A stretch of DNA of 64,000 bases from Patescibacteria group bacterium. GTDB taxonomy: Bacteria; Patescibacteriota; WWE3; JAUXAW01; JAYEID01. The DNA lies in the NCBI GenBank assembly GCA_034659915.1, contig JAYEID010000013.1, positions 74,917 through 138,916 on the forward strand, read 5' to 3'. Shown one piece after another: positions 1 through 64,000 of this stretch. How positions within the stretch are numbered: position 1 is the first letter of the stretch; every line of letters starts with the position of its first letter. The position numbers and the translations under genes were made by a program. The notes beneath the pieces are model-generated. The model searched no databases and was not told where the DNA came from. It worked only from the letters and a program-made list of their open reading frames with translations.

Positions 1-493
1 ATTGGATAACAGCAGATGGAGATGCGGGGAAAGCTAAGATTACACGTGATCCGGAAAGGGATGATATCGGTGCTGATATTGATGAGAGTATGGTAGTGGA
101 GTTCTATTCCCGTTAATGGCTGATGTTGTTGTATAATAATGTGTTTGGTGTGGTGTCGATGGTTGTTCGTTGAAAAATAGCGTTAAGTATAGTTAAGAAT
201 GGTTAAGTGTGGTAAAAAATTGTTGGGTCAAATGTAGCGATAATTGTTTTGTTAAGTTGGCGTTAAGAAGAGGTTAAGTGTTAGGGAATTAGATTTAACA
301 GCAGAGCTCTGACGATGCTACTTAACGCAGTTTCCGAACTGCTCTTAACACGAGGGTCGCTAGATCCGAGTACTTGGCGTGAGCGAAGCGAGCTTTTTAC
401 GATTGTAAGGAGGCTAATCAGGGCGGTTTTCGAGATATATGTATTTTTCAATTTTACTGTTTGTTTACACCTTTCGAAAGGGGGTTTAGTTAG

Positions 494-1447
494 ATGTTAG
501 ATCCAAAAAATGTTTCTCTTATAGTTGAAGACGAAGAGGAAAAGTCTGCCCGATTTGTTCTACGTCCATTACCTGCCGGTTTTGGTCGTACTATAGGTAA
601 CTCTCTCAGAAGAGTTCTCCTTTCTTCTATTGAAGGAGCGGCAGTAACTGAGGCACGTTTTTCTGGTGTTCCGCACCAGTTTACAACAATTGATGGGGTG
701 AAGGAAGATGTGGTGCAGCTTATCTTAAATTTGAAAAAATTGCGCCTTCGCATTGAAGGAGAAACTGCTGTTGCATTGAGCCTTTTAGCAAAGGGAACTG
801 GCGAGGTTACAGCTGGTGATTTAGAGGTACCTGCGGGCGTAGAAATAATTAATAAAGATTTGGTTTTGGCGACGCTTACTTCTAAAGATGCTAAATTGGA
901 AGCCGAACTATTAGCTGAGAAAGGTTACGGATTTGTACCTTCGGAGGAGGGGGAAAAGTCCCGTGTGGGTGCTGTTCTTTTGGATGCGGCTTTTTCACCG
1001 GTAAAAAGTGTTTCCTGCAAGGTGGAGAAGACGCGAGCAGGAGATCTTTCTAATTTGGATTCATTGGAGATGCAAGTAAAAACTGATGGAACTATTTCAC
1101 CCCGAGAAGCTTTCTTGGAAGCTTCTGAGTATTTAATGAAATACTTTTACCGACTTACTCAAGGTGAGCAGGAGGTGAAGTTGGAAGAAGAAAAGAAGAA
1201 ACCATTAATGACGCAAGAGGAGAAGCAACATCCTCTGGAGGATTTGGAATTACCAACTCGAGTAACAAACAGTTTGAAAGCTGGGGGTGTTACAACTTGC
1301 GGAGACTTAATGGAGATTATTTGGGAAGAGGGTTATGAGGCTTTGAAGGAGATACCAAAAGTAGGCGAGAAATCAGTGGAAGAGATAAAGAAAAGGGTTA
1401 GGGAACGAGGTTGGGTAAAAGATTTAGAGGAAGAGGAAGAAGAGTAG
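494..1447 (+). CDS. rpoA: DNA-directed RNA polymerase subunit alpha
   Basis: 317 aa with N-terminal FVLRPLPAGFGRTIGNSLRRVLLSS block and C-terminal alpha-CTD-like tail; followed by rplQ as in the conserved rpoA-rplQ arrangement; ATG at 494, TAG stop. Confidence 0.9.
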   Translation: MLDPKNVSLIVEDEEEKSARFVLRPLPAGFGRTIGNSLRRVLLSSIEGAAVTEARFSGVPHQFTTIDGVKEDVVQLILNLKKLRLRIEGETAVALSLLAKGTGEVTAGDLEVPAGVEIINKDLVLATLTSKDAKLEAELLAEKGYGFVPSEEGEKSRVGAVLLDAAFSPVKSVSCKVEKTRAGDLSNLDSLEMQVKTDGTISPREAFLEASEYLMKYFYRLTQGEQEVKLEEEKKKPLMTQEEKQHPLEDLELPTRVTNSLKAGGVTTCGDLMEIIWEEGYEALKEIPKVGEKSVEEIKKRVRERGWVKDLEEEEEE

Positions 1448-1507
1448 GAGTAAAAGGCAAGTAATTTATCTATTTAGTTTAATTCTGAAGCTGGCTTGGT
1501 TTTTGTT

Positions 1508-1870
1508 ATGAAGAAACAGTACAAACTTGGACGAAAAAAAGCACACCGCGAATCATTACTTTCTAATCTTGCGCGGGAATTAGTTGAACATGGGAGAGTG
1601 AAAACAACGTTGGCTAAAGCAAAGGCGTTACGACCTAAGGTTGAGCGAATGGTAACTAAGGCAAAACGAGGTAAGAATAGCGATTATCGTGAATTACTTA
1701 AATTTTTTCGTTCAAGAAAACATGTTGATAAGATGATTGAGGATATTGCTCCTCGGTTTTCAGAGCGAGGGGGAGGATATACCAGGATTTTGAAGTTAGG
1801 ACCGCGGGGAAGTGACAAGGCGGAAGCAGCTTTGATTGAGTTTGTGGAGCGCGGGGACCAAAACGAATAA
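1508..1870 (+). CDS. rplQ: 50S ribosomal protein L17
   Basis: MKKQYKLGRKKAHRESLLSNLA... is a typical L17 N-terminus; start placed at ATG 1508 (ORF track opens 12 nt earlier at 1496). Confidence 0.9.
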   Translation: MKKQYKLGRKKAHRESLLSNLARELVEHGRVKTTLAKAKALRPKVERMVTKAKRGKNSDYRELLKFFRSRKHVDKMIEDIAPRFSERGGGYTRILKLGPRGSDKAEAALIEFVERGDQNE

Positions 1871-1884
1871 AAGATTAATTTGTA

Positions 1885-2316
1885 ATGACGACTAAAACCT
1901 ACGTAACAAAGGAATCTGACATTGAGCGCGAGTGGCATCTTTTTGATGCTAAGGGGGAGGTTTTGGGGAGGTTATCATCACAAATAGCTCCCTTGCTCAT
2001 GGGTAAAAATAAACCAAAATATGCTCCTTATCTTGATTTAGGTGATTACGTAGTGGTTGTTAATGCCCAAGATTTGGAGATAAAAGGTAAGAAAGAAAAA
2101 AAGAAAGTTTATTATCGTCATTCGCAGTATCCTGGTCATTTGAAGCAAGAAACGTTAGGGGAGCTTATGGAGCGAGATCCAACTGAGGTTATTTACCGTG
2201 CTGTAAAAAGAATGCTTCCAGCCAACAAGTTGAGGGATAAAAGGATGAGCCGGTTAAAAGTTTATGCGGGCGCGGAACACCCGCATGAGGCCCAAATCCG
2301 AAGTCCGAAATCCTAA
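1885..2316 (+). CDS. rplM: 50S ribosomal protein L13
   Basis: 143 aa; ...HLFDAKGEVLGRLSSQIA...KYAPYLDLGDYVVVVNA...YRHSQYPG... L13 signature; precedes rpsI. Confidence 0.9.
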   Translation: MTTKTYVTKESDIEREWHLFDAKGEVLGRLSSQIAPLLMGKNKPKYAPYLDLGDYVVVVNAQDLEIKGKKEKKKVYYRHSQYPGHLKQETLGELMERDPTEVIYRAVKRMLPANKLRDKRMSRLKVYAGAEHPHEAQIRSPKS

Positions 2317-2487
2317 ATTCGAAACAAGCACGAATGTTCAAAATCCAATTGACACGAACACTAATCTTTTTGCGGATGTTTTGAAAATTTGGATTTATAT
2401 AATTTGAATTTGTCGCCTCTCCGGCGACCTGCCGAGGAGGTACGGTTTAGGATTTAGATATTAGGATTTAGGGTTTTTCATTAAATT

Positions 2488-2895
2488 ATGTCTAATAAGA
2501 GCAATAACCAACAATTTTATAGGGGTGTAGGTAGAAGGAAAACTTCTACAGCAGTGGTTCGCCTTTTTGACAAAAAGGGAGAAATCTTGGTTAACGGTAT
2601 GCCTATTTCCGATTATTTTTCGGGAGAAAAGGCTAGAAAGAAGTATATGATGCCTTTTGATGCATGTGGAATGACCAATAAGTTTAGCGGTGATATTAGG
2701 GTAAGCGGTGGCGGAACTACAGGACAATTAGATGCGACTGTTCTTGGTATTTCCAGAGCACTTCTAGAATACGATGAAGAGCTCAAGGCTGCTCTCAAGA
2801 AGTATGACCTTCTAACTCGTGATCCGCGAATGAAGGAGAGGAAAAAAGTTTATCATCGGGGTGCACGGCGCAAGCCCCAATTCTCCAAGCGGTAA
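2488..2895 (+). CDS. rpsI: 30S ribosomal protein S9
   Basis: 135 aa ending ...YHRGARRKPQFSKR, the hallmark S9 C-terminus. Confidence 0.9.
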   Translation: MSNKSNNQQFYRGVGRRKTSTAVVRLFDKKGEILVNGMPISDYFSGEKARKKYMMPFDACGMTNKFSGDIRVSGGGTTGQLDATVLGISRALLEYDEELKAALKKYDLLTRDPRMKERKKVYHRGARRKPQFSKR

Positions 2896-3005
2896 CCAAC
2901 GCTAATTTACGCGAACAAAAGAACACGAATCTACGTGAAATGAAGGACGAGGTTTTTGTCACTGATTAAAAATGTTATTCTTGCGTATTCTTTTCTGTGT
3001 TGGAG

Positions 3006-3038
3006 GCTTTCGGTTAAGTGCCGAAAGCTGATTTTGGT
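3006..3038 (+). terminator. Rho-independent terminator after rpsI
   Basis: Perfect 8-bp stem GCTTTCGG/CCGAAAGC with 7-nt loop followed by TGATTTTGGTT. Confidence 0.6.
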
Positions 3039-3227
3039 TGACTTTCACCCCTTTTTATGCTATAAGTTATGTAGTTTCAGACTGCGCCTCTCTTCGAAAT
3101 CCTACTGCAGTTTGACATAAGTTCGGCCCCCATTCAGCGGTCCGGACAGTTTTTTGTTTTAATCGTGAGATAGGGAAACTGTAAGAAGTTCAAGTCTGAG
3201 TATTCATAGTAACAAAGGAGGTTGGAA

Positions 3228-3812
3228 ATGTCGGAAAAGGAAAAAGTTGATGGGTACGAGTACAAACTAGCCCTGGTTTTGGGCCTTGGCGTCTTGATCC
3301 TGCTTCTTGTTGTGGGATCTTCTATGGCACGAGGTTTCCATAATTCGGTTGCGGCGGAACGCTTGAAGGCGGAAGCAGAACGTCTTGAGGCCGAAGCTGC
3401 TAGATGGAAGGGGCGGGCCGAATCTTACAAGGCAGAAGCTTCCTTCTGGGAAGGACGTGCTACTGCTTACAAGAACGAGGCTGAAAAGTGGCGCGGCGTA
3501 GCGGTCTCACTGCAAGCACTAACTGAGCCATTGGGTGCGGCAGTAGCGGTGATTCTTTCCGTTGCTGTTCTAGTTTTTGCTGTCGGTGGCGCAGTTGCTC
3601 TTGTCCGTATTGGCTGGGGGTTCGGTCGCGGTGGCGAAGCACAAATGAAGGCTCGGGCAGGTGCTTTTAGTTCTTCTGGCCAGCACACGACTTGGGATGT
3701 TCTCCCGAGGAAGGCTGAGACTAAGCAGGAGTATGTTGCCCCGCCCGGATCCGCTGTTGCGAAGCGGCTTCGGGAGTTGGGTGTAGATGTTCGGGAGGCT
3801 GGCCATGCCTAG
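3228..3812 (+). CDS. hypothetical membrane protein with coiled-coil segment
   Basis: SD AAAGGAGG 6 nt before ATG 3228 (ORF track opens at TTG 3222); N-terminal TM helix, repeated AERLKAEAERLEAEAARWKGRAESYKAEA heptad-like block, second hydrophobic segment; lies in GC-rich islet. Confidence 0.55.
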   Translation: MSEKEKVDGYEYKLALVLGLGVLILLLVVGSSMARGFHNSVAAERLKAEAERLEAEAARWKGRAESYKAEASFWEGRATAYKNEAEKWRGVAVSLQALTEPLGAAVAVILSVAVLVFAVGGAVALVRIGWGFGRGGEAQMKARAGAFSSSGQHTTWDVLPRKAETKQEYVAPPGSAVAKRLRELGVDVREAGHA

Positions 3813-4587
3813 AGATTTGGCGAATCCCGCAGTCAGGATGGCAGCAGTTCTGACTTTTTGTGCTCTTTTTACAATTGGTTTGGCTGTAGCTGCGCTCGGC
3901 CATGCCCGTACGGTTGTGGCGAGTGCGGACGTTTCGGTTCGGGAGGTGTCGGAAGCAAGAGCTACGCCGCCGGGAGCGGTGGAAAAGGAGAATACGAAGG
4001 AGGGCGAACCGGAAACAGAGCCAGAACCGGGGCCGGAGGCAATACTAAAACCGGAATCGAACCCGGAGGCGGAGGTTGCCAAAGAAGGTCTTTCTCGCGT
4101 GTGGCCGCAAGAGATACTTGCTTTGGAAGGTCTGGTTGTTGAAGCTGCAAATATGTTCGGGCACGATCCAAACCTTGTGGCAGCTCTTATAAAGACAGAG
4201 AGCTGGTTCTCACAAAAACGGTGCCCGAAGAATAGACCTGACCTTTGGGGTGAGCCCGGGACCAGGCGTTACAACGAATGCAAGACGGCTTGGCAGCTTT
4301 GTCCCGAGGGTCCTGCTACCTCGTCTTGTACATCTGTAGCAGGGGCAAAAGGTCCGGCCCAGGTCATGCCTTATCATTTTTTCCCTGGGGAAGATGGGCG
4401 TGACCTTAGCACAAATATCTATCGCGGAGCGGAAATTCTCCGTGATTATACGGACAGGAAGGGGGGCAATATCCGAACGGGTCTTGCCGCCTATTACTGT
4501 GGTCCTAACAAGACCACTTACCCTGCGCACTGCTGGTCGTACGTGGAGAAAGTTATGGGAAATTACGGTGATGCGATTCAGCAGTAA
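3805..4587 (+). CDS. lytic transglycosylase (SLT-domain) with N-terminal TM anchor and Pro/Glu-rich linker
   Basis: SLT catalytic blocks ALIKTESWF (catalytic E-S), GPAQVMP, NIYRGAEILRDY, GLAAYYCGP; GGGAGG SD 6 nt before ATG 3805 (ORF track opens at 3787); overlaps previous gene by 8 nt. Confidence 0.7.
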   Translation: MPRDLANPAVRMAAVLTFCALFTIGLAVAALGHARTVVASADVSVREVSEARATPPGAVEKENTKEGEPETEPEPGPEAILKPESNPEAEVAKEGLSRVWPQEILALEGLVVEAANMFGHDPNLVAALIKTESWFSQKRCPKNRPDLWGEPGTRRYNECKTAWQLCPEGPATSSCTSVAGAKGPAQVMPYHFFPGEDGRDLSTNIYRGAEILRDYTDRKGGNIRTGLAAYYCGPNKTTYPAHCWSYVEKVMGNYGDAIQQ

Positions 4588-4832
4588 CACGTTTTTTGTT
4601 TTTGGTACCTTTGGGAGGCGAGTGGTTGGTTGGTTCCTAAACCAACACTCGTCTCCTTGTTCTTTTTTTGCTATTAGTGTTAAATTAAAAGTAATTAAGG
4701 CAGATTTTTGGGATATCTTTTATTTTAAAGACCTGCTTTTAATTACACAGGAGAGTGAAGGGAGAAGGAAAAAAAAGCACTAAAAATACCAGAATGTCCA
4801 TCAATTTTCTAGGATCTAAAGCTAAGGAGGCA

Positions 4833-5291
4833 ATGACAGTGGAAAGAGATGTACCCAGAGTTGTAGATGAAATTTTTTGGGAGCTTTTCAAGTACCATCA
4901 GGAGAATGGTGCTAGAGGTTTTATGCCCCCTCCTCCTGAGGAGGCGGAGGAAATCTTGGCAACGGAAATACTTCCACAATTCCCACCAGCAATCCAGGAA
5001 GAGCTCTTGGGGGGTTGTGTTTGTACTCTACCGCCAGATGGGTGTTCCGAAGAGGAGCGTGCGGCCTACCGCACGCTAGGGAGAACAGCTATCTACTATA
5101 CGCTACTTGGGTACCCACCGGTTAATATGTCATTACCGCTGGAAGAAACCTTGTCGTTGTCTCAAGCACCGGGGTGGATGCGCGAAAGGAAACTACCCCC
5201 TGGTTTTGACGGGATGAACTTTGAAGAGCGTTGTTTTATGTTCGGGTTTCTGCAAAATGGCGACCAAGAACAAGACAAAGGAGAGATGTAA
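4833..5291 (+). CDS. hypothetical protein
   Basis: Open frame 4755-5291 (GTG at 4755, ATG at 4833 preceded by AAGGAGG); no recognisable domain; start uncertain. Confidence 0.4.
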   Translation: MTVERDVPRVVDEIFWELFKYHQENGARGFMPPPPEEAEEILATEILPQFPPAIQEELLGGCVCTLPPDGCSEEERAAYRTLGRTAIYYTLLGYPPVNMSLPLEETLSLSQAPGWMRERKLPPGFDGMNFEERCFMFGFLQNGDQEQDKGEM

Positions 5292-5587
5292 TGTGTTCTG
5301 GAGATGAGCTAGTGTGGAGGCTTTTCGAAGTTTCTGATGGCTTGGCGCTACCTTCCGAAGATGGGGAGCTGAAAAGACTAGCGGAGATTGTTGTTTGCGG
5401 GCTTCCGGAGGATGAAATACCGGATGCTTTGGACTATCTCTGGAACACTTTTGGAATCGAGTTAAATTTGGACGATCTTTTTGCATGTCCACCCGATCCG
5501 GAAGAGGTGGAATGGTTGATGGACACAGGAATAAGGTATTCCGAGCCTGTGGAGAGTTTGAAAGTAATTTCAGGCCACGTCCCTTGA
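5291..5587 (+). CDS. hypothetical protein (translationally coupled, TAATG overlap)
   Basis: ATG at 5291 overlaps TAA stop of previous ORF by one base (TAATG); 99 aa acidic protein; no recognisable domain. Confidence 0.4.
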   Translation: MCSGDELVWRLFEVSDGLALPSEDGELKRLAEIVVCGLPEDEIPDALDYLWNTFGIELNLDDLFACPPDPEEVEWLMDTGIRYSEPVESLKVISGHVP

Positions 5588-5626
5588 ACGTAGTCGTACC
5601 TGCTTAGGATGCTAGGGAGATTTCAG

Positions 5627-5680
5627 GGCAGTTCTCGCGAATGGGTTCGAGAACTTTTGGAACTAGTTCCGAGAACTGCC
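5627..5680. repeat. nested inverted repeat at right edge of GC-rich islet
   Basis: GGCAGTTCTCG (5627-5637) pairs with CGAGAACTGCC (5670-5680); inner GTTCGAGAAC and GGAACTAGTTCC palindromes. Confidence 0.4.
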
Positions 5681-6058
5681 ACTATAAGTATTTTGGAGTT
5701 AGGAGGATAGTTGTAAGAATGGTTGGTTTCGGAAGGGTGTTGGCTCTCACGAACGCAAGGGAGGTACGTCCAATGACGTGCGCCGAGAGAGCTTCTGTTC
5801 GAGGACGAGTTGTGAAACCTAGGTGTTTATGATCTTTATAGATACCAGCTAGATAGGTTTCCGCTCGTCCTTTCTTTTTGTACTTAACCATTTTTGGTGT
5901 GGTTTAAGCCACTTTTGCGTAATATTCATTTCTTGTTCTTTGCGCTTTCTCAATATTATGCTAAAAATGATTGAAGCAGTTTTTTATAAATCCGGGGGGC
6001 TGCGTACTGCAAAAGAGGGGTGTATTTGGAGTGGGGCATATAGTGAAAGGAGAAGGGT

Positions 6059-6259
6059 GTGCCTAACACGGGATCCATATTGGTAGCGCTGGGGTTGATG
6101 GAAGAGCCTGAAAGGTCAAAGCGCAAGGCGTTGTGTGTCCGCTGCCGGGGCGCAGAGGCTGCGGAAAATAGCAAGTATTGTTCTAACTGTATTAAGGCTA
6201 TAGAGCATAACAAACAGCGATTGCGGGAGGATCGCGATACCGACGAAAAATGCTCGTGA
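6059..6259 (+). CDS. possible small zinc-ribbon protein
   Basis: 66 aa with CVRC...CSNC spacing typical of a zinc ribbon; weak coding evidence. Confidence 0.25.
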   Translation: MPNTGSILVALGLMEEPERSKRKALCVRCRGAEAAENSKYCSNCIKAIEHNKQRLREDRDTDEKCS

Positions 6260-6417
6260 AATGCGAGAGATCTTTTTGGGAGCTGTCTAGTCCAGGGGAT
6301 TAGGTATTGGGGAAACAAAGTATCTATATCCTTTTCGAAGGGTGAGTTCGTGAAGTCTAAGGTGTTTGTTTATAAACACTTGCTGCTAGACTTCAGGCCT
6401 TACCCTTTCTTTTTTAT

Positions 6418-6446
6418 TTGCAGATACGATCTTTTGGGGATATAAT
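6418..6446 (+). promoter_or_regulatory. sigma70-type promoter for tRNA-Pro
   Basis: TTGCAG-17 bp-TATAAT, with -10 ending 7 nt before the mature tRNA 5' end at 6454; preceded by a hairpin plus T-run (about 6355-6415). Confidence 0.55.
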
Positions 6447-6453
6447 AAGGTTG

Positions 6454-6530
6454 CGGGGCGTGGCGCAGATGGCTAGCGCGTACGCATGGGGTGCGTAAGG
6501 TCGCCGGTTCAAGTCCGGCCGCCCCGACCA
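6454..6530 (+). tRNA. tRNA-Pro (anticodon GGG)
   Basis: Cloverleaf folded by hand: acceptor CGGGGCG/CGCCCCG, D-stem GCGC/GCGC, anticodon stem TACGC/GCGTA with loop ATGGGGT, T-arm GCCGG-TTCAAGT-CCGGC, discriminator A, encoded CCA. Confidence 0.85.
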
Positions 6531-6558
6531 CTTTTAATCTCCACCAAATATTCTATTT

Positions 6559-7887
6559 TTAAGAAACCAGCTCGCGCAGTTCCCGGTAAAACCTTTGGAG
6601 ATACTTTTCAGCCTCTTGCCAATGTTTTTCTCTTTCCGTGCTCGAAATTCCTTCTTTTTCAGCCAAATCATGTTCAAAAGTTGCCATTGCTTTCCAATGT
6701 GCAGCTTCCCTTAGTTGGAGTTCCGATTGTTGGTAGAGCTCACCATAAAGTGCACTAAAAGCCTTTTCTAGTTCTAGTTTATTAATACAACCCTCTAGTT
6801 TATCGTGAACTTGCCACCAGGTAATCTCCAGCTCAGCAGCTTTCTGTGGGTCAAAATCTGCTTCCATATTTTCCAGTGCAATTGAGTAGAAGCTTTCCAT
6901 TGCATTTACAGCTAATTCCCAATTCCGTTGGTTGTGTCCTTCCATGACAGCTCTGAACATTGCTTTTGTCATGTTGGTAGCGTTTTCGTTCCCAACATTA
7001 TAAAGTTCTTTAATCCAGTTGATGAAAATTCTCTGCATTTTTTCTATATTATCTTTGTTGTGTGCCTTCCACCAGCTAATTTCCAGCTCGGCAACCTTTT
7101 CGGGCTTAAAGTTTACGTTGGGAACGGATTGGTCTGCCCCGCCAAAACGGCGCCGTCTTCGGCTAAAGTCCAGGACTGCGTTTTTTAATTTTTCCGGTGA
7201 GAAGTCTGGGAAATGATCTCGTTCCCAGTAGATCTCGCTGTAAGCAGCTTGCCAAGATAGAAAACCGCTTAAGCGTTGTTCCCCCGAAGTTCTAATTACC
7301 AAATCAGGATAAGGGTGGGGTTGATCTTGCATATCGAGATAATTTTTGAAACGGTAATAAGGATATTTCCCAGCGTATTTTCCAACATTTTCTTTAATAT
7401 CTTTTGGATCAATTTTCCGTGTTTCTATATCTTTAATTATTTTTTCAACGCTGCGCAGTATTTCATCATGCCCCCCGTAATCCAATCCAATATTTAGAAC
7501 AAAACTTTTGTTGTTTTTTGTTTCTTCTACTGCGTTTTCAATTTTTTTCCTTAGCTGGCTTGGAATTCTATCTTTGCGCCCTAAGTGGTAGATACGCACG
7601 TTATCCTTTTTTGCGTCAGCAAGGTTGTCATCGATGAACTTTTCATATAGTTTCATTAGATAATTTATTTCTTTTTTGGATCTGTTCCAGTTTTCAGTGG
7701 AAAATGCCCAAACTGTGGTAGTGTGGATGTCCCAGTCGCGAATAGTTTGGAAAAGCTTGGGCGCAAGATCAAAACCCCTCCGGTGCCCTTCTAGTGTAGG
7801 CAACCCCCGTGCCCGTGCCCATCTCCTGTTTCCATCCGGAATTATTGCAATATGGCTAGGGAGCTCTGTGTTTGGGGGAAGCTCAAT
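6559..7887 (-). CDS. uppS: undecaprenyl-diphosphate synthase with about 190-aa C-terminal extension; start codon unresolved
   Basis: VWAFSTENWNR, DYGGHDEILRS, RTSGEQRLSGFLSWQAAYSEIYW blocks. Canonical-start ORF is 6559-7803 (TTG), but the essential N-terminal ELPSHIAIIPDGNRRWARARGLP is encoded in-frame upstream (7804-7908) with no ATG/GTG/TTG; the only in-frame candidates are ATT (7885-7887) and ATA (7900-7902). Confidence 0.75.
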   Translation of the reverse strand: MELPPNTELPSHIAIIPDGNRRWARARGLPTLEGHRRGFDLAPKLFQTIRDWDIHTTTVWAFSTENWNRSKKEINYLMKLYEKFIDDNLADAKKDNVRIYHLGRKDRIPSQLRKKIENAVEETKNNKSFVLNIGLDYGGHDEILRSVEKIIKDIETRKIDPKDIKENVGKYAGKYPYYRFKNYLDMQDQPHPYPDLVIRTSGEQRLSGFLSWQAAYSEIYWERDHFPDFSPEKLKNAVLDFSRRRRRFGGADQSVPNVNFKPEKVAELEISWWKAHNKDNIEKMQRIFINWIKELYNVGNENATNMTKAMFRAVMEGHNQRNWELAVNAMESFYSIALENMEADFDPQKAAELEITWWQVHDKLEGCINKLELEKAFSALYGELYQQSELQLREAAHWKAMATFEHDLAEKEGISSTEREKHWQEAEKYLQRFYRELRELVS

Positions 7888-7912
7888 ATCAGTTTTTGGT
7901 ATAGTATCTTAC

Positions 7913-7941
7913 ATTGTAGTCTCAGGCGTTGTTTTTTTCAA
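7913..7941 (-). promoter_or_regulatory. sigma70-type promoter upstream of uppS (TTGAAA-17-TACAAT)
   Basis: Minus strand reads TTGAAAaaaacaacgcctgagacTACAATGTAA; the -10 overlaps an ATG immediately followed by in-frame TAA (7914-7909). Confidence 0.5.
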
Positions 7942-8001
7942 GTTAACGGGGTTTGTGTCTCGGGTCTTTTAGTATAAAGTGTTTTATGTTATCTTTAGCC
8001 T

Positions 8002-9381
8002 ATGTTGGAAAGGACATCAGCTTCCAAAACTGTTAAAAAAGTAGGTGAGGACGTTATTCTTAAAGGTTGGGTAGACAGGCGGCGTGATCACGGTGGCGTG
8101 GCCTTTTTAGATTTACGAGATAGGACAGGAATTGTCCAAGTTGTTTGTACACCTGAACAAATTGATGATTTGCGCGATGAATACGTGGTTGAAATTAGAG
8201 GTGAGGTAAAAGAGCGGCCGGAAAATATGGTTAACCCTGATTTGGAGACGGGCACAGTGGAAGTTAAGGTAGAGAAAATCACTGTGTTATCGGAGTCGAA
8301 GACGCTACCCTTTGATATACACGGAAGCGGATTGAAAATTAATGAAAAGAAGCGTTTAGAGTATCGCTACCTAGATTTGCGTAGACTACGTTTAACAAAA
8401 AATTTACGTTTTCGCAGCAAGGCTGTTCAATTTATTCGCAATTATCTTATGGAGCGTGATTTTGTAGAAATTGAAACTCCCATTCTTTCTAAATCTACAC
8501 CGGAAGGGGCGCGTGACTTTTTGGTTCCTTCTCGGCTACAACCCGGCGAGTTCTACGCACTTCCCCAAAGTCCTCAGCAGTATAAACAGCTCTTGATGGT
8601 GGCTGGCTTTGAGCGCTATTTCCAAATTGCGCGGTGCTTTCGGGATGAGGATCTTCGTGCGGATAGGCAGTTGGAGTTTACTCAGCTGGATCTAGAAATG
8701 TCCTTCTCTACTCAGGAGGAAATTTTGGAGTTGACTGAGGATTTATTTACAAATCTAGTGGAGGAGTTAACCGACAAGAAAATTACAAAGAAGCCGTTTC
8801 CTCGCTTGAAGTACAAAGAGGTAATGAGAAAATACGGGACAGATACTCCTGACTTGCGCAAAGATAAAAGTGATCCTAATGAACTAGCATTTTGCTGGGT
8901 AATAAACTTTCCGCTTTTTGAGAAAAGTGCTGAGGGAGATCTTAGCCCCTCTCACCACCCGTTTACAGCTCCCCGGGAAGAAGATCTAAATTTGTTGGAT
9001 TCAGAGCCAATGAAGGTTCGTTCCTACCAGCACGATTTGGTATTGAACGGTCATGAGGTGGGTGGGGGAAGTATTAGAATTACGGATCCTAAGATCCAAA
9101 CTAAAATTTTTGAAATTTTAGGGCATACTCGCGAAGAGATTGAGGAAAAGTTTGGACACTTACTTAAAGCTTTCGAGTACGGTGTTCCGCCCCATGGTGG
9201 TATTGCTCCTGGCATTGATCGCTTGGTAGCTATTCTTTGCGGGGAGGAAACTATTCGTGAAGTTATGGCTTTTCCCGTTACCTCTTCTGGTGAAACTGCT
9301 GTAATGGATGCTCCTAGTAAAGTTGACAAAGATCAATTACGAGAGCTAGGTATTAAAGTTGTTGAGGATGATAATGACTAG
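8002..9381 (+). CDS. aspS: aspartyl-tRNA synthetase, short form lacking the GAD insertion domain
   Basis: 459 aa class II synthetase; OB-fold N-terminus, QIARCFRDEDLRADRQLEFTQLDLEMSF motif 2, GIDRL motif 3; length matches archaeal/non-discriminating type. Confidence 0.85.
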   Translation: MLERTSASKTVKKVGEDVILKGWVDRRRDHGGVAFLDLRDRTGIVQVVCTPEQIDDLRDEYVVEIRGEVKERPENMVNPDLETGTVEVKVEKITVLSESKTLPFDIHGSGLKINEKKRLEYRYLDLRRLRLTKNLRFRSKAVQFIRNYLMERDFVEIETPILSKSTPEGARDFLVPSRLQPGEFYALPQSPQQYKQLLMVAGFERYFQIARCFRDEDLRADRQLEFTQLDLEMSFSTQEEILELTEDLFTNLVEELTDKKITKKPFPRLKYKEVMRKYGTDTPDLRKDKSDPNELAFCWVINFPLFEKSAEGDLSPSHHPFTAPREEDLNLLDSEPMKVRSYQHDLVLNGHEVGGGSIRITDPKIQTKIFEILGHTREEIEEKFGHLLKAFEYGVPPHGGIAPGIDRLVAILCGEETIREVMAFPVTSSGETAVMDAPSKVDKDQLRELGIKVVEDDND

Positions 9382-9413
9382 TAAAATCTTCAATTAGGTT
9401 CAAAATTTCCCAA

Positions 9414-10487
9414 ATGGCAAATTATTTTTTTGCAAGAACAAAAAGGCGAGTACGTGCTGCTTTTGCAAAAGCACGTTTCCAAGGTTATTTACAAAAGGCA
9501 CATTTTTTGAGGCTTGCTGGTGTATGCTTTCTTCTTGCTTGTACTCTTTTTTCTAGTTCCTCTCCCCTTGTACAGAGTAATGAAATTGAAGATGGAAAAG
9601 GGGGAGAACAATCTCAAAGTTTGGTTGCTGGTGCAAAGGAAAATTCCTTTGAAGCAGCAGAGCCAGAATGGCCAAAATTAAGAGATGATGCGCCGGAATT
9701 TCCAACAGTTTCGGCAAAAGCAGTTTTGGTAAAAGATAGTAAGACAGGAAAGACTTTATACGAAAGAAACTCTACTGAGAGAATTGCTCCTGCTTCCTTG
9801 GTAAAAATAATGACTGCTTTGGTTGGTTTGGATAAGTATTCTTTGGAAGATGAGTTGGTGGTTTCAGAAAGTTGCCTTTCCGGGTTGGAGGGAAAAGCTC
9901 AGATGAATTTGCAAGCGGGGGAGCGTGTTAAAGCGGGTACCCTACTCTACGGCCTTTTATTACAGTCTGCTGCTGATGCTGCTTGTGTCTTGGCTCGGGA
10001 CCCGGAAAACATGCTTGACGACTACCGTGGTAACGAGCAGCTTTTTGTTGAAAATATGAATCAAAAAGCTTGGGAACTAGGGTTACGTAATACTCGGTTC
10101 CAAAATGTTATTGGTGTAGATGAGGAAGAGCAGTATTCGACTGCGGCAGATCTTTTGCATTTAGCTCAGGTTGCGATGGAGAATCCTATTTTTAGAAAGA
10201 TAGTTGGAACAAAGGAAATTAACCTGCATAATGCTGCTAATCCCCCAACCCAGTGGCATTATGTGCAAAATACAAATGAACTGTTGGTACCGGAATTAGA
10301 AGTTACTGGAGTAAAAACAGGAACAACTACCAATGCTGGTGAGTGCTTACTTGTATCTTGGTTATGGAAAATTCGGGAGATTTATGCAGTGCTTTTGGGA
10401 AGTGAAAAAGATCAGCGGTTCGCAGAATCGCGTAAAATTATAGATTGGGTAAACTCTTCGTTTGTAGCTAATCCTAGTCCTCGTTAG
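9414..10487 (+). CDS. serine-type D-Ala-D-Ala carboxypeptidase (PBP5/DacA family)
   Basis: N-terminal hydrophobic anchor, active-site SxxK (ASLVKIM), later LLYGLLLQSAADAA block. Confidence 0.7.
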   Translation: MANYFFARTKRRVRAAFAKARFQGYLQKAHFLRLAGVCFLLACTLFSSSSPLVQSNEIEDGKGGEQSQSLVAGAKENSFEAAEPEWPKLRDDAPEFPTVSAKAVLVKDSKTGKTLYERNSTERIAPASLVKIMTALVGLDKYSLEDELVVSESCLSGLEGKAQMNLQAGERVKAGTLLYGLLLQSAADAACVLARDPENMLDDYRGNEQLFVENMNQKAWELGLRNTRFQNVIGVDEEEQYSTAADLLHLAQVAMENPIFRKIVGTKEINLHNAANPPTQWHYVQNTNELLVPELEVTGVKTGTTTNAGECLLVSWLWKIREIYAVLLGSEKDQRFAESRKIIDWVNSSFVANPSPR

Positions 10488-11616
10488 ACTCTTGCGGTTC
10501 CTGGTTTACCCATTCTTGGGGTATAGCGTTTAGATACAACACAATTTCCCAAGGTTTTTGATTTTTAACTTCAGCTAAGCCTTTGAAAACGTAGATGGGT
10601 GTTAGGTAATTTTGCGCTTGTTTTGATTCAAAATAAGCTAGTTGCATATTTTGAATTCTTATTTTCTCAACTAAGGGTGGAGAGGGGTTTTCGTAAAACC
10701 CGGCTCCTTGAGGTTTGAGATAAACTAGGGCGGCATTTCCAGCTTCTAGATTTTCCCAGGCTTTGCTGGAAGTTAATAAAGGGTAAGTAGAGCCTTCTTC
10801 AGTTTTTATTTTCCAGTTTTGGTATTCAGCTATTGGTACTTGATCAACTACTGAACGGTAAGAGCCACCAGCAACTAGTAGAGTAGTTAATCCTTGTCTA
10901 GGTTTGGGACCCAAGACATCGTAGCTTTTTCCATCCACATTAAGGACTTTGAAAAGATCTACTCGGGTTAGTTGCGCTTGTGATAAACTTTCTACTACGC
11001 TAAATTTCCCGTTATTTATTTGAACAAATGAGACCTCTCTTTTTGCACTTTCTAGTGTTTTGTTTCCTAGGCTAAGCCGGTTAAGAAAATTCTGGGCTGT
11101 ATCTTCAGCAAGTTGCTTAGTGGGCGCGTTGCCTTTTGTGAGTTGTATTTCTAATGTATTGGAGTCGTAAGTAAGGGAAAAAGCTTGGCTTACTATATTC
11201 ATTTCTAGAGTTCGTTTTCCTTCTTCCCAGCGATATTCAGTGGGTGAGATAGCTTTAGGGCTAGAAGTAAATCCCAAACTTTTTGCTAGATCCTCCGCTT
11301 GCAATTCTGTAAGTGGTGTTGTTGGGTTTTTCTCTAAGGGAAATATAGGTAACCGGTCCGGCATAGCTGGTAATCTTGCGGTGGGAGTGTCCAGTTCGTA
11401 CTTCCATTTAGATAAATTAATGTCGCTAGATGGTATTTTTGGTATGCCTATTTTGCCGAAAGCTGTTTCTGGTGCCGGCTTTTTGGGAGGAAAGAAGTGA
11501 CGGTAAATTCGAACTCCCACATTCCAACCTATTCTTCCAATAGTTAGAACTGCTAGAAAAATTATAAAAGCAGCAATGCCGCGTCTTGTAACTTTAGAAA
11601 CTTTGGTTAAACTCAT
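10474..11616 (-). CDS. hypothetical membrane-anchored protein
   Basis: 380 aa with a single N-terminal TM (AAFIIFLAVLTIG); no recognised motif; converges on the dac gene with a 14-nt overlap. Confidence 0.5.
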   Translation of the reverse strand: MSLTKVSKVTRRGIAAFIIFLAVLTIGRIGWNVGVRIYRHFFPPKKPAPETAFGKIGIPKIPSSDINLSKWKYELDTPTARLPAMPDRLPIFPLEKNPTTPLTELQAEDLAKSLGFTSSPKAISPTEYRWEEGKRTLEMNIVSQAFSLTYDSNTLEIQLTKGNAPTKQLAEDTAQNFLNRLSLGNKTLESAKREVSFVQINNGKFSVVESLSQAQLTRVDLFKVLNVDGKSYDVLGPKPRQGLTTLLVAGGSYRSVVDQVPIAEYQNWKIKTEEGSTYPLLTSSKAWENLEAGNAALVYLKPQGAGFYENPSPPLVEKIRIQNMQLAYFESKQAQNYLTPIYVFKGLAEVKNQKPWEIVLYLNAIPQEWVNQEPQESNED

Positions 11617-11832
11617 TGAGGCTTACTGTTCACAATCTTAGCATGAAATCATTAGAACATAAAAGCATGAAAACATAGAATATAAAAGGGACCTAAGAGA
11701 CCTGCAAGGGGCGGTACCACATTGGGTCGACCCCAGGGGTCTAGCTTGTCTAGTCCTTGGAGGTCTCGGTAGAAAAAGAAAAGATTGAAGAGACCGGAAA
11801 ATCGTAACTAGAGATAGGAAATACTAAATACC

Positions 11833-11885
11833 AACTACTAATTGCTAATTGCTAGTTGCTAACTACTTACTACTAACTACTAAGC
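11833..11885. repeat. degenerate 7-bp tandem repeat (CTAAYTR) about 7 copies
   Basis: ctaattg ctaattg ctagttg ctaacta cttacta ctaacta ctaag just upstream of gltX; related AGTTACC/AGTTACG repeats at 37056-37090. Confidence 0.6.
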
Positions 11886-11906
11886 CCGTTTGTTATAATA
11901 ACTACG

Positions 11907-13421
11907 TTGCTTATGCCAAATGATAATTCTTTTGAAAATGTAAGAGTGCGCAGTGCTCCTTCTCCCACTGGCCGACCTCATATTGGTACTGCTTATAACG
12001 CTCTTTTTAATTATGTTTTTGCCCGTAAACACGATGGTAAATTTATTCTTCGTATTGAGGATACAGATCGGTCTCGCTATGATGCTGATTCTGAGCGAGA
12101 GATTATAGATGCTCTTACTTGGTTAGGTTTGGAGCCAAATGAATCTCCTAAAAAAGGGGGAGAGTACGGACCTTACCGGCAGTCGGAACGCTTGGATATC
12201 TATAAAAAATATGTCGAGCAGCTTTTAGATAAAGGTGCAGCTTATTACTGCTTTTGTTCGGAAGAACGCCTAGAGAGAATTAGAGAAAGAGCTAGGCGGG
12301 AAGGTAAGCCTCCCATGTATGATGGACATTGTCGAAGTATTAGCAGGAAAGATGCTGAAAAGAGAATTCAGGAGGGAGAAGAGTATGTGGTTCGCTTAAA
12401 AGTCCCCAAGGAAGGGACTACTAAGTTTCACGACTTGATACGTGGTGAAATTGAGGTTGAAAATCAAGTTATTGATGATCAAGTTCTTTTAAAATCTGAC
12501 GGTTTTCCTACCTATCATTTAGCTAATGTGGTAGATGATCATTTAATGGAGATTAGTCATATTATTCGGGGTGAGGAGTGGCTTTCTTCTGTTCCCAAAC
12601 ACATTTTACTCTACACTGCTTTTGATTGGGCTCCTCCGGTTTATGCACATACTCCGCTGCTTCGCGGTGAGGGCGGTGCTAAACTGGGAAAGCGACACGG
12701 CGCACTTCCTATTTTTGAATACAAGAAAATGGGTATTCTTCCGGAAGCACTTTTAAATTATTTGGCGCTTTTGGGCTGGACTCATCCTCAGGAGAAAGAG
12801 TTTTTTGGTTTGAAAGAAATGATTGATAAGTTTCAACTTGAAGATATGGATGCAACTGCTCCTATCTATGATCCGGATAAGTTAAAATGGTTAAATGGTA
12901 AGTGGATCCGCGCGCTTAGTGTTGAGGAGCTTGCGGAAAGACTTCGGAGTGTTTTTGCAAGAGAAGCGGAAGCCGCCGGGGAAACTTCCGGGGTTTCTGC
13001 AGATCCAACCCCGGAGGTTAAAGAGGCGGCCCAGGAACGATTTTCCGAAATCGTCTCCCTTGTTCAGGACCGCATGGAAACCCTCTGTGATTTTGAGGAA
13101 CTGGCCCGGTTCTTCTTTGAAGCTCCGGAGGTAGACAAAGAACCTCTTGTGGAGCAGGCTCATGGAGATGAAGAAGAAGCAAAAGCTATCTTGGAAGCAG
13201 CAGCAAAGATTATTGAAGAGACAGAATTGGAACACGATGCTTTGGAACAAGCTTTTCGGTCTAAGGCAAAGGAAGAAGGTTGGGGAATGCGGGCAATTTG
13301 TATGACTACCCGAGTAGCAATAACTGGGAAAACAGTCTCCCCCCCACTTTTTGATTGTGTCGCGATCCTCGGCCGCGAAGAAACCCTTACCCGCCTTAAC
13401 AAATCTTTGGAATTACTGTAA
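11907..13421 (+). CDS. gltX: glutamyl-tRNA synthetase
   Basis: VRVRSAPSPTGRPHIGTAYNALFN (HIGH region), WLGLEPNE, KLGKRHG (KMSKS-like); 504 aa. Confidence 0.9.
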   Translation: MLMPNDNSFENVRVRSAPSPTGRPHIGTAYNALFNYVFARKHDGKFILRIEDTDRSRYDADSEREIIDALTWLGLEPNESPKKGGEYGPYRQSERLDIYKKYVEQLLDKGAAYYCFCSEERLERIRERARREGKPPMYDGHCRSISRKDAEKRIQEGEEYVVRLKVPKEGTTKFHDLIRGEIEVENQVIDDQVLLKSDGFPTYHLANVVDDHLMEISHIIRGEEWLSSVPKHILLYTAFDWAPPVYAHTPLLRGEGGAKLGKRHGALPIFEYKKMGILPEALLNYLALLGWTHPQEKEFFGLKEMIDKFQLEDMDATAPIYDPDKLKWLNGKWIRALSVEELAERLRSVFAREAEAAGETSGVSADPTPEVKEAAQERFSEIVSLVQDRMETLCDFEELARFFFEAPEVDKEPLVEQAHGDEEEAKAILEAAAKIIEETELEHDALEQAFRSKAKEEGWGMRAICMTTRVAITGKTVSPPLFDCVAILGREETLTRLNKSLELL

Positions 13422-13431
13422 CAACAGCCCT

Positions 13432-14297
13432 CGCAAAGGTATTACCTTTGATAGAGCTTGTTTCATAGGGTTTTTGATTTTTTTATGAAAAGAAAAACTG
13501 TTTTGGCAGTTGGTGGTATTTATCATATTTTCAATCGTGGGATTGACAAACGTGATATTTTTCTTGATCCAAGTTATTATTCCCGTTTTGTTTCAACTTT
13601 AGAGCATTCTTTAAAGTATAATTATCCTTATAGTTTACTGAAACGCCGGTTGAGAGAAGCTAAATCTTCGGAGGATAGAAAGAATATACTTTTGCAGCTG
13701 GAGACGAAGCGTGTAGAACCCCCGGTGGAAGTACTTTCCTTTTGTTTAATGCCCAATCATTTTCATCTAACTTTAAAACAACTTGTCGAAGACGGTATTA
13801 CTGAGCTTATACGTAGAATTTGCACAGTGTATACAATGTATTTTAATGTGCGGCAAGAGAGAAGAGGAACTCTTTTTGGTGGGGTATTTCGATCAGTTCT
13901 GGTGGAAACTGAAGAACAGCTGATCCACCTTTCTCGTTATCAGCACTTGAACCCCCTCAAGGCCGGAATAACTGAGATATCGAAGTTGGGAGATTATCCC
14001 TGGTCAAGTCTCGCCACTTATTTGGGTAGGGATGATATTCCTTTTGTTAATAGTAGGCCGGTCATGTCTCATTTTAAAGATGCGGAAGGGTATTTAAGGT
14101 TTCTGGAAGCCGAAATTGACGAGTTCGAGCCTCTGCGTTTGGAGGGTATTGCGATAGATGATGACTTCGGTTGGTTCGCCTGTTTTAGGGATTATGAGGA
14201 AGAACGTAAAGAGGCTCTCCGAAAGAGATATATGGAATTGTTGTAATGAAGGCGCTCGCAAAGGTATTACCTTTGATAGCTTTTACCTTTGATAGCT
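13432..14297 (+). mobile_element. IS200/IS605-family-like element: Y1 (HUH) transposase flanked by 25-bp direct repeats
   Basis: Identical CTCGCAAAGGTATTACCTTTGATAG at 13432-13456 and 14255-14279, each containing the palindrome CAAAGGTA-T-TACCTTTG; partial third copy TACCTTTGATAGC at 14284-14296. Confidence 0.65.
13485..14246 (+). CDS. tnpA: IS200/IS605-type (RAYT-like) HUH tyrosine transposase
   Basis: GGIYHIFNRG, HUH motif in LMPNHFHLTL, catalytic Tyr region ICTVYTMYFN, RRGTLFGG block; 254 aa from ATG 13485, longer than the roughly 140-aa canonical IS200 TnpA. Confidence 0.7.
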   Translation: MKRKTVLAVGGIYHIFNRGIDKRDIFLDPSYYSRFVSTLEHSLKYNYPYSLLKRRLREAKSSEDRKNILLQLETKRVEPPVEVLSFCLMPNHFHLTLKQLVEDGITELIRRICTVYTMYFNVRQERRGTLFGGVFRSVLVETEEQLIHLSRYQHLNPLKAGITEISKLGDYPWSSLATYLGRDDIPFVNSRPVMSHFKDAEGYLRFLEAEIDEFEPLRLEGIAIDDDFGWFACFRDYEEERKEALRKRYMELL

Positions 14298-14349
14298 TTA
14301 TTCTGGTCCTAACCTTATACCATGTGATAGACTGAAGTTTAAGCTTTAT

Positions 14350-17300
14350 ATGGTTAACCCTGTCCGTGATTCTAGTTCAATTGAAAAAATTTCCCAGTGG
14401 ATTGATATTTTTCTTCTTTTTGTGTTGGTTATTGCCAACTTGTTATTTCCCCTCTTTGGTCTTTCTGCGCATCTTGTAAGTTTGGTCCGGTTGTTGTTTT
14501 TGCTTTCCTTAGTTCTATTTTTTATATTTGTACGGTTGCCGCTTCTTTTCGTTGAATCGGTTGTGGGTATGCTTCGTTCCCACAAAGATAGAAAGAAGAT
14601 TTGGAGGAGTAGAAAAAATTTTCTTATTAAAAACCTTGTTTTTATTTTGGTTTTTCTTTTTGTGTTGGATTCAGTGGGTGCAAATTCTCTCCACGGCGTA
14701 ATTGGTAGAGAGTTGTTAGGGAGGAAAGGTGATCGTGGTGGAGCAGCTGATAATGGAGGGGAAGCCTACGGGTTGGTAAGGTCCAGCGAAAAAGAAATGT
14801 TTGTTCTGCGGGCAAAGCGTAAAGACTTTAAGTCTGAAGAGGACGTTACCTTTAAGGTAAGTTTTACCGATGCTTTGCCCTCCGCACCGGAAGAAAATGA
14901 GGCGTCAGGTTCTTCCTCCCAGCCCTCCTCGGCAACAACCTCTGCCACTCCCGAAACAGATTCTCCCTCTTCTGTAGATCAATCTGGTTCGGAAGAACCA
15001 ACCACCCAAGATTCTACTCCGGAGGGTACAGAAAGTGCTACTCCGGAGGCAACAATAAGCGCCCAGCCTAGTAATCAGGGGTTGTTGGGAAAAGTATTAG
15101 CGCTTTTGGAAAAATATAATATTTTTGGTTCTGTTAAAGCTCAAAGCAAAGAACCGGATATTGATGTGAAAATTTTTGATGTGGAAGGTGAAGAGACTCA
15201 CTTTCCTATTTCTGTTGAGGCTGATGAATCAGGTAACTTTGAGATAGAGGTAAGTAAGGGTAGAGCGTTTAGACCCGGGAAGTATGAGCTTAAAGTTACC
15301 TTGGTAGATCCGGAAAGTGGTGAAGAGCTTGATTCTATAGAACAAGATTTTACCTGGGGTGTTTTGGCTGTTAATACCAACAAGTCCATTTACCTGCCCC
15401 GGGAAAAAGCAAAATTGCAGATGGCTGTTTTGGATGAAGAAGGGATGATGGAATGTAACGCTAAGCTGCGCTTGGAAATCCAAAATCCGAAATCCGAAAT
15501 TCAAAACCTCTCGACGGAAGAGGGAAGCATTACCGTGAACCCTGAATGCAAGTTGCATGACTTTACTCTGGTGCCGGATTACGAGGCAGAATACCAAGTT
15601 GCCGATTCTGGTGTTTATGAGATGAAACTAACTGCGGAAACAGAAAACGGCACTTATACCATTACCGATTCTTTTGAAGTGCGCAACGAAGTCCCTTTTG
15701 ATGTGGAGAGGGAAACAGCAACCCGTATTTATCCTCCCGAGTCTTACCCCGTTACTTTTTCTATTAAGGTTAACCAAGATTTTACCGGCGTAATTGAGGA
15801 GCGTGTTCCTGCAAGTTTTGAGGTGGAATGTCCCCCTCTTTTTGATGTGGATTCGGGAACTCGTAGCAACAGTTGCCAGATCAAGGAGAAGGACGGCGTC
15901 AAAACAATATCTTGGTCTGTAAGTTGGGCAGAAGGGCAAAGGACAACCTTGTACTATCGTTTCAAGACACCTCTCATATCGCCGCAATTTTACCTTCTGG
16001 GACCTTTAACCTTCCGTAGCCTTGGCGAAGGAGGTCCTTCCACTACTGTTTTTGAAAAAAGCGAGGATGAGCTTGCACCGACGAGCTTCGAAGAAGCGAG
16101 GAGGTGGCAGCTGGCTATTGACGATACGGAAGGCGCCAACAGCCCAAGCAGCGCAGCTGAAGATACATCTGTAGGTGGTTATTCTTGGTCGGGATATACC
16201 AATGTTTATTCTAGTAATGATTCCTATGCTGAGGTTACTTTGGGTAAAGGATATATAAGTTATTATATTAAAGCTACCGGCTTCGGTTTTTCCCTTTCTA
16301 ATTGCGAGTCCATTGATGGGATTTATGTAGAGGTGGAGCGTAAATCTAACGATGCGGCTGATATGGAAGATAATTCAGTACGCCTGGTTAACGGTAGTGG
16401 TACTATTGTTGGCGATGACAAAGCAATAGCTGGTGATTGGCCAACTTCGGATACTTACCAAGGTTACGGTGGTTCTACCGATACGTGGAACGCCAGCTTG
16501 ACTTGTAGTGATGTTACTAATTCTAATTTTGGAGTTGTCTTTTCAGCGCAGAACACTGTATCTACTAAACCACGCGATATTACTGCCTCCGTTGACCACA
16601 TTCGGGTGACCGTTTATTATACTGCTGCCCCAGCTCTTGAACAGAGCCATTACCGTTGGCGCGACGACAGCTACGGTTTAAACACTGACAACGGTTGGCA
16701 GGCAAATGAAGATAACGAGTACAATGGCTTGCCGACAAATACTACCGCCCGTTTACGAATGGAAATTGACAATACCGGTGACGCGGAGGCGAGCAGTTAT
16801 CAGTACCAACTGGAATATGCTGCCCAAAGTGGGGACACTTGCGGCGGCGAAAGTTACACCGCCGTACCGGTTACTGCTTCCACAGAACCTTTTGAGATGG
16901 TTACTTCTAGCCAATACACGGACGGTGACGCTATTACTTCGGGATTTCTGACAGGTTCCGGCACTTGGGCTGATGGTGAGGGTGTGGCAGACCCCTCTAA
17001 TAAAACAGCAAGCCATAGCTTAGCTTATGGTGACTACACAGAATTTGAATATGCAATTCAGGCAACTAGTGATGCAGGCAGTGGACAGACCTACTGTTTC
17101 CGGTTAACAAATGATGGCTCGATTGAGAATTTTACTTATACTAGATACGCTGAAGCGACCATTCAAGGAGTTAGCGGTTCTTTGGGCAAATCTGCAGACG
17201 GATGGGCGGGGGCAATTCCAGTTTATATGGATGTTATTGGTTATGATTCCAGTTATTACGCCCGGGCTAAAGTGGATACGCCTGCTGCGGAAACCTACTA

Positions 17301-19977
17301 CTTTGATATGACCTGGGATAGCGGCAACAGCCGTTTTGAAGGGACAATTTATCCAGGCTCTTATTATTGCAACGGTTGTGCTGATCCAAATACCGGAACT
17401 TTTACGGTTACTGTTCAGATCGATGACGATTCCGGGTTTGGGTCAATTAATGACTCAGACAGTACGGGTAGTTTTGATACTTATATTACCCGCCGGAAAA
17501 GTTCTTTGGACACCTCTGAAAACTATACCGATATCAAACCGGTTTGGAACACCGACCATTGGGATATTGAGGTGGCTGACTTTGCCCTTTATTGCTCTTC
17601 CAGCCAAACCAATGCGGTTATTGCCGTCCCTTTTCATCCCACTACAGCTAGTATTTCTAACATTGCTGTTAGCTATGATGGTACAGCTGTGTCCCAGGGT
17701 AGTGCGGAATCAACCACTGACGCTTGGTGGTGGGACAGCGATTACCACACCTTGTTTTTAATGTTTGGTTCCTGCAGCACGACCATTGTGGATGTGGACA
17801 TTAGCTTTGATTCGGATACGGATCTTTGGGCAACGCGGTTCGACCGGGTGCAAACAGCTGACATGGGCAACCGCGAATTTTATAACGGTCTTTTTATTGG
17901 TAACCAATACTGGACAACCAGCGTGTATGGCGGCGGTCACGAAGGCGCCGGTGAGCAGGCGGAATCGCGGGCAAAACCCAGCGGGGGAGATGAGTTAACT
18001 GTTGATTGTATGGAACGTGTGGGTGTTTGGGCTGACGATGACGGGGACCCCAACACCATCGATGACCTGAACTGCGACGACTCCGGTTATTATGAATGTA
18101 ACGTTAAGTGGGCGCAGGACGAGTGGGATGATTGGCCCCTTTCGGAAGATAACGATTCGATTGTGGTGGAAACCAACGAGGACCAGACCGCAAGCACCGG
18201 TTGGCGGCAGTATTTGGATAATTCTATTAGTGTTGAACGGATCCTAACTTTTTATTCCGGCAAAATATATATTGAAAACAATTACACTATAACCAATAAC
18301 GATTCCAGTGCACATGATCTCGACCTTGTTCATGAAAGAGAACAATGGCTTGCTGGAGACTGCGCTATAAACGATAGAGGTCGTTATTATAGTGATACTT
18401 CGGATCGAACTATGGACACGAGGGTAGATATGTCTACGTTTTCTAATCCTTGGCTGACGAGTTACGACAATTACGACACCGGTTATTATGCAAGCATGGG
18501 ATTTATTTTTGAGGAAGGTGCGGAAGCGGATTACGGTATTTTTACTGACCATGCCTTTATTACTAACACTTCGGCTGAGTGGCCGGTGGTAATTGGTTCA
18601 GAAGGGCACACTGAGGCAGCTAATACCGGTTTTGAATTAAGTAACAATTCTGTTGCGGCAGGGAACAGTGTGGTTTTAAATTATTGGCAAACCCTGTATA
18701 TAGGCAGTTCTTGGGATGATGTTGCGTCTGCCTTGGATGATGCTTGTGCAGAGCTTAATGATGCTAACACCGCACCCAACAGCCCCACTTCTCTGACGCA
18801 AAAGAAGACCGACGACACAGTTCTTTCCACGGGCGACTGGACCAACGAATCTTCGGTAAAATTCACGGCAACTGTGGATGACCCCGACGATTCGGACACA
18901 CTCTACCTCTGTGTAGAAAAAGACCCCACCGGCACTGCTTTTTCTGATACCGAAGATCAGTGCGGGGAGGGGGTTTCCTACTCCGGAACAGCGGTGGAAG
19001 CAACTGTTACTATTTCTTCGCAGACCGACGATACTGAGTATCACTGGCAGGCACGGGTTAAGGACGAAGCGGGAGAATATTCATCCTGGGTTTCTTACGG
19101 GGGGAACGCGGATCCTAGTGATACAGATTACGCTATTGACACCACAGCCCCCACCGGAGGGACAGTTTACGACGGAACGGAGGCGGGGGTGGATAAGGAT
19201 TTTAACGATGAATCTCTTTCCCAGCTTTCTGCCAACTGGAGCGGGTTTGATGCTAGTGTATCCGGTTTGGATTATTACGAATATTCAATTGGTACTACCC
19301 AAGGAGGAATCGATGTTGTGGGCTGGACCAATAACGGCACATCAACTTCGGTAACTGAACAAGATTTAACTTTGCAAACCTCACAACCTTATTACTTTAA
19401 TGTGCGGGCAGTGGATAATGCAGGCAGTACCCAGTCTCCCGCAATTTCCTCCGACGGCCAGCTGGTGAGTCCCAGTATTTCTTTTAGCGTTAGCCCTTCT
19501 ACAGTTTCCTTTGATGCTTTGAACGCTTCCAACAGTTATACCGATACGGAAACCGTTACTTTGGAAACTTCCACCAACGCCTATAATGGTTATGTTGTTC
19601 GTGGTTTTGCCACCGATTATTTGCGTTCCGCTTCCGGCAACGAGACAGTTCCCGATTTTGACGGGGGAACTTACGAGGAGCCGGACGGCTGGCTTACTAG
19701 TGACCGCGGGTTTGGTTACCATTCTTCGGATGAATCTATTCAAGGAAGTAATATTTTTAATAGCGACCCTTGCCCCGGTGGCAACAGCCCGCCCTGTTAT
19801 GCGCCTTTTTCCCAAACGGCTCCCGGTGATATTGTTGCCGACCACACCGCCAATGTTACCGGCAGTCCTATTTCCAGCGAACAGTTTACGCTTACCTATA
19901 AGGTGAAAACCGACAGTATCCAGGCTTCGTCAACTTACATTACAACTATTATTTACACTATAACTGCTCAGTATTAA
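14350..19977 (+). CDS. giant (1875 aa) membrane-anchored Ser/Thr/Asp-rich cell-surface protein
   Basis: Several N-terminal TM helices, a Ser/Thr/Pro/Glu-rich linker (aa 180-240) and a long beta-rich, low-Cys extracellular region. The last roughly 160 aa (SISFSVSPSTVSFDA...SSTYITTIIYTITAQY) are homologous to the C-terminus of the 21149-22186 protein. Confidence 0.7.
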   Translation: MVNPVRDSSSIEKISQWIDIFLLFVLVIANLLFPLFGLSAHLVSLVRLLFLLSLVLFFIFVRLPLLFVESVVGMLRSHKDRKKIWRSRKNFLIKNLVFILVFLFVLDSVGANSLHGVIGRELLGRKGDRGGAADNGGEAYGLVRSSEKEMFVLRAKRKDFKSEEDVTFKVSFTDALPSAPEENEASGSSSQPSSATTSATPETDSPSSVDQSGSEEPTTQDSTPEGTESATPEATISAQPSNQGLLGKVLALLEKYNIFGSVKAQSKEPDIDVKIFDVEGEETHFPISVEADESGNFEIEVSKGRAFRPGKYELKVTLVDPESGEELDSIEQDFTWGVLAVNTNKSIYLPREKAKLQMAVLDEEGMMECNAKLRLEIQNPKSEIQNLSTEEGSITVNPECKLHDFTLVPDYEAEYQVADSGVYEMKLTAETENGTYTITDSFEVRNEVPFDVERETATRIYPPESYPVTFSIKVNQDFTGVIEERVPASFEVECPPLFDVDSGTRSNSCQIKEKDGVKTISWSVSWAEGQRTTLYYRFKTPLISPQFYLLGPLTFRSLGEGGPSTTVFEKSEDELAPTSFEEARRWQLAIDDTEGANSPSSAAEDTSVGGYSWSGYTNVYSSNDSYAEVTLGKGYISYYIKATGFGFSLSNCESIDGIYVEVERKSNDAADMEDNSVRLVNGSGTIVGDDKAIAGDWPTSDTYQGYGGSTDTWNASLTCSDVTNSNFGVVFSAQNTVSTKPRDITASVDHIRVTVYYTAAPALEQSHYRWRDDSYGLNTDNGWQANEDNEYNGLPTNTTARLRMEIDNTGDAEASSYQYQLEYAAQSGDTCGGESYTAVPVTASTEPFEMVTSSQYTDGDAITSGFLTGSGTWADGEGVADPSNKTASHSLAYGDYTEFEYAIQATSDAGSGQTYCFRLTNDGSIENFTYTRYAEATIQGVSGSLGKSADGWAGAIPVYMDVIGYDSSYYARAKVDTPAAETYYFDMTWDSGNSRFEGTIYPGSYYCNGCADPNTGTFTVTVQIDDDSGFGSINDSDSTGSFDTYITRRKSSLDTSENYTDIKPVWNTDHWDIEVADFALYCSSSQTNAVIAVPFHPTTASISNIAVSYDGTAVSQGSAESTTDAWWWDSDYHTLFLMFGSCSTTIVDVDISFDSDTDLWATRFDRVQTADMGNREFYNGLFIGNQYWTTSVYGGGHEGAGEQAESRAKPSGGDELTVDCMERVGVWADDDGDPNTIDDLNCDDSGYYECNVKWAQDEWDDWPLSEDNDSIVVETNEDQTASTGWRQYLDNSISVERILTFYSGKIYIENNYTITNNDSSAHDLDLVHEREQWLAGDCAINDRGRYYSDTSDRTMDTRVDMSTFSNPWLTSYDNYDTGYYASMGFIFEEGAEADYGIFTDHAFITNTSAEWPVVIGSEGHTEAANTGFELSNNSVAAGNSVVLNYWQTLYIGSSWDDVASALDDACAELNDANTAPNSPTSLTQKKTDDTVLSTGDWTNESSVKFTATVDDPDDSDTLYLCVEKDPTGTAFSDTEDQCGEGVSYSGTAVEATVTISSQTDDTEYHWQARVKDEAGEYSSWVSYGGNADPSDTDYAIDTTAPTGGTVYDGTEAGVDKDFNDESLSQLSANWSGFDASVSGLDYYEYSIGTTQGGIDVVGWTNNGTSTSVTEQDLTLQTSQPYYFNVRAVDNAGSTQSPAISSDGQLVSPSISFSVSPSTVSFDALNASNSYTDTETVTLETSTNAYNGYVVRGFATDYLRSASGNETVPDFDGGTYEEPDGWLTSDRGFGYHSSDESIQGSNIFNSDPCPGGNSPPCYAPFSQTAPGDIVADHTANVTGSPISSEQFTLTYKVKTDSIQASSTYITTIIYTITAQY

Positions 19978-19994
19978 AATAGTGCCAAATTAAA

Positions 19995-21095
19995 ATGAAA
20001 AATTTGCTCATTTCCAAAAATAAAAACAAAGCTAAAAAGTTAAAGAGATTAGGTATTTGCGCTGGGTTTTTGTTAGTTTTGGTAGTTTTCTTTTTTTCGG
20101 GTTCCGTTTTGCAGGTGGGGGCGGCTGATGGTGCAGAGGAAACAACTGCTTCTGCGGGGGCTTCGGGAAATATGCCTCTTATGCAGTTAGAAAGTGCTGA
20201 GCCGGAAAAAGCAGCTTTGGGTGTTTCCCCGGTAATTATTGAACTTATTTTGGAACGGGGTCGAAGCACAGAAAAGAAAATAACTGTTTTTAACATAACC
20301 AACTTCCCCCTACCTGTTAAGGGAAACACGGAGAGCTTTTTTGTGTTGGAAGATGTGGAACCGGGTGCCGAAGAAATTTTTGATGTTTCTTCTTGGGTAA
20401 GTATTGAACCCGCAGATTTCATTCTCCAACCCCGTGAGCACAAAGAGGTTAAAATATCAATTGATGTTCCCCCGGAAGCCGAGCCGGGAGGGCATTATGC
20501 TTCTATTTATTTTCAACCGCTGATTCCGGTGGAAGTTCTTTCCCCGCAGACCGCTTTTCTGACTGCGCGGGTAGGTACTTTAGGGTTCTTTGTGGTTCAA
20601 GGTGAAATTGTGGAGAAAGCGGAGCTGGGTGAATTGGAGGTAAGAACGCTTCAGCAGTTTGGACCTGTAGATTTTAAGTTCCCGATTAGAAATGCGGGAA
20701 ATGTGCATCTTTTGCCTGCGGGGGAAGTGATAATAACTGGTTTTTTGGGGAATGAAAAAGAAAAACTAGAGATATCTCCCAGCGCAATTTTGCCGCAGAC
20801 AACCAAGGAAATAACTGCTCAGTGGGATAAGAAATATCTTTTTGGTAAGTTTTCTGTAGAGGTAAATATTTCTTACGGGAGCGAGAATAAAAAATTGGTG
20901 GCCGGACCGGTAGATTTTTGGGTTGTCCCTTGGCTCTCACTCTTAATTGGGGGCAGCTTGTTGACAGCTGTCTTGGTTTTCTGCATAATGTTTAGGAGAC
21001 GGGTGGGTTTGGCGCTGACTGCGCTTTTCAACCCGGAAAAACTTAGTGAAAAGGAACGGAGGGGAATTAACCTTCTCCCGCGTAAGGATAATTAA
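19995..21095 (+). CDS. membrane-anchored surface protein, paralogue A (possibly DUF916/DUF3324-like)
   Basis: Signal/TM at N-terminus, blocks VSPVIIEL, VSSWVSIEP, EPGGHYASIYFQP, RNAGNVHLLPAGEV, C-terminal TM (WLSLLIGGSLLTAVLVFCIMF) followed by RRR; paralogous to 22389-23318. Confidence 0.6.
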   Translation: MKNLLISKNKNKAKKLKRLGICAGFLLVLVVFFFSGSVLQVGAADGAEETTASAGASGNMPLMQLESAEPEKAALGVSPVIIELILERGRSTEKKITVFNITNFPLPVKGNTESFFVLEDVEPGAEEIFDVSSWVSIEPADFILQPREHKEVKISIDVPPEAEPGGHYASIYFQPLIPVEVLSPQTAFLTARVGTLGFFVVQGEIVEKAELGELEVRTLQQFGPVDFKFPIRNAGNVHLLPAGEVIITGFLGNEKEKLEISPSAILPQTTKEITAQWDKKYLFGKFSVEVNISYGSENKKLVAGPVDFWVVPWLSLLIGGSLLTAVLVFCIMFRRRVGLALTALFNPEKLSEKERRGINLLPRKDN

Positions 21096-21148
21096 TTTTA
21101 GAAATTACCCAATTTTTGAAAAGGGGGTGAAACAGAATAAGTAACAAT

Positions 21149-22186
21149 ATGCAATTTGCACGCAAATTTAAGAAACTCTTGCCTATTTTTATACTAGGAG
21201 GATTATTAGCGTGGATGAGAGTAAGCACGGTTCATGCGGCAACGCTGACCGGAGGTTCGGTAAGCTTGAGCGATTCCCGCCCGGATCAAACTAGCGTGGA
21301 ATATGATTCCGAGTGGAGTAATGTAACCCAATCAAACATTAAATGTATTAAGATCCAGTTTAATACTGCTGCTGACGGAAGTGGGAGTGTTCCTTTGACT
21401 TCTACTGGTGGTACTGTGGATACCACTAATACGGATTATGTTGACGTAAGTACGTGGACCACTGATTTCACAACTAACGGTACGGTTACAATAACAGACT
21501 CAACGGGTGCCGCACCGACCAGTTCCTCTAACCTGACAATTGCTTTGGACGGAATTACCAACGGTTCCACTGCGGATACCGGTTATTATTATATCCTTAA
21601 CACCTATGACAATACGGATTGTTCCACGAGTCCTGTGGACGAAGGTACAGTAACCTTTATCTATACCGAGGGGCAGTCTGTATCTATGACTGTGGACCCG
21701 TCCATTAGTTTCTCCCTTGCTTCTGTGGGGTCGGGTGTATTAGTGAACGGGGCAACTACTACTGAGGCTAGCACTACAACTACCATTCCTTTGGGAACGG
21801 TTACAGATACCACCAATGGAATTACAGCGCACGACCTTACGGTAAGCACCAATGCGGAAAACGGTTACACGGTTTACGCCCGCTATACCGGTCAGCTGAC
21901 TTACAGCACGGCTACAATTGACGATCATACGGGAGATCATACTACGCCTACGGAAATGTCTGTGGGGACTGAGGCGTTTGGTTACACTACCGAAGATACT
22001 GACCTTTCTCAGTTTCAGCCAAACAAGTGGGCTGGGTTTACCAGTACTAATGCTTCAGTGGCCACCAATACGACGGCGGCTTCCAGTGAAACAACCCGTA
22101 TCGGTTACCAAGCGGGAATTAGCAGCACAACGGAGGCGGGGACTTACACAACTACTGTTATCTTGACTTGCACGCCCACCTACTAA
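21149..22186 (+). CDS. secreted Thr-rich beta-strand protein sharing the giant protein's C-terminal domain (SCPU/WxL-like fold guess)
   Basis: Signal peptide MQFARKFKKLLPIFILGGLLAWMRVSTVHA; residues about 185-345 (PSISFSLASVG...NAENGYTVYARYTGQL...AGTYTTTVILTCTPTY) align block-by-block with the giant protein's C-terminus. Confidence 0.6.
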   Translation: MQFARKFKKLLPIFILGGLLAWMRVSTVHAATLTGGSVSLSDSRPDQTSVEYDSEWSNVTQSNIKCIKIQFNTAADGSGSVPLTSTGGTVDTTNTDYVDVSTWTTDFTTNGTVTITDSTGAAPTSSSNLTIALDGITNGSTADTGYYYILNTYDNTDCSTSPVDEGTVTFIYTEGQSVSMTVDPSISFSLASVGSGVLVNGATTTEASTTTTIPLGTVTDTTNGITAHDLTVSTNAENGYTVYARYTGQLTYSTATIDDHTGDHTTPTEMSVGTEAFGYTTEDTDLSQFQPNKWAGFTSTNASVATNTTAASSETTRIGYQAGISSTTEAGTYTTTVILTCTPTY

Positions 22187-22388
22187 AAACGCTCGTTGGA
22201 GAGTTTTTAGAGGTGGCGGCAAGTTGGGGGGTGGGGGCTTTGTTGTTTATTTGAATTGCCGGTAGGCACCAAAGCGGCGCCCCACAAGCAGGCTTGTGAC
22301 TTCCTGCGAAGGGCGGGGGTGTTTTAGAGGCACCCCTTTGTTCCTTGCCTTGAATAATAAAGCTTGAATTAATTTTTTGATTTGTGTT

Positions 22389-23318
22389 ATGAAACTTAAA
22401 CTGGTTACAATTGTAATTTTTTCTTTCTTCTTGTTTTTCCCTTTCCAAAGAGCGCGGGCGCAGGAAATGGTTACTCTTAGTGTTTCGCCGCCGGTTTTTG
22501 AGCTTACAGCTAATCCGGGGGATACGCTCAAGAATGTGATTCGGGTGAGTAACCCCCACGAGGAGCCGCTTAAAGTTTCGGTGGATACCCGCAATTTTGT
22601 GGCGGTGGGTGAGGTTGGCTCGGTGGGGCTTACGGAGGAAGAAACGCCCTATTCTTTAGCTTCCTGGATAAGTGTAACCCCTACTCAGGTTGAAATCCCC
22701 GGCGAATCCAGCTGGTATTTTAATGTTGAAACAAATGTTCCCTTGAACGCAGAACCCGGCGGTCATTTTGGTTCCGTGGTTTTTAAAACAGGCGGCGGCG
22801 CTGTCCAGCAGACCGGTGCTGCAGTTACTCAGGAGTTGGGTTCTTTGTTTTTGCTGAGGGTTTCGGGAAAGGTAACTGAAGACGGTCGGGTGGAAAGCTT
22901 TTCAGCAGAGAAAAAGTTTTGGGAATACGGTCCTATCCGGTTTGATCTGCGGGTGGAGAACAACGGCAATGTGCATATCAAACCGCAGGGGAAAATAGCA
23001 ATTACTAACATGTTAGGAAAAGAGGTGGCTGAGGTGGATGTTAAGCCGCAAAATGTTTTACCTGATGCGGTCCGCAAGTTTTCACCAACCTGGGAAAAAG
23101 AAATTCTTTTTGGAAAATACACAGCAACCGCATCTCTGGTTTACGGCAGTGATAGCGAGGTTTTAAATGCAACTACGAGTTTCTATGCTTTCCCCTACAA
23201 AGTAGGGGGTGCGGTTTTGGCTGGCCTAATTGTTATTGGCTTTTTGCTCTACCGTGGTCGAAGAAGAATAGCCTTAGCCCTACGGATACTGTTTGGGAAA
23301 CATGAAGACAAGGCCTAA
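22389..23318 (+). CDS. membrane-anchored surface protein, paralogue B
   Basis: Blocks VSPPVFELTANPGD, LASWISVTP, EPGGHFGSVVFKT, ENNGNVHIKPQGKI, C-terminal TM then RGRRR; ATG 22389 (ORF track opens at TTG 22377). Confidence 0.6.
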   Translation: MKLKLVTIVIFSFFLFFPFQRARAQEMVTLSVSPPVFELTANPGDTLKNVIRVSNPHEEPLKVSVDTRNFVAVGEVGSVGLTEEETPYSLASWISVTPTQVEIPGESSWYFNVETNVPLNAEPGGHFGSVVFKTGGGAVQQTGAAVTQELGSLFLLRVSGKVTEDGRVESFSAEKKFWEYGPIRFDLRVENNGNVHIKPQGKIAITNMLGKEVAEVDVKPQNVLPDAVRKFSPTWEKEILFGKYTATASLVYGSDSEVLNATTSFYAFPYKVGGAVLAGLIVIGFLLYRGRRRIALALRILFGKHEDKA

Positions 23319-23333
23319 TATGAAAAAAAGATT

Positions 23334-24392
23334 ATGGAAGAACTTTATAGCTTACAGAGAATTTCTCCCTCCTTCTTAGGTACAACTAAGATTGTTCTCT
23401 TTAATATCCTCTTTGTTTTTTTGTTCTTTTTAATCTCTCTTGCTTCTCCAAAACTTGTCTGTGCAGGAACAGAATTGAATGTTACTATGCAGGTTCACGA
23501 TACAACCTTTATTGTTACAGGCAGGACTAGTCCTAATGCTAAGGTAACAGTGCTGGAAGACAATTCTGTAATTGGTACTACCCTTGCGGGCGGTGATGGT
23601 AGCTTTTCCAAAGAATTTCCGGCGCAGGATACTGGCGTTCATAACTACGGTTTTTATTCTACTGATAGCGAAGGTAGAGATACCTCCACTATTAATTACT
23701 CGGTTTCTTTGTTTTCTCATACGGTGACCACACTTTCTAATCTAATCTTGCCCCCCACCTATGAACTTAGCGCTACAGAAATTACTGCCGACGAAGACCT
23801 TCTGGTGGAAGGTTCGGCAGTGCCCAGTTCCCAAGTTGTTTTGTATTTTTCCAAGGCTGGAAGTTCGGAAATTTCCTCGCATACTGTGAAGGCTGGGAGT
23901 ACTGGAAGGTGGGAATATTCTCTGGGTTTGGATTCTTTGGGCGAAGGAACATACGAAATTTATGGTCAAGTAACAACTGTTGATGGTTATCAAAGCGATG
24001 CGGGCAGCGTGCTTGGTTTCGAAGTTACGGCTCCTCCCGAAGAGGAGGAGGAGGAAGAAGAGCTAGTTTCTCCGCCTGTCTCGGTTGAGGAAGAAGTAGC
24101 GCCATCTCCCACTTTAGTTGAGGAAGAAGAGGAGGAAGGTCCAAAGCTTCCTGATTTTATGAGTGTTTTTGATCCAGATGGAGACGGCAGGATTAGCAAA
24201 AGCGAAGTTTTTGATGCAGTAAAGTCTTGGGTTCACAGTTGGCGAGATTATTTGTCTGATTTAGTTGCTGATGAACAATTGCAAGAGCCTCCGTTGGAGA
24301 AGAGAACGTGTGATTTGAATAATGATGGAAAATGTAACTTGCGTGACTTTTCTATACTACTGTACTATATAGAAAGAGAGGAGGGTGGGTAA
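23334..24392 (+). CDS. secreted protein with Ig-like region, poly-Glu linkers and C-terminal EF-hand/dockerin-like Ca-binding pair
   Basis: N-terminal hydrophobic signal; EEEEEEEE and EEEEEEG acidic tracts; the C-terminal loops DPDGDGRISKSE (canonical DxDxDGxIxxxE) and DLNNDGKCNLRD, each followed by a helix-forming segment, are spaced as in the two segments of a dockerin. Confidence 0.6.
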   Translation: MEELYSLQRISPSFLGTTKIVLFNILFVFLFFLISLASPKLVCAGTELNVTMQVHDTTFIVTGRTSPNAKVTVLEDNSVIGTTLAGGDGSFSKEFPAQDTGVHNYGFYSTDSEGRDTSTINYSVSLFSHTVTTLSNLILPPTYELSATEITADEDLLVEGSAVPSSQVVLYFSKAGSSEISSHTVKAGSTGRWEYSLGLDSLGEGTYEIYGQVTTVDGYQSDAGSVLGFEVTAPPEEEEEEEELVSPPVSVEEEVAPSPTLVEEEEEEGPKLPDFMSVFDPDGDGRISKSEVFDAVKSWVHSWRDYLSDLVADEQLQEPPLEKRTCDLNNDGKCNLRDFSILLYYIEREEGG

Positions 24393-24408
24393 TACTGCCA
24401 GATTCATT

Positions 24409-25452
24409 ATGGAAAAGAAAGATTCACAAACACAACTAACCGTTACGCTTGTATTAGTTGGTTTTTTCAAAGTAATACTTTTGGGTATAGTTTCTTGGTT
24501 GTTGTTGCATTTCTTTGCTTTGGTGGGGTTTTTTGTTGCCTTGTCATTGCCTTTGTGGTGGTTGTTCTTCCCACGCCGTATCCCTTGTATTGGCTGTCAG
24601 ACCAGAGAAGAAGGTGAGTATTGTCCTCTTTGCGGTAAGGAGGTGCGGGAGGGTTCTCCACGTTCGTTTCGGAGTATGGCTGCCCATATGGGTATTTTCC
24701 TCCTCTTATTTCTTGTTTCCCTTGGTGTTATTTATGCTGAACGAGAGATATTGGAAGGGTTGGATATTTCCTTAACGCCAAAGACAGCAACTTTTGAGAT
24801 CCCTCCCCGCGCGCAGTACCGTTTGGGAGAGATTTTTCCAATGAGGATTACACTTACAGGTATTAAACGTTCTATCAATGCAGTTCAGGCTGATTTTAGC
24901 TTTGACCCCCGCCGGTTGGAGCTAGTTGAAATTTCTACTAGGGAATCTTTTGCCTCTGTTTTTATTCAGAAGGAAATTGATAATAAGACAGGTTATGGTC
25001 GTTTAGCTGGGGGTGTTCCCAGTCCGGGCTTTTCTCAGGAAAGAGGTGTTTTTGGTACTGTTTATTTTCGTGGCAAGACTCCCGGCTTGGCTGATGTTGA
25101 GTTTTTACCTTCTTCTATGATTTTAGCTAATGACGGGCGGGGTACTAATGTTTTAAAAGGGTTGGCATCTTCCCATTACCTTGTCCTTCCTGAAGAAGTT
25201 TTGGATACAGAACGTGAACTTCAAGAATCGGCACTGATCCTCGAAGTTTTGGGTACTGAGGAGGAACGTAAAGAACAGATGCTCTTTTTTGAGCCGGGCG
25301 AAAAGGTTTTGGGAGGGGATGTGGAAGAAGATCAGATTACGCCGAGCCGGACATTTGGTTTGGGACGGAGCTTGCTTAGGGTTTTGAATAGGTTTAATAG
25401 ACTTGTTATTAATTTTTGGCGCGAAATGTTTGCCTTCGTATTTTCTAGTTAG
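24409..25452 (+). CDS. polytopic membrane protein with cytoplasmic zinc ribbon and extracellular cohesin-like domain
   Basis: Two TM helices, CIGCQTREEGEYCPLCGK zinc ribbon, a third TM, then INAVQADFSFDPRRLELVEI...GVFGTVYFRGKTPGLADVEFLPSSMILANDGRGTNVL, which matches the cohesin beta-sandwich pattern. Start at ATG 24409 or GTG 24385. Confidence 0.55.
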   Translation: MEKKDSQTQLTVTLVLVGFFKVILLGIVSWLLLHFFALVGFFVALSLPLWWLFFPRRIPCIGCQTREEGEYCPLCGKEVREGSPRSFRSMAAHMGIFLLLFLVSLGVIYAEREILEGLDISLTPKTATFEIPPRAQYRLGEIFPMRITLTGIKRSINAVQADFSFDPRRLELVEISTRESFASVFIQKEIDNKTGYGRLAGGVPSPGFSQERGVFGTVYFRGKTPGLADVEFLPSSMILANDGRGTNVLKGLASSHYLVLPEEVLDTERELQESALILEVLGTEEERKEQMLFFEPGEKVLGGDVEEDQITPSRTFGLGRSLLRVLNRFNRLVINFWREMFAFVFSS

Positions 25453-25486
25453 TCGTTTCTTGCTCCGGGTTTTTTGGGAATAAAAG

Positions 25487-26659
25487 TTAAGATTGGTCTT
25501 CGGGTTTTGGTTGAGGTTCTTTTGTTGCTTTTGGTTTCTTACTACTGGAAAGTAACTTGCCTGTTGCAAAGCCTAAGACAAATCCGAGAATCAAAGCGCC
25601 AACACCAACTCCAATAAGGAGGATTTTATTTACACCTTCAGTTATTGTAGCTAAGAAACCCGCTGCTTCTTTCGTAGCAATATCTCTTGCGTCTATTCCT
25701 GAATTTGTGTCTCTTTGTGTAGTGTCCAATTCAGTTGGAAGCTCATCTTCCTCAAAATACTCTCGCGCCTCAGAAAGAGGTAGTATTGAAGTTTCTAGAT
25801 CATAAGCTAAGACACCCTCATCTTTTTGTGAGCCATAATCTATTTCCAAATAATATGTGTCTGACTTTTCAGCCAAGAAGGGAGCAGTTACAACCGCACC
25901 TTGGTTGGGCCACCCATGTCTTTCTAATTCCTTACGAGAAGAGTCGTAAAAAACTATAGCATCAAAGCTTGCGTTGCTTGGTGGTGTTATTGTTACAACT
26001 AGAACTTGTCCTCTGTTTACATCCACACTGTAAAAGTCAGCATCATCTGTACCACTCCCACGTCCTACTAGGTATCCTGTGTAGGTACCTTCTGTTAGGG
26101 GCACAGCTTTTTCAAAAGAATTACCAGCGTCAGATTCTGCTCCTCCGTCAAAATAGCTAACCTTTTCTATTTCTAAGCTGTAAGAGGAAAGATCTCCGTC
26201 GCGGCTTACTTCAATTACAATATAGTATTCATAGATAGTTTTTTCTGTTCCGGGAAGCCACGAGACTTCAAGATCACTAGGTTCACTTGCGTGCTGCGAT
26301 TCTCGTGCAAGCTCACTTCGGTCTGCATCATAGAGTATTAATGAGGCACCAGTATCTCCTTCAAAATTCCCAGTTGCAGTCACTTGTTCTCCCGGGCGGA
26401 AGCCAGAAACTTTAAAATATTTCTTTTCGCCTGAGGGAACACTTGCGCCAGATTCATAGGAACCTGTATCAAGTTCTTCTGCATTTTCAAAACTATCGCC
26501 TCCGCTTATTACTGTTGTCTGTTCAGCATTAGTTGTGGTTGAAAATCTACTAGTATCTTCTTGGGCTAAAGCGGGATTGAAAACTGAATATAAAGGGAGG
26601 AGAAGGAGAGGGCTCAATAGGGTTAAAATAATCTTTTGGCAGGTTTTTGCTCTATTCAT
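25487..26659 (-). CDS. C-terminally membrane-anchored protein with two pre-peptidase C-terminal (PPC)-type domains
   Basis: Signal peptide; two tandem copies of the pattern (D/K)xY(F/S)xVxxxxGQxLxVT...xILYDxxxxELxR...xTYYLEI; C-terminal TM ILLIGVGVGALILGFVLGF plus lysine-rich tail. Confidence 0.55.
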   Translation of the reverse strand: MNRAKTCQKIILTLLSPLLLLPLYSVFNPALAQEDTSRFSTTTNAEQTTVISGGDSFENAEELDTGSYESGASVPSGEKKYFKVSGFRPGEQVTATGNFEGDTGASLILYDADRSELARESQHASEPSDLEVSWLPGTEKTIYEYYIVIEVSRDGDLSSYSLEIEKVSYFDGGAESDAGNSFEKAVPLTEGTYTGYLVGRGSGTDDADFYSVDVNRGQVLVVTITPPSNASFDAIVFYDSSRKELERHGWPNQGAVVTAPFLAEKSDTYYLEIDYGSQKDEGVLAYDLETSILPLSEAREYFEEDELPTELDTTQRDTNSGIDARDIATKEAAGFLATITEGVNKILLIGVGVGALILGFVLGFATGKLLSSSKKPKATKEPQPKPEDQS

Positions 26660-26773
26660 AAGTAATCTGTACTTTCAAGCTACCAAGATCAAAAATACGT
26701 GTCAAGGACATTGGAGAGAAACTGCTTTACATAGAAGTGTCTTTATGGCTAAATAAATTTGGAAGAAAACTTT

Positions 26774-27406
26774 ATGGATGCTAGAAACACATTACTCCAA
26801 CATTTTATAGTTGCTGTCTTTACTTTAGGGCTGGCTTTTGTATTTAACCAGGTTTTTGGTATTCGCTGGTCCACTTCTTTTGCGCGTGTTTCTTTTATTT
26901 TACTGTTCTTGACATTACTTATTGGTCCTGTAATGAAGTTGCGGAAGCCTAGGGTAGTTTCAACTCCTTTAAAGCTACCCTGGAGTTGGCGAAGCGAGTT
27001 GGGGATTTGGTTTACTATTGCTTCTTTGATTCATGTCTATTTTGTAATGGGTGGGCGACCGAATTGGGATTTGATGAAAGCTTTGGGAGGCGGAATTGGT
27101 GGGGGCGGCTATGGTTTTGCCAATCTTATTGGTTTAGTTGGGTTGGTTTGGGCACTTGTTCTTACTGCTACTTCTTTTGGGAAGGTAATTAAGTGGTTGG
27201 GAGTTGAGTCTTGGCGCTGGCTTCACTCTTTTACTTATGTAATATTTTATTTAGTAACAGCACACTCACTTTATTTTCAGTTCTTCTCAACTTATGGTGG
27301 TGGGCCAGATGCGTTTGGATACATGTACCTTGTAATGTTTTGTGTAATAACAGTTTTGCAACTAGCTGCTTTTGTAAAGATTGTTTTGGGGCAAGAAAGA
27401 AGCTAA
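26774..27406 (+). CDS. integral membrane protein, possibly ferric-reductase-like/MsrQ-type heme-binding TM domain
   Basis: Six predicted TM helices with conserved His in LIHVYF and LHSFTYVIFYLVTAHSLYF; ATG 26774 (ORF track opens at TTG 26759). Confidence 0.35.
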   Translation: MDARNTLLQHFIVAVFTLGLAFVFNQVFGIRWSTSFARVSFILLFLTLLIGPVMKLRKPRVVSTPLKLPWSWRSELGIWFTIASLIHVYFVMGGRPNWDLMKALGGGIGGGGYGFANLIGLVGLVWALVLTATSFGKVIKWLGVESWRWLHSFTYVIFYLVTAHSLYFQFFSTYGGGPDAFGYMYLVMFCVITVLQLAAFVKIVLGQERS

Positions 27407-27530
27407 AATATTTTTTACAACCTTCCTGCTATTCTCTCTTCTTTACTACAACCCCGTCTACTTTGGTACAGTTCTAGTATTATTTAAAAATTTTGTTTGA
27501 ATTTGGCTTTGATGAAGTGGGGAATTGGTT

Positions 27531-27566
27531 GGCACGCTGAGCGTGCCTAAACCACGCTTAGCGTGG
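27531..27566 (-). terminator. two tandem related hairpins in the tRNA-Gln 3' trailer
   Basis: GGCACGC-TGA-GCGTGCC (27531-27547) and CCACGC-TTA-GCGTGG (27552-27566); the second includes the encoded CCA of the tRNA. Confidence 0.35.
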
Positions 27567-27637
27567 TTGCCGGGCTAGGATTCGAACCTAGATTTTCGGG
27601 ACCAAAACCCGACGTCCTACCATTAGACGACCCGGCA
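27564..27637 (-). tRNA. tRNA-Gln (anticodon TTG)
   Basis: Reverse complement folds as acceptor TGCCGGG/CCCGGCA, D-arm GTCT-AATGGTA-GGAC, anticodon stem TCGGG/CCCGA with loop TTTTGGT, T-arm CTAGG-TTCGAAT-CCTAG, discriminator A, CCA encoded. Confidence 0.85.
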
Positions 27638-27741
27638 TGGAAGTATAGGTTTATTATATCAAAAACTTATGTTGAAAGCGAGAACTGAATGTTAATTTTA
27701 TATTTTGTTAACTACCCAGTGTGTTATTCTTGGGATTAAGA

Positions 27742-28413
27742 ATGGATTATTTTTATCTAGTTGGAATATTGCTAGCTTTACCCTTTTGGGTTTTTCTTTT
27801 TATTAGAAAAGAGCACCGAAAAGAAATATTGATAATGGGGTTAATTTTTGGTGTTGCTGCCGTGGTTATTGAACATGCCTATGCTAAATGGGATTACTGG
27901 CACCCAGTTTATATTTTTCCTAAAGTGCCGTTTGAAGATTTTTTATACGGTGTTGTGTATGGTGGTATTAGTTCTGAATTGTATGAGATATTTTGGAAAG
28001 TAAAAGATTCAGAATTCCCAAGACATGAAACATACAAAGAGTTTTTTCTTTTAGGTATATTGCTGGTAGCAGGAACTTTTTGGTTACTTGTAGATACATT
28101 GGCACTAAATTCTATAACCGCGCACATTGTTCCTCCAATTATAGTTGGTATAATTGTAGGCTCCTTGAGAAAGGAGTTGGTTAAGTTCCAGCTTTTTAAT
28201 GGGGTTGTGATTGCTCTGCTAACTTTTGGGGTGTTTAAGCTTTTATTTTTAATTTACCCTGGGATGATAGAAAAATATTGGATGCTGGAGAACTTAAGCG
28301 GTGTTTTTGTACTGCAAGTGCCAGTTGAAGAACTTCTTTTCGCTTTCGCAGTAGGTTTTGGAGCAAGCTGTTTTTATGAGCTAGCTTTTGGGTATGCGTT
28401 GGTTAAAAAATAG
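27742..28413 (+). CDS. integral membrane protein (lycopene-cyclase-domain-like)
   Basis: About 224 aa, seven hydrophobic helices, two roughly 100-aa halves; MDYFYLVGILLALPFWVFLF start; family call tentative. Confidence 0.35.
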   Translation: MDYFYLVGILLALPFWVFLFIRKEHRKEILIMGLIFGVAAVVIEHAYAKWDYWHPVYIFPKVPFEDFLYGVVYGGISSELYEIFWKVKDSEFPRHETYKEFFLLGILLVAGTFWLLVDTLALNSITAHIVPPIIVGIIVGSLRKELVKFQLFNGVVIALLTFGVFKLLFLIYPGMIEKYWMLENLSGVFVLQVPVEELLFAFAVGFGASCFYELAFGYALVKK

Positions 28414-28468
28414 TTTTTTAATCCTTTTGGTAATTGACATTAACTTCCAAGTTCTCTATCATTGAGTT

Positions 28469-28972
28469 ATGGCAGAAGAAAGAGATTCTGCGCAACAACC
28501 GCAGAAGTCAGATCAAAAAGAAGGATCCTCCTCTTCCAGCTTACGGGCTAATAAAAAATTTCGGCTTGGTGTTATTGCAATACTTTTGATTATTGTAGCT
28601 GTTCTCTTCTTTGTTTGGGAAAAGGCACGGATTATCTTGGTAGTAGCTTTTGTAACTCTACTTGCAGCTTTTGGGCTTGAAGCTACTGAACACGATTGGG
28701 ATTTGGGGAAGTTAATAGAAACTGGTTCTTTCCAAGAATCAAAAGTTGCTCGAGACGCGTCGGGAAATATCCTATTTGACAAGGAAGGCAACATAACAAC
28801 CGATTCCTCTGTAGGAAAACCTGCCGATGATTACAACTGCTCAGACTTTGAAACCCAACAGGAAGCACAAAGGTTTTTTGAGAGGCTTGGTGGAACAGAA
28901 AATGATGTCCACCGCCTTGATGGAGATAATGATGGTATTGCCTGTGAAGCTCTTCCAAGTGAGCGAGACTAA
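28469..28972 (+). CDS. membrane-anchored Excalibur calcium-binding domain protein
   Basis: N-terminal TM; C-terminal [22 protein letters not shown]...[11 protein letters not shown] matches the Excalibur DxDxDGxxCE motif. Confidence 0.65.
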
Positions 28973-29049
28973 ACTTTCTTTTCCCAACTCCAAATAGCTT
29001 CTGGCCGTTTGTTGACTTATTTTTATGTGTTTTGTACCATTAACAGCGT

Positions 29050-29733
29050 ATGTTTGCTAATTTTACACAAGCAGTTTTAGAGTGGGTTCAAAATTACCGC
29101 GCCTTTGGCGTGTTTTTAGGTGGTTTTGCAGAAGCAATAATTGTGCCCATTCCCTCTCCTCTTATTACCATGTCTGCGGGATTTCTTTTAGTTCCTGAAA
29201 GAATTCTTATTCAGGCGTTGCCGCAACTTTTTGCTAAAATTGCTGTACCCTACGCAGTGGGTGCAACATTGGGTAACCTAACAGTTTACTGGCCTACTTA
29301 TTATGCAGGTAAATTTTTTGTAGATAAGTTTTCTAAGTTTTTGGATTTTTCTTGGCGGGATGTGCAGCTTATTAAGTTGAAATTTGATGAGGGTACTTGG
29401 GATGAAAAAATTATTGTTATTCTTCGTGCAGTACCTCTTTTTCCTGTGTCTTTAATTACGGCAGTAGGTGGTGCCTTGCGATTAGAATGGAAAAAGTTTT
29501 TTCTTTTAAGCTGTTTAGGCTTGGTGCCGCGTGGTTTTATTTTAGCTATTGTGGGTTGGTGGTCGAAGGATACTTATATGTCTTTAGCTGAAGGTTTGGA
29601 TAGAGTAGAAACTTATGTTTCTCTGGGTTTTTTAGTTCTAACTTGGGTTGTTTTTTACGTTCTGTATCGCAACAGAGAACGTTGGCTAATTGGTAATTCA
29701 GATCCTTCCAAACTAGAAGACCTCGACAGTTAG
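29050..29733 (+). CDS. DedA/SNARE-associated family membrane protein
   Basis: 227 aa; GGFAEAIIVPIPSPLITMSAGFL and later re-entrant hydrophobic segments typical of DedA/TVP38. Confidence 0.5.
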   Translation: MFANFTQAVLEWVQNYRAFGVFLGGFAEAIIVPIPSPLITMSAGFLLVPERILIQALPQLFAKIAVPYAVGATLGNLTVYWPTYYAGKFFVDKFSKFLDFSWRDVQLIKLKFDEGTWDEKIIVILRAVPLFPVSLITAVGGALRLEWKKFFLLSCLGLVPRGFILAIVGWWSKDTYMSLAEGLDRVETYVSLGFLVLTWVVFYVLYRNRERWLIGNSDPSKLEDLDS

Positions 29734-29783
29734 ATTTAGTTGTCCTTTGTGAGCTTTTAGTTTTTTTCTCGTTAAATAATAAA

Positions 29784-30782
29784 GTGAAAGATAAAAGAAT
29801 TGTTTGCATTGGGGGAGGTACAGGTAGCCTTGTTGTCCTCTCTGGTCTAAAGGAATATACTAACCCCTCAGCAATTGTTTCCATGGCAGATAGTGGGGGT
29901 AGTGCTAAGAAGGAACGCGACGAGTGGGGGCTTTTGCCTGTTTCGGATGTGAGGAAAGCGCTTCTTGCTTTGGCGGAAGTTGATGATGAGCGCTCGCGGG
30001 TTTTGCGCGAACTTTTTAACTACCGGTTTGCAAATGGAGTGGGTTTGTCGGGAATGACTTTTGGCAATTTACTACTAGTTGCTCTTACCAATGTTCTTAA
30101 TTCGCAATCCGATGCAATTCAAGAGGCATCCCGCCTTCTTAACATCAAGGGTGATATTTACCCGGTTACGTATGAGCAAACTAATTTGGTAGTAACTTAT
30201 TCAGATGGGACAGAAATTGTGGGGGAACATGTACTAGATCAATTTTTGGAAAGGTACCCTGAAAAAGAGAACGTGCGGGTAGAAAACTTTTATCTTTTGC
30301 CTTCTGCAGAAGCTAATCCACGTGCGTTAGAAGTGATTGAGAGTGCAGATCTTATTGTTTTTCCACCTGGTGACTTATATGGGAGTATTCTTGCCAATTT
30401 GGCAGTTGGTGGTATACCTGAGGCAGTTTGCAGATCGGGTGCAAAGAAAATATACATAATGAATTTGGTAACAAAATTTGGTCAGACCAATAGTTTCAAA
30501 GCCTCGGGTCATGTGATGGAGCTCGAAGAATGTTTAGGTTGCTCTTTGGATTATATCTTGGTCAATGATGCGCCAATGCCCAAGGGTGTGCTTGAGCGTT
30601 ACAGGGAGGAAAAGTCCTTTCCGGTGGTCGATAATTTAGGGGAGGACAGACGGGTTATTCGAGGTGATTTTTTGGCTGAAGAGCTACCACGGAAACAGGA
30701 GGGTGATAAGTTAAAGAGAAGCTTTGTTCGCCACGATCCGGCTAAACTTGCCAAGACACTGAGTGATTTGGGATCCTCGTAA
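29784..30782 (+). CDS. YvcK/CofD-family gluconeogenesis factor (UPF0052)
   Basis: GTG start; RIVCIGGGTGSLVVLSGLK N-terminal Rossmann-like motif, VSMADSGGS, NLLLVALT, IVFPPGDLYGSILANL blocks. Confidence 0.7.
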   Translation: MKDKRIVCIGGGTGSLVVLSGLKEYTNPSAIVSMADSGGSAKKERDEWGLLPVSDVRKALLALAEVDDERSRVLRELFNYRFANGVGLSGMTFGNLLLVALTNVLNSQSDAIQEASRLLNIKGDIYPVTYEQTNLVVTYSDGTEIVGEHVLDQFLERYPEKENVRVENFYLLPSAEANPRALEVIESADLIVFPPGDLYGSILANLAVGGIPEAVCRSGAKKIYIMNLVTKFGQTNSFKASGHVMELEECLGCSLDYILVNDAPMPKGVLERYREEKSFPVVDNLGEDRRVIRGDFLAEELPRKQEGDKLKRSFVRHDPAKLAKTLSDLGSS

Positions 30783-31159
30783 GCTATTTTCTTTAATATT
30801 TCTGTGATAAAATTTCGTTATGAGTATTTCTTGTGCAGATTTGCAGGAAGAAACAAAGAAAATTTACGAGCGCAATGGGTGGGAGACTAATTCAACATTG
30901 CTCACTGTGGCTATGGGGGAGGAGTTGGGTGAACTTTGGTGTTTCTCTACGGACTCAGGGCTCAATCTTTTGTCCTTCGACTCCATCCCCCGACCTGTTG
31001 GGAGACGTCGCTCAGGACCAAAGAAATTCTAGAGCTCATTTTATTCGCTAAGTAGCCCCGAACCAGAATTCCGGCAGACTGGAATACGGTTTAGGGCTTA
31101 ATTCCGACCATCTAAATTCTCGGAAGAATTTAGGGTCTCATTAAGGGAGGTGATAAATT

Positions 31160-31681
31160 ATGGCATTTGAAAAAGATTTTAGAAAGCATCCATCCCAACG
31201 AGTGGGAGTTTTTGTAGATGTTCAAAATATGTATTACTCAGCAAAAAACCTTTTTGATGGTGCGAAGGTAGATTTTGGGCAGGTCCTTTCTGCTGCTGTT
31301 TCTGGGCGCCAACTAATTCGGGCAATGGCTTATGTAATTCGTGCTGATGTAGGAGAAGAAGAAGCTTTTTACGAGGCACTTCAAAAACAAGGTTACGAAG
31401 TTATGGCTAAGGAATTGCAGGTTTTTGCTGGTGGTGCAAAAAAAGGTGATTGGGATGTAGGATTGGCAATTGATGCTATTCGTGCTGCTGACAAGTTGGA
31501 TACTATTGTGTTAGTTGGTGGTGATGGCGACTTTGCTCCTTTGGTAGATTATTTGCAAAACAATAAAGGCTGTCGTGTGGAAGTGGTTGCGTTTGAAAAG
31601 ACTTGTTCCAGTAAGTTAATTGAGGAGGCGGATGACTTTTTGGATTTGGGTAGTGATAAAGAGCGGTTTTTGATAGAGTAA
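31160..31681 (+). CDS. NYN/LabA-like (PIN-fold) domain protein
   Basis: VGVFVDVQNMYYSAK, IVLVGGDGDFAPLVDYLQNNKGCRVEVVAF; strong SD AAGGGAGGTGA. Confidence 0.65.
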   Translation: MAFEKDFRKHPSQRVGVFVDVQNMYYSAKNLFDGAKVDFGQVLSAAVSGRQLIRAMAYVIRADVGEEEAFYEALQKQGYEVMAKELQVFAGGAKKGDWDVGLAIDAIRAADKLDTIVLVGGDGDFAPLVDYLQNNKGCRVEVVAFEKTCSSKLIEEADDFLDLGSDKERFLIE

Positions 31682-31881
31682 CGGATTTAAGATATGTTTT
31701 CGCTTCAAGCATTTATTCTTATCCATTACGTGCTATAAAATCCCAAAATTCAAATTACGAGTTCCAAAGGAATATAAAATTCTGAATTGCAATTTTTAGA
31801 TTTAAATATGGTTGTAATTTGGTAATTGGTGTTTGTGATTTGTTTGTATCTTGGTATTTGGGATTTGGTGCTTAAGTTATA

Positions 31882-33774
31882 ATGCGCAAACTTTTAGTAG
31901 GCTTTTGTATTGCAATTGTTTCAGTTTTAATTTTCCCCTCTAACCTTTTCGCTAAGGATTATTCTATTGGTGCAGTCGATATAAATGTTGATATTTACCA
32001 AGACCGTTCTTTTGAGATAACTGAATCCCGTGTATATAACTTTGACGGGAGCTTTTCTTGGGCAGATTTGTGGATCCCAACTAGGGTCACTCGCAACGGG
32101 AACAGTTATGACGTTTCTATTTCTAACTTTGAAGTTCGGGATGAGACTGGAAATTTGCTTGAAACAGAGACAAGTCAAAGAGAGGGTAAATTTTATGCTA
32201 AGTGGTTTTATTCTGCCCAAAATGAGAACAAAACTTTTATCTGGACCTACCATGTAGAAGGTGATGCAATTAAGAAATATGAGGATATTGCAGAGTTTTA
32301 TTGGCGGGTAGTTGGGGATGAATGGGAAAAATCAGCTGGACCTGTGTCTGTTCTTGTTCGGTTGCCTTCGGGGGCAGAGGAAGAAGAAATTCAAGTTTAT
32401 GGTCATTTGCCAACAGATGCGCTCTTAGATATTGGTGGTCCCAAGAAAACTGACTCAGAAATTATTGACTCGCAAACTGTTCGGTTTACTGTTCCTAGGC
32501 TGCCTGCAGAAACCTATTTGGAGGTGCGAGTTCTCTTTCCCCCACAGCTTGTTTCTGGTCCAATCTCGGGAAAAAAATCTTTGGAAGAAATAAAAGTAGA
32601 GGAGAAGCAATTTGTAGAACAAACAGTTGCTACTTCTAAAAGAAGGCAGCTGGTTGCTAAGGCAGTTCTGGGGTATGTGTTTATTGTTATTCCTCTTTCT
32701 ATTATTGTTTGGCTTTACTTTTATTGGCAGGCTTGGAAAAGGAAGGGCAGAGAGTACCAGTTTCCAGATATTCCCAAATATGTGCGGGAGTTACCTTCGG
32801 AGTTACCGCCAGCTATGGTTGATGTTCTTTTGAGGCAGGGCGGCAAGCCCAGTACTGATGCTTTTGTAGCTACTATTTTTGACTTAGCGCGAAGAGGGTA
32901 TATCTCTTTGAAAGATGAAACAGAGATAAAAGCCGGTCTTCTACAAACTAGAAAAAAGATAAAGACAAATCTGATCCGCCAAGAAAAGGACATTAACGAG
33001 CTACGTGACTTTGAACAGATGATTTTAGAAATTCTTTTTAAGACTATTCCTGAGGGAAAGGATGGTAGCTTGTTTGGTGTTGTTGGTGCTGCTTTGGGTC
33101 AGGGTCAGGGTGAAGATCAAGCTGAATCTTCGTCGGAAGATGTTATACAGTTTGGCGATGTTGAAAGCTATATTAAAAATCACCAGCAGAGTTTCCGCAG
33201 GTGGTTTGAGCAGTGGCAAAAGGAGGTTGTGAATGAGGCAGAGGTTGGCGGTTATTTGGAAAAAGAGGGGAAAGAGCTTGCTAAGAAATTTTGGGTTATG
33301 TCAGCTTTGCTTTTATTTTTTGGTTCTCCAGTTATTCTTTTGGGAATTTTTCTTATTCCTAATCTCAAGCGGTGGAAAAAGGAGTGGGCAAGGGAAGCAG
33401 CGGAGTGGGTAGCTTTTCGTAAATTTTTGGATGACTTTTCTAGTTTTGAAGAGATTCCTCCCGAAGCTTATAAACTGTGGGAGTATTATTTGGTTTACGG
33501 TGTTCTTTTTGGGAATGCTGAGGCGATTTTGAATGCTTTGCCCGTGATTTTTGAAAACCCCCGCGCTGCGCAGCCTACTTGGTACTTAACAACTTCTGGT
33601 GGAAAAATTTCGGGAGCATCTCTTTCTTCAATTTCTTCTATGACTAATAGTATTGCCAATTTAAACTCTTCAATGCGTTCTGTTTCAGCCTCTTCTATGT
33701 CCTCTGGTAGTGGGGGTGGTTTTTCTGGTGGTGGGGGAGGGGGTGGTGGGGGTGGTGGAGGCGGTGCTGGCTAA
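31882..33774 (+). CDS. DUF2207-like membrane protein with C-terminal poly-Gly tail
   Basis: Signal peptide, roughly 230-aa extracytoplasmic beta domain, TM helices at about 260 and 470, C-terminal SGSGGGFSGGGGGGGGGGGGGAG as seen in DUF2207 proteins. Confidence 0.5.
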   Translation: MRKLLVGFCIAIVSVLIFPSNLFAKDYSIGAVDINVDIYQDRSFEITESRVYNFDGSFSWADLWIPTRVTRNGNSYDVSISNFEVRDETGNLLETETSQREGKFYAKWFYSAQNENKTFIWTYHVEGDAIKKYEDIAEFYWRVVGDEWEKSAGPVSVLVRLPSGAEEEEIQVYGHLPTDALLDIGGPKKTDSEIIDSQTVRFTVPRLPAETYLEVRVLFPPQLVSGPISGKKSLEEIKVEEKQFVEQTVATSKRRQLVAKAVLGYVFIVIPLSIIVWLYFYWQAWKRKGREYQFPDIPKYVRELPSELPPAMVDVLLRQGGKPSTDAFVATIFDLARRGYISLKDETEIKAGLLQTRKKIKTNLIRQEKDINELRDFEQMILEILFKTIPEGKDGSLFGVVGAALGQGQGEDQAESSSEDVIQFGDVESYIKNHQQSFRRWFEQWQKEVVNEAEVGGYLEKEGKELAKKFWVMSALLLFFGSPVILLGIFLIPNLKRWKKEWAREAAEWVAFRKFLDDFSSFEEIPPEAYKLWEYYLVYGVLFGNAEAILNALPVIFENPRAAQPTWYLTTSGGKISGASLSSISSMTNSIANLNSSMRSVSASSMSSGSGGGFSGGGGGGGGGGGGGAG

Positions 33775-35138
33775 TTACTAGATACCTCAATAAAACTTCC
33801 ACTAAGGATTTTTGCGCTTGGACCCATTTGCTTCTTGTCTAAGAGAACGGTGCTTTTTGCAGGGCGGTTGGTAGCTTTTAAGTAATCTTTTATAGTTGAT
33901 CCCTCAGCTACAGGAACTACTCCTAGTTCTTTATCAATAACATATATATCTGGCTTTAAAACTTTTTCTGCAAGCTCACCCAAAAATTGCTCACTTTCTT
34001 CTTTCATAAAGTTTTCTTGCCATTCAATAAGTTTCTGTGTCCAGTACCGAATTTTTTCTACTTTTTCAGAATCTGTTTGTGCATGGGTTAGATGGATTGC
34101 TAAGCCAAAATCTGCACGTTGGTGCATGTTCTTGTCTCGAATTTGTATCTCAAAAATGGAGCCTGAGTTTTTGTCAAAAACGCGGGTATGCAAAGCTTCG
34201 TAACCGTTGGGTTTTGGTTGAGCAATAAAGTTACTAATTCCCACATGAGGTACGGGTTTGTAGTTTTCGTGAATAATTCCCAAAGCAGTGTAGCAATCTC
34301 TTTTTTTGGGAACTACTACACAGGTTATTACTAAGTCGTATACTTCGTCTAAATTTTTATTAATTTCTTTGCGGTGAAGTTTAGCAAATAGACTGTACCA
34401 ATTTTTTCTGCGAGTTTCAGTTTTAATAAGTTTTAGCGGTTCTTTTTTAAAAATATGCTCTAATTCAAAGTTTATCGCTTTAATTATCTCTTCCCTTTTA
34501 TCCATTGCTTGTTTTGCATACTCTGTTACCCATTGAAAGTCTTTTGGTCTTTGGGTTTTAAAACACAGTTCACGTAGGTCACCACTTACCTCGCTCATTC
34601 CCATCTTGTATGCTAGGGGAGCGTATACAGATCTTGTTTCTTCCGAAAGCTTGCTTTGGGCTTGTGGAGAAAGGTATTGGATAGTTTTCATATTGTGCAA
34701 TCTGTCTGCTAATTTTATAACTACTACCCGAAGATCTTTAGACATGGCTAAAAACATTTTCCTCAGGTTATTGGCGAACTTTTCTTTCTTATTTCTATGA
34801 AAATCAACCTCGCTTACTTTTGTTACACCATCTACCAGGTTAGTGATTTGGGATCCAAACTCCTTCCTGATATTACTGAGGGTAAGGGGTGTATCTTCCA
34901 CTACGTCATGAAGCAACCCTGCGCAAATGCTTTCGGTGTCTTGTTCCCATTTATTAAGGTTTTTTGCTGTTTCAAGAGGGTGAATAAAGTAAGGTTCGCC
35001 AGATTTTCTTAAGTCGCCCTGGTGTGCTTTCTGCGAAAAATCTAAAGCCTTTTTTATTTTTCGCAAATTAGGGTTTTGGGGGTTGTTTTTTAGTTCTTTT
35101 AGAAAAATGTTTCTTGCAGTGTCGAGATTATATTCCAT
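33771..35138 (-). CDS. short bifunctional-type RelA/SpoT homologue (HD hydrolase + synthetase + TGS)
   Basis: HD block HPLETAKNL...AGLLHDVVEDT, synthetase block YKPVPHVGISNFIAQPKPNGYEALHTRVF...EIQIRDKNMHQRADFG, TGS-like C-terminus; 455 aa, no ACT domain. Confidence 0.75.
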   Translation of the reverse strand: MEYNLDTARNIFLKELKNNPQNPNLRKIKKALDFSQKAHQGDLRKSGEPYFIHPLETAKNLNKWEQDTESICAGLLHDVVEDTPLTLSNIRKEFGSQITNLVDGVTKVSEVDFHRNKKEKFANNLRKMFLAMSKDLRVVVIKLADRLHNMKTIQYLSPQAQSKLSEETRSVYAPLAYKMGMSEVSGDLRELCFKTQRPKDFQWVTEYAKQAMDKREEIIKAINFELEHIFKKEPLKLIKTETRRKNWYSLFAKLHRKEINKNLDEVYDLVITCVVVPKKRDCYTALGIIHENYKPVPHVGISNFIAQPKPNGYEALHTRVFDKNSGSIFEIQIRDKNMHQRADFGLAIHLTHAQTDSEKVEKIRYWTQKLIEWQENFMKEESEQFLGELAEKVLKPDIYVIDKELGVVPVAEGSTIKDYLKATNRPAKSTVLLDKKQMGPSAKILSGSFIEVSSN

Positions 35139-35221
35139 AGTTTGTGCTATTTTCTAATTCCTCCCTGTTTTTGTCAATAATTCTCTTAAATTACTAGTAA
35201 TGTTTATGGTACCATGCCTAT

Positions 35222-37006
35222 ATGATTTTAAAGAAGTTGAAAAAAAGTCTGAAGTCATTTTTACAAATTTTTCTTACGCGGGATTTTTGGATTTATTTTT
35301 CTAGTTCCTTGCTATTAGCTTTTTCAATAATTTTCTTTGCGTATCATTTAGCTTACGCTAGGAAAACTATTCCTGGAGTGCGAATGTTGGGTTTGGATTT
35401 AAGTAATAAGAGTGAACGCCAAACACTATCTCTACTAAAACCGCGTTTGGTGGAACTGGAATCTGCTAATTTGCAATTTTCTTATCAGGATAAGGTATTT
35501 TCTAAGAGTATGTATGAATGGGGTGTTCGTTATGATGCAACCTCTTCTGCCCAAAAAGCATTTGCTTTTGGAAGAAGTGGTCATGTTTTTAAGACAACTA
35601 AGGATAAGTTTCAGGCTGGTACGGCGGGAGTTTCACTTCTACCAGTAGCTTCCATTGACGAACAATCTTTTTCCGCTACTTTGTCTGAAGTTGCTGCTGA
35701 TGTTGGCAAGCCAAAGGAGAATCCCTATTTTGCACTGGTTGAGGGTTCTTTGGAAGTTGTACCTGGTGAGAGTGGTTACGAGATTGATGAGAATAGCTTC
35801 CAAGAACTGATCTTGCGGGCGGCGCAGGAGCTTGACTTTTCTCAAAAAGAATTACCAATAGAAGAAGTGGAGCCAGACTACACTAAAGCAGATCTGGAAA
35901 ATTTAGAGGTTGAGGTAGCGGAACTGTTGGTTTCCTCGCCCAAGCTTACGTTTGGATCTCGCACTTGGACCCTGTCTGAGCAAGAAATTCTTAAGCTTTT
36001 GGATTTCGAAGTAGCACCTGAAAATCCAAACAAAATACAAATTACTACTAATGAGGAGGGGCTTAGTTCTTTTGTTTCCTCCTTAGCAGCCTCCATAAAC
36101 CAACCAATGCGCGGCGGTACTTTTGAGCTTCAGGATGGGCGTGTTATTGATTTTGCTTTACCCCAGCCAGGGTATCACTTGAAAGAAGAAGAGGCAAAAC
36201 AAGTAGTTTCGGAAGTTGTTCTTGATCTCGAGAAAAGCGAAGTTGAATTGCCGGTGGAAGTTAAGGATGTACAGGCTAATGCAAATCAGTATGGAATTCG
36301 TTCTTTATTAGGAACAGGATCTTCCAATTTTAGCGGTTCTAGTTTGGGTAGAATTCATAATATTGACCTTGCCTCGTCCCGGCTGGATGGTATTTTGATT
36401 CCTCCTGGCGAAACTTTTTCTTTCAATGAGACGTTGGGTGACGTAAGCTCAGAAACCGGATACAAGACCTCCTATGTTATAAAGGATGGGCGTACTATTT
36501 TAGGGGTGGGTGGTGGAGTTTGTCAGGTTTCAACTACTATGTTCCGGGCAGCTCTAAATGCGGGGTTGCCAATTGTGGAGCGCGCAGCACACGCCTACCG
36601 AGTTCACTATTACGAGCAGGATAAGGGACCGGGGTTTGATGCTACTGTGTATTCCCCCTCGCCAGATGTTAAGTTTGAAAATGATACCCCAGCTCATGTG
36701 TTAATCAAACGTTATTACAACCCATCTACCTCTACCTTGCAGTTTTCTTTCTATGGTACTTCTGATGGGCGTACTGTTAATATTGTGGGTCCCATAATTC
36801 ATTCTCAGACCCCTCCCCCGGAGCCAGAGTATATTGAAGATGAATCACTAGAACCGGGAGAAACAAAGCAGGTTGATTGGGCAGCTTGGGGTGCTAGGGT
36901 TACAGTGAAAAGAAAAGTGACCCGGGGTGGGGAAGTTTTGCATGAAGATAATTTTTATAGCAGTTACCAACCTTGGCGAGCTGTGTATTTAGTAGGGAAG
37001 GAATGA
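35222..37006 (+). CDS. VanW-family protein
   Basis: N-terminal TM, then SGYEIDE... and the VanW core GVGGGVCQVSTTMFRAALNAGLPIVERAAHAYRVHYY. Confidence 0.7.
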   Translation: MILKKLKKSLKSFLQIFLTRDFWIYFSSSLLLAFSIIFFAYHLAYARKTIPGVRMLGLDLSNKSERQTLSLLKPRLVELESANLQFSYQDKVFSKSMYEWGVRYDATSSAQKAFAFGRSGHVFKTTKDKFQAGTAGVSLLPVASIDEQSFSATLSEVAADVGKPKENPYFALVEGSLEVVPGESGYEIDENSFQELILRAAQELDFSQKELPIEEVEPDYTKADLENLEVEVAELLVSSPKLTFGSRTWTLSEQEILKLLDFEVAPENPNKIQITTNEEGLSSFVSSLAASINQPMRGGTFELQDGRVIDFALPQPGYHLKEEEAKQVVSEVVLDLEKSEVELPVEVKDVQANANQYGIRSLLGTGSSNFSGSSLGRIHNIDLASSRLDGILIPPGETFSFNETLGDVSSETGYKTSYVIKDGRTILGVGGGVCQVSTTMFRAALNAGLPIVERAAHAYRVHYYEQDKGPGFDATVYSPSPDVKFENDTPAHVLIKRYYNPSTSTLQFSFYGTSDGRTVNIVGPIIHSQTPPPEPEYIEDESLEPGETKQVDWAAWGARVTVKRKVTRGGEVLHEDNFYSSYQPWRAVYLVGKE

Positions 37007-37090
37007 GAGGTTGCCTCTTTAACCTCCGGGGGCCTATTTTTATCTATTCAGTTTAGTTTTTTCTGATTACAAGTTACCAGTTACGAATTA

Positions 37091-38554
37091 CTAGTTACCT
37101 CTTTTTAGCGCCTTTTTAATCTTACTCTTCGCTTCGTTGGTCTTAGCGCAATTTAACCAATCAGGTGAGGGTCCTTTACGGCTTTTATCGGTGAGGATTT
37201 CTACTACTTGTCCGGTTTGCAGTTTGGAATCTACCGCAATTAATTTTCCATCTGCCTTTGCTCCAGTGCAGCTGTTTCCGAGATCAGAGTGTATCTTGTA
37301 GGCAAAATCAATAGGAGTTGCTCCTTGAGGCAAGTCTAAAACATCTCCTTTGGGTGTGAGTACAAAGACCCTATCTGTATAAACATTTATTTTAAGTGCT
37401 TCTTCGAATTCCTTATTTCCTCGTGTTTTTTCTTTCCATTTAACTAAGTCTTTTAACCAGGATGTGTATTCCTTTGGTGCTCTTAATTGGCTTCCTTTTG
37501 TTCTTCCTAGTTCTTTATAAAAGGCGTGTGAGGCGGGACCGTATTCGTTGTATTCGTGCATTTTCCACGTACGGATTTGGAATTCGGCGATTCTGTTTTC
37601 CTCACAAAACACAGTGGTGTGAAGAGATTGGTATCCATTTGGTTTGGGATGGGCGATATAATCGCTAAACCTTTCCCCCGGTTCCCAAAAATTGTATACA
37701 ATATCCAAAGTTTTATAGCACTCATCAGTTGTGTTTATAAGGATTCGAAAAGCTTGGACATCGTGCAATCTTTTCAGGTATTCCCGGCTTGTTTCTCCTG
37801 CTTGTTTCTCGCTCTGCATTTTTCTATAAATGCTGTAAAAGTGTTTAGGACGTCCGTAAATTTCTGCGTTGATTCCCTGCTTTCTCAATTCTTTTCTTAT
37901 CTTTTTGCGCACCTTTTGAATATATTCGTTGCGGCCTTCTCTGGTTTCTTCTAGGAAGTTTTGAATTTCGGTGTGCGCTTTGTGGTTAAGGTACTTAAAA
38001 GCCCAGTCTTCCAACTGCCATTTGTAATAGTAAACGCCCAGGCGTTCAGCAATTGGCGCGTATATATCAAGAGCTTTTTGGGCTGTTTCTTCGCGTAGTT
38101 CTTCCGGTAAGCTTTCTATTGTTTTTAAGCTGTGTACTTTTTCTGCCAGTCGGATGAGCATTACGCGGATATCTTTGACTGTTGCCAAAAGAAGTTTTCT
38201 AAAATTTTCGGTTTGGGTCCAGCCGCCTGTTTTGGTTTTTACTTTTTTAATTACTGAAACCCCGTCAACAAGTTCGGCTACCTCTTTCCCAAAGTTTTTT
38301 TGTAGTGATTCTTTGGTTGTTTTTTCGTGTTCAATTGTGTCATGGAGAAGTCCCGCAGCAATGGCTGTACTCTCCATTTTTATATCTGCGAGAAGGTGGG
38401 CAACCTCCAGGCAGTGTTCAATTAACGGTTTCCCGCTTAAACGTTCTTCCCCTTCGTGGGCTTTTTGTGCATATTTGTAGGCTTTTTCAACTAGCCCAAA
38501 ATCCGCATTGGGGTTATATTTCTTAATTTTGTTTTTCAGTTTGGTAATGCTCAT
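37091..38554 (-). CDS. second short RelA/SpoT homologue (HD + synthetase + TGS)
   Basis: AAGLLHDTIEH HD motif, YIAHPKPNGYQSLHTTVF...EFQIRTWKMHEYNEYG synthetase, TGS block VFVLTPKGDVLDLPQGATPIDFAYKIHSDLG; 487 aa. Confidence 0.75.
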   Translation of the reverse strand: MSITKLKNKIKKYNPNADFGLVEKAYKYAQKAHEGEERLSGKPLIEHCLEVAHLLADIKMESTAIAAGLLHDTIEHEKTTKESLQKNFGKEVAELVDGVSVIKKVKTKTGGWTQTENFRKLLLATVKDIRVMLIRLAEKVHSLKTIESLPEELREETAQKALDIYAPIAERLGVYYYKWQLEDWAFKYLNHKAHTEIQNFLEETREGRNEYIQKVRKKIRKELRKQGINAEIYGRPKHFYSIYRKMQSEKQAGETSREYLKRLHDVQAFRILINTTDECYKTLDIVYNFWEPGERFSDYIAHPKPNGYQSLHTTVFCEENRIAEFQIRTWKMHEYNEYGPASHAFYKELGRTKGSQLRAPKEYTSWLKDLVKWKEKTRGNKEFEEALKINVYTDRVFVLTPKGDVLDLPQGATPIDFAYKIHSDLGNSCTGAKADGKLIAVDSKLQTGQVVEILTDKSRKGPSPDWLNCAKTNEAKSKIKKALKRGN

Positions 38555-38696
38555 TTTACTCTAGCTGGCCGTATACCGCCGCATTCCTTAGCCCCTGGGG
38601 CTTCTCCTGCGGTGGCGTTTGGTATGCAGTTGTTTTTTTTGTGTTGTCTTTCATGATAGGTTAAAGGGTTTAGGCTTGTGGCTGGGTAGAGGAGCC

Positions 38697-39899
38697 TTAG
38701 CCCTGGGTAATTTTGAGGAAAGAATTTTTGCCGTAGCGAATTAGGCATGGTTTGGCGATCAAGGTTTTGGGATCAGTTATGTTTTTTCCGTCTATTTCCA
38801 CTGCGTTTTGTTGGACGCGGCGCTTCGATTCACTCTTTGAGGGTAGGGCACTGGATTGTTTTAGGAGTTCATCTAGTTCTAAACCCTCTTTTGGGAGTTT
38901 AAAGGTGGGAACTGCTTCTATTTTTCCTTCTTCTTCTCCAAAAATTTTCTTTGTGTCGCGTGCTACTTTTTTTGCAGTATCTTCTCCGTGGACAAGTTTT
39001 GTAACTTCAAATGCCAACTTCTTTTGCGCTTCTCGCGGATCTCTGAGAAGGTCCTCTATTTTCTCTAATGGTAAAAATGTTAGGGTTTTTAGCATAATGG
39101 GAACAATTTCGTCTGGTACTCCTTGAAGATATTGGTAGAAATCAAATGGATTAGTTTTTTCTGGATCCAACCAAATTGTTCCTTCAGCAGTTTTTCCCAT
39201 TTTCTCACCACTTGGTGTGGTTATTAATGGGTGGGTAATTGCGAACGCATCTTCACCATGTTTCCTGCGGATAAGATCAACGCCGGCTAAGATATTTGCC
39301 CATTGATCGTTGCCTCCAACCTGGATCTTGCAATTGTGGTTTTCAAAAAGATATAGAAAATCCCACCCTTGAAGTACAGGGTAACAAAATTCTAGCAGGG
39401 AAAGATGGCTTTCTGATTCCAAACGCCGGGAAAAAGTTTCCATTTTAACCATTTCGTTAACTGAAAAGTGGCGGGCAACTTTGAGTAAGAAATCATCTAG
39501 AAATCGAAATTTCGAGAGCCACTTATTATTATCAAGCATTAAAGCCTTGTTTTCACTATCAAAACTAATCAATCCAATATTTTCAACTTGTTTTTTTAGT
39601 GATTCCGCGTTTTCGGCAACAGTCTCAGGGTCTAATAATTTTCTCGAAAATGCCTTGTCGGCGGGATCTCCAATCTTACCTGTACCCCCGCCAATGAGAA
39701 ATATAATCTTGTGTCCGGCTTCTTGTAAGTGGTGAAGCATCATCAGTGGCATAAGGTGTCCTAGGGTGAAACTGTCCGCCGAAGGGTCAAATCCTTGATA
39801 AATTGTAGCCCTTTCCTTTGCGAGTAAAGAGGCAACCCCCTCGTCATTCGAGGTCTGGCTTATGTACCCACGTTTTTTTAGCTTTTGGAGGATGTCCAT
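38697..39899 (-). CDS. tyrS: tyrosyl-tRNA synthetase
   Basis: TLGHLMPL (HIGH), KMGKT (KMSKS), C-terminal S4-like region; 400 aa. Confidence 0.9.
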   Translation of the reverse strand: MDILQKLKKRGYISQTSNDEGVASLLAKERATIYQGFDPSADSFTLGHLMPLMMLHHLQEAGHKIIFLIGGGTGKIGDPADKAFSRKLLDPETVAENAESLKKQVENIGLISFDSENKALMLDNNKWLSKFRFLDDFLLKVARHFSVNEMVKMETFSRRLESESHLSLLEFCYPVLQGWDFLYLFENHNCKIQVGGNDQWANILAGVDLIRRKHGEDAFAITHPLITTPSGEKMGKTAEGTIWLDPEKTNPFDFYQYLQGVPDEIVPIMLKTLTFLPLEKIEDLLRDPREAQKKLAFEVTKLVHGEDTAKKVARDTKKIFGEEEGKIEAVPTFKLPKEGLELDELLKQSSALPSKSESKRRVQQNAVEIDGKNITDPKTLIAKPCLIRYGKNSFLKITQG

Positions 39900-39972
39900 A
39901 AAAATACAACTAGAAATGTTATAACTACAACCCTACAAAGGCTTAGCCTTTGGAAGCCTGTTCTTACAGTGT

Positions 39973-40986
39973 TTATGAAGGTAGGACTTTGTCTAGGTCC
40001 ATGGCTTTTTTGGCTAGTTTTAAAGTTTCTGCGGCTTCGGCCCGAGCTTTTTTTGTTCCCTCATTCAGGATTTTTTCAATTAATTCTGGCTGTTTTTTGT
40101 ATTTTTTACGCCGTTCTCGAATGGGGTCAAGAAATTCGTTTATTGCTCGGGCTAACTTTTCTTTTACCTCTACATCTCCTACTTTACCTTTCCTATATCT
40201 TTCTTTCAAATCCTTTACTTCCTCTTTTTCGGGATTAAAAGCGTTGTGGTATATAAATACAGGATTACCTTCTACTTTGCCTGGATCTGTGGGATGGATG
40301 CGGTTAGGGTCCGTGTACATACCCATAACCTTTTCTTCTACAACTTCTGCTTTATCAGAAAGGTAAATACAATTATCCAACGATTTACTCATTTTTGCAT
40401 TACCATCAAGGCCGACTAGGGTGGGCACTTCACCAATTAAAGGTTCTGGTTCGGGGAAGGTTTCACCATAGAGATTGTTAAAGCGCCGTGCAATTTCTCG
40501 GGTTAGCTCTACATGAGATTGCTGGTCTTTTCCTACTGGCACAAGATCAGCGCGGACCATTAAGATATCTGCTGCTTGTAGTACGGGGTAGGTAAGTAGA
40601 CCTAGGGAAGGTTTCTTAATATTTAAATCGCGCATTACTTCCTTTAGCGTTGGTATTCTCTGACAACGGGGGACGCTGACCAGCATTGAAAAAAGTAAGG
40701 ACAGATAAGTAACCTCGGGGATTTGAGATTGAACGTAGATTGTTGACTTTTCTGGGTCAACTCCTACTGCTAGGTAATCCAAAACCATTTCGTGAATATT
40801 TTGGGGAAGTTTTTCTAAATTTTCCTTTTCTGGGGCTGTGGTTAAGGTGTGTAAGTCGGCAATGATGAAGAAGCACTCGTAGTCATCCTGCAACCGCACT
40901 CGGTTTTTAAGCGAGCCAACATAATGCCCCAAGTGTAATTTCCCCGTTGGTCTGTCACCTGTTAGTATTCTTTTTTTGCTATTCAT
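39973..40986 (-). CDS. trpS: tryptophanyl-tRNA synthetase
   Basis: [28 protein letters not shown]; 337 aa. Confidence 0.9.
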
Positions 40987-41002
40987 GATGATTTCCTTTT
41001 TG

Positions 41003-41031
41003 ATTATACACTAATAATTAGCCTGTGCTAA
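41003..41031 (-). promoter_or_regulatory. sigma70-type promoter for trpS (TTAGCA-17-TATAAT)
   Basis: Minus strand reads TTAGCAcaggctaattattagtgTATAATcaaaaaggaaatcatcATG, with an AAAGGAAA SD-like stretch. Confidence 0.5.
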
Positions 41032-41056
41032 GTTTGAGGAAGAAGGTTGGGTATAA

Positions 41057-41088
41057 AACAAAAAAACCGCCCCTTGTTATAAGGACGG
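41057..41088 (-). terminator. strand-specific Rho-independent terminator
   Basis: Minus-strand RNA CCGUCCUU-AUAACA-AGGGGCGG forms an 8-bp stem only with two G-U wobbles (these would be C-A mismatches on the plus strand), followed by UUUUUUU. Confidence 0.6.
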
Positions 41089-41327
41089 TTCGTAAAGAAA
41101 CGTGTTGCCACCTTATTTTATCCAACTATTACTAGTTGAACCTTTGTACCGACTTTGTCCTGATTTTAGTAGAAGGACAACAACGGTATGCTATTTGGTA
41201 ACGGATAGCTGCCGGAGAAAGCTACTTAGTTTTACCTGTTCGCCTTTCAGCCTGTCCCGACTCCACCAGTTGGGGGGATCGGGGCGGAAGAGGCCCATTC
41301 TCCTCTTCATAACCTTTCAATTGACGT
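41062..41327 (-). ncRNA. candidate small RNA (or 39-codon sORF transcript) of unknown class
   Basis: Bounded by TTGACA-17-TGTACT (41335-41363, minus) and the terminator at 41057-41088. No minus-strand ORF of 60 aa or more, only a possible 39-codon sORF (MKRRMGLFRPDPPNWW...) with GAAAGG 2 nt upstream; remaining roughly 150 nt untranslated. Confidence 0.35.
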
Positions 41328-41383
41328 GATTATTAGTACACCATATTTGGGCTTTATTGTCAAGCAGTTTAGGAGCTTTTAGC

Positions 41384-42613
41384 TTATACAGGTTTGACCT
41401 TTTCTTGATTATAACCGATTGGTGGTTTAAGGATTTTGTTGGCAGGGAGGGATGTAGCATGGACAATCTTTTCGCCAAAGTGTTGGTTTATTTTATCTAC
41501 TGTTTTGGTTAGCTCTTGCCAATTAGTTTTGAACATGTTTTGCGGCATGTTTTTTTCTTTAGTTAGGTTAGAGACACGGATTCCTACCAGTCTTATATTT
41601 TCAAAACCCTTAAATTTTTTGTAAAGTTTTACACAGGTAGCAAATATTTCTCTCGCATCTTGAGTATAATAAGAGATTGATTTTTGCCTAGTTTGGGTTT
41701 TAAAATTTAGATTTCTAAGTTGCAGTGTAATTGTATTTCCAAAAACATTTTTGTTTCGCATCTTTCTGGCTATCCTTTCTGCAAGCCGAAAGAGGACTGG
41801 CTTTGCAGCCTCAAAGGTAGAAACCTCTTTAGGTAGAGTAAAAGAGCGGCTGATTGATTTTTCCTTTTCTTCTTGCCAGTAGGGTACAACAGGCGCGTTA
41901 TCAATTCCCTGTCCAAATAGTTTCAAGTTTTGTGCGCTTGAACCAAACACCGCTTTTAAGTTTTCTAATGGATAGTTGCCTAGTTCAGCAAGAGAACTTA
42001 TCCCCATTTTTTCCAGCTTAGCTGCAGTTTTAGAACCGATGCCACAAATTTCTTTTGGGATTGTATTTTTAAGTAGAGCTGGGATATTTTTCCTTTTTAA
42101 GATAAAAATACCGTTTGGTTTTACTTTTTGGCAGACTAGTTTAGCAAAGGTTTTATTAGGTGCAATACCAATAGAAGCTGTAATATATTTTCCCAGCTGG
42201 TTCCTAATCTTCTTTTTTATTTGTTGTGCTAGCTTTAATTCTCCGCCAAATCTTTCAACCGTGTCGGTTATATCGAGGAAAGCTTCATCAATAGAAAATA
42301 TTTCTAGAATAGGGGAGAACTCTCGCATAATTTGAAGCCAGGTTCTACTGCACTTTTGGTAATTTTCCATATGACCTTGCACAAACCGGATCTGGGGGCA
42401 AAGTTCTTTTGCTTCCCAGGTAGGCATTCCAGATTTAACACCAAAAGGTTTTGCTTCGCGTGAGGCTGCTGCCACTACAGTTCTGGTTCCTGGCTTTCCT
42501 GAAACACCAATTGGTATTCCTCGTAACGAAGGCTCTTGCTGTTGCTCTACTGAAGCAAAGTAAGAATCCATATCCAGGTGTAAAATTTTCCGTTCTCTAC
42601 TGTGGCAGTCCAT
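41384..42613 (-). CDS. dinB: DNA polymerase IV (Y-family)
   Basis: ILHLDMDSYFASVE N-terminus, TASIGIAPNKTFAKL, little-finger region; start taken at the internal ATG 42613 (ORF track opens 48 nt upstream at 42661). Confidence 0.85.
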   Translation of the reverse strand: MDCHSRERKILHLDMDSYFASVEQQQEPSLRGIPIGVSGKPGTRTVVAAASREAKPFGVKSGMPTWEAKELCPQIRFVQGHMENYQKCSRTWLQIMREFSPILEIFSIDEAFLDITDTVERFGGELKLAQQIKKKIRNQLGKYITASIGIAPNKTFAKLVCQKVKPNGIFILKRKNIPALLKNTIPKEICGIGSKTAAKLEKMGISSLAELGNYPLENLKAVFGSSAQNLKLFGQGIDNAPVVPYWQEEKEKSISRSFTLPKEVSTFEAAKPVLFRLAERIARKMRNKNVFGNTITLQLRNLNFKTQTRQKSISYYTQDAREIFATCVKLYKKFKGFENIRLVGIRVSNLTKEKNMPQNMFKTNWQELTKTVDKINQHFGEKIVHATSLPANKILKPPIGYNQEKVKPV

Positions 42614-42844
42614 TAAATATATTTTACGTGAACTTGCCCTAAGAATCGATAACCCCTCCACCCTATCAAAACAACCGTAATAGACCTCCGAGGTCTAGGA
42701 TCCTATGGGAATGGTGTTTGAGGGGTAAAAAAGAGCTATTAAGTTATCATCTCTTCTTGTTCCTGTCCCCGCAGCTCTAAGATACCTCGGAGGTCTAGAA
42801 GTGTTGGGAGATGTGGTTTTTGTGTTACTATTTTTATAGAGATT

Positions 42845-43210
42845 ATGAGTGTTAGGTTTGATTCTACACAGTTTGGTAGTGTAACTATTAATGGCAAACA
42901 GTATAAAGATGTCCTGGTTGTGGGCGAGGAAATTATTCCCCGTGATTTGGATGTGTTGCACAAGCGCTACGGTACTGGGCATAAAATTGCTCCTGAGGAA
43001 TTGGATAAATTGTTAGATGAGAAACCTGCTTTCTTGGTTATTGGTACGGGGCAGACTGGTGTGCTTCACATTCCGGATAGTGTACGGAAAGAGGTTAAAG
43101 ATGCTGAAGTTGACTTGATTGCCAAAATAACACCCAAAGCTATTGAGAATTTCAATGCTTTGAGAGAAAAAGGTAACAGGGTAAACGCGTTGATTCATGT
43201 AACGTGTTAG
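42845..43210 (+). CDS. Mth938-like (DUF498) domain protein
   Basis: 121 aa; AFLVIGTGQTGVLHIPDSV and C-terminal NALIHVTC resemble the Mth938 family. Confidence 0.45.
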   Translation: MSVRFDSTQFGSVTINGKQYKDVLVVGEEIIPRDLDVLHKRYGTGHKIAPEELDKLLDEKPAFLVIGTGQTGVLHIPDSVRKEVKDAEVDLIAKITPKAIENFNALREKGNRVNALIHVTC

Positions 43211-43224
43211 GTATTTTTCTGGAG

Positions 43225-43692
43225 CTAGAGGGTAGTTTTTAGGAAAGTGAGAGTTTTGTCTTCCTTTAGATCTCGGACTACTATTAGTTCTAAATCCCTT
43301 CCTCCTTTTTGGTATATCCAGGCTTCTCCACCACTTGGTTGAAAGGTCTTTACACCTTTCCAGCGGTTCTTTTCCAATTCTTTGTTGTAAAAATTTAGAA
43401 CTTCTTCAACTGGTTTTTCTGTTTCTAGAATCAGATGAATCCTTTGCTGGTTCTGGCTTTGATTTTCAGTAGCCTGTATTAGCTGGTAGTAATTTGGGAT
43501 GGGTATATCCTCGGGCCAGTTAGAGGGAAGATCAGACTGAGTTCCAAAAATTGTTCCTTTGTGTTCTTGCGCAAACTGGGGCAAGAGATTACCCTCTTCC
43601 TTAAAAATCCAAAGTCCTGTTCCTATAAAGAAAGTACTGAGCAATGTTAAGAAAGCCCCAATTTTTACAGAGTTTGCTATTTTAAAAGTCAT
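43225..43692 (-). CDS. hypothetical membrane-anchored protein
   Basis: 155 aa with N-terminal TM (IGAFLTLLSTFFIGTGLWIF); no recognised motif. Confidence 0.45.
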   Translation of the reverse strand: MTFKIANSVKIGAFLTLLSTFFIGTGLWIFKEEGNLLPQFAQEHKGTIFGTQSDLPSNWPEDIPIPNYYQLIQATENQSQNQQRIHLILETEKPVEEVLNFYNKELEKNRWKGVKTFQPSGGEAWIYQKGGRDLELIVVRDLKEDKTLTFLKTTL

Positions 43693-43809
43693 TACAACCT
43701 AATATTATCAGAGGAGATAAAGGTAGAACAACTGTTTCCTTGAGGAAGGGTGTTGAAGGTATGGTATAATAACCTTGCTTGGTCAGGTTTGTGTAAATTG
43801 AGGTTTAGT

Positions 43810-43885
43810 GGCCCCATCGTCTAGTGGCCTAGGACGTCGCTCTCTCAAGGCGGAAACACGGGTTCGATTCCCGTTGGGGCCACCA
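43810..43885 (+). tRNA. tRNA-Glu (anticodon CTC)
   Basis: Acceptor GGCCCCA/TGGGGCC, D-arm GTCT-AGTGGCCTA-GGAC, anticodon stem TCGCT/GGCGG (two G-U) with loop CTCTCAA, T-arm ACGGG-TTCGATT-CCCGT, discriminator A, CCA encoded. Confidence 0.8.
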
Positions 43886-44266
43886 TCAGAAGGTGTATTG
43901 TAAATTTTTGATTTGGGGAGATAGAACTAAGATTCTGGTAAAGCCTTTCCGTGTAGTAAAAACCACAGTGAAAAACTATATAATTGTTAGGTTTTTGCTC
44001 GTTGTTTTTTAAGTTTGACAATTCTAGACTGGTGTGTTAATTTTATCCACTGCCAAGCAATTGGCTACTTAGAGGAGTTATATTTTTTATCCGGAAGTAC
44101 TTTCTCTTCCACCTTGAATTAATAATCATAAGCCGTCTTACAAAGTAGCGTTAATTGTTTCCGTTTTTCAGAATAATAGAGTTCCCTAGAGGGGGTAAGG
44201 TGGTTTTGTGATAATTTATTGAAACAGTGGTTATTTTAAAGGGGATGGTTAGTAATTTAGATAGCA

Positions 44267-44746
44267 ATGATAGCAATGAAAGAAAAGCAGAAGAAAATTT
44301 TGACCCCGGGAGGGTACAAAAAACTGAAAGAAGAGTACGAAGAACTAACTCAGGAGAAAAGAAAAGAAATAGCTGAGAAAATTCGCGAAGCTCGCGAGCA
44401 AGGGGATCTTTCGGAAAACGCTGCATATAAGGCAGCTAAGGAAGAGCAAGTGTTTGTAGAGCGGCGGATTGATGAACTTGAGACTGTTTTGCGGCAGGCC
44501 AAAGTTGTTGAGCGTAGTAATGATGCTTGTGGTAAAGTCGACCTAGGGTGCAAAGTGCAAGTTTATTTGGAAGGACAGAATCATGAGTTTTTTATTGTGG
44601 GTGCCGAGGAGGCAAACCCAACTGAGGGCAAGATTTCCTATGAGTCGCCCTTGGGGCAAGCGCTAATGGGTAAAGCTCCGGGGGAGCGGGTTGAAGTAGA
44701 AACTCCAGGTGGTAGAATAACTTATATTGTAAAGGGGATTGAATGA
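44267..44746 (+). CDS. greA: transcription elongation factor GreA
   Basis: N-terminal coiled coil with GDLSENAAYKAAKEEQ, C-terminal FKBP-like KISYESPLGQALMGKAPGERVEVETPGG. Confidence 0.85.
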   Translation: MIAMKEKQKKILTPGGYKKLKEEYEELTQEKRKEIAEKIREAREQGDLSENAAYKAAKEEQVFVERRIDELETVLRQAKVVERSNDACGKVDLGCKVQVYLEGQNHEFFIVGAEEANPTEGKISYESPLGQALMGKAPGERVEVETPGGRITYIVKGIE

Positions 44747-45216
44747 TAAATTTAGAAAAAACATACTATTTAACCCCAGAGGGGTTGGAAAAATTTAAGG
44801 AAAAGCTGGAGCATTTGGAAGAAAATGTTATGGATGATGTGCGAAGTGAGTTAAGAGTTGCTCAGGAAGAAGAGCCAGACCCTACCGAAAATCCTGGTCT
44901 TCGAGATGCAATTAGTCGCCAGCAACAAGCGGAGGAAGAAATTGAGGAGCTGAAAAATGTCCTTAATAATTACGAATTAATTGAAGGAGGCTCGGGTGAT
45001 AAGGTTGAACTAGGATCGGTTGTGGAAGTCAAGGTAGATGGGGAGAAGGACAAATTCCAAATTGTTGGTTCGTTGGAAGCAGATCCTGTTAATGGTAAAA
45101 TTTCTTATGAATCTCCAGTGGGGGAAGCACTTTTGGGTGCTAAGCCTGGTGAAGAAGTTGAAGCGGGAGGTTCTATAGTTAGAGGAGCTACTTATAAGGT
45201 TTTATCTGTTAATTAA
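44743..45216 (+). CDS. GreA/GreB-family paralogue (second copy, ATGA overlap)
   Basis: YLTPEGLEKFKEKLEHLEE coiled coil, acidic tip, C-terminal KISYESPVGEALLGAKPGEEVEAGG. Confidence 0.75.
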   Translation: MINLEKTYYLTPEGLEKFKEKLEHLEENVMDDVRSELRVAQEEEPDPTENPGLRDAISRQQQAEEEIEELKNVLNNYELIEGGSGDKVELGSVVEVKVDGEKDKFQIVGSLEADPVNGKISYESPVGEALLGAKPGEEVEAGGSIVRGATYKVLSVN

Positions 45217-45218
45217 TT

Positions 45219-46577
45219 ATGTCAAACTACTTTGTAGATTTGAATTACGATAAATCAAAGCTTGCGGAAAGTGAGCAAAAGGTTTTGGGTAAATTGGTTG
45301 ATGCAGCTAAGTTAATTGGTATCTTGTATTCTCGACAAGAGGACAACAATCATCCTGGGGCAAATTTTTACCCCCATAATGCTAGTAGGGAAGAGATTAG
45401 AGCAGCAGCGGAAGAGGACCCAGCTATTTTAAGCCCTTATACTATGGTAAAAAGAGGTGAGAAGGGGAATTTGGTGGCAATTCCTTACCACAAAATGTAC
45501 AGTGAAGAAATGGAGAAAATTGCTACCCTCTTGGAAGAGGCAGCAAAAGCTTCGGAGGATAGAGAGTTTGCAGAGTTTTTAAAGCTACGTGCCCAGTCTT
45601 TTCGTGATGGCAGTTGGGATAAGAGCGAAGACAAATGGCTTGAGATGAACGGTCACAAAATTGATATTGTTATTGGACCAATTGAACCTTACCTCGATGA
45701 CCTCTTTTCTATTAAATGTGCTTTCCAGGCAAATATTCGCGTAACAAGCAACGATCCCAAGTTTAACCCCCAAGACTATTTAAAGGTTATCCGTAATCTT
45801 TATTCTTCGTGTGCGGGACCTTCTGAAGAGGAGCGGAAGCCAGTAAAAGTTAGGGTAGATGATGTAGTAGCGCTTGCGGGATGGCATGCTAAGCTGCGCC
45901 CCGTAGGGAGTAATTTGCCAAATGATCCAGAAAAAGTCGAAAAATACGGAACAAAAATTATTATCTACACTGACAATATTCGGTACCGGGAGGGGAAAAT
46001 AACCATTGGTGCTTTGGAAAGGGTATTTCCAAAGGATATTGTAGAAGAACACTCGAGGGAGAGCCTTTTGGACAACGCAATTCGGGGGACAATGCTTCAT
46101 GAAATCACGGAAGCTATTGTAAAGTATCCCGGAACAGTAAATAGATTAGGCGATATGTATACTCCAGTGAAGGAGCTGCATGCCACAATTGTTGGTCTAA
46201 AAGGTTGTACTTTTCATGTTCTAAAAGGTATTTTGACTCAGAAAGATTTTAAAGAGCTTTTAATGATTTTAATTTCTTGGCTTTTTGAAAGCTGGCTTCG
46301 CCGTGAAAGCAGTAAGGGTATTCGGGCGTATCTTCGAGGATACATGGTTGCTTTTAACTTTTTCCGTGAGCAAGATGCTTTGGAGGTAAAGGATGGTGTT
46401 ATTAAGCCAGATTTTGAGGAACTTTTCTTGGCAGTAGATAATTTGGCAGGGGTGCTTTCTCACCTTATGTCGGAAGGCACTCAAGAAGAAGCAGAGGAGT
46501 TTTTTGCAAAATACGAAGATTACCAAGTGATGGATCAGTTTACCTCTGAACTTTCAGCGTTACAGCAGGAGCTTTAA
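45219..46577 (+). CDS. hypothetical protein (contains HEITE motif)
   Basis: 452 aa, no TM; the only notable feature is GTMLHEITEAI (HExxE-like), so a metallo-hydrolase is possible but unsupported. Confidence 0.5.
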   Translation: MSNYFVDLNYDKSKLAESEQKVLGKLVDAAKLIGILYSRQEDNNHPGANFYPHNASREEIRAAAEEDPAILSPYTMVKRGEKGNLVAIPYHKMYSEEMEKIATLLEEAAKASEDREFAEFLKLRAQSFRDGSWDKSEDKWLEMNGHKIDIVIGPIEPYLDDLFSIKCAFQANIRVTSNDPKFNPQDYLKVIRNLYSSCAGPSEEERKPVKVRVDDVVALAGWHAKLRPVGSNLPNDPEKVEKYGTKIIIYTDNIRYREGKITIGALERVFPKDIVEEHSRESLLDNAIRGTMLHEITEAIVKYPGTVNRLGDMYTPVKELHATIVGLKGCTFHVLKGILTQKDFKELLMILISWLFESWLRRESSKGIRAYLRGYMVAFNFFREQDALEVKDGVIKPDFEELFLAVDNLAGVLSHLMSEGTQEEAEEFFAKYEDYQVMDQFTSELSALQQEL

Positions 46578-46616
46578 GCGTTGTCTCTCCCCTTTGCTTA
46601 GTGTTATACTAACTCC

Positions 46617-48095
46617 ATGCCGCAGCCAATTGAAGAACTTAAGCGCGTTCGTATAGAAAAATTGGAAAAATTAAGAGACTTGGGAATTGATCCCTATCCC
46701 GCTAGTTGGAAGTTTTTTGATTCTAGAATTTCCAACCAAGAGTTGAGGGAGAAAGACTTGGGTTCAGAAGTAGTGGCGGTTGGAAGAATCCGTGCTACGC
46801 GCGGTCACGGTGGAATAGTTTTTGTTGATATTTATGACGAAAGTGGAAAAATCCAGGTTTGTTTTAGAGAAGATGGATTTAATCCCCAAGGTCCTTGGGA
46901 GTTCAACAACTTAAACCTTTTGGATTTAGGAGACTTTATCGGGGTACGAGGTGAGCTTTTTAAAACTGAGGCTGGTGAGCTTACTATACTGGTAGAAGAT
47001 TTGAAACTCCTCTCTAAAACTATTCGTCCCCTTCCTTCTGAATGGTATGGTCTTAAAGATAAAGAAGAACGTTACCGAAAACGATACTTAGACCTTATTA
47101 TGAATCCCGAAGTACGGGAGGTTTTCCGAAAGCGAACGAAGATTCTGACCTTGCTCCGAAAGTATTTAGACAACCATGGATTTATGGAAGTAGAGACTCC
47201 TATTCTTCAGCCTATTTATGGCGGGGCTTCTGCTCGACCTTTTGTAACTCATTTGGAAGCTTTGGATACAGATTTTTACCTCCGGATTTCTAATGAGCTT
47301 TATCTTAAGAGGCTAGTTGTGGGGGGTTTTGAAAAAGTTTATGAAGTTTCCAAAGATTTTCGTAATGAGGGTATTGATCGGCAACACAGTCCGGAATTTA
47401 CTCAAATTGAGTTTTATTGGGCGTATGCGGATTACGAAGATTTAATGGATTTTATAGAAGAGATGCTTTGTTCTGTGATTGAGGAAATTTGCGGTTCATT
47501 GGAAGTAGAGTTTGGGGAGGAGAAACTTGATTTTACTTCGCCCTGGAACCGAATAACCTATCGCGATTTAGTCTTGGAACAGACTGGTATTGATATAGAC
47601 AAAGTAACCACGGAGAAAGCGCTTCTTAGTGAGCTTAAGGAGAAAGACTTGTCTATTGATTTGGAAGGTGCGGTGGGCTACGGTGCTGTTCTTGATAACC
47701 TCTATAAAGAGTACTGCCAACCAACTTTAGTTCAGCCCACATTTCTAATTGAACATCCAGCCGAACTTATGCCCCTTGCAAAAAGAATGTCGGACGATCC
47801 TTCTAAAATCCAAAGTGTTCAACTGTTGGTTTCAGGATATGAGTTGATTAAAGCTTACAGCGAGTTAAATGATCCTCAGGATCAAAGAGAACGTTGGGAA
47901 GAGCAGGAAGGTTTAGCAGCAAAGGGTTTAGAGGAGCATGAAGCTCTGGATGAAGATTACATTGAGGCTTTAGAATACGGTATGCCTCCTACTGCGGGGT
48001 GGGGGATGGGAATTGATAGGTTAACAGCAATTCTTACCAATCAGCCTTCAATTCGGGATGTAATCCTTTTTCCGTTGATGCGCCCAGAGAAATAG
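46617..48095 (+). CDS. lysS: lysyl-tRNA synthetase (class II)
   Basis: OB-fold N-terminus, YLRISNELYLKRLVVGGFEKVYEVSKDFRNEGIDRQHSPEFTQIEFYWAY motif 2, GWGMGIDRL motif 3; 492 aa. Confidence 0.9.
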   Translation: MPQPIEELKRVRIEKLEKLRDLGIDPYPASWKFFDSRISNQELREKDLGSEVVAVGRIRATRGHGGIVFVDIYDESGKIQVCFREDGFNPQGPWEFNNLNLLDLGDFIGVRGELFKTEAGELTILVEDLKLLSKTIRPLPSEWYGLKDKEERYRKRYLDLIMNPEVREVFRKRTKILTLLRKYLDNHGFMEVETPILQPIYGGASARPFVTHLEALDTDFYLRISNELYLKRLVVGGFEKVYEVSKDFRNEGIDRQHSPEFTQIEFYWAYADYEDLMDFIEEMLCSVIEEICGSLEVEFGEEKLDFTSPWNRITYRDLVLEQTGIDIDKVTTEKALLSELKEKDLSIDLEGAVGYGAVLDNLYKEYCQPTLVQPTFLIEHPAELMPLAKRMSDDPSKIQSVQLLVSGYELIKAYSELNDPQDQRERWEEQEGLAAKGLEEHEALDEDYIEALEYGMPPTAGWGMGIDRLTAILTNQPSIRDVILFPLMRPEK

Positions 48096-48285
48096 CATGA
48101 GAATGCTACCTAGCAAGGACGGGTCTTGCGAGGGCTGTTATCATTCAATTCGGGATGTAATTCTCTAATTCTCTTTAACCTCATGCGTCCTGAAAAGTAG
48201 TTTTAAGGTGAGTTTTTTATTGAAAACTGCTATAATTTTTCTAGTGATGCAGGTTAAATCCTGTTAGAAGAGGAGGTTGGTGGTG

Positions 48286-48720
48286 ATGTCTAGGCAAGAG
48301 GATTTAGGTGGGGATGCCATTGTTCATGCAAGTTTGGCAGTTTTGAGTATTTTGTCGTTTTTGGGCGGATGTTTGTTGTTAGGAATTGCTTTCGCAGGTA
48401 CACTTAGTAGTGGTTATTGGATTAGCGCTCTTCGGGATGTGGGCTGGGGTTTGGAGATTGCTGCAATTACGTTAGTGAGTACCTTTCTTTGGGGTATTCT
48501 TAGCGTAATTGTTTCCCTTGCCAGTGCTGTGGTTACATCCTGGTTTAGGCAATATTTCTTGCTTTCTTTTTTTCGCAAAGTCGTTGCGTTTTTACCAGTA
48601 TTGAACCTTGGCTTTGTGCTATTTCTGTGGTTTGGTGCTTTTTTAATGACATTTTTGGTTCTGCTTGCTATTTTGGTAATGCTACCTTTTGTCCTTGTGC
48701 TCTTTTTGATTAAATGGTAG
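48286..48720 (+). CDS. hypothetical polytopic membrane protein
   Basis: AGGAGG SD 9 nt before ATG 48286 (ORF track opens at TTG 48277); four hydrophobic helices. Confidence 0.45.
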   Translation: MSRQEDLGGDAIVHASLAVLSILSFLGGCLLLGIAFAGTLSSGYWISALRDVGWGLEIAAITLVSTFLWGILSVIVSLASAVVTSWFRQYFLLSFFRKVVAFLPVLNLGFVLFLWFGAFLMTFLVLLAILVMLPFVLVLFLIKW

Positions 48721-48809
48721 GAATGAGATTGGTCAAGTAGGTCAAGTAATGACTTCTCAATTTTCCTTGCGCACCTCTAGGAGGAGAGCCTTTTAGAGGT
48801 GTTTTTTCT

Positions 48810-49412
48810 TTGTTAGAATGTCCTTACATTGCAATGATTACCAAGGAACGTGCTTTAGAGATTTTAAAAGGAAATATTGAAAACGAAAACCTCCGAAAGC
48901 ACCATTATGCAGTAGCTGCTGCTATGCGTGCCCTTCATAACTATTTTGAGGAAAAAGGAGAAACTTGTACTGAGCCTGTCGAAGCATGGGAGATTGTCGG
49001 ACTTTTACACGATGCGGATTATGAAGAAACTAAAAATGATCCAGAAAATCACACTTTGGTTTTAGCAGAGCAGTTGGAGGAAGAGGGTGTTTCGGAAAAG
49101 ATAATTCGGGCTATAAAAGCACATAATTGTGAATATACACATACAGAACCGCAGAGCAAGCTTGAATGGTCGCTTATTGCTTGTGATGACTTGACTGGCC
49201 TTGTTGTTGCTGTGGCTTTAGTTCACCCCACTAAATTAGAAGGTGTTTCGGTGGAGTCAGTAATGAAAAAGTTTGATTCCTCTTCTTTTGCAGCTGGTGC
49301 TGACCGGGAAAGAATTGTTCTTTGCGAAGAAAAGCTCGGAATTCCCCTCGAAGACTTTGTTGGTATTGTTCTCTCTGCAATGAAACAAGACCGCGATCAG
49401 CTGGGATTGTGA
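48810..49412 (+). CDS. HD-domain phosphohydrolase
   Basis: HHYAVAAAMRAL...VGLLHDADYE HD motif; start at TTG 48810 or ATG 48834. Confidence 0.6.
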   Translation: MLECPYIAMITKERALEILKGNIENENLRKHHYAVAAAMRALHNYFEEKGETCTEPVEAWEIVGLLHDADYEETKNDPENHTLVLAEQLEEEGVSEKIIRAIKAHNCEYTHTEPQSKLEWSLIACDDLTGLVVAVALVHPTKLEGVSVESVMKKFDSSSFAAGADRERIVLCEEKLGIPLEDFVGIVLSAMKQDRDQLGL

Positions 49413-49466
49413 AGGCGACTCTCCTTTATTAGGGTACTAAAAGATGCCAAAGGTTCTATATGAACG

Positions 49467-49490
49467 TACTAACATGCTAGCATGTTAGTA
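49467..49490. promoter_or_regulatory. 24-bp perfect palindrome (operator candidate) upstream of EamA transporter
   Basis: TACTAACATGCTAGCATGTTAGTA; left flank TATGAACGTACTAACATG is identical to that of site 50421-50438. Confidence 0.55.
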
Positions 49491-49526
49491 TATTACAATT
49501 TTATTTAACTTGATACGAAGCATTTT

Positions 49527-50375
49527 ATGTATATATTTATTCTTGTTGTCATAGTTTCTAGTGGTTTAGCTTCTATTACCTTGCGGTTACTTGGTCGTGA
49601 TGAGCCGCGTGGCGAACTTCCTGCCTTTCTTTTTCAATTTATTAGCGCGCTTTTTTTCTTGCCGTTTGTGCGTGAAGTTCCGTCTCTTTCTTCGGTCTGG
49701 TTTTTTCCTTTTTTAGCGAGTGTGTTTTATGGCTTGGGAAACATCTTTATGTTCAAGGCATTTGAGAAGGGGGAGGTTTCTTTACTTGCGCCTTTGGGTA
49801 ATTTAGGTCCGGTTTTGACTTTACTCTTTTCGGTAGTTTTACTCGGAGAAGGTTTTAGTTGGGCAAAAGTTTTGGGAACTTTGCTTGTTGTTTTTGGTTT
49901 AGCTTTTTTGAAAAAGGGGGAGAATTTTCTCCGATCGTTAGAAGCACTAATTCGGGACAGAAATTGCCGGTTTTACTTTTTGTTTCTAATCTTTTTTAAC
50001 ATTGCCGGTGTGTTTGATAAAAAAGCCACTCCTTACTTTGCCACGACCACCTACAGTTTTGTTCAGTTCTTTTTGCCCTCTTTGATGGTTTTAGCTTATC
50101 TTATTGCCCGGGGTAATTTTGGTAATCTAGTATTATTTACTAAAGTAAGGCTCCCCTTGGCTGTTCTCACTTCGTTAGTGATAAGCATTCGTTACGCAAG
50201 CTTTTATACTGCGATAACAAGTGCAGAGTTAAGTCTTGTTACTCCGCTGTTTTCGCTTAGTACGTTTGTTTCTCTTTTTCTCGCTTCCTGGTGGCTAAAA
50301 GAAAAGGTGGAACAGCGCTGGGCCGCCGCACTTTTTACAGTTCTTGGTTCCGCTTTACTTCTTCATAAACTTTAA
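49527..50375 (+). CDS. EamA/DMT-family transporter
   Basis: 282 aa, 10 TM helices in two EamA-like halves. Confidence 0.6.
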   Translation: MYIFILVVIVSSGLASITLRLLGRDEPRGELPAFLFQFISALFFLPFVREVPSLSSVWFFPFLASVFYGLGNIFMFKAFEKGEVSLLAPLGNLGPVLTLLFSVVLLGEGFSWAKVLGTLLVVFGLAFLKKGENFLRSLEALIRDRNCRFYFLFLIFFNIAGVFDKKATPYFATTTYSFVQFFLPSLMVLAYLIARGNFGNLVLFTKVRLPLAVLTSLVISIRYASFYTAITSAELSLVTPLFSLSTFVSLFLASWWLKEKVEQRWAAALFTVLGSALLLHKL

Positions 50376-50422
50376 ATTGCTCTTAGTGCGATACTAGGTT
50401 TGTGTTTGTACCCTGGCTTATA

Positions 50423-50450
50423 TGAACGTACTAACATGTTAGTACGTTCA
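50423..50450. promoter_or_regulatory. 28-bp perfect palindrome (operator candidate) between EamA 3' end and regulator 3' end
   Basis: TGAACGTACTAACATGTTAGTACGTTCA, followed by the TGTTAACA mini-palindrome. Confidence 0.55.
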
Positions 50451-50506
50451 CATGTTAACATTCTATAACACGCTGCCTGTTTACAATTGGGTATATAGTT
50501 GTTCTT

Positions 50507-50935
50507 TCAAAAAGGAATTCCGGTTTTTGCTAGTTTTTCTCGTGAACTCATTTTTTCTTCAATTTTTCGCATTTCGTCTTTTTCTAGTTCATCTTTGTCT
50601 GGCTTTTTGGGATATAGAATCTTTAATACCAATTCCAGACCCCCTTCACCGAAGTATAGCCTCTTTGCAATTTTGGTAACTGTAGTAGTTGTTGTTTCCA
50701 ACTCTTCTGCGATTTGTTCATATGTTTGTTCCTCTTGCCAGAGTTTTTCGGCAATATGCCAGCGCAGACCCAACATTCTAAGTTCGTTATCCGTAAGAAT
50801 GTCACGAAAAAATTTGGCCTGATCACGAAGGTTTTGTGTTTTGAGGGCCGCAACGAAGAACCCCTTCATTTCCTCGTTCATCCAGGGAAATTCTTTGTTT
50901 TTTTCTTTTGGCAACTTAACTTTAACTCGCGGCAC
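50507..50935 (-). CDS. YerC/YecD-type TrpR-related DNA-binding protein
   Basis: FFRDILTDNELRMLGLRWHIAEKLWQEEQTYEQIAEEL...TVTKIAKRLYFGEGG; start placed at GTG 50935 (SD GAAAGAGGTGA 5 nt upstream) rather than the ORF-track GTG 50944. Confidence 0.6.
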   Translation of the reverse strand: MPRVKVKLPKEKNKEFPWMNEEMKGFFVAALKTQNLRDQAKFFRDILTDNELRMLGLRWHIAEKLWQEEQTYEQIAEELETTTTTVTKIAKRLYFGEGGLELVLKILYPKKPDKDELEKDEMRKIEEKMSSREKLAKTGIPF

Positions 50936-50992
50936 GGTTATCACCTCTTTCTAAGATTATTAGTAGTAATTAGGATGGTCGCATCTTTATAC

Positions 50993-51010
50993 TAACATAC
51001 TAGTACGTGA
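50993..51010. promoter_or_regulatory. related half-site pair in regulator/serS divergent promoter region
   Basis: ACTAACATACTAGTACGT carries both half-site cores (ACTAACAT and TAGTACGT) of the 28-bp palindrome with shorter spacing. Confidence 0.4.
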
Positions 51011-51046
51011 GTATGAGTTTAGTTTAGGGTCTAGAAGTTGATCTGG

Positions 51047-51096
51047 TTCTTTTTTCTTTTTTCTTTTTTCTTTTTTTCTTTTTTTCTTTTCTATAC
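51047..51096. repeat. T-rich simple sequence repeat (CTTTTTT about 6 copies)
   Basis: ggttcttttttcttttttcttttttctttttttctttttttcttttc immediately upstream of the serS -10 (TACTAT at 51110-51115). Confidence 0.6.
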
Positions 51097-51124
51097 TTTT
51101 TTGGTGTGCTACTATGGCAGTTAG

Positions 51125-52393
51125 ATGCTAGATATTGATTTTATTCGTAACAATCCAGATACGGTGCGGAGGGGTTTACAAGCCAAGCAAGCTAATCCTT
51201 CTTTGGTTGATAAAACTCTTGAGTTGGACAAAGAACGGCGTGAGCTTTTGCAAGAGGTAGAAAAACTGCGGCATGAGATAAATGAAATTAGTAATATTCA
51301 GGAAAAGCCATCTGCAGATGATATTGAGAGAGCTAAAAAGTTAAAGAATCAGCTAAGAAAACTTGAACCAAAGCTTCGGGAGGTTGAAGAAAGGTTTAAG
51401 GAAGTTTGGCAACAAATTCCAAATATGCCTGCTGAAGATGTTCCTCGGGGGGAAAGTGAAGAAGAAAATGTTGAGGTTAAAAAGTGGGGTAAGCCACGGG
51501 ATTTTGATTTTGAACCTAAGCCTTATTGGGAGCTAGGCGAAAGCTTGAGAATTATAGATAAAGAAAGGGCAGCTAAAGTTTCCGGAGCCCGCTTTGGTTA
51601 TCTAAAAGGAGCTGCAGTTTTGTTGGAGTTTGCCTTAGTTGACTTAGCAATAAAGAACCTTCTTTGGGAGGGTTTTCTTCCTGTAATTCCACCCGTAATG
51701 ATAAATGATAAAGCCATGCGTGCCATGGGTTATTTGGAACATGGCGGTGAGCAGGAGACTTATCATTTTGAAAAAGACCAGCTTTATTTAATTGGGACTT
51801 CGGAGCAAGCAGTTGGTCCTATGCATATGAATGAGGTTTTGGAGGAGGGTACGTTGCCACGGCGTTATGTTGCTTTTTCTACTTGTTTTCGGCGCGAGGC
51901 TGGTAGCTATGGCAAAGATACTAAGGGTATTTTTCGAGTTCATCAATTTGATAAGGTAGAGATGTTTTCTTTTACCCATCCGGAAGGATCCGAGGAGGAA
52001 CACGACTTTCTCCTCTCTGTGCAAGAAAACCTAATGCAAGAACTAGAAATTCCTTACCAAGTGACAGAAATGTGTACTGGTGACCTGGGTGCTCCAGCAG
52101 CTAGAAAGTATGATATTAATGCCTGGTTCCCTTCACAAGATTGTTATCGGGAGACGCATTCTGCCAGCAATTGTACAGACTTTCAGGCTCGAAGGCTTAA
52201 TGTAAAATACCAAAATGAAAAAGGTGAGAAAGATTTTGTTCATACCTTGAACGGTACTGCGTTTGCTATTGGTAGGACAGTTTTGGCTATTTTAGAGAAC
52301 TACCAACAAGAGGATGGTTCGGTATTGATACCAGAAGCTTTGGAACCTATGGTGGAAATGGGAGTGATTCAGCCTGTCCCAAGTAAATTGTAG
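51125..52393 (+). CDS. serS: seryl-tRNA synthetase
   Basis: MLDIDFIRNNPDTVRRGL N-terminal coiled-coil arm; class II motifs FRREAGSYGKDTKGIFRVHQFDKVEMF, GTAFAIGRTVLAILE. Confidence 0.9.
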   Translation: MLDIDFIRNNPDTVRRGLQAKQANPSLVDKTLELDKERRELLQEVEKLRHEINEISNIQEKPSADDIERAKKLKNQLRKLEPKLREVEERFKEVWQQIPNMPAEDVPRGESEEENVEVKKWGKPRDFDFEPKPYWELGESLRIIDKERAAKVSGARFGYLKGAAVLLEFALVDLAIKNLLWEGFLPVIPPVMINDKAMRAMGYLEHGGEQETYHFEKDQLYLIGTSEQAVGPMHMNEVLEEGTLPRRYVAFSTCFRREAGSYGKDTKGIFRVHQFDKVEMFSFTHPEGSEEEHDFLLSVQENLMQELEIPYQVTEMCTGDLGAPAARKYDINAWFPSQDCYRETHSASNCTDFQARRLNVKYQNEKGEKDFVHTLNGTAFAIGRTVLAILENYQQEDGSVLIPEALEPMVEMGVIQPVPSKL

Positions 52394-52432
52394 GTCGAAG
52401 TTAATAGCTATTGCAGAATAATCCTGCTAAAC

Positions 52433-53146
52433 ATGAGTTTACTAAAATCAATCTTTCCTCAGGTCTTATTTCGGGAAAAATCACCTATTTATGGAACAGT
52501 TGAAGTTGTTCAGGCTGGGAGTGAGCGCCAGCTTTTGGTTAATGGTGTTCGCCAGTCTGTTGATAAGAATGCTTCTAATATTGGTCAGCGTTATTGGTCG
52601 CGGGTGGTTGATATAGCGTACGAGTATCAGGGTAAAAGATTGGAAAAATTTTTGATTTTAGGTTTGGGTGGGGGTACAGTAGCTCACTTTATTTGTAAAA
52701 AGTTTCCCAATTCTAGAATTGACGGGGTGGAGCTTGATCCAGTTGTGTTGGAAGTGGGGGAAAGGTTTTTTGGGTTGGCAGAGGTTCCGGGTTTGCATAT
52801 TGTTCAGGGGGACGCCTTTGACGTGGTAGATAATCCAGATCGTTATGAGCTTAGCTTTTCTTCTTACGACCTTATTTTTGTTGATGTGTTCCAAGGTGGT
52901 AATTTTCCAGATAAGTTCAAAAAAATAGAGTTTTTTGAAAAGACTAAGAAGTTACTTTCGTCCGGAGGATTGGTGGTTTATAATCAAACAACGCGTTCTT
53001 CGGTTGACAAGTCTCTAAAATCTTTTGAAAAAGGGGTTTCTAAGGTTTTTGTTCCAATAAAGAAACAAGAGGTTGGAGCATCTTTAGGCTTTTCCAATTT
53101 TTTATTCTTTTGTACGCATTTTTCTCGCGGAAGTAGTTGTGGCTGA
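52433..53146 (+). CDS. spermidine-synthase-like SAM-dependent methyltransferase-fold protein
   Basis: ILGLGGGTVAHFICKKFPNSRIDGVELDPVV, VQGDAFDV, DLIFVDVF; 237 aa, shorter than canonical SpeE. Confidence 0.5.
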   Translation: MSLLKSIFPQVLFREKSPIYGTVEVVQAGSERQLLVNGVRQSVDKNASNIGQRYWSRVVDIAYEYQGKRLEKFLILGLGGGTVAHFICKKFPNSRIDGVELDPVVLEVGERFFGLAEVPGLHIVQGDAFDVVDNPDRYELSFSSYDLIFVDVFQGGNFPDKFKKIEFFEKTKKLLSSGGLVVYNQTTRSSVDKSLKSFEKGVSKVFVPIKKQEVGASLGFSNFLFFCTHFSRGSSCG

Positions 53147-53663
53147 TTTTTTAATTTTAGCTATAGGCAAATATTTGGTGTTTGTTTTCCTTTTGCCGCT
53201 TGTTTACTTTTGGCTTAAGGGAAAAAAAAGTGTTGTTTTTCAAGCCTTGTTAGCTGTACTTATTGCTAACATACTTTCATTGTTGGTTGGGATTGTATTT
53301 CCGGCACTCAGACCTTTTGAATTAGCAGAGACTTCTCCACGAGTTCCAATCTTTTTTTTGGAGCAGAACTCTAGATTTCGAACTACCTCTTTTCCTTCTA
53401 AGCATGCAGCTGCTAGTGCTGCTATTGCCTTTTCTGTTTTAGTGGATAATAAACTTTTGGGTTTGGTTCTGTTGGCTTTTGCGCTGTCTGTAGGCGCAGG
53501 CAGAGTGTGGGCGTTTGTCCACCGTTGGTTCGATGTTGTTGGTGGTTTTGGGTTGGGGTTGTTTGCAGCGTTTGTTGCTAGATTTGTGGTGAACCACAAG
53601 GTTATTGGTAGTTTTATGGCTAAGATGGAGGCAAAGTTACCTCCATACCCAACTCATGAATAG
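53139..53663 (+). CDS. PAP2-family phosphatase (BcrC/PgpB-like)
   Basis: GTG start overlapping upstream TGA; motifs ALRP, SFPSKH, AGRVWAFVHRWFDV (KxxxxxxRP / PSGH / SRxxxxxHxxxD pattern); 4-5 TM. Confidence 0.65.
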   Translation: MADFLILAIGKYLVFVFLLPLVYFWLKGKKSVVFQALLAVLIANILSLLVGIVFPALRPFELAETSPRVPIFFLEQNSRFRTTSFPSKHAAASAAIAFSVLVDNKLLGLVLLAFALSVGAGRVWAFVHRWFDVVGGFGLGLFAAFVARFVVNHKVIGSFMAKMEAKLPPYPTHE

Positions 53664-54477
53664 TTTTCAAGCTTTTGTACTAGGTATTGTCCAGGGCATA
53701 ACTGAGTTTTTTCCGGTATCCTCTTCGGGGCATCTTATTCTTTTACCCAAGGTCTTTGGTTGGAAGGAGCAGTCTTTGGCTTTGGACGCTTTCTTGCATC
53801 TAGGAACTGGCATTGCTGTTCTCTTTTATTTTCGTAAAGAATGGTGGGGGATGTTTACGTCGTTGTTTACGGATTTAAAACAAGGTGTTTTTACGGATGC
53901 TGTAGTTCAGATTCCATTCTCTGAGTTTTCGGCTGATTCTCGCCAACTTGTTTTTCTTGTTCTGGCTTCTATTCCGGCGGGTATGGTTGGGATTCTTTTA
54001 AACGATTGGGTGGGAGCAAATTTGCGTTCCCCAAAAATAATTGCTGGTGCGCTTTTAATTGTAGCTTTAATAATGATTATTGCTGATACAGTTGGACTAC
54101 GTGTTTTGGAGGAGTTACGACTTATACCATCTCTGGAGATTGGCTTTTCGCAGATTTTGGCACTGATTCCGGGTGTATCCCGTTCGGGGATTACGATTTC
54201 CGCGGGACTTTTTTCGGGGTTGACTGTCCAATCTGCAACGCGTTTTTCATTTCTTTTGGCAACGCCGGTAGTTTTGGGAGCGGGACTCTGGGGTCTTTTT
54301 ACTTTGACGTCGCTTGATACCTCTTTTTCGGTTCTGGTTACGGGTTTTGTGTCTTCTTTTCTTTTTGGTTTTATAGCTATTGAATTTTTTCTGGGTTTGG
54401 TGGATAATATAGGTCTAGTACCCTTTGCTGTTTATAGAATAGTTTTGGCTTTGGTTGTGTTTCTTCTATTCATTTAA
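53656..54477 (+). CDS. uppP: undecaprenyl-diphosphatase (BacA/UppP)
   Basis: [45 protein letters not shown]; ATG 53656 overlaps PAP2 gene end by 8 nt (ORF track opens at 53605). Confidence 0.85.
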   Translation: [273 protein letters not shown]

Positions 54478-54505
54478 TGGTCTCTTTGAGGGGTGGTGAG
54501 GGTAT

Positions 54506-54757
54506 GTGATACTAAAAGAGTTGTTGCAATGGTACCGCTGTAATTGTCGTGATAATGAGCTTTACTTTGGGCATTGTAATTGTTGCGGGAACTTTATTGT
54601 TAATCGCAAGCCCTTTTTAGTACCTGATTTGGACGGAAATAGTAATAGTTCATATTACTATTGTTGTTCCCTTAAGTGCGCTCTTCGCAAGGCAAATCAA
54701 GTTGACCCGGATTGGGTTTGTGACGTATTAATGCGTTTCCGCGAAAATGATAACTAG
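54506..54757 (+). CDS. hypothetical small Cys-rich protein
   Basis: 83 aa with 10 Cys (CNCRD...HCNCCGN...YYCCSLKC...WVC); GTG start. Confidence 0.35.
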   Translation: MILKELLQWYRCNCRDNELYFGHCNCCGNFIVNRKPFLVPDLDGNSNSSYYYCCSLKCALRKANQVDPDWVCDVLMRFRENDN

Positions 54758-54896
54758 GTAGCATTTGAGCCTGAGGGTGTTCGAAAAAAGCCTTCAGGCT
54801 CTTTTATTTTGTAATATCTACAGATATAGGATATAATTAAGCTACTGGAATAAGATTTCGTTCGAGGTTGGCAGGTTTACAAGAAAGGAGCTGAGA

Positions 54897-55139
54897 GTGG
54901 CTATGCGTACTAAAGCAGCACTTCGTCAGATGAGCATTTCCGAGCTCCGAGGATACCGCCGGGAGGTGGAAGGTCGCTTGGAGCGGGCGCAAGAGGGTCT
55001 GTCCCCTTACAGTATGGAGGACATAGACCGAGAGCTGGATCGGATTGATGCTGTTATCGCGGAGAAAGAAGCAGAATCCCGTGATCAGAAGAAATCCGAA
55101 CCAAGCTCGGGGGCCAGCCAGCTAAAGTTGGACCTCTAG
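54897..55139 (+). CDS. hypothetical small charged protein (GC-rich islet)
   Basis: AAAGGAG SD; 80 aa, Arg/Glu-rich helical. Confidence 0.4.
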   Translation: MAMRTKAALRQMSISELRGYRREVEGRLERAQEGLSPYSMEDIDRELDRIDAVIAEKEAESRDQKKSEPSSGASQLKLDL

Positions 55140-55148
55140 GAGGCCCTA

Positions 55149-55340
55149 ATGAATATGAGTAGATTTGAATTGGGAGATCGAATCTGCGGGGTACACGAGA
55201 TTCTGAGTGTGTTGCGCAGCCTTCCAGGAGGAGCGGACGCGGAGGTTCAGAAGCACTGGGAGAAGCGATTGAAAATGCTGGAGGAGGCGGGGGATGAAAA
55301 AAGTGCCTTACAGGATTGTTCGAAAAGTGCGCGTAGGTGA
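55149..55340 (+). CDS. hypothetical small protein (GC-rich islet)
   Basis: GGAGG SD 8 nt upstream; 63 aa; overlaps next ORF in another frame. Confidence 0.3.
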   Translation: MNMSRFELGDRICGVHEILSVLRSLPGGADAEVQKHWEKRLKMLEEAGDEKSALQDCSKSARR

Positions 55341-55698
55341 ATCTCGGTCCCCCAAGAATAAGAAAGAGGTGGATCTTCCGCGGGATTTGGAAGAAGAGCT
55401 TCTTTCTTCTCTGGAGGCTTACTTGCCGGAGGAAGGCGTTGCGATTACGGAGGGGGTTTTTCCTCCCGGAGCATCGGAGCCCTACATTGCGGAAGCAGGG
55501 GCTTATCAACATGCCTGGCGCGCTTACAGCGCTGCTTGGCAGATGTTTGGTTTGGGAGCAACTAAGGAGCAGGTGGGGAGAATTGCTTGGCGGAAGCTGG
55601 GGATTTTTTCTCCCTTTGCACAAAAAGCTCTTAACCTACCCAAGCGCCCAGAGGACGTAGCTTCTTGGCTTTGGCACTTAGTCAAAAACGACAACTGA
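55294..55698 (+). CDS. hypothetical protein (GC-rich islet)
   Basis: GGAGGCGGGGG then ATG; 134 aa; stop codon sits in the loop of hairpin 55686-55708. Confidence 0.4.
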   Translation: MKKVPYRIVRKVRVGESRSPKNKKEVDLPRDLEEELLSSLEAYLPEEGVAITEGVFPPGASEPYIAEAGAYQHAWRAYSAAWQMFGLGATKEQVGRIAWRKLGIFSPFAQKALNLPKRPEDVASWLWHLVKNDN

Positions 55699-55766
55699 GT
55701 TGTCGTTTGCAAAGAAATAGCCCGAGGGCTGAGGTGCGGTACAGACCGCGACCCAGAACTCGGGCT
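55686..55766. terminator. bidirectional terminator hairpins between convergent genes
   Basis: AAACGACAAC-TGAG-TTGTCGTTT (T-run on minus side) and AGCCCGAG...CTCGGGCT followed by TTTGATTTTGTT on plus. Confidence 0.5.
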
Positions 55767-55784
55767 TTTGATTTTGTTCGGAAT

Positions 55785-56834
55785 CTATTTAGGAGGCTTG
55801 TCACCGCGTACTTTCCAGCCCCGGAACCAACCTCCGTCTTCTCTATTGTGGGGGAGCTTGAGTTGTTCGGGTGATTTAGGTTCTTCTTTTCCTTCTGTTG
55901 GTTTTACAGTTGGCGGACTATTTCCTCCTTTATCTCCAACATTTGTTTCCAAAGATTCAAAAGGTTCTTTCCGACAAACAGAGTTGAACCGACAGTATTT
56001 ACAGGTGTGGTCGTTGTCTATAGGTGTCCATTTTTGCTCTAGCAGTACGGATTGAGCAGTTGCGAACTGTCCCTCTAACCTTTGGCGGTTATAGCTTTCG
56101 AGTTTTCGCAATTCACCGCTTCTTAGTGACCAAACTATACCCATGATTGGTAGGTTGCCAAAGTGCGCAGCCACTTCCGGCTTTTTAGAAAGGACTGCTT
56201 TTAGGCCCTCAATGTAGGCGGAAATCTGCAGTAGTTTGATGTTTTCGAGCCGGCTTGTGGTTATGTCAACAATTGCTAGCATATCTCTTTGGGGTAGGTG
56301 CCAAAGCTGATCGATACGCCCGGTAAAGGGGTACCTTTCAAACAGCTCAACCGTAGGGAGTGTGTACTCTACTTCTAAGATTTCAACAGGCCCCAAACCA
56401 AGGCTTTGGGGTAAGCTTAGAAAGCGGTCCCAGTAACCAATGTTGTCCGGGGAACCAGTAAGCAATTCTTCTCCCGTTCTCATAAGTTTCCAGTACTGTC
56501 CTTCGTATTGCCAGGTTACATCCCCGTACCGCTTCCGGTATTCTTCAATGCTTCTTTTCCAGCGCCATTTCCAAAATCCGCCAAATGACTCTTTGGATTT
56601 GAAAAAGAACGGCCTTTCTGGGGTGGGTTCAAACTTACCCCTGTTGGCGCCGGAACCAATGTGGAGGGCTTCAGTTGCTTTGTGGCAAGCATCCCCAAAA
56701 GGTAGGTACCAAGGTGCTGGGGTAACCACCCTCATTATCCGATCTAGGAAAAACTTACGGGCGCAACCCAGTATCTGGAGAATACTACTTGGGCTCCAGA
56801 CCATCTGCGCAATAAACTTGCTAATATCTCGCAT
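55785..56834 (-). CDS. PD-(D/E)xK nuclease, Cas4/RecB-like with Fe-S cysteine cluster
   Basis: N-terminal Cys (LGCARKF), GRIDQLW and IVDITTS acidic motifs, QISAYIEG (QxxxY), C-terminal CKYCRFNSVC; 349 aa; GC-rich. Confidence 0.55.
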   Translation of the reverse strand: MRDISKFIAQMVWSPSSILQILGCARKFFLDRIMRVVTPAPWYLPFGDACHKATEALHIGSGANRGKFEPTPERPFFFKSKESFGGFWKWRWKRSIEEYRKRYGDVTWQYEGQYWKLMRTGEELLTGSPDNIGYWDRFLSLPQSLGLGPVEILEVEYTLPTVELFERYPFTGRIDQLWHLPQRDMLAIVDITTSRLENIKLLQISAYIEGLKAVLSKKPEVAAHFGNLPIMGIVWSLRSGELRKLESYNRQRLEGQFATAQSVLLEQKWTPIDNDHTCKYCRFNSVCRKEPFESLETNVGDKGGNSPPTVKPTEGKEEPKSPEQLKLPHNREDGGWFRGWKVRGDKPPK

Positions 56835-57134
56835 GACCTCCCCCTTTGGAATGAATTCATTTGTTTATGTGCTTTTGAGTTTCTAAGAGAAATATTACCA
56901 CAAATTAATATTGTAGACTATAGCTTTATCTTGTAGTTATTTAATATATGGTGGTTCTTTTGTCTGTATTATAAGTGTGGTTCTAGGACCACTCCCTTTT
57001 AATAAAAAATGCCAAATTCAGTCTTCAAGGTAAAAAAAATTAGAAAAAGCCCGGGTGCAGGGTGGCACGCGCGGCGGCTTTTATCCTCGGCCGGTTTAAA
57101 GGTAAGTGGGTTCGTGATAGAATTGAGGCTGATT

Positions 57135-59717
57135 GTGTTTGGATTTTTGGGGAATCTTTTTGATTCTAACGAGAAACAATTAAACAAGCTTACACCTGTA
57201 GTAGAGGAGATAAACCAACTCGAGAGCGAGATTAAGCCTCTTTCTGACGAGAAACTGCAGGCAAAGACACCTGAGTTTAAGAAGCGTTTAGAAAAAGGAG
57301 AAACTTTAGATGATTTACTACCGGAAGTCTTTGCGGTTGTCCGAGAAGCAATTCGAAGGAAACAAGGCGAGCGTGCTTATGATGTTCAGCTTATGGCTGC
57401 TATTTCGCTCCACCAAGGAAAAGCAGCAGAGCAGAAGACTGGTGAGGGTAAAACTTTAACCTCAGCTCTTACACTTTACCTTAATGCTTTGGAAGGTAAG
57501 GGGTGTCATATGATTACAGTTAACGATTATCTAGCTAGGCGTGATGCTGGCTGGTATGGTCAAACTTTGCACTTTTTAGGTTTGGAAATTGGTTGTATTG
57601 TACATGACAACGCTTTTATTTTAGATCCTTCTTACGTAGATGATTCGGAACACGATCCCCGACTTCAGCATCTTCGTCCTGTTGAGAGAAGAGAAGCCTA
57701 CCAAGCAGATATAACTTATGGTACGAACAATGAATTTGGTTTTGATTATTTAAGAGATAATATGGCGCACAGTTTTTCCGGAATGGTGCAAACTAATTCT
57801 AACGATGATGTGGGAGCTCACAATTTTGCTATTGTGGACGAAGTAGACTTTATCTTAATTGATGAGGCAAGAACACCTCTTATTATTTCTGCTCCAAGAG
57901 AGGAAGCAACTGAAAAATATTATGAATTTGCAAAATTAACTGAGGGCTTGGTTTCGGGGACCGATTTTGAGGTGGATGAAAAGGAAAAGACAGCTAACCT
58001 TACAGAGCTTGGGTTACGCAAGGTAGAACGCAAGCTAGGGGTTGATAATCTTTACGAGCAGGATTTTGAAACTGTGCGCCACGTAGAGCAAGCGCTACGA
58101 GCCCGCACTTTGTTTGAAAGGGATGTGGATTATATTGTGAAAGAGGGGCAAGTAATAATTGTGGATGAATTTACTGGTAGGTTAATGCTGGGGCGCCGTT
58201 ATAGTGAGGGTTTGCATCAGGCAATTGAAGCTAAGGAGGGTGTTCCTATTAGGAAAGAATCCCAAACTTTAGCAACTATCTCAATTCAGAATTATTTTCG
58301 GATGTACGACAAACTTGCGGGCATGAGCGGAACCATAATGACGGAGGCAGAAGAGTTTAAGAAAATTTATGGATTAGATTCAATTGCTATTCCTACTCAC
58401 AAACCAGTTATTAGAGACGACCGATCAGACTTAGTTTATAAAACTAAGTCAGCAAAATGGCGAGCAGTAGTAGGGGAAATAGAAGAGTGCTATGAGCGCG
58501 GTCAACCTGTGTTGGTGGGAACTACATCGGTAGAAAAGAACGAGCTAGTGCATAGCTTATTAGAAAGAAAACATGTTCCCCACGAAATTTTGAATGCAAA
58601 AAATCACCAGCGCGAGGCTGAGATTATTGCCCAGGCTGGTCGTCCTAAATCCGTTACTGTAGCTACTAACATGGCTGGTCGGGGTGTGGATATTAAATTA
58701 GGTGGAGATCCAGTTGATAGAGAAGAGCAAGAACAGGTCTTGGATTTGGGTGGGCTACATGTTGTTGGTACGGAGCGGCACGAGGCAAGAAGGATTGATA
58801 ACCAGTTGCGTGGGCGTGCAGGTAGGCAAGGGGATCCAGGCTCAAGCCAATTTTTTGTTTCTCTGGAAGATGACTTAATGCGTATTTTTGGTGGAGATAG
58901 GGTAAAAGCATTAATGGATAGATTTGGGATGGAGGAGGATGTTCCCTTGGAGCATCCTATGGTGTCTGGTTCTATTGAAAGAGCTCAAAAGAAGGTGGAG
59001 GGTTACAATTTTGATATTCGAAAGCATCTTGTAGAGTATGATGATGTTGCTAATGTCCAGCGGGAGATTGTTTACAAGTTGAGAAGGAGAATATTATCAG
59101 CGGTTGAAAATTCTGGGGGTGCGGAGGGGGAAAAGCGGTTGGATTGGCTTCTCGAAAAGCTTGAAAGTTATAGTGATGATTTACCTGAAGTTTGGGAAAC
59201 ACGCCGAGAAGAATTGGGCGAGACATGGTTTGAAATTGTGAAGGAAATTTCTTTGGGAGTTGTTGATACTTTTTGGATGGAGCATATTGATACTCTTACT
59301 GATTTGCGGGAGGGAATTGGCTTGCGGGGACACGCCCGCCGTGATCCGTTGGTGGAATATAAAAGAGAAGCGCGAGAACTTTTTGAAAAACTAATGAGGG
59401 ATATTTATTCTAACACTGCCGAACGGCTAGTACGTGTGAGAATTTCTTCGCCTGATGAGATTTCTGCTCCCAAAATGCCGCGCCGAATTCAGCTTCAGCA
59501 CGAGAAACCGGAGCTAGGGGTTAGGGATGAGAAAGCTGCTTTGTCAGGGCAGCCGCATTCCTCAGCCCCCGGGGCTTCTCCTGCGGCTGGTGGGCAAAGA
59601 AAGAAGCTTAAGCCGATTGAGAAAGAGGAAGAGCCGGGGAGGAATGACCCCTGTCCTTGTGGTGCAACATATCCAGACGGTACTCCCAAGAAATATAAGC
59701 ATTGTTGTGGTCGTTAA
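57135..59717 (+). CDS. secA: preprotein translocase ATPase SecA
   Basis: Full-length SecA with DEAD motor and C-terminal zinc finger [20 protein letters not shown]; start placed at in-frame GTG 57135 (GAGG 7 nt upstream) since the ORF-track ATG 57009 adds 42 non-conserved residues. Confidence 0.85.
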
Positions 59718-59838
59718 TCTTAATTAAACATTGTACAAAAGGAAAGACTGCGCTTACCATTTAGGGTGCTAATTTCCTTGCGCCGATTTCCATAATATGC
59801 TAGCTTGAACCTAGTTTATATTAGGATAGGCCCTGTCC

Positions 59839-61389
59839 ATGGAAAATATATCTTTTTCTGATCCGGAAACTGAATCCAAATCTTCTGGTTCCTTTTTTGG
59901 GAACATTTTTTCCTTATTGCGAAGTAAAAAAGTACTAGTAGGTGTTACTGTAGCTTTTACTCTTCTTTTGGGTGGAACTGCTGGTTTTCTTGCGTGGAGA
60001 TTGCAAAAAACTGAAGAGCCAGTAAGCGAAACTCCCGCTTCGGCAGCTGGCTGCACAGGAACAAAGCTCTCTGACTATTGTGGGGGGGATAAGCCTGACT
60101 TGTGTGATGTTTCGAATTATGAATGCCACGGCGACTGTTTGAAAGCTTGGGGTAGGTGTTGTGATTTTTGTGGGGCTGGTAATACTTGTGATGACGGGCA
60201 TTTTGGTTGGGTTGAGGATTGTACAGCTCAAGGCGAAGAGTGTATTGATGGTGCCTGTCGGTCTAGCGAACCTGCGCCAGAAGAATGTAAGGTTTCTTGG
60301 GCTGATGGATCAGAAACATTTACTTATAATGGTCAAGAAATAACTATTGAACAAGCATGTTTGACAGTGCACGCCGAAAATTGCCATGGGCAACCAGTAG
60401 GGTTTACTCGCTATCATTGTTATGACGGCTTTGATCCAGAAATTGGTTGCAGTGACAACCCCGTCAAAAAAGAGTTCACTATTGACTCCGATGATTATTG
60501 GAAAACAATGTGTTTACATGCGGATTTTGGGGGAGCTCCCCCCGATTGTCCTGTAGGGCAAACTGATGGGGCGGTGGGAAATCCCAATGTTTCTAATGAT
60601 GCAGTGCTTTGGGAAATTGGTGACCAGTACTGTGAGGAGGAAGAGCTTACTGGGCCACGATGCAATAACATTACCGCGGAGCCTACCGGACTTCCCTATT
60701 TTGGGGGGACAGTTACCTTGACTGTTCAGGCTACTCAAGGAGATGGTGGGGCTCTTTCTTATACTTGGGGTTCTGATGCGGGTTCAATTGATCCTAATGC
60801 AGCGTCCGGTGATAATAAAGCTGTTTGGGATCTTACTAGTCTTACTAATGATACATATCAGCCAAGTACACACTACGCATGGGTAAAGGTGAGTAACGAT
60901 GTTGGTTCTTCCGGTTGCGATGACCAGGATACTTGCACTGCGGATGGTGGGGGTTGTGTACTAGCTTTGGATCTCGCCCCCTTCCCAGAAGAAGATATTA
61001 CTTGTGATGATTTAACTATTTCTCCCTCGCCTTCTGAAATTGAGCTTGGTGATTCTGTTAGCATTACTTGCCAAGGAAGCAGCCGTTGGTCTTACCAGGA
61101 TCAGCGAGATAACCCTTATCCTATTGTCCGTATTGATTTTAAAGTTTATCTTGATCCTAAGGTTGGCTCAGCTTTTGATGGTTTTCAAGAGAACGAGCAA
61201 ATTGCGGGGAGCCCATTCTCTGTTGATGTAGCGGGACAAGGTCCTACCTGGAGTGCTACTTATCCTGCTAGTTCTAGCGATGCTCCTATTGTGATTGACA
61301 AAACAGGTACATGGGGAGTAGCAAGTAGAGTTTGCGCTAATGTTCAAGGTACTGTGCAGTGTACTAATTACGCAACACCGTCGCCTTAG
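59839..61389 (+). CDS. membrane-anchored Cys-rich extracellular protein
   Basis: N-terminal TM (VLVGVTVAFTLLLGGTAGFLAW), then a roughly 450-aa region with more than 30 Cys in CxxC/CC patterns; coordinates from ORF track (my base count places the ATG at 59838). Confidence 0.55.
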   Translation: MENISFSDPETESKSSGSFFGNIFSLLRSKKVLVGVTVAFTLLLGGTAGFLAWRLQKTEEPVSETPASAAGCTGTKLSDYCGGDKPDLCDVSNYECHGDCLKAWGRCCDFCGAGNTCDDGHFGWVEDCTAQGEECIDGACRSSEPAPEECKVSWADGSETFTYNGQEITIEQACLTVHAENCHGQPVGFTRYHCYDGFDPEIGCSDNPVKKEFTIDSDDYWKTMCLHADFGGAPPDCPVGQTDGAVGNPNVSNDAVLWEIGDQYCEEEELTGPRCNNITAEPTGLPYFGGTVTLTVQATQGDGGALSYTWGSDAGSIDPNAASGDNKAVWDLTSLTNDTYQPSTHYAWVKVSNDVGSSGCDDQDTCTADGGGCVLALDLAPFPEEDITCDDLTISPSPSEIELGDSVSITCQGSSRWSYQDQRDNPYPIVRIDFKVYLDPKVGSAFDGFQENEQIAGSPFSVDVAGQGPTWSATYPASSSDAPIVIDKTGTWGVASRVCANVQGTVQCTNYATPSP

Positions 61390-61404
61390 TAAGTAATTGT
61401 TCTT

Positions 61405-63045
61405 ATGAATAGAAAAACTTTAACTACAATTTTGGTTGTGTTGGGAACTGTTTTTTTGGCGGTAGGAGCTGTGTTTTTAGCCTGGAAAATTTCCCGACCA
61501 GATACTACTACTGAGCCCGAACCAACCGAAGCTTCTTTTGGTGGTGGCGAGAATTGCACCCTTACTTTTACAGTTACAGAACCAGACCTTAAGATAAAGA
61601 AGTATGTAAAGGTTAAAGGTACAGATGCTTGGTACACTGATACAGAAACAACTCTTTCTAATGTAACTGTGGGTACCCTTCCCGTGGATCCAGGTACTAC
61701 TGTAGTTTGGAAGATAGTACTGTGGAATTCTGGTGGTGAGGATATATCTGTTTCTGAGACTACAGATGATTATACAGCTAGTGAGATTTACAGCTCTTTT
61801 GCTGGAGCAGAACCTACTGGAACTGGACCTACTTATCAAGATTGGCCCTCTGTTATTCCTGCTGGCGGTTCAGAGGAGGAAGCTTTTGAATCTACCGATT
61901 TGTCACGGGAGTTTGAAGCTGTTGTTTTAGCGGAGGATCCATTGCTAGAAAGCGCTGGTGCTGGTTCACATTTATCTCAAAACACAGCTTATGTGACTGA
62001 TTACGACCTTTCTGATTCAGCTAGTATTCGTGTTGGAGTTGAGGGTGAGTCTGATCTTCAAATTAAAAAATATGTTTGTGAAATAGATACTAGTGGGGAG
62101 TGCACAACTGCCTGGTATTCCGATACAACAAGCTCTTTATCTGAAGTTGAAGTAGGAACCTTAGCAGTTGATCCCCAATCTACGGTTAAGTGGAAGCTTG
62201 TGGTTTGGAATAGTAGGACGGCAGACGTTGAAGCCAGTTCTACAGATTCTTATGATCAGCAAGATATTTATGAAACTTTTGATGGTAGTAGCCCTGATGG
62301 TGCTGGACCATCTTTCAATTGGGGAACTATTCCTGCTAATGGAACAGAGGAAGAGTCTTTTGCTGATTCAAATCTTTACCAAACATTTACTGCAGTAGTT
62401 AAGGATAACGATTCTTTGATTCAAGATTTAGGAACCAATACTTATCTTTCTACAAATACAGGAATGTTAGATCAAGGCGGTTCAGACAGTGCTAGTATTG
62501 AAGTTACTCCTTCGGGGGAGTATGCGCTGCACATTAAGAAATATGTTCGCCAAGAGGGCGGCGAACGATGGTATGATGATCGGACAACAGTTGATATAGG
62601 GTCTGTAGTTGAGTGGCGAGTTGTGGTTTGGAATACGGGAAATGTGGATGCAGAGGATGTAAGAGTTTCGGATGTTTACACCAGTTCTAATATTTATCAA
62701 ATGTTTGAAGGTGATTCTGGTTTGGATGGTACTGTTGACGAGGATTTGCGGTTTGGCACTGTTCCTGCCAATTCTACTGAAGATGACGGTGTAATAGTTG
62801 AGTTTAGTTCAACGCTATCGTCTGATCTTGCTGAGGGTAGTTACAGTTCTGTAAATACTGCCACTCTTAGGGAAAATGATCAAAGTGACGATGCTGCTAT
62901 TGATGTAACTATCGAAGGTGAGCAGCCAGTTGAAGAGGAAGAGGAGGAAATAGAGGTACCGCCTACTGGGGGTAAAGAGACTTGGATAACAGTGCTGGCT
63001 TCCGTGTTGCTTTTGGTCTTGGGTGTTACTCTTATTGGCTTTTGA
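61405..63045 (+). CDS. surface protein with three tandem roughly 150-aa DUF11-like repeats and C-terminal VPPTGG + TM
   Basis: Repeats begin L(K/Q/H)IKKYV... and contain WYxDT, VGTLxVDP, VxWK(I/L)VxWN, and IY(S/E/Q)xF...G(P/T)...(I/V)PA(G/N); C-terminus EEEEEIEVPPTGGKETWITVLASVLLLVLGVTLIGF. Confidence 0.6.
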   Translation: MNRKTLTTILVVLGTVFLAVGAVFLAWKISRPDTTTEPEPTEASFGGGENCTLTFTVTEPDLKIKKYVKVKGTDAWYTDTETTLSNVTVGTLPVDPGTTVVWKIVLWNSGGEDISVSETTDDYTASEIYSSFAGAEPTGTGPTYQDWPSVIPAGGSEEEAFESTDLSREFEAVVLAEDPLLESAGAGSHLSQNTAYVTDYDLSDSASIRVGVEGESDLQIKKYVCEIDTSGECTTAWYSDTTSSLSEVEVGTLAVDPQSTVKWKLVVWNSRTADVEASSTDSYDQQDIYETFDGSSPDGAGPSFNWGTIPANGTEEESFADSNLYQTFTAVVKDNDSLIQDLGTNTYLSTNTGMLDQGGSDSASIEVTPSGEYALHIKKYVRQEGGERWYDDRTTVDIGSVVEWRVVVWNTGNVDAEDVRVSDVYTSSNIYQMFEGDSGLDGTVDEDLRFGTVPANSTEDDGVIVEFSSTLSSDLAEGSYSSVNTATLRENDQSDDAAIDVTIEGEQPVEEEEEEIEVPPTGGKETWITVLASVLLLVLGVTLIGF

Positions 63046-63099
63046 GCTGAGTAATTTAGTCCTCTTAAATTCTCCTAGTGTTTATTAATTTGTTAAATT

Positions 63100-64000
63100 A
63101 TGAAAGTACTTTATTGCTCTTCAGAATGTGACCCATTTGTCAAGATTGGTGGATTGGGTGATGTTTCTGCTGCACTTCCCAAAGCTCTTTCCAGGTTAGG
63201 TGTGGAAGTTCGTGTGGCAATTCCCTTTTATGATGTGATAGAAAGGGAAAAGTTTTCCTTTGAAAAAATGGGTGAGATTGAGGTGCCTTTTGCAGATGAA
63301 ACACACAAAACTGCAGTATGGCAAACACTGCTTCCGGGAACAGATGTTATGGTACTTCTTTTTGAAAATGATAAGTATTTGTTTAGCGGAGGTACAGAAG
63401 CTTTTACTGGTTTGGATGGGGAGATCCGAAGATTTGCTTTTTTTGACCGTGCTGTAGTTTCTTGGTTAGAGCAAGAACAATATTGGAAGCCGGATGTGTT
63501 GCACTTGAATGATTGGCATACAGGGCTTATTCCTAAGTATGTAGAAGAATTAGAGCCCTCTCCTGCTATCCTTCTTACTGTTCACAATCTTTCTTATCAA
63601 GGTATTTCTAGCTTAGACCTTTTTTCGGAAACAGGTCTTTCTATTGAAAACTCACGCCTCCTTTCTTGGGATGCTCAAGATGATAACATTGATTTTCTAT
63701 TAGTGGGCATTGCTAAGGCGCATGTGATAAATACTGTCTCTCCTACTTACGCTAAGGAGATTTTAACTTCCGAATTTGGCGAGGGTTTGGATGAGGTTTT
63801 ACGTTCCCGCAAAGCAAGAATTTTTGGTGTTTTAAATGGGATTGATACAGAATCTTTTGACCCGGAGAAAGATGGAAAAATATTTGCAAATTATACTATT
63901 GCTAACTGGAGGGATGGCAAAGCTAAAAATAAAGAAGGTTTGCAGCAGGCTGTGGGTTTAGAAGAGAATCCGGACAAGTTACTGGTTGGGTTTGTTGGGC
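63100..64000 (+). CDS. glgA: glycogen/starch synthase (partial, runs off window)
   Basis: MKVLYCSSECDPFVKIGGLGDVSAALPKALSRLGVEVRVAIPFYD is a canonical GlgA N-terminus (KxGGL motif); no stop before the window end. Confidence 0.8.
   Translation, partial: MKVLYCSSECDPFVKIGGLGDVSAALPKALSRLGVEVRVAIPFYDVIEREKFSFEKMGEIEVPFADETHKTAVWQTLLPGTDVMVLLFENDKYLFSGGTEAFTGLDGEIRRFAFFDRAVVSWLEQEQYWKPDVLHLNDWHTGLIPKYVEELEPSPAILLTVHNLSYQGISSLDLFSETGLSIENSRLLSWDAQDDNIDFLLVGIAKAHVINTVSPTYAKEILTSEFGEGLDEVLRSRKARIFGVLNGIDTESFDPEKDGKIFANYTIANWRDGKAKNKEGLQQAVGLEENPDKLLVGFVG

Follow-up and report, generated by a model that had tools for sequence, protein, structure and literature searches.

Palindromic putative operator arrays around a TrpR-family regulator gene in a Patescibacteria genome

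In E. coli, the operators of the repressor TrpR are those of trpEDCBA, aroH and trpR. Operators of the TrpR/HisR family are palindromes of 18-20 bp with outer GTACT/AGTAC elements and 8-bp phasing, and one such site precedes the gene of the regulator itself; the published TrpR consensus is TGTAcTnGTnnACnAgTACA, and the published half-site is GNACT, at 8-bp spacing (PMC9413887). HisR operators are 20-bp palindromes, with the motif cacTTTAnnnnnnTAAAgtg in Firmicutes, Actinobacteria and Synergistetes and TGTAnTArnnnnyTnTTACA in Proteobacteria (PMC9413887). Autoregulation is common in the family, and about half of the hisR genes have an autoregulatory site (PMC9413887). Tandem binding of E. coli TrpR is given in the title of PDB entry 1TRR. 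Transcription control in Patescibacteria, which belong to the Candidate Phyla Radiation (CPR), is almost unexplored, and a full-text literature search yielded no description of a TrpR-like regulator from this group or of the corresponding operator. The locus described here lies in a 64-kb stretch of Patescibacteria DNA, analysed as a whole and referred to as the window, and forms a compact putative regulator-operator pair with a clear consensus, adjoined by a DMT transporter gene as the candidate target. The repressor-operator arrangement is otherwise a textbook one, an ordinary kind of gene switch that is undescribed for Patescibacteria. It would widen the known operator repertoire of the TrpR/HisR family, would supply a motif with which regulons could be reconstructed in CPR genomes, and raises the question of why an operator is conserved past the stop codon of the regulator gene.

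Regarding the regulator, the minus-strand gene at 50507-50935 encodes a protein of 142 aa when read from GTG 50935, which has a Shine-Dalgarno-like AGAGGTGA ahead of it; the formal ORF opening is GTG 50944, and the orthologues of the regulator begin with MPRVKVK. The Trp_repressor HMM (PF01371) matches residues 25-108 with 56.8 bits (cutoff 27), and the YerC/YecD model of NCBIfam (TIGR02531) matches with 48.6 bits against a cutoff of 42.2. A profile built from the regulator and its closest homologues matches PDB 3G1C, 3FRW and 3KOR, and E. coli TrpR weakly. The AF2 model of the monomer (pLDDT 88.4) has an all-helical TrpR-like fold with a helix-turn-helix, and superposes by Foldseek on 3G1C with a TM score of 0.84 and an rmsd of 1.3 Å (1.3-1.5 Å over the HisR-type structures) and on the TrpR-DNA complexes 1TRO and 1TRR with TM scores of about 0.7. 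By profile match and predicted structure, the gene adjoining the palindromes thus encodes a true TrpR-family helix-turn-helix protein of the YerC/YecD type, as a sequence-only reading of this locus had proposed. The protein shares its Pfam family and fold with E. coli TrpR. It differs from TrpR in that its score for the TrpR equivalog TIGR01321 is 27.3 bits, short of the cutoff of 67.25, and in that the TrpR-like core (residues about 20-107) is extended by a basic N-terminal arm and a charged C-terminal helical tail. In addition, no trp genes are present near the sites in the local context. The HisR proteins (B. subtilis YerC and its orthologues, represented by 3G1C, 3FRW and 3KOR) are the closest family by sequence and structure, but the regulator described here is about 40 aa longer.

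Three palindromic sites, none of them assigned to a strand, surround this gene and the transporter gene next to it. Site 1 (array 49457-49504, core 49467-49490) is a perfect 24-bp palindrome, TACTAACATGCTAGCATGTTAGTA, upstream of the EamA gene, and by direct reading of the sequence its end is 36 nt from the EamA ATG at 49527. It contains three YTAR tetramers with 8-bp phasing, CTAA at 49469, CTAG at 49477 and TTAG at 49485, and the -10-like hexamers TATATT and TACAAT adjoin its right arm ahead of the ATG. Site 2 (array 50419-50466, core 50423-50450) is a perfect 28-bp palindrome, TGAACGTACTAACATGTTAGTACGTTCA, between the two convergent genes; it lies 48 bp past the EamA stop (50375) and, counted from the other side, 57-84 bp past the stop at 50507 that ends the minus-strand regulator gene. 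The first bases of its YTAR tetramers, 50431, 50439 and 50455, fall on an 8-bp grid. Site 3 (about 50989-51014) is an imperfect palindrome with the arms TACTAACATACT and AGTACGTGAGTA, whose best dyad is CT/AG at 51001/51002 with 10 of 12 complementary arm pairs. Site 3 precedes the regulator start by 54-79 bp and, in the other direction, the divergent serS ATG by 111-136 bp; TATAAA follows it on the strand of the regulator, and the site is a putative autoregulatory operator. The sequence-only reading had announced three perfect palindromes, which holds for sites 1 and 2 and overstates site 3, because the latter is imperfect; the positions that it gave for site 3 were about 2 bp off, since the half-sites ACTAACAT and TAGTACGT read at 50991-50998 and 51001-51008. 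The identical left arm that it noticed in sites 1 and 2 is real, with a length of 20 bp rather than 18 bp (TATATGAACGTACTAACATG; 49457-49476 and 50419-50438), and the two regions are 79% identical across 48 nt. The operators of the locus come as three natural variants, with 1, 2 and 3 phased units.

The form of these sites is that of the TrpR family in several respects. Site 2, written as cGTACTAACATGTTAGTACg, keeps the outer GTACT...AGTAC of the TrpR consensus at equal spacing, and GTACTAGTAC is carried by one of the related loci (L017). The 18-20-bp palindrome with GNACT-type half-sites and 8-bp phasing is found here as GTACTAACATGTTAGTAC in site 2, and both systems have a CTAG-type core tetramer, 8-bp phased units that permit tandem dimers and an operator ahead of the regulator's own gene. 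By position, such an upstream site is present in the window (site 3) and in 8-9 other loci. The inner positions are ACAT/ATGT here, in contrast to GTnnAC in the TrpR operator, and a conserved operator past the stop codon is a further difference from TrpR. The resemblance to HisR lies in palindromic operators and frequent autoregulation; however, the sites described here are of the type CAYRTRCT/AGYAYRTG or GTACTAACATGTTAGTAC and not of the type cacTTTAnnnnnnTAAAgtg, so that no HisR operator was recognized among them, and no his genes or histidine-transport genes stand by the sites in the local context of any Patescibacteria locus. HisR-type TTTA..TAAA sites and hisG were seen only in Phycisphaerae relatives. 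As operator type, gene context and protein length all differ from those of HisR, the regulator should not be filed as HisR.

Homologues of the regulator with 39-79% identity were found in nine other Patescibacteria-type (metagenomic) loci, some of them in unrelated gene neighbourhoods. Searches with the profile added one Patescibacteria locus (L008, identical to L004) and six HisR-type loci of Phycisphaerae/Alphaproteobacteria among genome contigs, and one short contig (L015) among metagenome contigs. Together with the window, L001, L002, L004, L006, L007, L015, L017, L018 and L019 form the clade sample (n = 10), which is small and includes several loci on contigs of 1-3 kb. Another contig, L005, shares 3514 bp with the window at 100% identity and therefore adds no independent information. 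In the more distant L016 (47% identity over 65% of the query) direct CTAGTTG repeats were seen, and in L033 (41%) TGTATA palindromes with no post-stop site; the consensus is thus clade-specific, and both were left out of it. A tRNA suspected downstream in L006 was not confirmed by ARAGORN.

For each locus, the best palindrome within 200 bp of the regulator start or stop was scored by its arm pairs of 12, with a threshold of at least 10/12. Upstream of the regulator start, this threshold was reached in 9 of the 10 loci including the window, the other eight being L001, L002, L004, L006, L007, L017, L018 and L019 (8/9 other loci); L015 has a phased upstream array whose dyad symmetry is poor (8/12). 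Past the regulator stop, it was reached in 8/9 loci that have downstream sequence, again with the window included, i.e. in L001, L002, L004, L006, L017, L018 and L019 (7/8) besides the window. Of 452 background windows of 200 bp, the proportion that attains 10/12 is 1.1%, and that for 11/12 is 0.2%; site 1 itself is the sole background window with 12/12. In L002/L003 the gene lies in a glycosyltransferase cluster that is unrelated to the lysS-HD-...-serS surroundings seen in the window; both the upstream and the downstream site are nonetheless kept there. The centre of the unit across loci is YTAR, often CTAG, phased every 8 bp; the spacings of YTAR pairs in the site regions (n = 54) concentrate at 8 bp (19 pairs), 16 bp (11) and 24 bp (7), and the background is flat. 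Upstream and downstream sites of the same genome have a mean similarity of 0.75, versus 0.63 between genomes (Mann-Whitney p = 0.006, with non-independent pairs).

These observations suggest that the three palindromes serve as operator arrays of the dimeric TrpR-family protein whose gene lies between sites 2 and 3, a reading that we consider highly probable. The comparative footprint, the phasing, the TrpR-like form, the non-dispersal of the motif (see below) and an EamA gene without the motif in another genome together support this reading, and the comparative evidence is the decisive part. The proposal of the sequence-only reading that the sites are operators of the adjacent regulator is thus supported by palindromes that travel with the regulator gene across loci. 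The recognition unit would be a palindrome of about 16 bp, CAYRTRCT/AGYAYRTG, centred on the YTAR tetramer. In the lineage of the window the units would overlap on an 8-bp grid (CTAA-CATG-CTAG-CATG-TTAG), so that a site would have room for between one and three tandem dimers, comparable to E. coli TrpR at its own operators. We infer that the protein physically binds the sites, that it represses and does not activate, that dimers occupy the sites in tandem, what site 2 does, and that there is a small-molecule co-effector, which is probably amino-acid-like.

The operator reading implies autoregulation and control of EamA, and perhaps of serS. Site 3 is predicted to overlap the promoter of the regulator, leading to autorepression, and may also affect the divergent serS. 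The serS gene (51125-52393, plus strand; Pfam tRNA-synt_2b and Seryl_tRNA_N) encodes seryl-tRNA synthetase and shares one intergenic region, which holds site 3, with the regulator gene; the same divergent layout is present in L004/L008, and co-regulation of serS via site 3 is possible. Site 1 would overlap the -35/-10 region of the EamA gene and thereby repress it. A promoter consensus scan gave one promoter-like match, which overlaps the EamA ATG and not site 1, promoters of Patescibacteria not being defined. The EamA/DMT-family transporter gene, a putative regulated target (49527-50375, plus strand; 282 aa; Pfam EamA, 76.8 bits), fills, in a lineage-specific manner, the slot between an HD-domain gene and the regulator gene; this slot is held by Exo_endo_phos in L001 and is empty in L004. 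Over the loci, the neighbours include EamA, serS, the HD-domain gene, Exo_endo_phos, a GT4 glycosyltransferase, an M16 peptidase and VIT1. Conservation of the motif upstream of orthologous transporters could be judged on the only non-identical EamA homologue found (L032, 52% identical), which has neither the palindrome motif nor the regulator; the motif is therefore not a transporter-linked element. By the loci compared, the sites follow the regulator and not the transporter.

Site 2 would be the local copy of a conserved operator just past the regulator stop codon; equivalent palindromes lie 18-114 bp past the regulator stop in 8 loci. Such a pattern, with the site between the convergent genes as one instance of it, was not anticipated by the sequence-only reading. 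In the window there is no gene that site 2 could regulate, and the same is seen for the post-stop sites of L004, L017 and L019, in which the next gene is convergent. Its most likely role would be that of an auxiliary operator looping to the upstream site over about 565 bp, or that of a roadblock, with the protein on site 2 standing between the convergent genes. Protein roadblocks and the auxiliary downstream operators that form repression loops (lac O2, gal OI and deo) are comparable in that a second operator lies several hundred bp from the promoter-proximal one with the regulated gene between; the dyads described here are 500-691 bp apart (500, 523, 548, 558, 565, 574, 671 and 691 bp). The likeness is pure analogy, and by hand arithmetic the distances have no helical phase in common, so they argue neither for nor against looping. 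TrpR-family proteins are not known to act cooperatively or as tetramers across 500-691 bp. As a tentative extension, to which we give rather low odds, the clade may use an unreported bracketed architecture, in which one operator would overlap the promoter of the regulator gene and another, in most cases closer to a perfect palindrome, would directly follow its stop codon, irrespective of the sequence beyond. Once bound, the arrays would loop out the gene of about 0.5 kb or act as a roadblock or insulator in genomes poor in intrinsic terminators. The signal perceived by the regulator would be a metabolite different from Trp and His, and amino-acid synthesis is not expected of the organism. If this is true, the locus would count among the earliest cis-regulatory circuits that can be defined in the Candidate Phyla Radiation, connected here to a DMT transporter and possibly also to serS.

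The position of site 2 between two convergent gene ends, with equivalents past the stop in the other loci, also suits an explanation at the RNA level, in which the post-stop palindromes act as 3'-end hairpins, i.e. as terminators or mRNA stabilisers for the regulator and EamA transcripts, with the likeness to the upstream sites being secondary or reflecting a dual function. Site 2 can fold into a hairpin of 11-12 bp on either strand (z-scores of the region, -2.2 and -3.2). However, no T/U run follows it on either strand, so that the hairpin is possible but the combination of a G+C-rich hairpin and a T-run typical of an intrinsic terminator is absent from site 2, and a terminator scan made no call. 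An Rfam search of 49300-51250 gave no match at E up to 1. A terminator needs neither sequence likeness to the upstream palindrome of its own gene nor a YTAR centre or 8-bp phasing kept across genomes, and site 1 and the upstream sites are located where terminators are unexpected. This explanation is accordingly unlikely, though it is the best placed of the alternatives to the operator reading.

A different protein encoded elsewhere might bind the operators, with the TrpR-like gene being a regulated target. Binding of the regulator to the sites is a prediction, the visible genome amounts to 64 kb, and the palindrome arms differ considerably between lineages, more than the recognition helix, which is fairly conserved. 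Against this stand the constancy of the TrpR-like gene, which is the sole constant neighbour of the sites over unrelated contexts, the TrpR-family form of the sites (GTACT/AGTAC, CTAG centre and 8-bp phasing) and the autoregulation common in the family (PMC9413887), making a foreign binder very improbable. Slightly less probable still is that the palindromes are dif/att-like recombination sites or cassette boundaries, with EamA inserted between copies and the regulator with two palindromes forming a small mobile module. Such a module could account for the variable slot between the HD-domain gene and the regulator gene, for the flanking of EamA by sites 1 and 2 with their identical 20-bp arm and for the "site, regulator, site" unit inside the unrelated glycosyltransferase cluster of L002. 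However, no recombinase or transposase is located nearby, the alternative gene of L001 is not flanked by two sites, and L004 has a site without a cassette. Moreover, the sites show the TrpR/HisR operator form (PMC9413887) in a promoter-proximal position upstream of the regulator, which is itself a 142-aa TrpR-fold helix-turn-helix protein without a catalytic domain.

Regarding the spread of the motif, sites 1 and 2 are the longest perfect palindromes of the 64-kb window, and in 50 mononucleotide shuffles the longest palindrome was at most 22 bp, so that 24 and 28 bp exceed every shuffle. In the window scan, ACTAACATG occurred 6 times against 0.43 expected, and the 14-bp unit ACATRYTARYATGT with at most two mismatches occurred 10 times against 1.58 expected. 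Seven of these 10 matches fall within sites 1-3, in a cluster that spans 1.6 kb about the regulator gene, and the remaining ones are at chance level; the abundance at dispersed positions that would have spoken against operators was thus not seen within the 64 kb. A dispersed repeat family (REP/MITE-like) or chance low-complexity palindromes, to which an extra exact 14-bp copy in a coding region and occurrences of the 16-mer core in 12 viral contigs might point, can be practically dismissed, as the 64 kb scanned hold three clustered sites and one isolated 14-bp copy and the palindromes are kept beside orthologous regulators. The exact 16-mer TACTAACATGTTAGTA has 12 matches in the viral contigs, which is about the chance number by estimate (the collection size in bases is not reported); none of these contigs has a regulator homologue, and the matches were rejected as members of the system. 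The isolated exact 14-bp copy of the site 2 core, TACTAACATGTTAG (no strand assigned), could be a part of the system, a chance match or an intragenic site, its membership being uncertain; it lies at 23002-23015 within the ORF at 22377-23318.

Regarding the palindromes themselves, a direct reading of 49200-51400 upheld two of the three that the sequence-only reading had described as perfect. Site 1 (TACTAACATGCTAGCATGTTAGTA, 49467-49490) is a perfect 24-bp palindrome 36 nucleotides from the ATG (49527) of an EamA ORF, and site 2 (TGAACGTACTAACATGTTAGTACGTTCA, 50423-50450) is a perfect 28-bp palindrome flanked by the stop of this ORF (50375) and the minus-strand stop of the regulator (50507). 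Site 3 is imperfect, with ACTAACAT at 50991-50998 and TAGTACGT at 51001-51008; its best dyad, between CT and AG at 51001/51002, has 10 of 12 arm pairs complementary, and the coordinates first assigned to it were about 2 bp off. Sites 1 and 2 have 20 identical bases in common (TATATGAACGTACTAACATG), are 79% identical over 48 nt, and are the two longest perfect palindromes of the 64-kb window, 50 shuffles having given at most 22 bp. In the window, ACTAACATG occurs six times against 0.43 expected, and the 14-bp unit ACATRYTARYATGT (up to two mismatches) ten times against 1.58 expected. The palindromic sites are not due to chance.

The minus-strand gene between sites 2 and 3 (stop 50507) encodes a TrpR-family regulator of the YerC/YecD type, scoring 56.8 bits with PF01371 (cutoff 27) and 48.6 with TIGR02531 (cutoff 42.2); its score against the true TrpR equivalog, 27.3, is far under the cutoff of 67.25. 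The ORF formally opens at GTG 50944, but GTG 50935, which follows AGAGGTGA at a distance of 5 nt, is the more likely start; orthologues begin MPRVKVK. A profile built from the regulator and its closest homologues matched the HisR-type (YerC-type histidine repressor) crystal structures 3G1C, 3FRW and 3KOR, and matched weakly E. coli TrpR, a co-repressor-dependent repressor. An AlphaFold2 prediction from 40 homologues (pLDDT 88.4) superposes on 3G1C (rmsd 1.3 Å, TM 0.84) and also on the TrpR-operator complexes 1TRO and 1TRR. Compared with HisR and TrpR, the regulator has an extra basic arm of ~20 residues at its N-terminus and, at its C-terminus, a charged helical tail. The adjacent EamA/DMT-family transporter (282 aa, 49527-50375, plus strand; EamA 76.8 bits) is preceded by lysS and an HD-domain gene, divergent serS lies downstream, and the nearest relatives in the databases carry the annotation Patescibacteria group bacterium. 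In the stretch from site 3 to the start of serS, a T-rich tandem tract (51047-51090; TTCTTTT repeated about six times, or alternatively a period of 8) could be a promoter spacer, an UP-like element or a slippage-prone tract.

Comparison of homologous loci is the decisive part of the case for reading these palindromes as putative operators. The small comparative set covered 64 kb of this genome and 1-10 kb per related locus, with one contig (L005) identical to the window. Regulator homologues were found on contigs L001 (79% identity), L004/L008 (65%), L015 (63%), L002/L003 (60%), L007 (48%), L017 (47%), L006 and L018 (46% each) and L019 (39%). For each locus the best palindrome was taken from the 200-bp stretches that precede the start and follow the stop; among 452 background windows of 200 bp, 1.1% reached 10/12 and 0.2% reached 11/12, the sole 12/12 window being site 1 itself. 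A palindrome of at least 10/12 is present upstream of the regulator start in 9/10 loci and just after its stop in 8/9 loci with downstream sequence, in support of the proposal that the palindromes belong with the adjacent TrpR-like gene. Examples include the perfect post-stop palindromes of L001 (GTACTAACATGTTAACATGTTAGTAC, 26 bp) and L004 (TATTAACATACTAGTATGTTAATA, 24 bp), the upstream palindromes of L006 (TCACATACTAGTATGTGA) and L007 (AGCACATACTAGTATGTGCT), the upstream and downstream palindromes of L017 (ATCATGTACTAGTACGTGAT and CTCATGTACTAGTACATAAG) and L019 (TAGCGTGCACTAGTGCACGCTA and TTAGCGTGCACGCTAA), and two TATGCACAT(G/A)TTA(A/G)TATGTGCATA sites in L018. L002/L003 retain both sites within a glycosyltransferase cluster, a context unrelated to the window; therefore, the sites follow the regulator gene. 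Similarity averages 0.75 between the two sites of a single genome and 0.63 between sites taken from different genomes (p = 0.006), as expected for binding sites of one co-evolving protein. Conservation at orthologous transporters, also looked for, was not seen: the only non-identical EamA homologue found (L032, 52% identity) has no palindrome and no regulator nearby, and on this comparison the sites do not track the transporter. Among relatives, the slot that separates the HD-domain gene from the regulator varies in content: EamA in the window (49413-50506), an Exo_endo_phos gene in L001 (5379-6367), and in L004/L008 295 bp in which no gene is called (L004 671-964). Among more distant homologues, L016 (1-181) carries (T)TTCTAGTTGT as four direct repeats spaced by ~18 bp, and L033 (1340-1420) has overlapping TGTATA/TATACA palindromes upstream and no post-stop site; DNA specificity and site arrangement thus appear to diversify within the family.

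Alignment of the sites on their dyads yields the unit CAYRTRCT-AGYAYRTG, centred on a YTAR tetramer that is often CTAG; such units overlap with an 8-bp period in the window's lineage. The order is CTAA-CATG-CTAG-CATG-TTAG in site 1 and CTAA-CATG-TTAG in site 2, where a TTAA follows 16 bp further. Exactly one 8-bp unit distinguishes these two sites, and the same holds for the pair in L019. The L001 downstream and L015 upstream sites each hold four phased tetramers. Spacings between YTAR pairs in the site regions (n = 54) are 8 bp in 19, 16 bp in 11 and 24 bp in 7, against a flat background.

Palindromic form and 8-bp phasing are shared with the TrpR/HisR family, whose operators are 20-bp palindromes (TrpR consensus TGTAcTnGTnnACnAgTACA) with the half-site GNACT at 8-bp spacing; about half of hisR genes have their own site in front, and TrpR and HisR are co-repressor-dependent repressors (PMC9413887). 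Tandem binding of TrpR is named in the title of PDB 1TRR. In direct comparison, site 2 (cGTACTAACATGTTAGTACg) retains the outer GTACT/AGTAC of the TrpR operator at equal spacing and agrees with its consensus at 10/16 specified positions, whereas the HisR operator type (cacTTTAnnnnnnTAAAgtg) differs from the sites here. The system looks functionally like TrpR and HisR operators, and HMM, fold, operator form and self-site all place the regulator in the TrpR family. HisR proper was rejected as its identity on operator type and his targets, and TrpR proper on equivalog score and trp targets. HisR-type sites with a putative hisG downstream were seen only in Phycisphaerae relatives. Six contigs from Phycisphaerae and Alphaproteobacteria MAGs (L009-L014; 30-41% identity) carry ACTTTAnnnnnnnAAAGT and TAAAGTAAAG elements ~60-20 bp upstream of the match, beside a -35-like TTGAC box. 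At least four of them (L009-L012) are followed by an ORF whose beginning, judged by eye, looks like that of hisG. These loci fit the published HisR regulon in a phylum outside that paper's summary (PMC9413887).

Among other explanations, an RNA hairpin or terminator at site 2 is improbable: a hairpin could form as RNA, but no T-run follows, a terminator scan makes no call there, Rfam has no match for the site region, and the same sequence upstream of the regulator would be left unexplained. Binding by a different protein is less probable still, the TrpR-like gene being the only constant neighbour of the sites. Recombination or cassette boundaries, suggested by the variable slot and the 20-bp arm common to sites 1 and 2, are marginally less credible again, since no recombinase lies nearby, the alternative slot gene of L001 lacks two flanking sites, and L004 keeps a site without any cassette. 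A dispersed repeat, the sequence-only reading's own caveat, can be virtually dismissed within the 64 kb, where 7/10 unit matches sit in the three sites; hits to the core 16-mer in viral contigs are roughly as many as chance would give (an estimate, the collection size in bases not being reported) and lack the regulator.

The palindromes are probably operators of the TrpR-like regulator; that it binds them, represses and responds to a ligand is inferred from established TrpR/HisR behaviour. Up to three dimers per site would occupy the phased units. Site 3, 54-79 bp before the regulator start and followed on that strand by a -10-like TATAAA (promoters are undefined in the phylum), would mediate autorepression; it shares one intergenic region with divergent serS, as in L004/L008, and an effect on serS is possible but unsupported. 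At site 1, the right arm extends into TATATT/TACAAT, 30-35 bp ahead of the EamA start codon, and binding would repress the transporter. Site 2 is a member of the conserved post-stop class. Where the next gene is co-directional (Exo_endo_phos in L001, a GT4 glycosyltransferase in L002, an M16 peptidase in L018), the post-stop site could be that gene's operator; where it is convergent (window, L004, L017, L019), another role is needed, most likely looping to the upstream operator for repression or forming a protein roadblock where convergent transcription units meet. In L018, the called M16 start (1666) overlaps the palindrome (dyad 1676); the first residue of the Pfam domain is 53, and ~130 bp further there is an ATG that would give a typical M16 N-terminus (1666-1800). 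The gene was probably called too long, with the palindrome probably promoter-proximal to it.

A repressor with palindromic operators beside its own gene would not surprise a specialist. The predicted clade-specific operator motif of this Patescibacteria regulator is new within the known TrpR family, since a literature search found no paper describing the clade or its sites, and the putative operator conserved after the regulator stop codon is a well-supported unusual feature. For work on transcription control in CPR bacteria, the locus is a clean starting point.

Elsewhere in the window, a 16-bp perfect palindrome at 9458-9473 (TGCTTTTGCAAAAGCA) is unrelated to the sites and within the shuffle range in length. 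An exact 14-bp copy of the site 2 core (TACTAACATGTTAG, containing the 12-bp palindrome CTAACATGTTAG) lies at 23002-23015, inside an ORF (22377-23318) whose product is a secreted or membrane protein and matches WxLIP_PGBD weakly, below threshold; a given 14-mer is expected by chance ~5e-4 times in 64 kb (an estimate), and the copy may be coincidental or represent an intragenic site.

Follow-up and report, generated by a model that had tools for sequence, protein, structure and literature searches.

The 349-aa nuclease encoded in a GC-rich islet of the window (the whole 64-kb stretch of DNA analysed here) is probably a resident, vertically inherited, stand-alone Fe-S PD-(D/E)xK enzyme, employed in DNA end, flap or branch processing and not in CRISPR adaptation or defence. 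It belongs to the RecB/AddB/AdnAB-Dna2-Cas4 superfamily, where it is part of a small patescibacterial (CPR) clade, and is overall an ordinary gene, in a variant form of a familiar type. The islet (54830-56900) contains two convergent gene sets separated by hairpins:

54767..54801, plus strand: terminator hairpin with U-tract (-21.8 kcal/mol, z -4.0, then CUUUUAUUUU)
54809..54837, plus strand: sigma-70-like promoter, TTGTAA-17-TATAAT, upstream of the small-gene operon (10 of 12 consensus positions)
54897..55139, plus strand: s80, an 80-aa acidic orphan protein, predicted to be helical or coiled-coil (AGGAG 5 nt upstream)
55149..55340, plus strand: s63, a 63-aa orphan protein (AGGAGG 5 nt upstream; 47-nt overlap of its 3' end with s134)
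55294..55698, plus strand: s134, a 134-aa basic, Trp-rich orphan protein (GGAGGAGG upstream)
55686..55708, no strand assigned: hairpin 1, a 10-bp stem closed by a 3-nt loop, the TGA stop codon of s134 (-11.4 kcal/mol, z -3.7)
55718..55769, no strand assigned: hairpin 2, bidirectional and terminator-like (A-tract, 19-bp irregular stem, U-tract)
55785..56834, minus strand: stand-alone PD-(D/E)xK (PDDEXK_1) nuclease, putatively Fe-S, 349 aa (PF12705 match)

The nuclease was classified by comparison with profile collections. It matches PDDEXK_1 (PF12705) with an E value of 6.6e-10 and 39.8 bits against a gathering cut-off of 22, its residues 13-288 aligning with model positions 2-247 of 247, and its homologues carry precomputed PF12705 matches. 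It remains below the cut-offs of both Cas4 models, i.e. PF01930 (15.2 versus 22.7 bits, with residues 218-287 alone aligned) and TIGR00372 (16.9 versus 65). The Cas4 models of PADLOC gave weak, partial matches restricted to the C-terminal half (best E 1e-4), and a search of PADLOC-DB v2 with the nuclease returned only weak Cas4, DruK and Aga_Cas4-like matches (E 1e-4 to 0.06). The same database contained no match for four small proteins, and neither a partner gene nor the component set of a defence system was found in the locus. The closest folds are the nuclease domains of AdnAB, Dna2, ACE1 and Exo5, the best sequence-profile match in the PDB being ACE1 (E 0.0013). The 349-aa protein contains no helicase domain, and no helicase gene is adjacent in any homologue context. 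A similarity to the ORF at 35222-37006 (E 0.005) was rejected as spurious, the product of that ORF being VanW plus PG_binding_4.

The PHROG exonuclease profile phrog_69 also matches the nuclease (E 1.4e-8), which can be attributed to common superfamily membership. No phage relatives were found when the nuclease (tblastn) and the islet (blastn) were compared with 50,697 phage records. The description in the sequence-only reading of a stand-alone PD-(D/E)xK nuclease convergent to the small genes is upheld; in the HMM scan proposed there, the PDDEXK_1 model passed its cut-off and the two Cas4 models failed theirs.

The conservation of individual residues was read from a family alignment of 12 members, and three parts of the protein stand out:

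56214..56312, minus strand: catalytic core D175, D190-I-T192 and K200-x2-Q203-x3-Y207, from the family alignment
55974..56003, minus strand: C278-x2-C281-x5-C287 cluster, which together with C24 (56763-56765) provides the four predicted ligands of an Fe-S 'iron staple'
55803..55865, minus strand: C-terminal motifs Q324-L-K-L-P-H ... G334-G-W-F-R-G-x2-V-R-G344, following a disordered linker

C278, C281, C287 and Y207 are invariant, and C24, H51, E156, D175, D190, K200 and Q203 nearly so. The QxxxY motif is Q203-I-S-A-Y207, with Q203 present in at least 90% of the sequences. The Cas4/AddB arrangement of QxxxY, C-x2-C-x5-C and an N-terminal Cys, which had been recognised earlier from the letters of this one gene, is therefore retained, at the sequence level, by the family as a whole. 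The four cysteines would hold a [4Fe-4S] 'iron staple' shaping a narrow channel, through which one DNA strand, as a 5' tail or flap, would be threaded to a metal site composed of H51, D175 and D190.

The nuclease lacks the canonical D/ExK lysine: its sequence there is D190-I-T192, and Thr occupies this position in all close family members. In profile-to-PDB alignments the DLK lysine of ACE1 and AdnA lies opposite T192, and K200 lies opposite D or N; the outgroups P0012, P0013 and P0015 retain DLK or DYK. K200, which is invariant in the family or nearly so, is located three residues before QxxxY and eight downstream of the Thr. As judged from this pattern, K200 may substitute for the missing DxK lysine, in which case the first turn of the next helix, and not the beta-strand, would supply the general base. 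The migration of active-site residues is documented in the PD-(D/E)xK superfamily (PMC3424549). The replacement of DxK by D-I-T together with an invariant Lys before QxxxY is, as far as the alignment indicates, a mildly new feature.

At the C-terminus, the motifs of the tail are kept across the family, whereas the linker that precedes them (pLDDT below 50) is not. The first motif is QLKLPH here and QLTLPH, QLFF, QLYF or QLTF in relatives; the tails of the outgroups terminate in QLRLRL or QLKMKL. QLKLPH resembles the QLSLPL motif of Hda (PMC5397184), and the consensus of clamp-binding peptides, usually found at the C-terminus, is QL(S/D)LF (PMC9690074); in half of the members (RQxxF) the fit of the tail to this consensus is only loose. 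DinB encoded in the window has a C-terminus without a recognisable clamp motif and offers no calibration for the tail of the nuclease. The conserved QLxL/F motif, clamp-binding-like by its residues and followed by GGWFRG, is a second mildly new point. We hypothesize that the flexible linker bears a docking peptide (QLxL/F, then GGWFRG), and that through it the nuclease would be tethered to a hub protein present at forks or at intermediates of recombination; the leading candidate for this hub is the beta sliding clamp. Such an enzyme would serve recombinational repair or replication by processing DNA ends, flaps or branches.

The search for homologues yielded 14 matches at E<=1e-3 among 1.84 billion representatives (23-91% identical). 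One more homologue was found by a profile search of a word-indexed database and one more locus (L094) by a metagenome scan, which brings the total to a small sample of about 16 proteins, many of them located on contigs of 1-6 kb. In six of ten contexts, down to 26% identity, the homologue resides in the slot between SerRS/UppP and SecA. The window and the sister species (L001) share the gene order SerRS-methyltransferase-PAP2-UppP-small genes, then, convergent to these, the nuclease, and SecA divergent from it; the two nucleases are 72% identical and the flank proteins 66-89%. Further homologues adjoin SecA (L005, 45% identical), UppP-PAP2-methyltransferase (L089, 31%) or SerRS (L092), or lie between SerRS and SecA (L093, 26%). 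Four of the ten contexts are neither SerRS/SecA nor ruv; in the outgroup loci L096/L097 the gene is placed among HisRS, glycosyltransferases and thymidine kinase. In one genome only (L086) the order is ruvC-ruvA-nuclease-ruvB, with the nuclease stop codon abutting the ruvB start.

A scan of genome contigs for SecA listed, among its matches, relatives 45-59% identical, and SerRS directly beside SecA without the nuclease was, among the same matches, the common state in more distant CPR genomes, which suggests that the nuclease is an old, lineage-specific insertion. With a dN of 0.18 the nuclease does not stand out from the housekeeping genes beside it. The synteny with SerRS/UppP and SecA across relatives, together with the copy inside ruvCAB, argues for a resident DNA-repair gene and not for an import.

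The raised GC content of the islet has to be considered separately for its two gene sets. The islet has 49.2% GC versus 42.5% in the window (SD of 2-kb windows, 2.9%), the small-ORF block reaching 53.4% and the nuclease 47.3%. GC3 is 0.58, 0.55 and 0.50 in s80, s63 and s134, respectively, and 0.46 in the nuclease, against a background of 0.36 +/- 0.05 (47 ORFs); as the values are highest in the small ORFs, the compositional anomaly is mainly theirs. In the sister species the small genes are again strongly anomalous and the nuclease is not (0.40 versus a background of 0.30-0.38), which points to differing histories of the two gene sets.

Each small ORF is preceded by a Shine-Dalgarno site (AGGAG/GGAGG, 4-8 nt upstream). 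The orthologues of s80 and s63 in the sister species are 64% and 67% identical, and dN/dS against this species is 0.25 for s80, 0.34 for s63 and 0.26 for s134, which indicates purifying selection and shows that the three are real genes. They were found in this one sister species only and are not co-inherited with the nuclease. Among 5.8 billion clusters s134 occurs in only two, one from its own genome ('Patescibacteria group bacterium' U9M98_02475) and one from that of the sister species. The small proteins have no significant family match in Pfam, PHROGs, NCBIfam or PADLOC and no paralogues within the window, and the AF2 model of s134 (pLDDT 51) is not usable. The slot beside the nuclease holds variable small genes, with HTH_17 proteins in L092 and L093. 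When the small proteins were compared by hhalign with the genes in the equivalent slot of L005, L089, L092 and L093, all probabilities were at most 1.4%.

The plus-strand terminator at 54767..54801 closes the upstream string of SerRS, methyltransferase, PAP2, UppP and a Cys-rich 83-aa gene, and the promoter that follows it is a consensus match alone, of a kind no commoner in the region than in shuffles. The stretch between the convergent gene sets folds strongly (z -6.3 on the plus strand, -7.1 on the minus strand), with U-tracts on both strands. Hairpin 1, followed on the minus strand by UUUUU, is not conserved in the sister species. Between the window, L001 and L005, hairpin 2 shows no differences in its outer stem, its GG/AA internal loop or CUGAG/ACCCAG, and the inner stem contains two compensatory pairs in the same comparison. 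This sequence conservation is unusually high and is a further mildly new point. Hairpin 2 is present as a single copy in the window, its orientation relative to the nuclease is inverted in L005, and its pattern had no match in viral contigs.

A 22-nt inverted similarity (55748-55769 and 57045-57066) appeared to flank the nuclease gene, as in a mobile element or a REP/RAYT-like arrangement, and was dismissed as a chance similarity: it is not kept in L001 or L005, and its 57-kb side has no significant fold. No direct repeats were found at the islet borders, no integrase or phage structural genes were seen around it, and an Rfam search of the islet gave nothing relevant, with no match for hairpin 2. 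CRISPR-like repeats are absent from the entire 64 kb. Several claims of the sequence-only reading are confirmed, namely the GC content elevated over the flanks, the three small ORFs led by Shine-Dalgarno sites, the bidirectional terminator hairpins, one of them overlapping a stop codon, and the absence of a CRISPR array.

Its conclusion, that the gene was likely to be phage-derived or defence-associated, is not supported, given the failed Cas4 cut-offs, the lack of phage matches and defence neighbours and the stable SerRS/UppP-SecA slot; what was found is the case it had named beforehand as speaking against it, a RecB-family paralogue with synteny conserved across relatives. A related possibility is that the nuclease serves in defence or against plasmids as a solo Cas4-like enzyme, acting alone or feeding another immune system and long retained at one locus. 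An independent immune function has been suggested for solo-Cas4 (PMC12094033), and the role of such genes in CPR is open (PMC5704561). The best PDB profile match, ACE1, is a defence-linked Cas4-family ssDNA endonuclease, and the weak PADLOC Cas4 hits, the phrog_69 match and the variable small genes in the adjacent slot, including the HTH_17 proteins, would fit as well. However, no Argonaute, cas, restriction-modification, phage or other defence gene was present in any of more than ten homologue contexts, the position of the gene is stable over deep divergence, with one copy inside ruvCAB, its dN resembles that of housekeeping neighbours, no phage or viral relatives were found, and the closest folds are those of repair nucleases. 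We therefore regard a defence function as unlikely. It is very improbable that the nuclease and s80, s63 and s134 constitute one module (regulators or inhibitors, toxin-antitoxin-like or defence) co-acquired as a GC-rich islet. The tight convergent layout with a common bidirectional terminator, the elevated GC of both gene sets in the window and the entire arrangement kept in the sister species speak for such a module. On the other hand, the small proteins have no homologues beyond the two sister genomes and no profile similarity to the same-slot genes elsewhere, all other contexts of the nuclease lack them, and the GC3 anomaly, present in the small genes of both species, is not shared by the nuclease of the sister species. 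The small genes would rather be a separate, younger orphan operon with high GC3, situated by chance in a variable slot beside the nuclease, the bidirectional terminator being common to both.

The loss of the DxK lysine allows for another suggestion, that the protein is a catalytically dead nuclease fold acting only in DNA-end or branch binding or as a scaffold. The presence of T192 in all close members, while the nearest outgroups retain DLK or DYK, is in line with it. However, the metal ligands H51, D175 and D190, the QxxxY motif and the family-invariant K200 after the strand are all conserved, which suggests a relocated active site, as known in the superfamily (PMC3424549), and not decay; a dead enzyme thus appears quite improbable.

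Compared with known relatives, the proposed repair-type nuclease differs from the nuclease domains of mycobacterial AdnAB and Bacillus AddB in being stand-alone, with no fused or adjacent SF1 helicase, in having Thr for the DxK lysine and a Lys eight residues downstream, and in possessing an extra helical insert of about 90 aa with a PTPERPFFFKS motif, as well as the predicted C-terminal docking tail. Eukaryotic Dna2 (nuclease domain) and Exonuclease 5 are 12-16% identical to this bacterial, stand-alone protein, which has no helicase domain and for which a clamp- or hub-docking tail is proposed. ACE1, confined to cyanobacteria and encoded together with a long-A pAgo, carries a canonical D-DxK, whereas no Argonaute was found near the homologues described here. 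Unlike CRISPR-associated Cas4, the nuclease has no cas1/cas2 or array nearby, its neighbours being SerRS, UppP and SecA.

The closest parallel is offered by the solo-Cas4 and pfam12705 Cas4-like genes (Hudaiberdiev et al. 2017, PMC5704561). Solo-Cas4 family genes are over-represented in CPR and have evolved mainly vertically, their role in defence or repair being open (PMC5704561). Like these, the nuclease is located outside CRISPR-cas loci in a small-genome CPR host, is mainly vertically inherited under ordinary purifying selection and belongs to a group of uncharacterised function. It differs from them in staying under the PF01930 and TIGR00372 cut-offs, in forming a very small, divergent subfamily (14 matches) and in occurring in none of the contexts described for pfam12705, i.e. 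phage, a UvrD fusion or a COG1205 helicase neighbour. According to a passage of PMC12094033 that cites work on S. elongatus, solo-Cas4 enzymes may act against plasmids; the Cas4-type catalytic motif is given there as D-D/ExK, from which the nuclease departs with D-I-T.

Raised GC content and a 'Cas4-like' gene are insufficient to call a defence or phage islet, the compositional signal here coming from the adjacent orphan genes. The active-site variant D...DxT...KxxQxxxY is now documented within the Fe-S nuclease group. The ultra-small genomes of CPR and DPANN commonly encode solo Cas4-like nucleases, and it is acknowledged to be an open question whether these serve repair or defence (PMC5704561). 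The present locus contributes modest evidence in favour of repair: a stable position, one copy in ruvCAB and a conserved tail pointing to a partner. It is possible, if doubtful, that the nuclease represents a Patescibacteria-specific, hub-tethered, Dna2/AdnAB-like enzyme that threads ssDNA, uses a relocated lysine, is recruited to the clamp or RuvAB through its C-terminal QLxL/F (+GGWFRG) peptide and supplies the 5'-end, flap or branch processing which these minimal genomes otherwise seem to be without. If so, it would be a bacterial counterpart of the PCNA-tethered flap or resection nucleases.

The islet (54830-56900) lies on the chromosome of a Patescibacteria (CPR) bacterium, in a stretch with housekeeping genes (tRNA synthetases, RelA/SpoT, DinB, ribosomal protein S9, SecA) throughout the window, and its immediate surroundings are organized as follows:

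Local gene string around the islet
51125-52393: SerRS, first gene of the string
3' of SerRS: methyltransferase-like protein
between the methyltransferase-like gene and UppP/BacA: PAP2
ending at 54477: UppP/BacA
54506-54757: Cys-rich 83-aa ORF, after UppP/BacA and before a terminator
downstream of the terminator, plus strand: small genes s80, s63 and s134
55686-55708 and 55718-55769: hairpins 1 and 2, between s134 and the nuclease gene
55785-56834, minus strand: 349-aa PD-(D/E)xK nuclease
174-nt AT-rich gap between the divergent nuclease and SecA genes
beyond this gap: SecA

The raised GC content noticed in the sequence-only reading was borne out (49.2% versus 42.5% for the window, approximately +2.3 SD in 2-kb windows), with the small-gene block reaching 53.4%. 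GC3 amounts to 0.50-0.58 in the small genes and 0.46 in the nuclease gene, compared with 0.36 +/- 0.05 in the other ORFs (n=47). The excess of the small genes is strong in both sister species (0.51-0.58), whereas that of the nuclease is marginal in the window and absent from the sister species L001 (0.40). All four genes are preceded by strong, correctly spaced Shine-Dalgarno sequences and, as s80, s63 and s134 have orthologues in L001 (GCA_964581885.1; 64-67% identity, dN/dS 0.25-0.34), the three ORFs proposed earlier are, on this comparative evidence, genuine genes. They gave nothing significant in any family library searched and have no paralogue within the window; s134, the only one queried against 5.8 billion clusters, has no homologue there outside the sister genome, and its predicted structure (pLDDT 51) is of too low confidence for use.

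In the homologous loci L005, L089, L092 and L093, quite different small genes fill the slot bounded by SerRS/UppP on one side and by the nuclease gene's 3' end on the other, and they show neither BLAST nor profile similarity to those of the window. Because the GC3 excess is strong in the small genes and marginal or absent in the nuclease, the GC-rich islet is essentially a young orphan operon placed in a variable slot, of which the nuclease is no part. Their shared location might suggest that the nuclease and s80, s63 and s134 form a joint module, but the small genes are not co-inherited with the nuclease, and we consider such a module very improbable. By eye, two nuclease-convergent small ORFs, in L005 (1677-1907, minus strand) and L089 (3297-3596, minus strand), are alike (WRxEV...CP...PPILR), which suggests another small-gene family moving through the slot.

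Several other features of the window were also observed. Its 'first' GC-rich islet (3222-5291), which holds the highest-GC 2-kb and 800-bp stretches and has no sequence relation to the 54830-56900 islet, contains three ORFs (GC3 0.45-0.51 versus a background of 0.36) of 196 aa (no family), 266 aa (SLT lytic transglycosylase domain) and 178 aa (no family). GC3 is also raised (0.45-0.46) in ORFs of 345 aa and 313 aa at 21149-23318. The 1875-aa ORF at 14350-19977, without a Pfam match at E<=1e-3, may encode a giant surface protein. A RelA/SpoT-family pair (33771-38554; 455 aa without and 487 aa with a TGS domain) flanks a VanW/PG_binding_4 gene; two such genes are unusual for a small CPR genome. 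The 83-aa protein directly 3' of UppP and 5' of a strong terminator contains 9 cysteines (CNC...CNCC...CC..C), is conserved (70%) in the sister species only, and has no family match.

The 86-nt convergent gap between s134 and the nuclease gene forms two hairpins (z -6.3 and -7.1), far more stable than shuffled controls, with U-tracts 3' of a hairpin on both strands; the loop of hairpin 1 is the TGA stop codon of s134, in line with the stop-codon overlap that had been read from the sequence. Hairpin 2 occurs once in the window (55718-55769), and its outer 8-bp stem, GG/AA internal loop and CUGAG/ACCCAG segments are identical in L001 (11046-11122, minus strand) and L005 (1573-1649, plus strand), even though a comparison of the window with L001 shows synonymous sites close to saturation (dS ~1) and the L005 nuclease is only 45% identical. 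Its inner stem carries two compensatory pair changes. No match was found in Rfam or viral contigs, and a covariance model recovered a single weak analogue (E 0.2), which occupies the corresponding position in L089. The A-tract/hairpin/U-tract design fits a bidirectional terminator. In L005 the entire element, A-rich and T-rich flanks included, has the opposite orientation with respect to the nuclease gene, which is compatible with this function, since orientation would not matter for a bidirectional terminator. Nevertheless, across the three lineages compared, the sequence conservation of hairpin 2 exceeds a terminator's needs.

The nuclease passes PDDEXK_1 (PF12705) over its full length (39.8 bits versus 22) and misses the Cas4 cut-offs (PF01930, 15.2 versus 22.7; TIGR00372, 16.9 versus 65), while PADLOC gave only weak, partial Cas4 matches. 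The Cas4/AddB-like label holds at the superfamily level. The motifs on which it was based, i.e. N-terminal C24, C278-x2-C281-x5-C287 and Q203xxxY207, are all present. A helical insert of ~90 aa with a near-invariant PTPERPFFFKS motif separates the first core helix from the sheet.

The metal ligands H51, D175 and D190 and the QxxxY motif are conserved across the family, but the D/ExK lysine is missing: all close members have D190-I-T192, with T192 standing, in profile alignments, where ACE1 and AdnA have the lysine of their DLK, and the nearest outgroup proteins retain DLK or DYK. Taken alone, this loss might indicate a catalytically dead scaffold. More than 90% of family members, however, carry K200 within the first turn of the following helix, 3 residues before Q203 and opposite an Asp or Asn of ACE1 and AdnA in the profile alignments. 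Given the conserved ligands and K200, and the documented movement of catalytic residues to neighbouring elements in the PD-(D/E)xK superfamily (PMC3424549), we read this pattern as a putatively relocated lysine in an active enzyme; a dead scaffold is rather unlikely.

An exhaustive HMMER search of 1.84 billion representative proteins yielded 14 homologues at E<=1e-3 (9 of them at E<=1e-10), and word-indexed searches plus one metagenome scan added two more. Every reachable genomic context was surveyed, homologues being few and contigs short:

Genomic contexts of nuclease homologues (identity to the nuclease of the window)
L001/L002 (72%): identical gene order; flank proteins 66-89%, small genes 64-70%
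L003/L004: same gene order as the window
L005 (45%): nuclease and SecA divergent, the same arrangement as in the window
L093 (26%): SerRS, 86-aa gene and 162-aa HTH_17 gene, convergent with the nuclease; nuclease and SecA divergent
L092: SerRS and two 162-aa genes convergent with the nuclease
L089 (31%): methyltransferase-PAP2-UppP, two small genes, nuclease
L086 (GCA_964423535.1, 33%), 6708-10277: ruvC, ruvA, nuclease, ruvB
L088, L090, L094 and outgroup L096/L097: other chromosomal neighbourhoods (CorA, diacylglycerol-kinase-like, glycosyltransferases, HisRS, thymidine kinase)

None of these contexts contains cas, Argonaute, restriction-modification, integrase or phage structural genes, and no CRISPR-like array lies within the 64 kb; the sequence-only reading had likewise seen none nearby. 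Its suggestion of a phage-derived or defence-associated origin is not supported: there are no such genes around the homologues, and the nuclease is a housekeeping RecB-family paralogue kept in synteny across relatives, the very outcome that the sequence-only reading had named as speaking against its suggestion. A role as a defence or anti-plasmid enzyme, for which the literature leaves room, is without support from genomic context, and we regard it as unlikely, if somewhat less so than a dead scaffold.

As the identities of nuclease, flanks and small genes (72%, 66-89% and 64-70%) are similar, divergence between the window and L001/L002 is, at the sequence level, uniform over the whole region; nuclease dN versus L001 (0.18) is in the range of the neighbouring PAP2/UppP (0.21-0.23). 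Among the matches listed, SerRS stands directly against SecA, without the nuclease, in more distant CPR (Saccharibacteria, Collierbacteria and others), while relatives keep its position; the simplest history would therefore be that the nuclease gene inserted long ago between SerRS and SecA and has since been passed on vertically. This agrees with the mostly vertical inheritance, under ordinary selection, of solo Cas4-family genes in general (PMC5704561). In many CPR genomes listed (L006, L010, L053, L057, L062, L075) SerRS is immediately 5' of SecA on the same strand, sometimes with UppP just ahead of it, which looks like an ancestral CPR gene string expanded in the lineage of the window. SecA of the window is at most 50-59% identical to species representatives among the matches listed, the best including CPR lineages. 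Its ORF (902 aa) is over-extended 5', orthologues and sequence conservation indicating a GTG start near 57114. The SecA leader (window 57009-57120; L001 9727-10000; L005 343-514) carries a palindrome that differs in each of the three genomes: GC-rich in the window, where it folds no better than shuffles, and a GCATGCTGCATGC-type repeat in L001.

The nuclease ends in a disordered, unconserved linker followed by two conserved short motifs: [KR]xQ-L-x-[LF] (QLKLPH in the window; reduced to RQxxF in about half of family members) and, ~5-8 residues further, G-G-W-[FIM]-R-G-x-x-[VI]-[RK]-G. GGWFRG was not found outside the nuclease among all sequences searched here, and it is not known to match any other motif; two outgroup proteins lack it, their C-termini reading QLRLRL and QLKMKL. 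In E. coli, Hda attaches to the beta clamp via QLSLPL (PMC5397184), and the clamp-binding consensus QL(S/D)LF is typically C-terminal (PMC9690074). Our best guess is that the tail is a putative clamp-docking peptide.

If the nuclease works like AdnAB, AddB, Dna2, Exo5 and ACE1, its Fe-S 'iron staple' would form a channel that leads one threaded strand to a metal site buried in the protein, as described for ACE1 and AdnA (PMC12094033). Its substrates would be 5' tails, flaps or branched DNA, of which it would cut the single-stranded arms; at forks or intermediates of recombination, the flexible tail would anchor the enzyme to a hub protein. The ruvC-ruvA-nuclease-ruvB arrangement of one genome, L086, in which the nuclease stop codon (9086) is followed without a gap by the ruvB start (9087), points to a possible role in recombinational repair. 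Altogether, a threading Fe-S nuclease, tail-tethered to a hub and acting in recombinational repair, seems to us the probable, though far from certain, function. The nuclease is an instance of the already recognised solo Cas4-like nucleases of CPR bacteria, set apart as a small subfamily by its shifted putative catalytic lysine and conserved putative docking tail.
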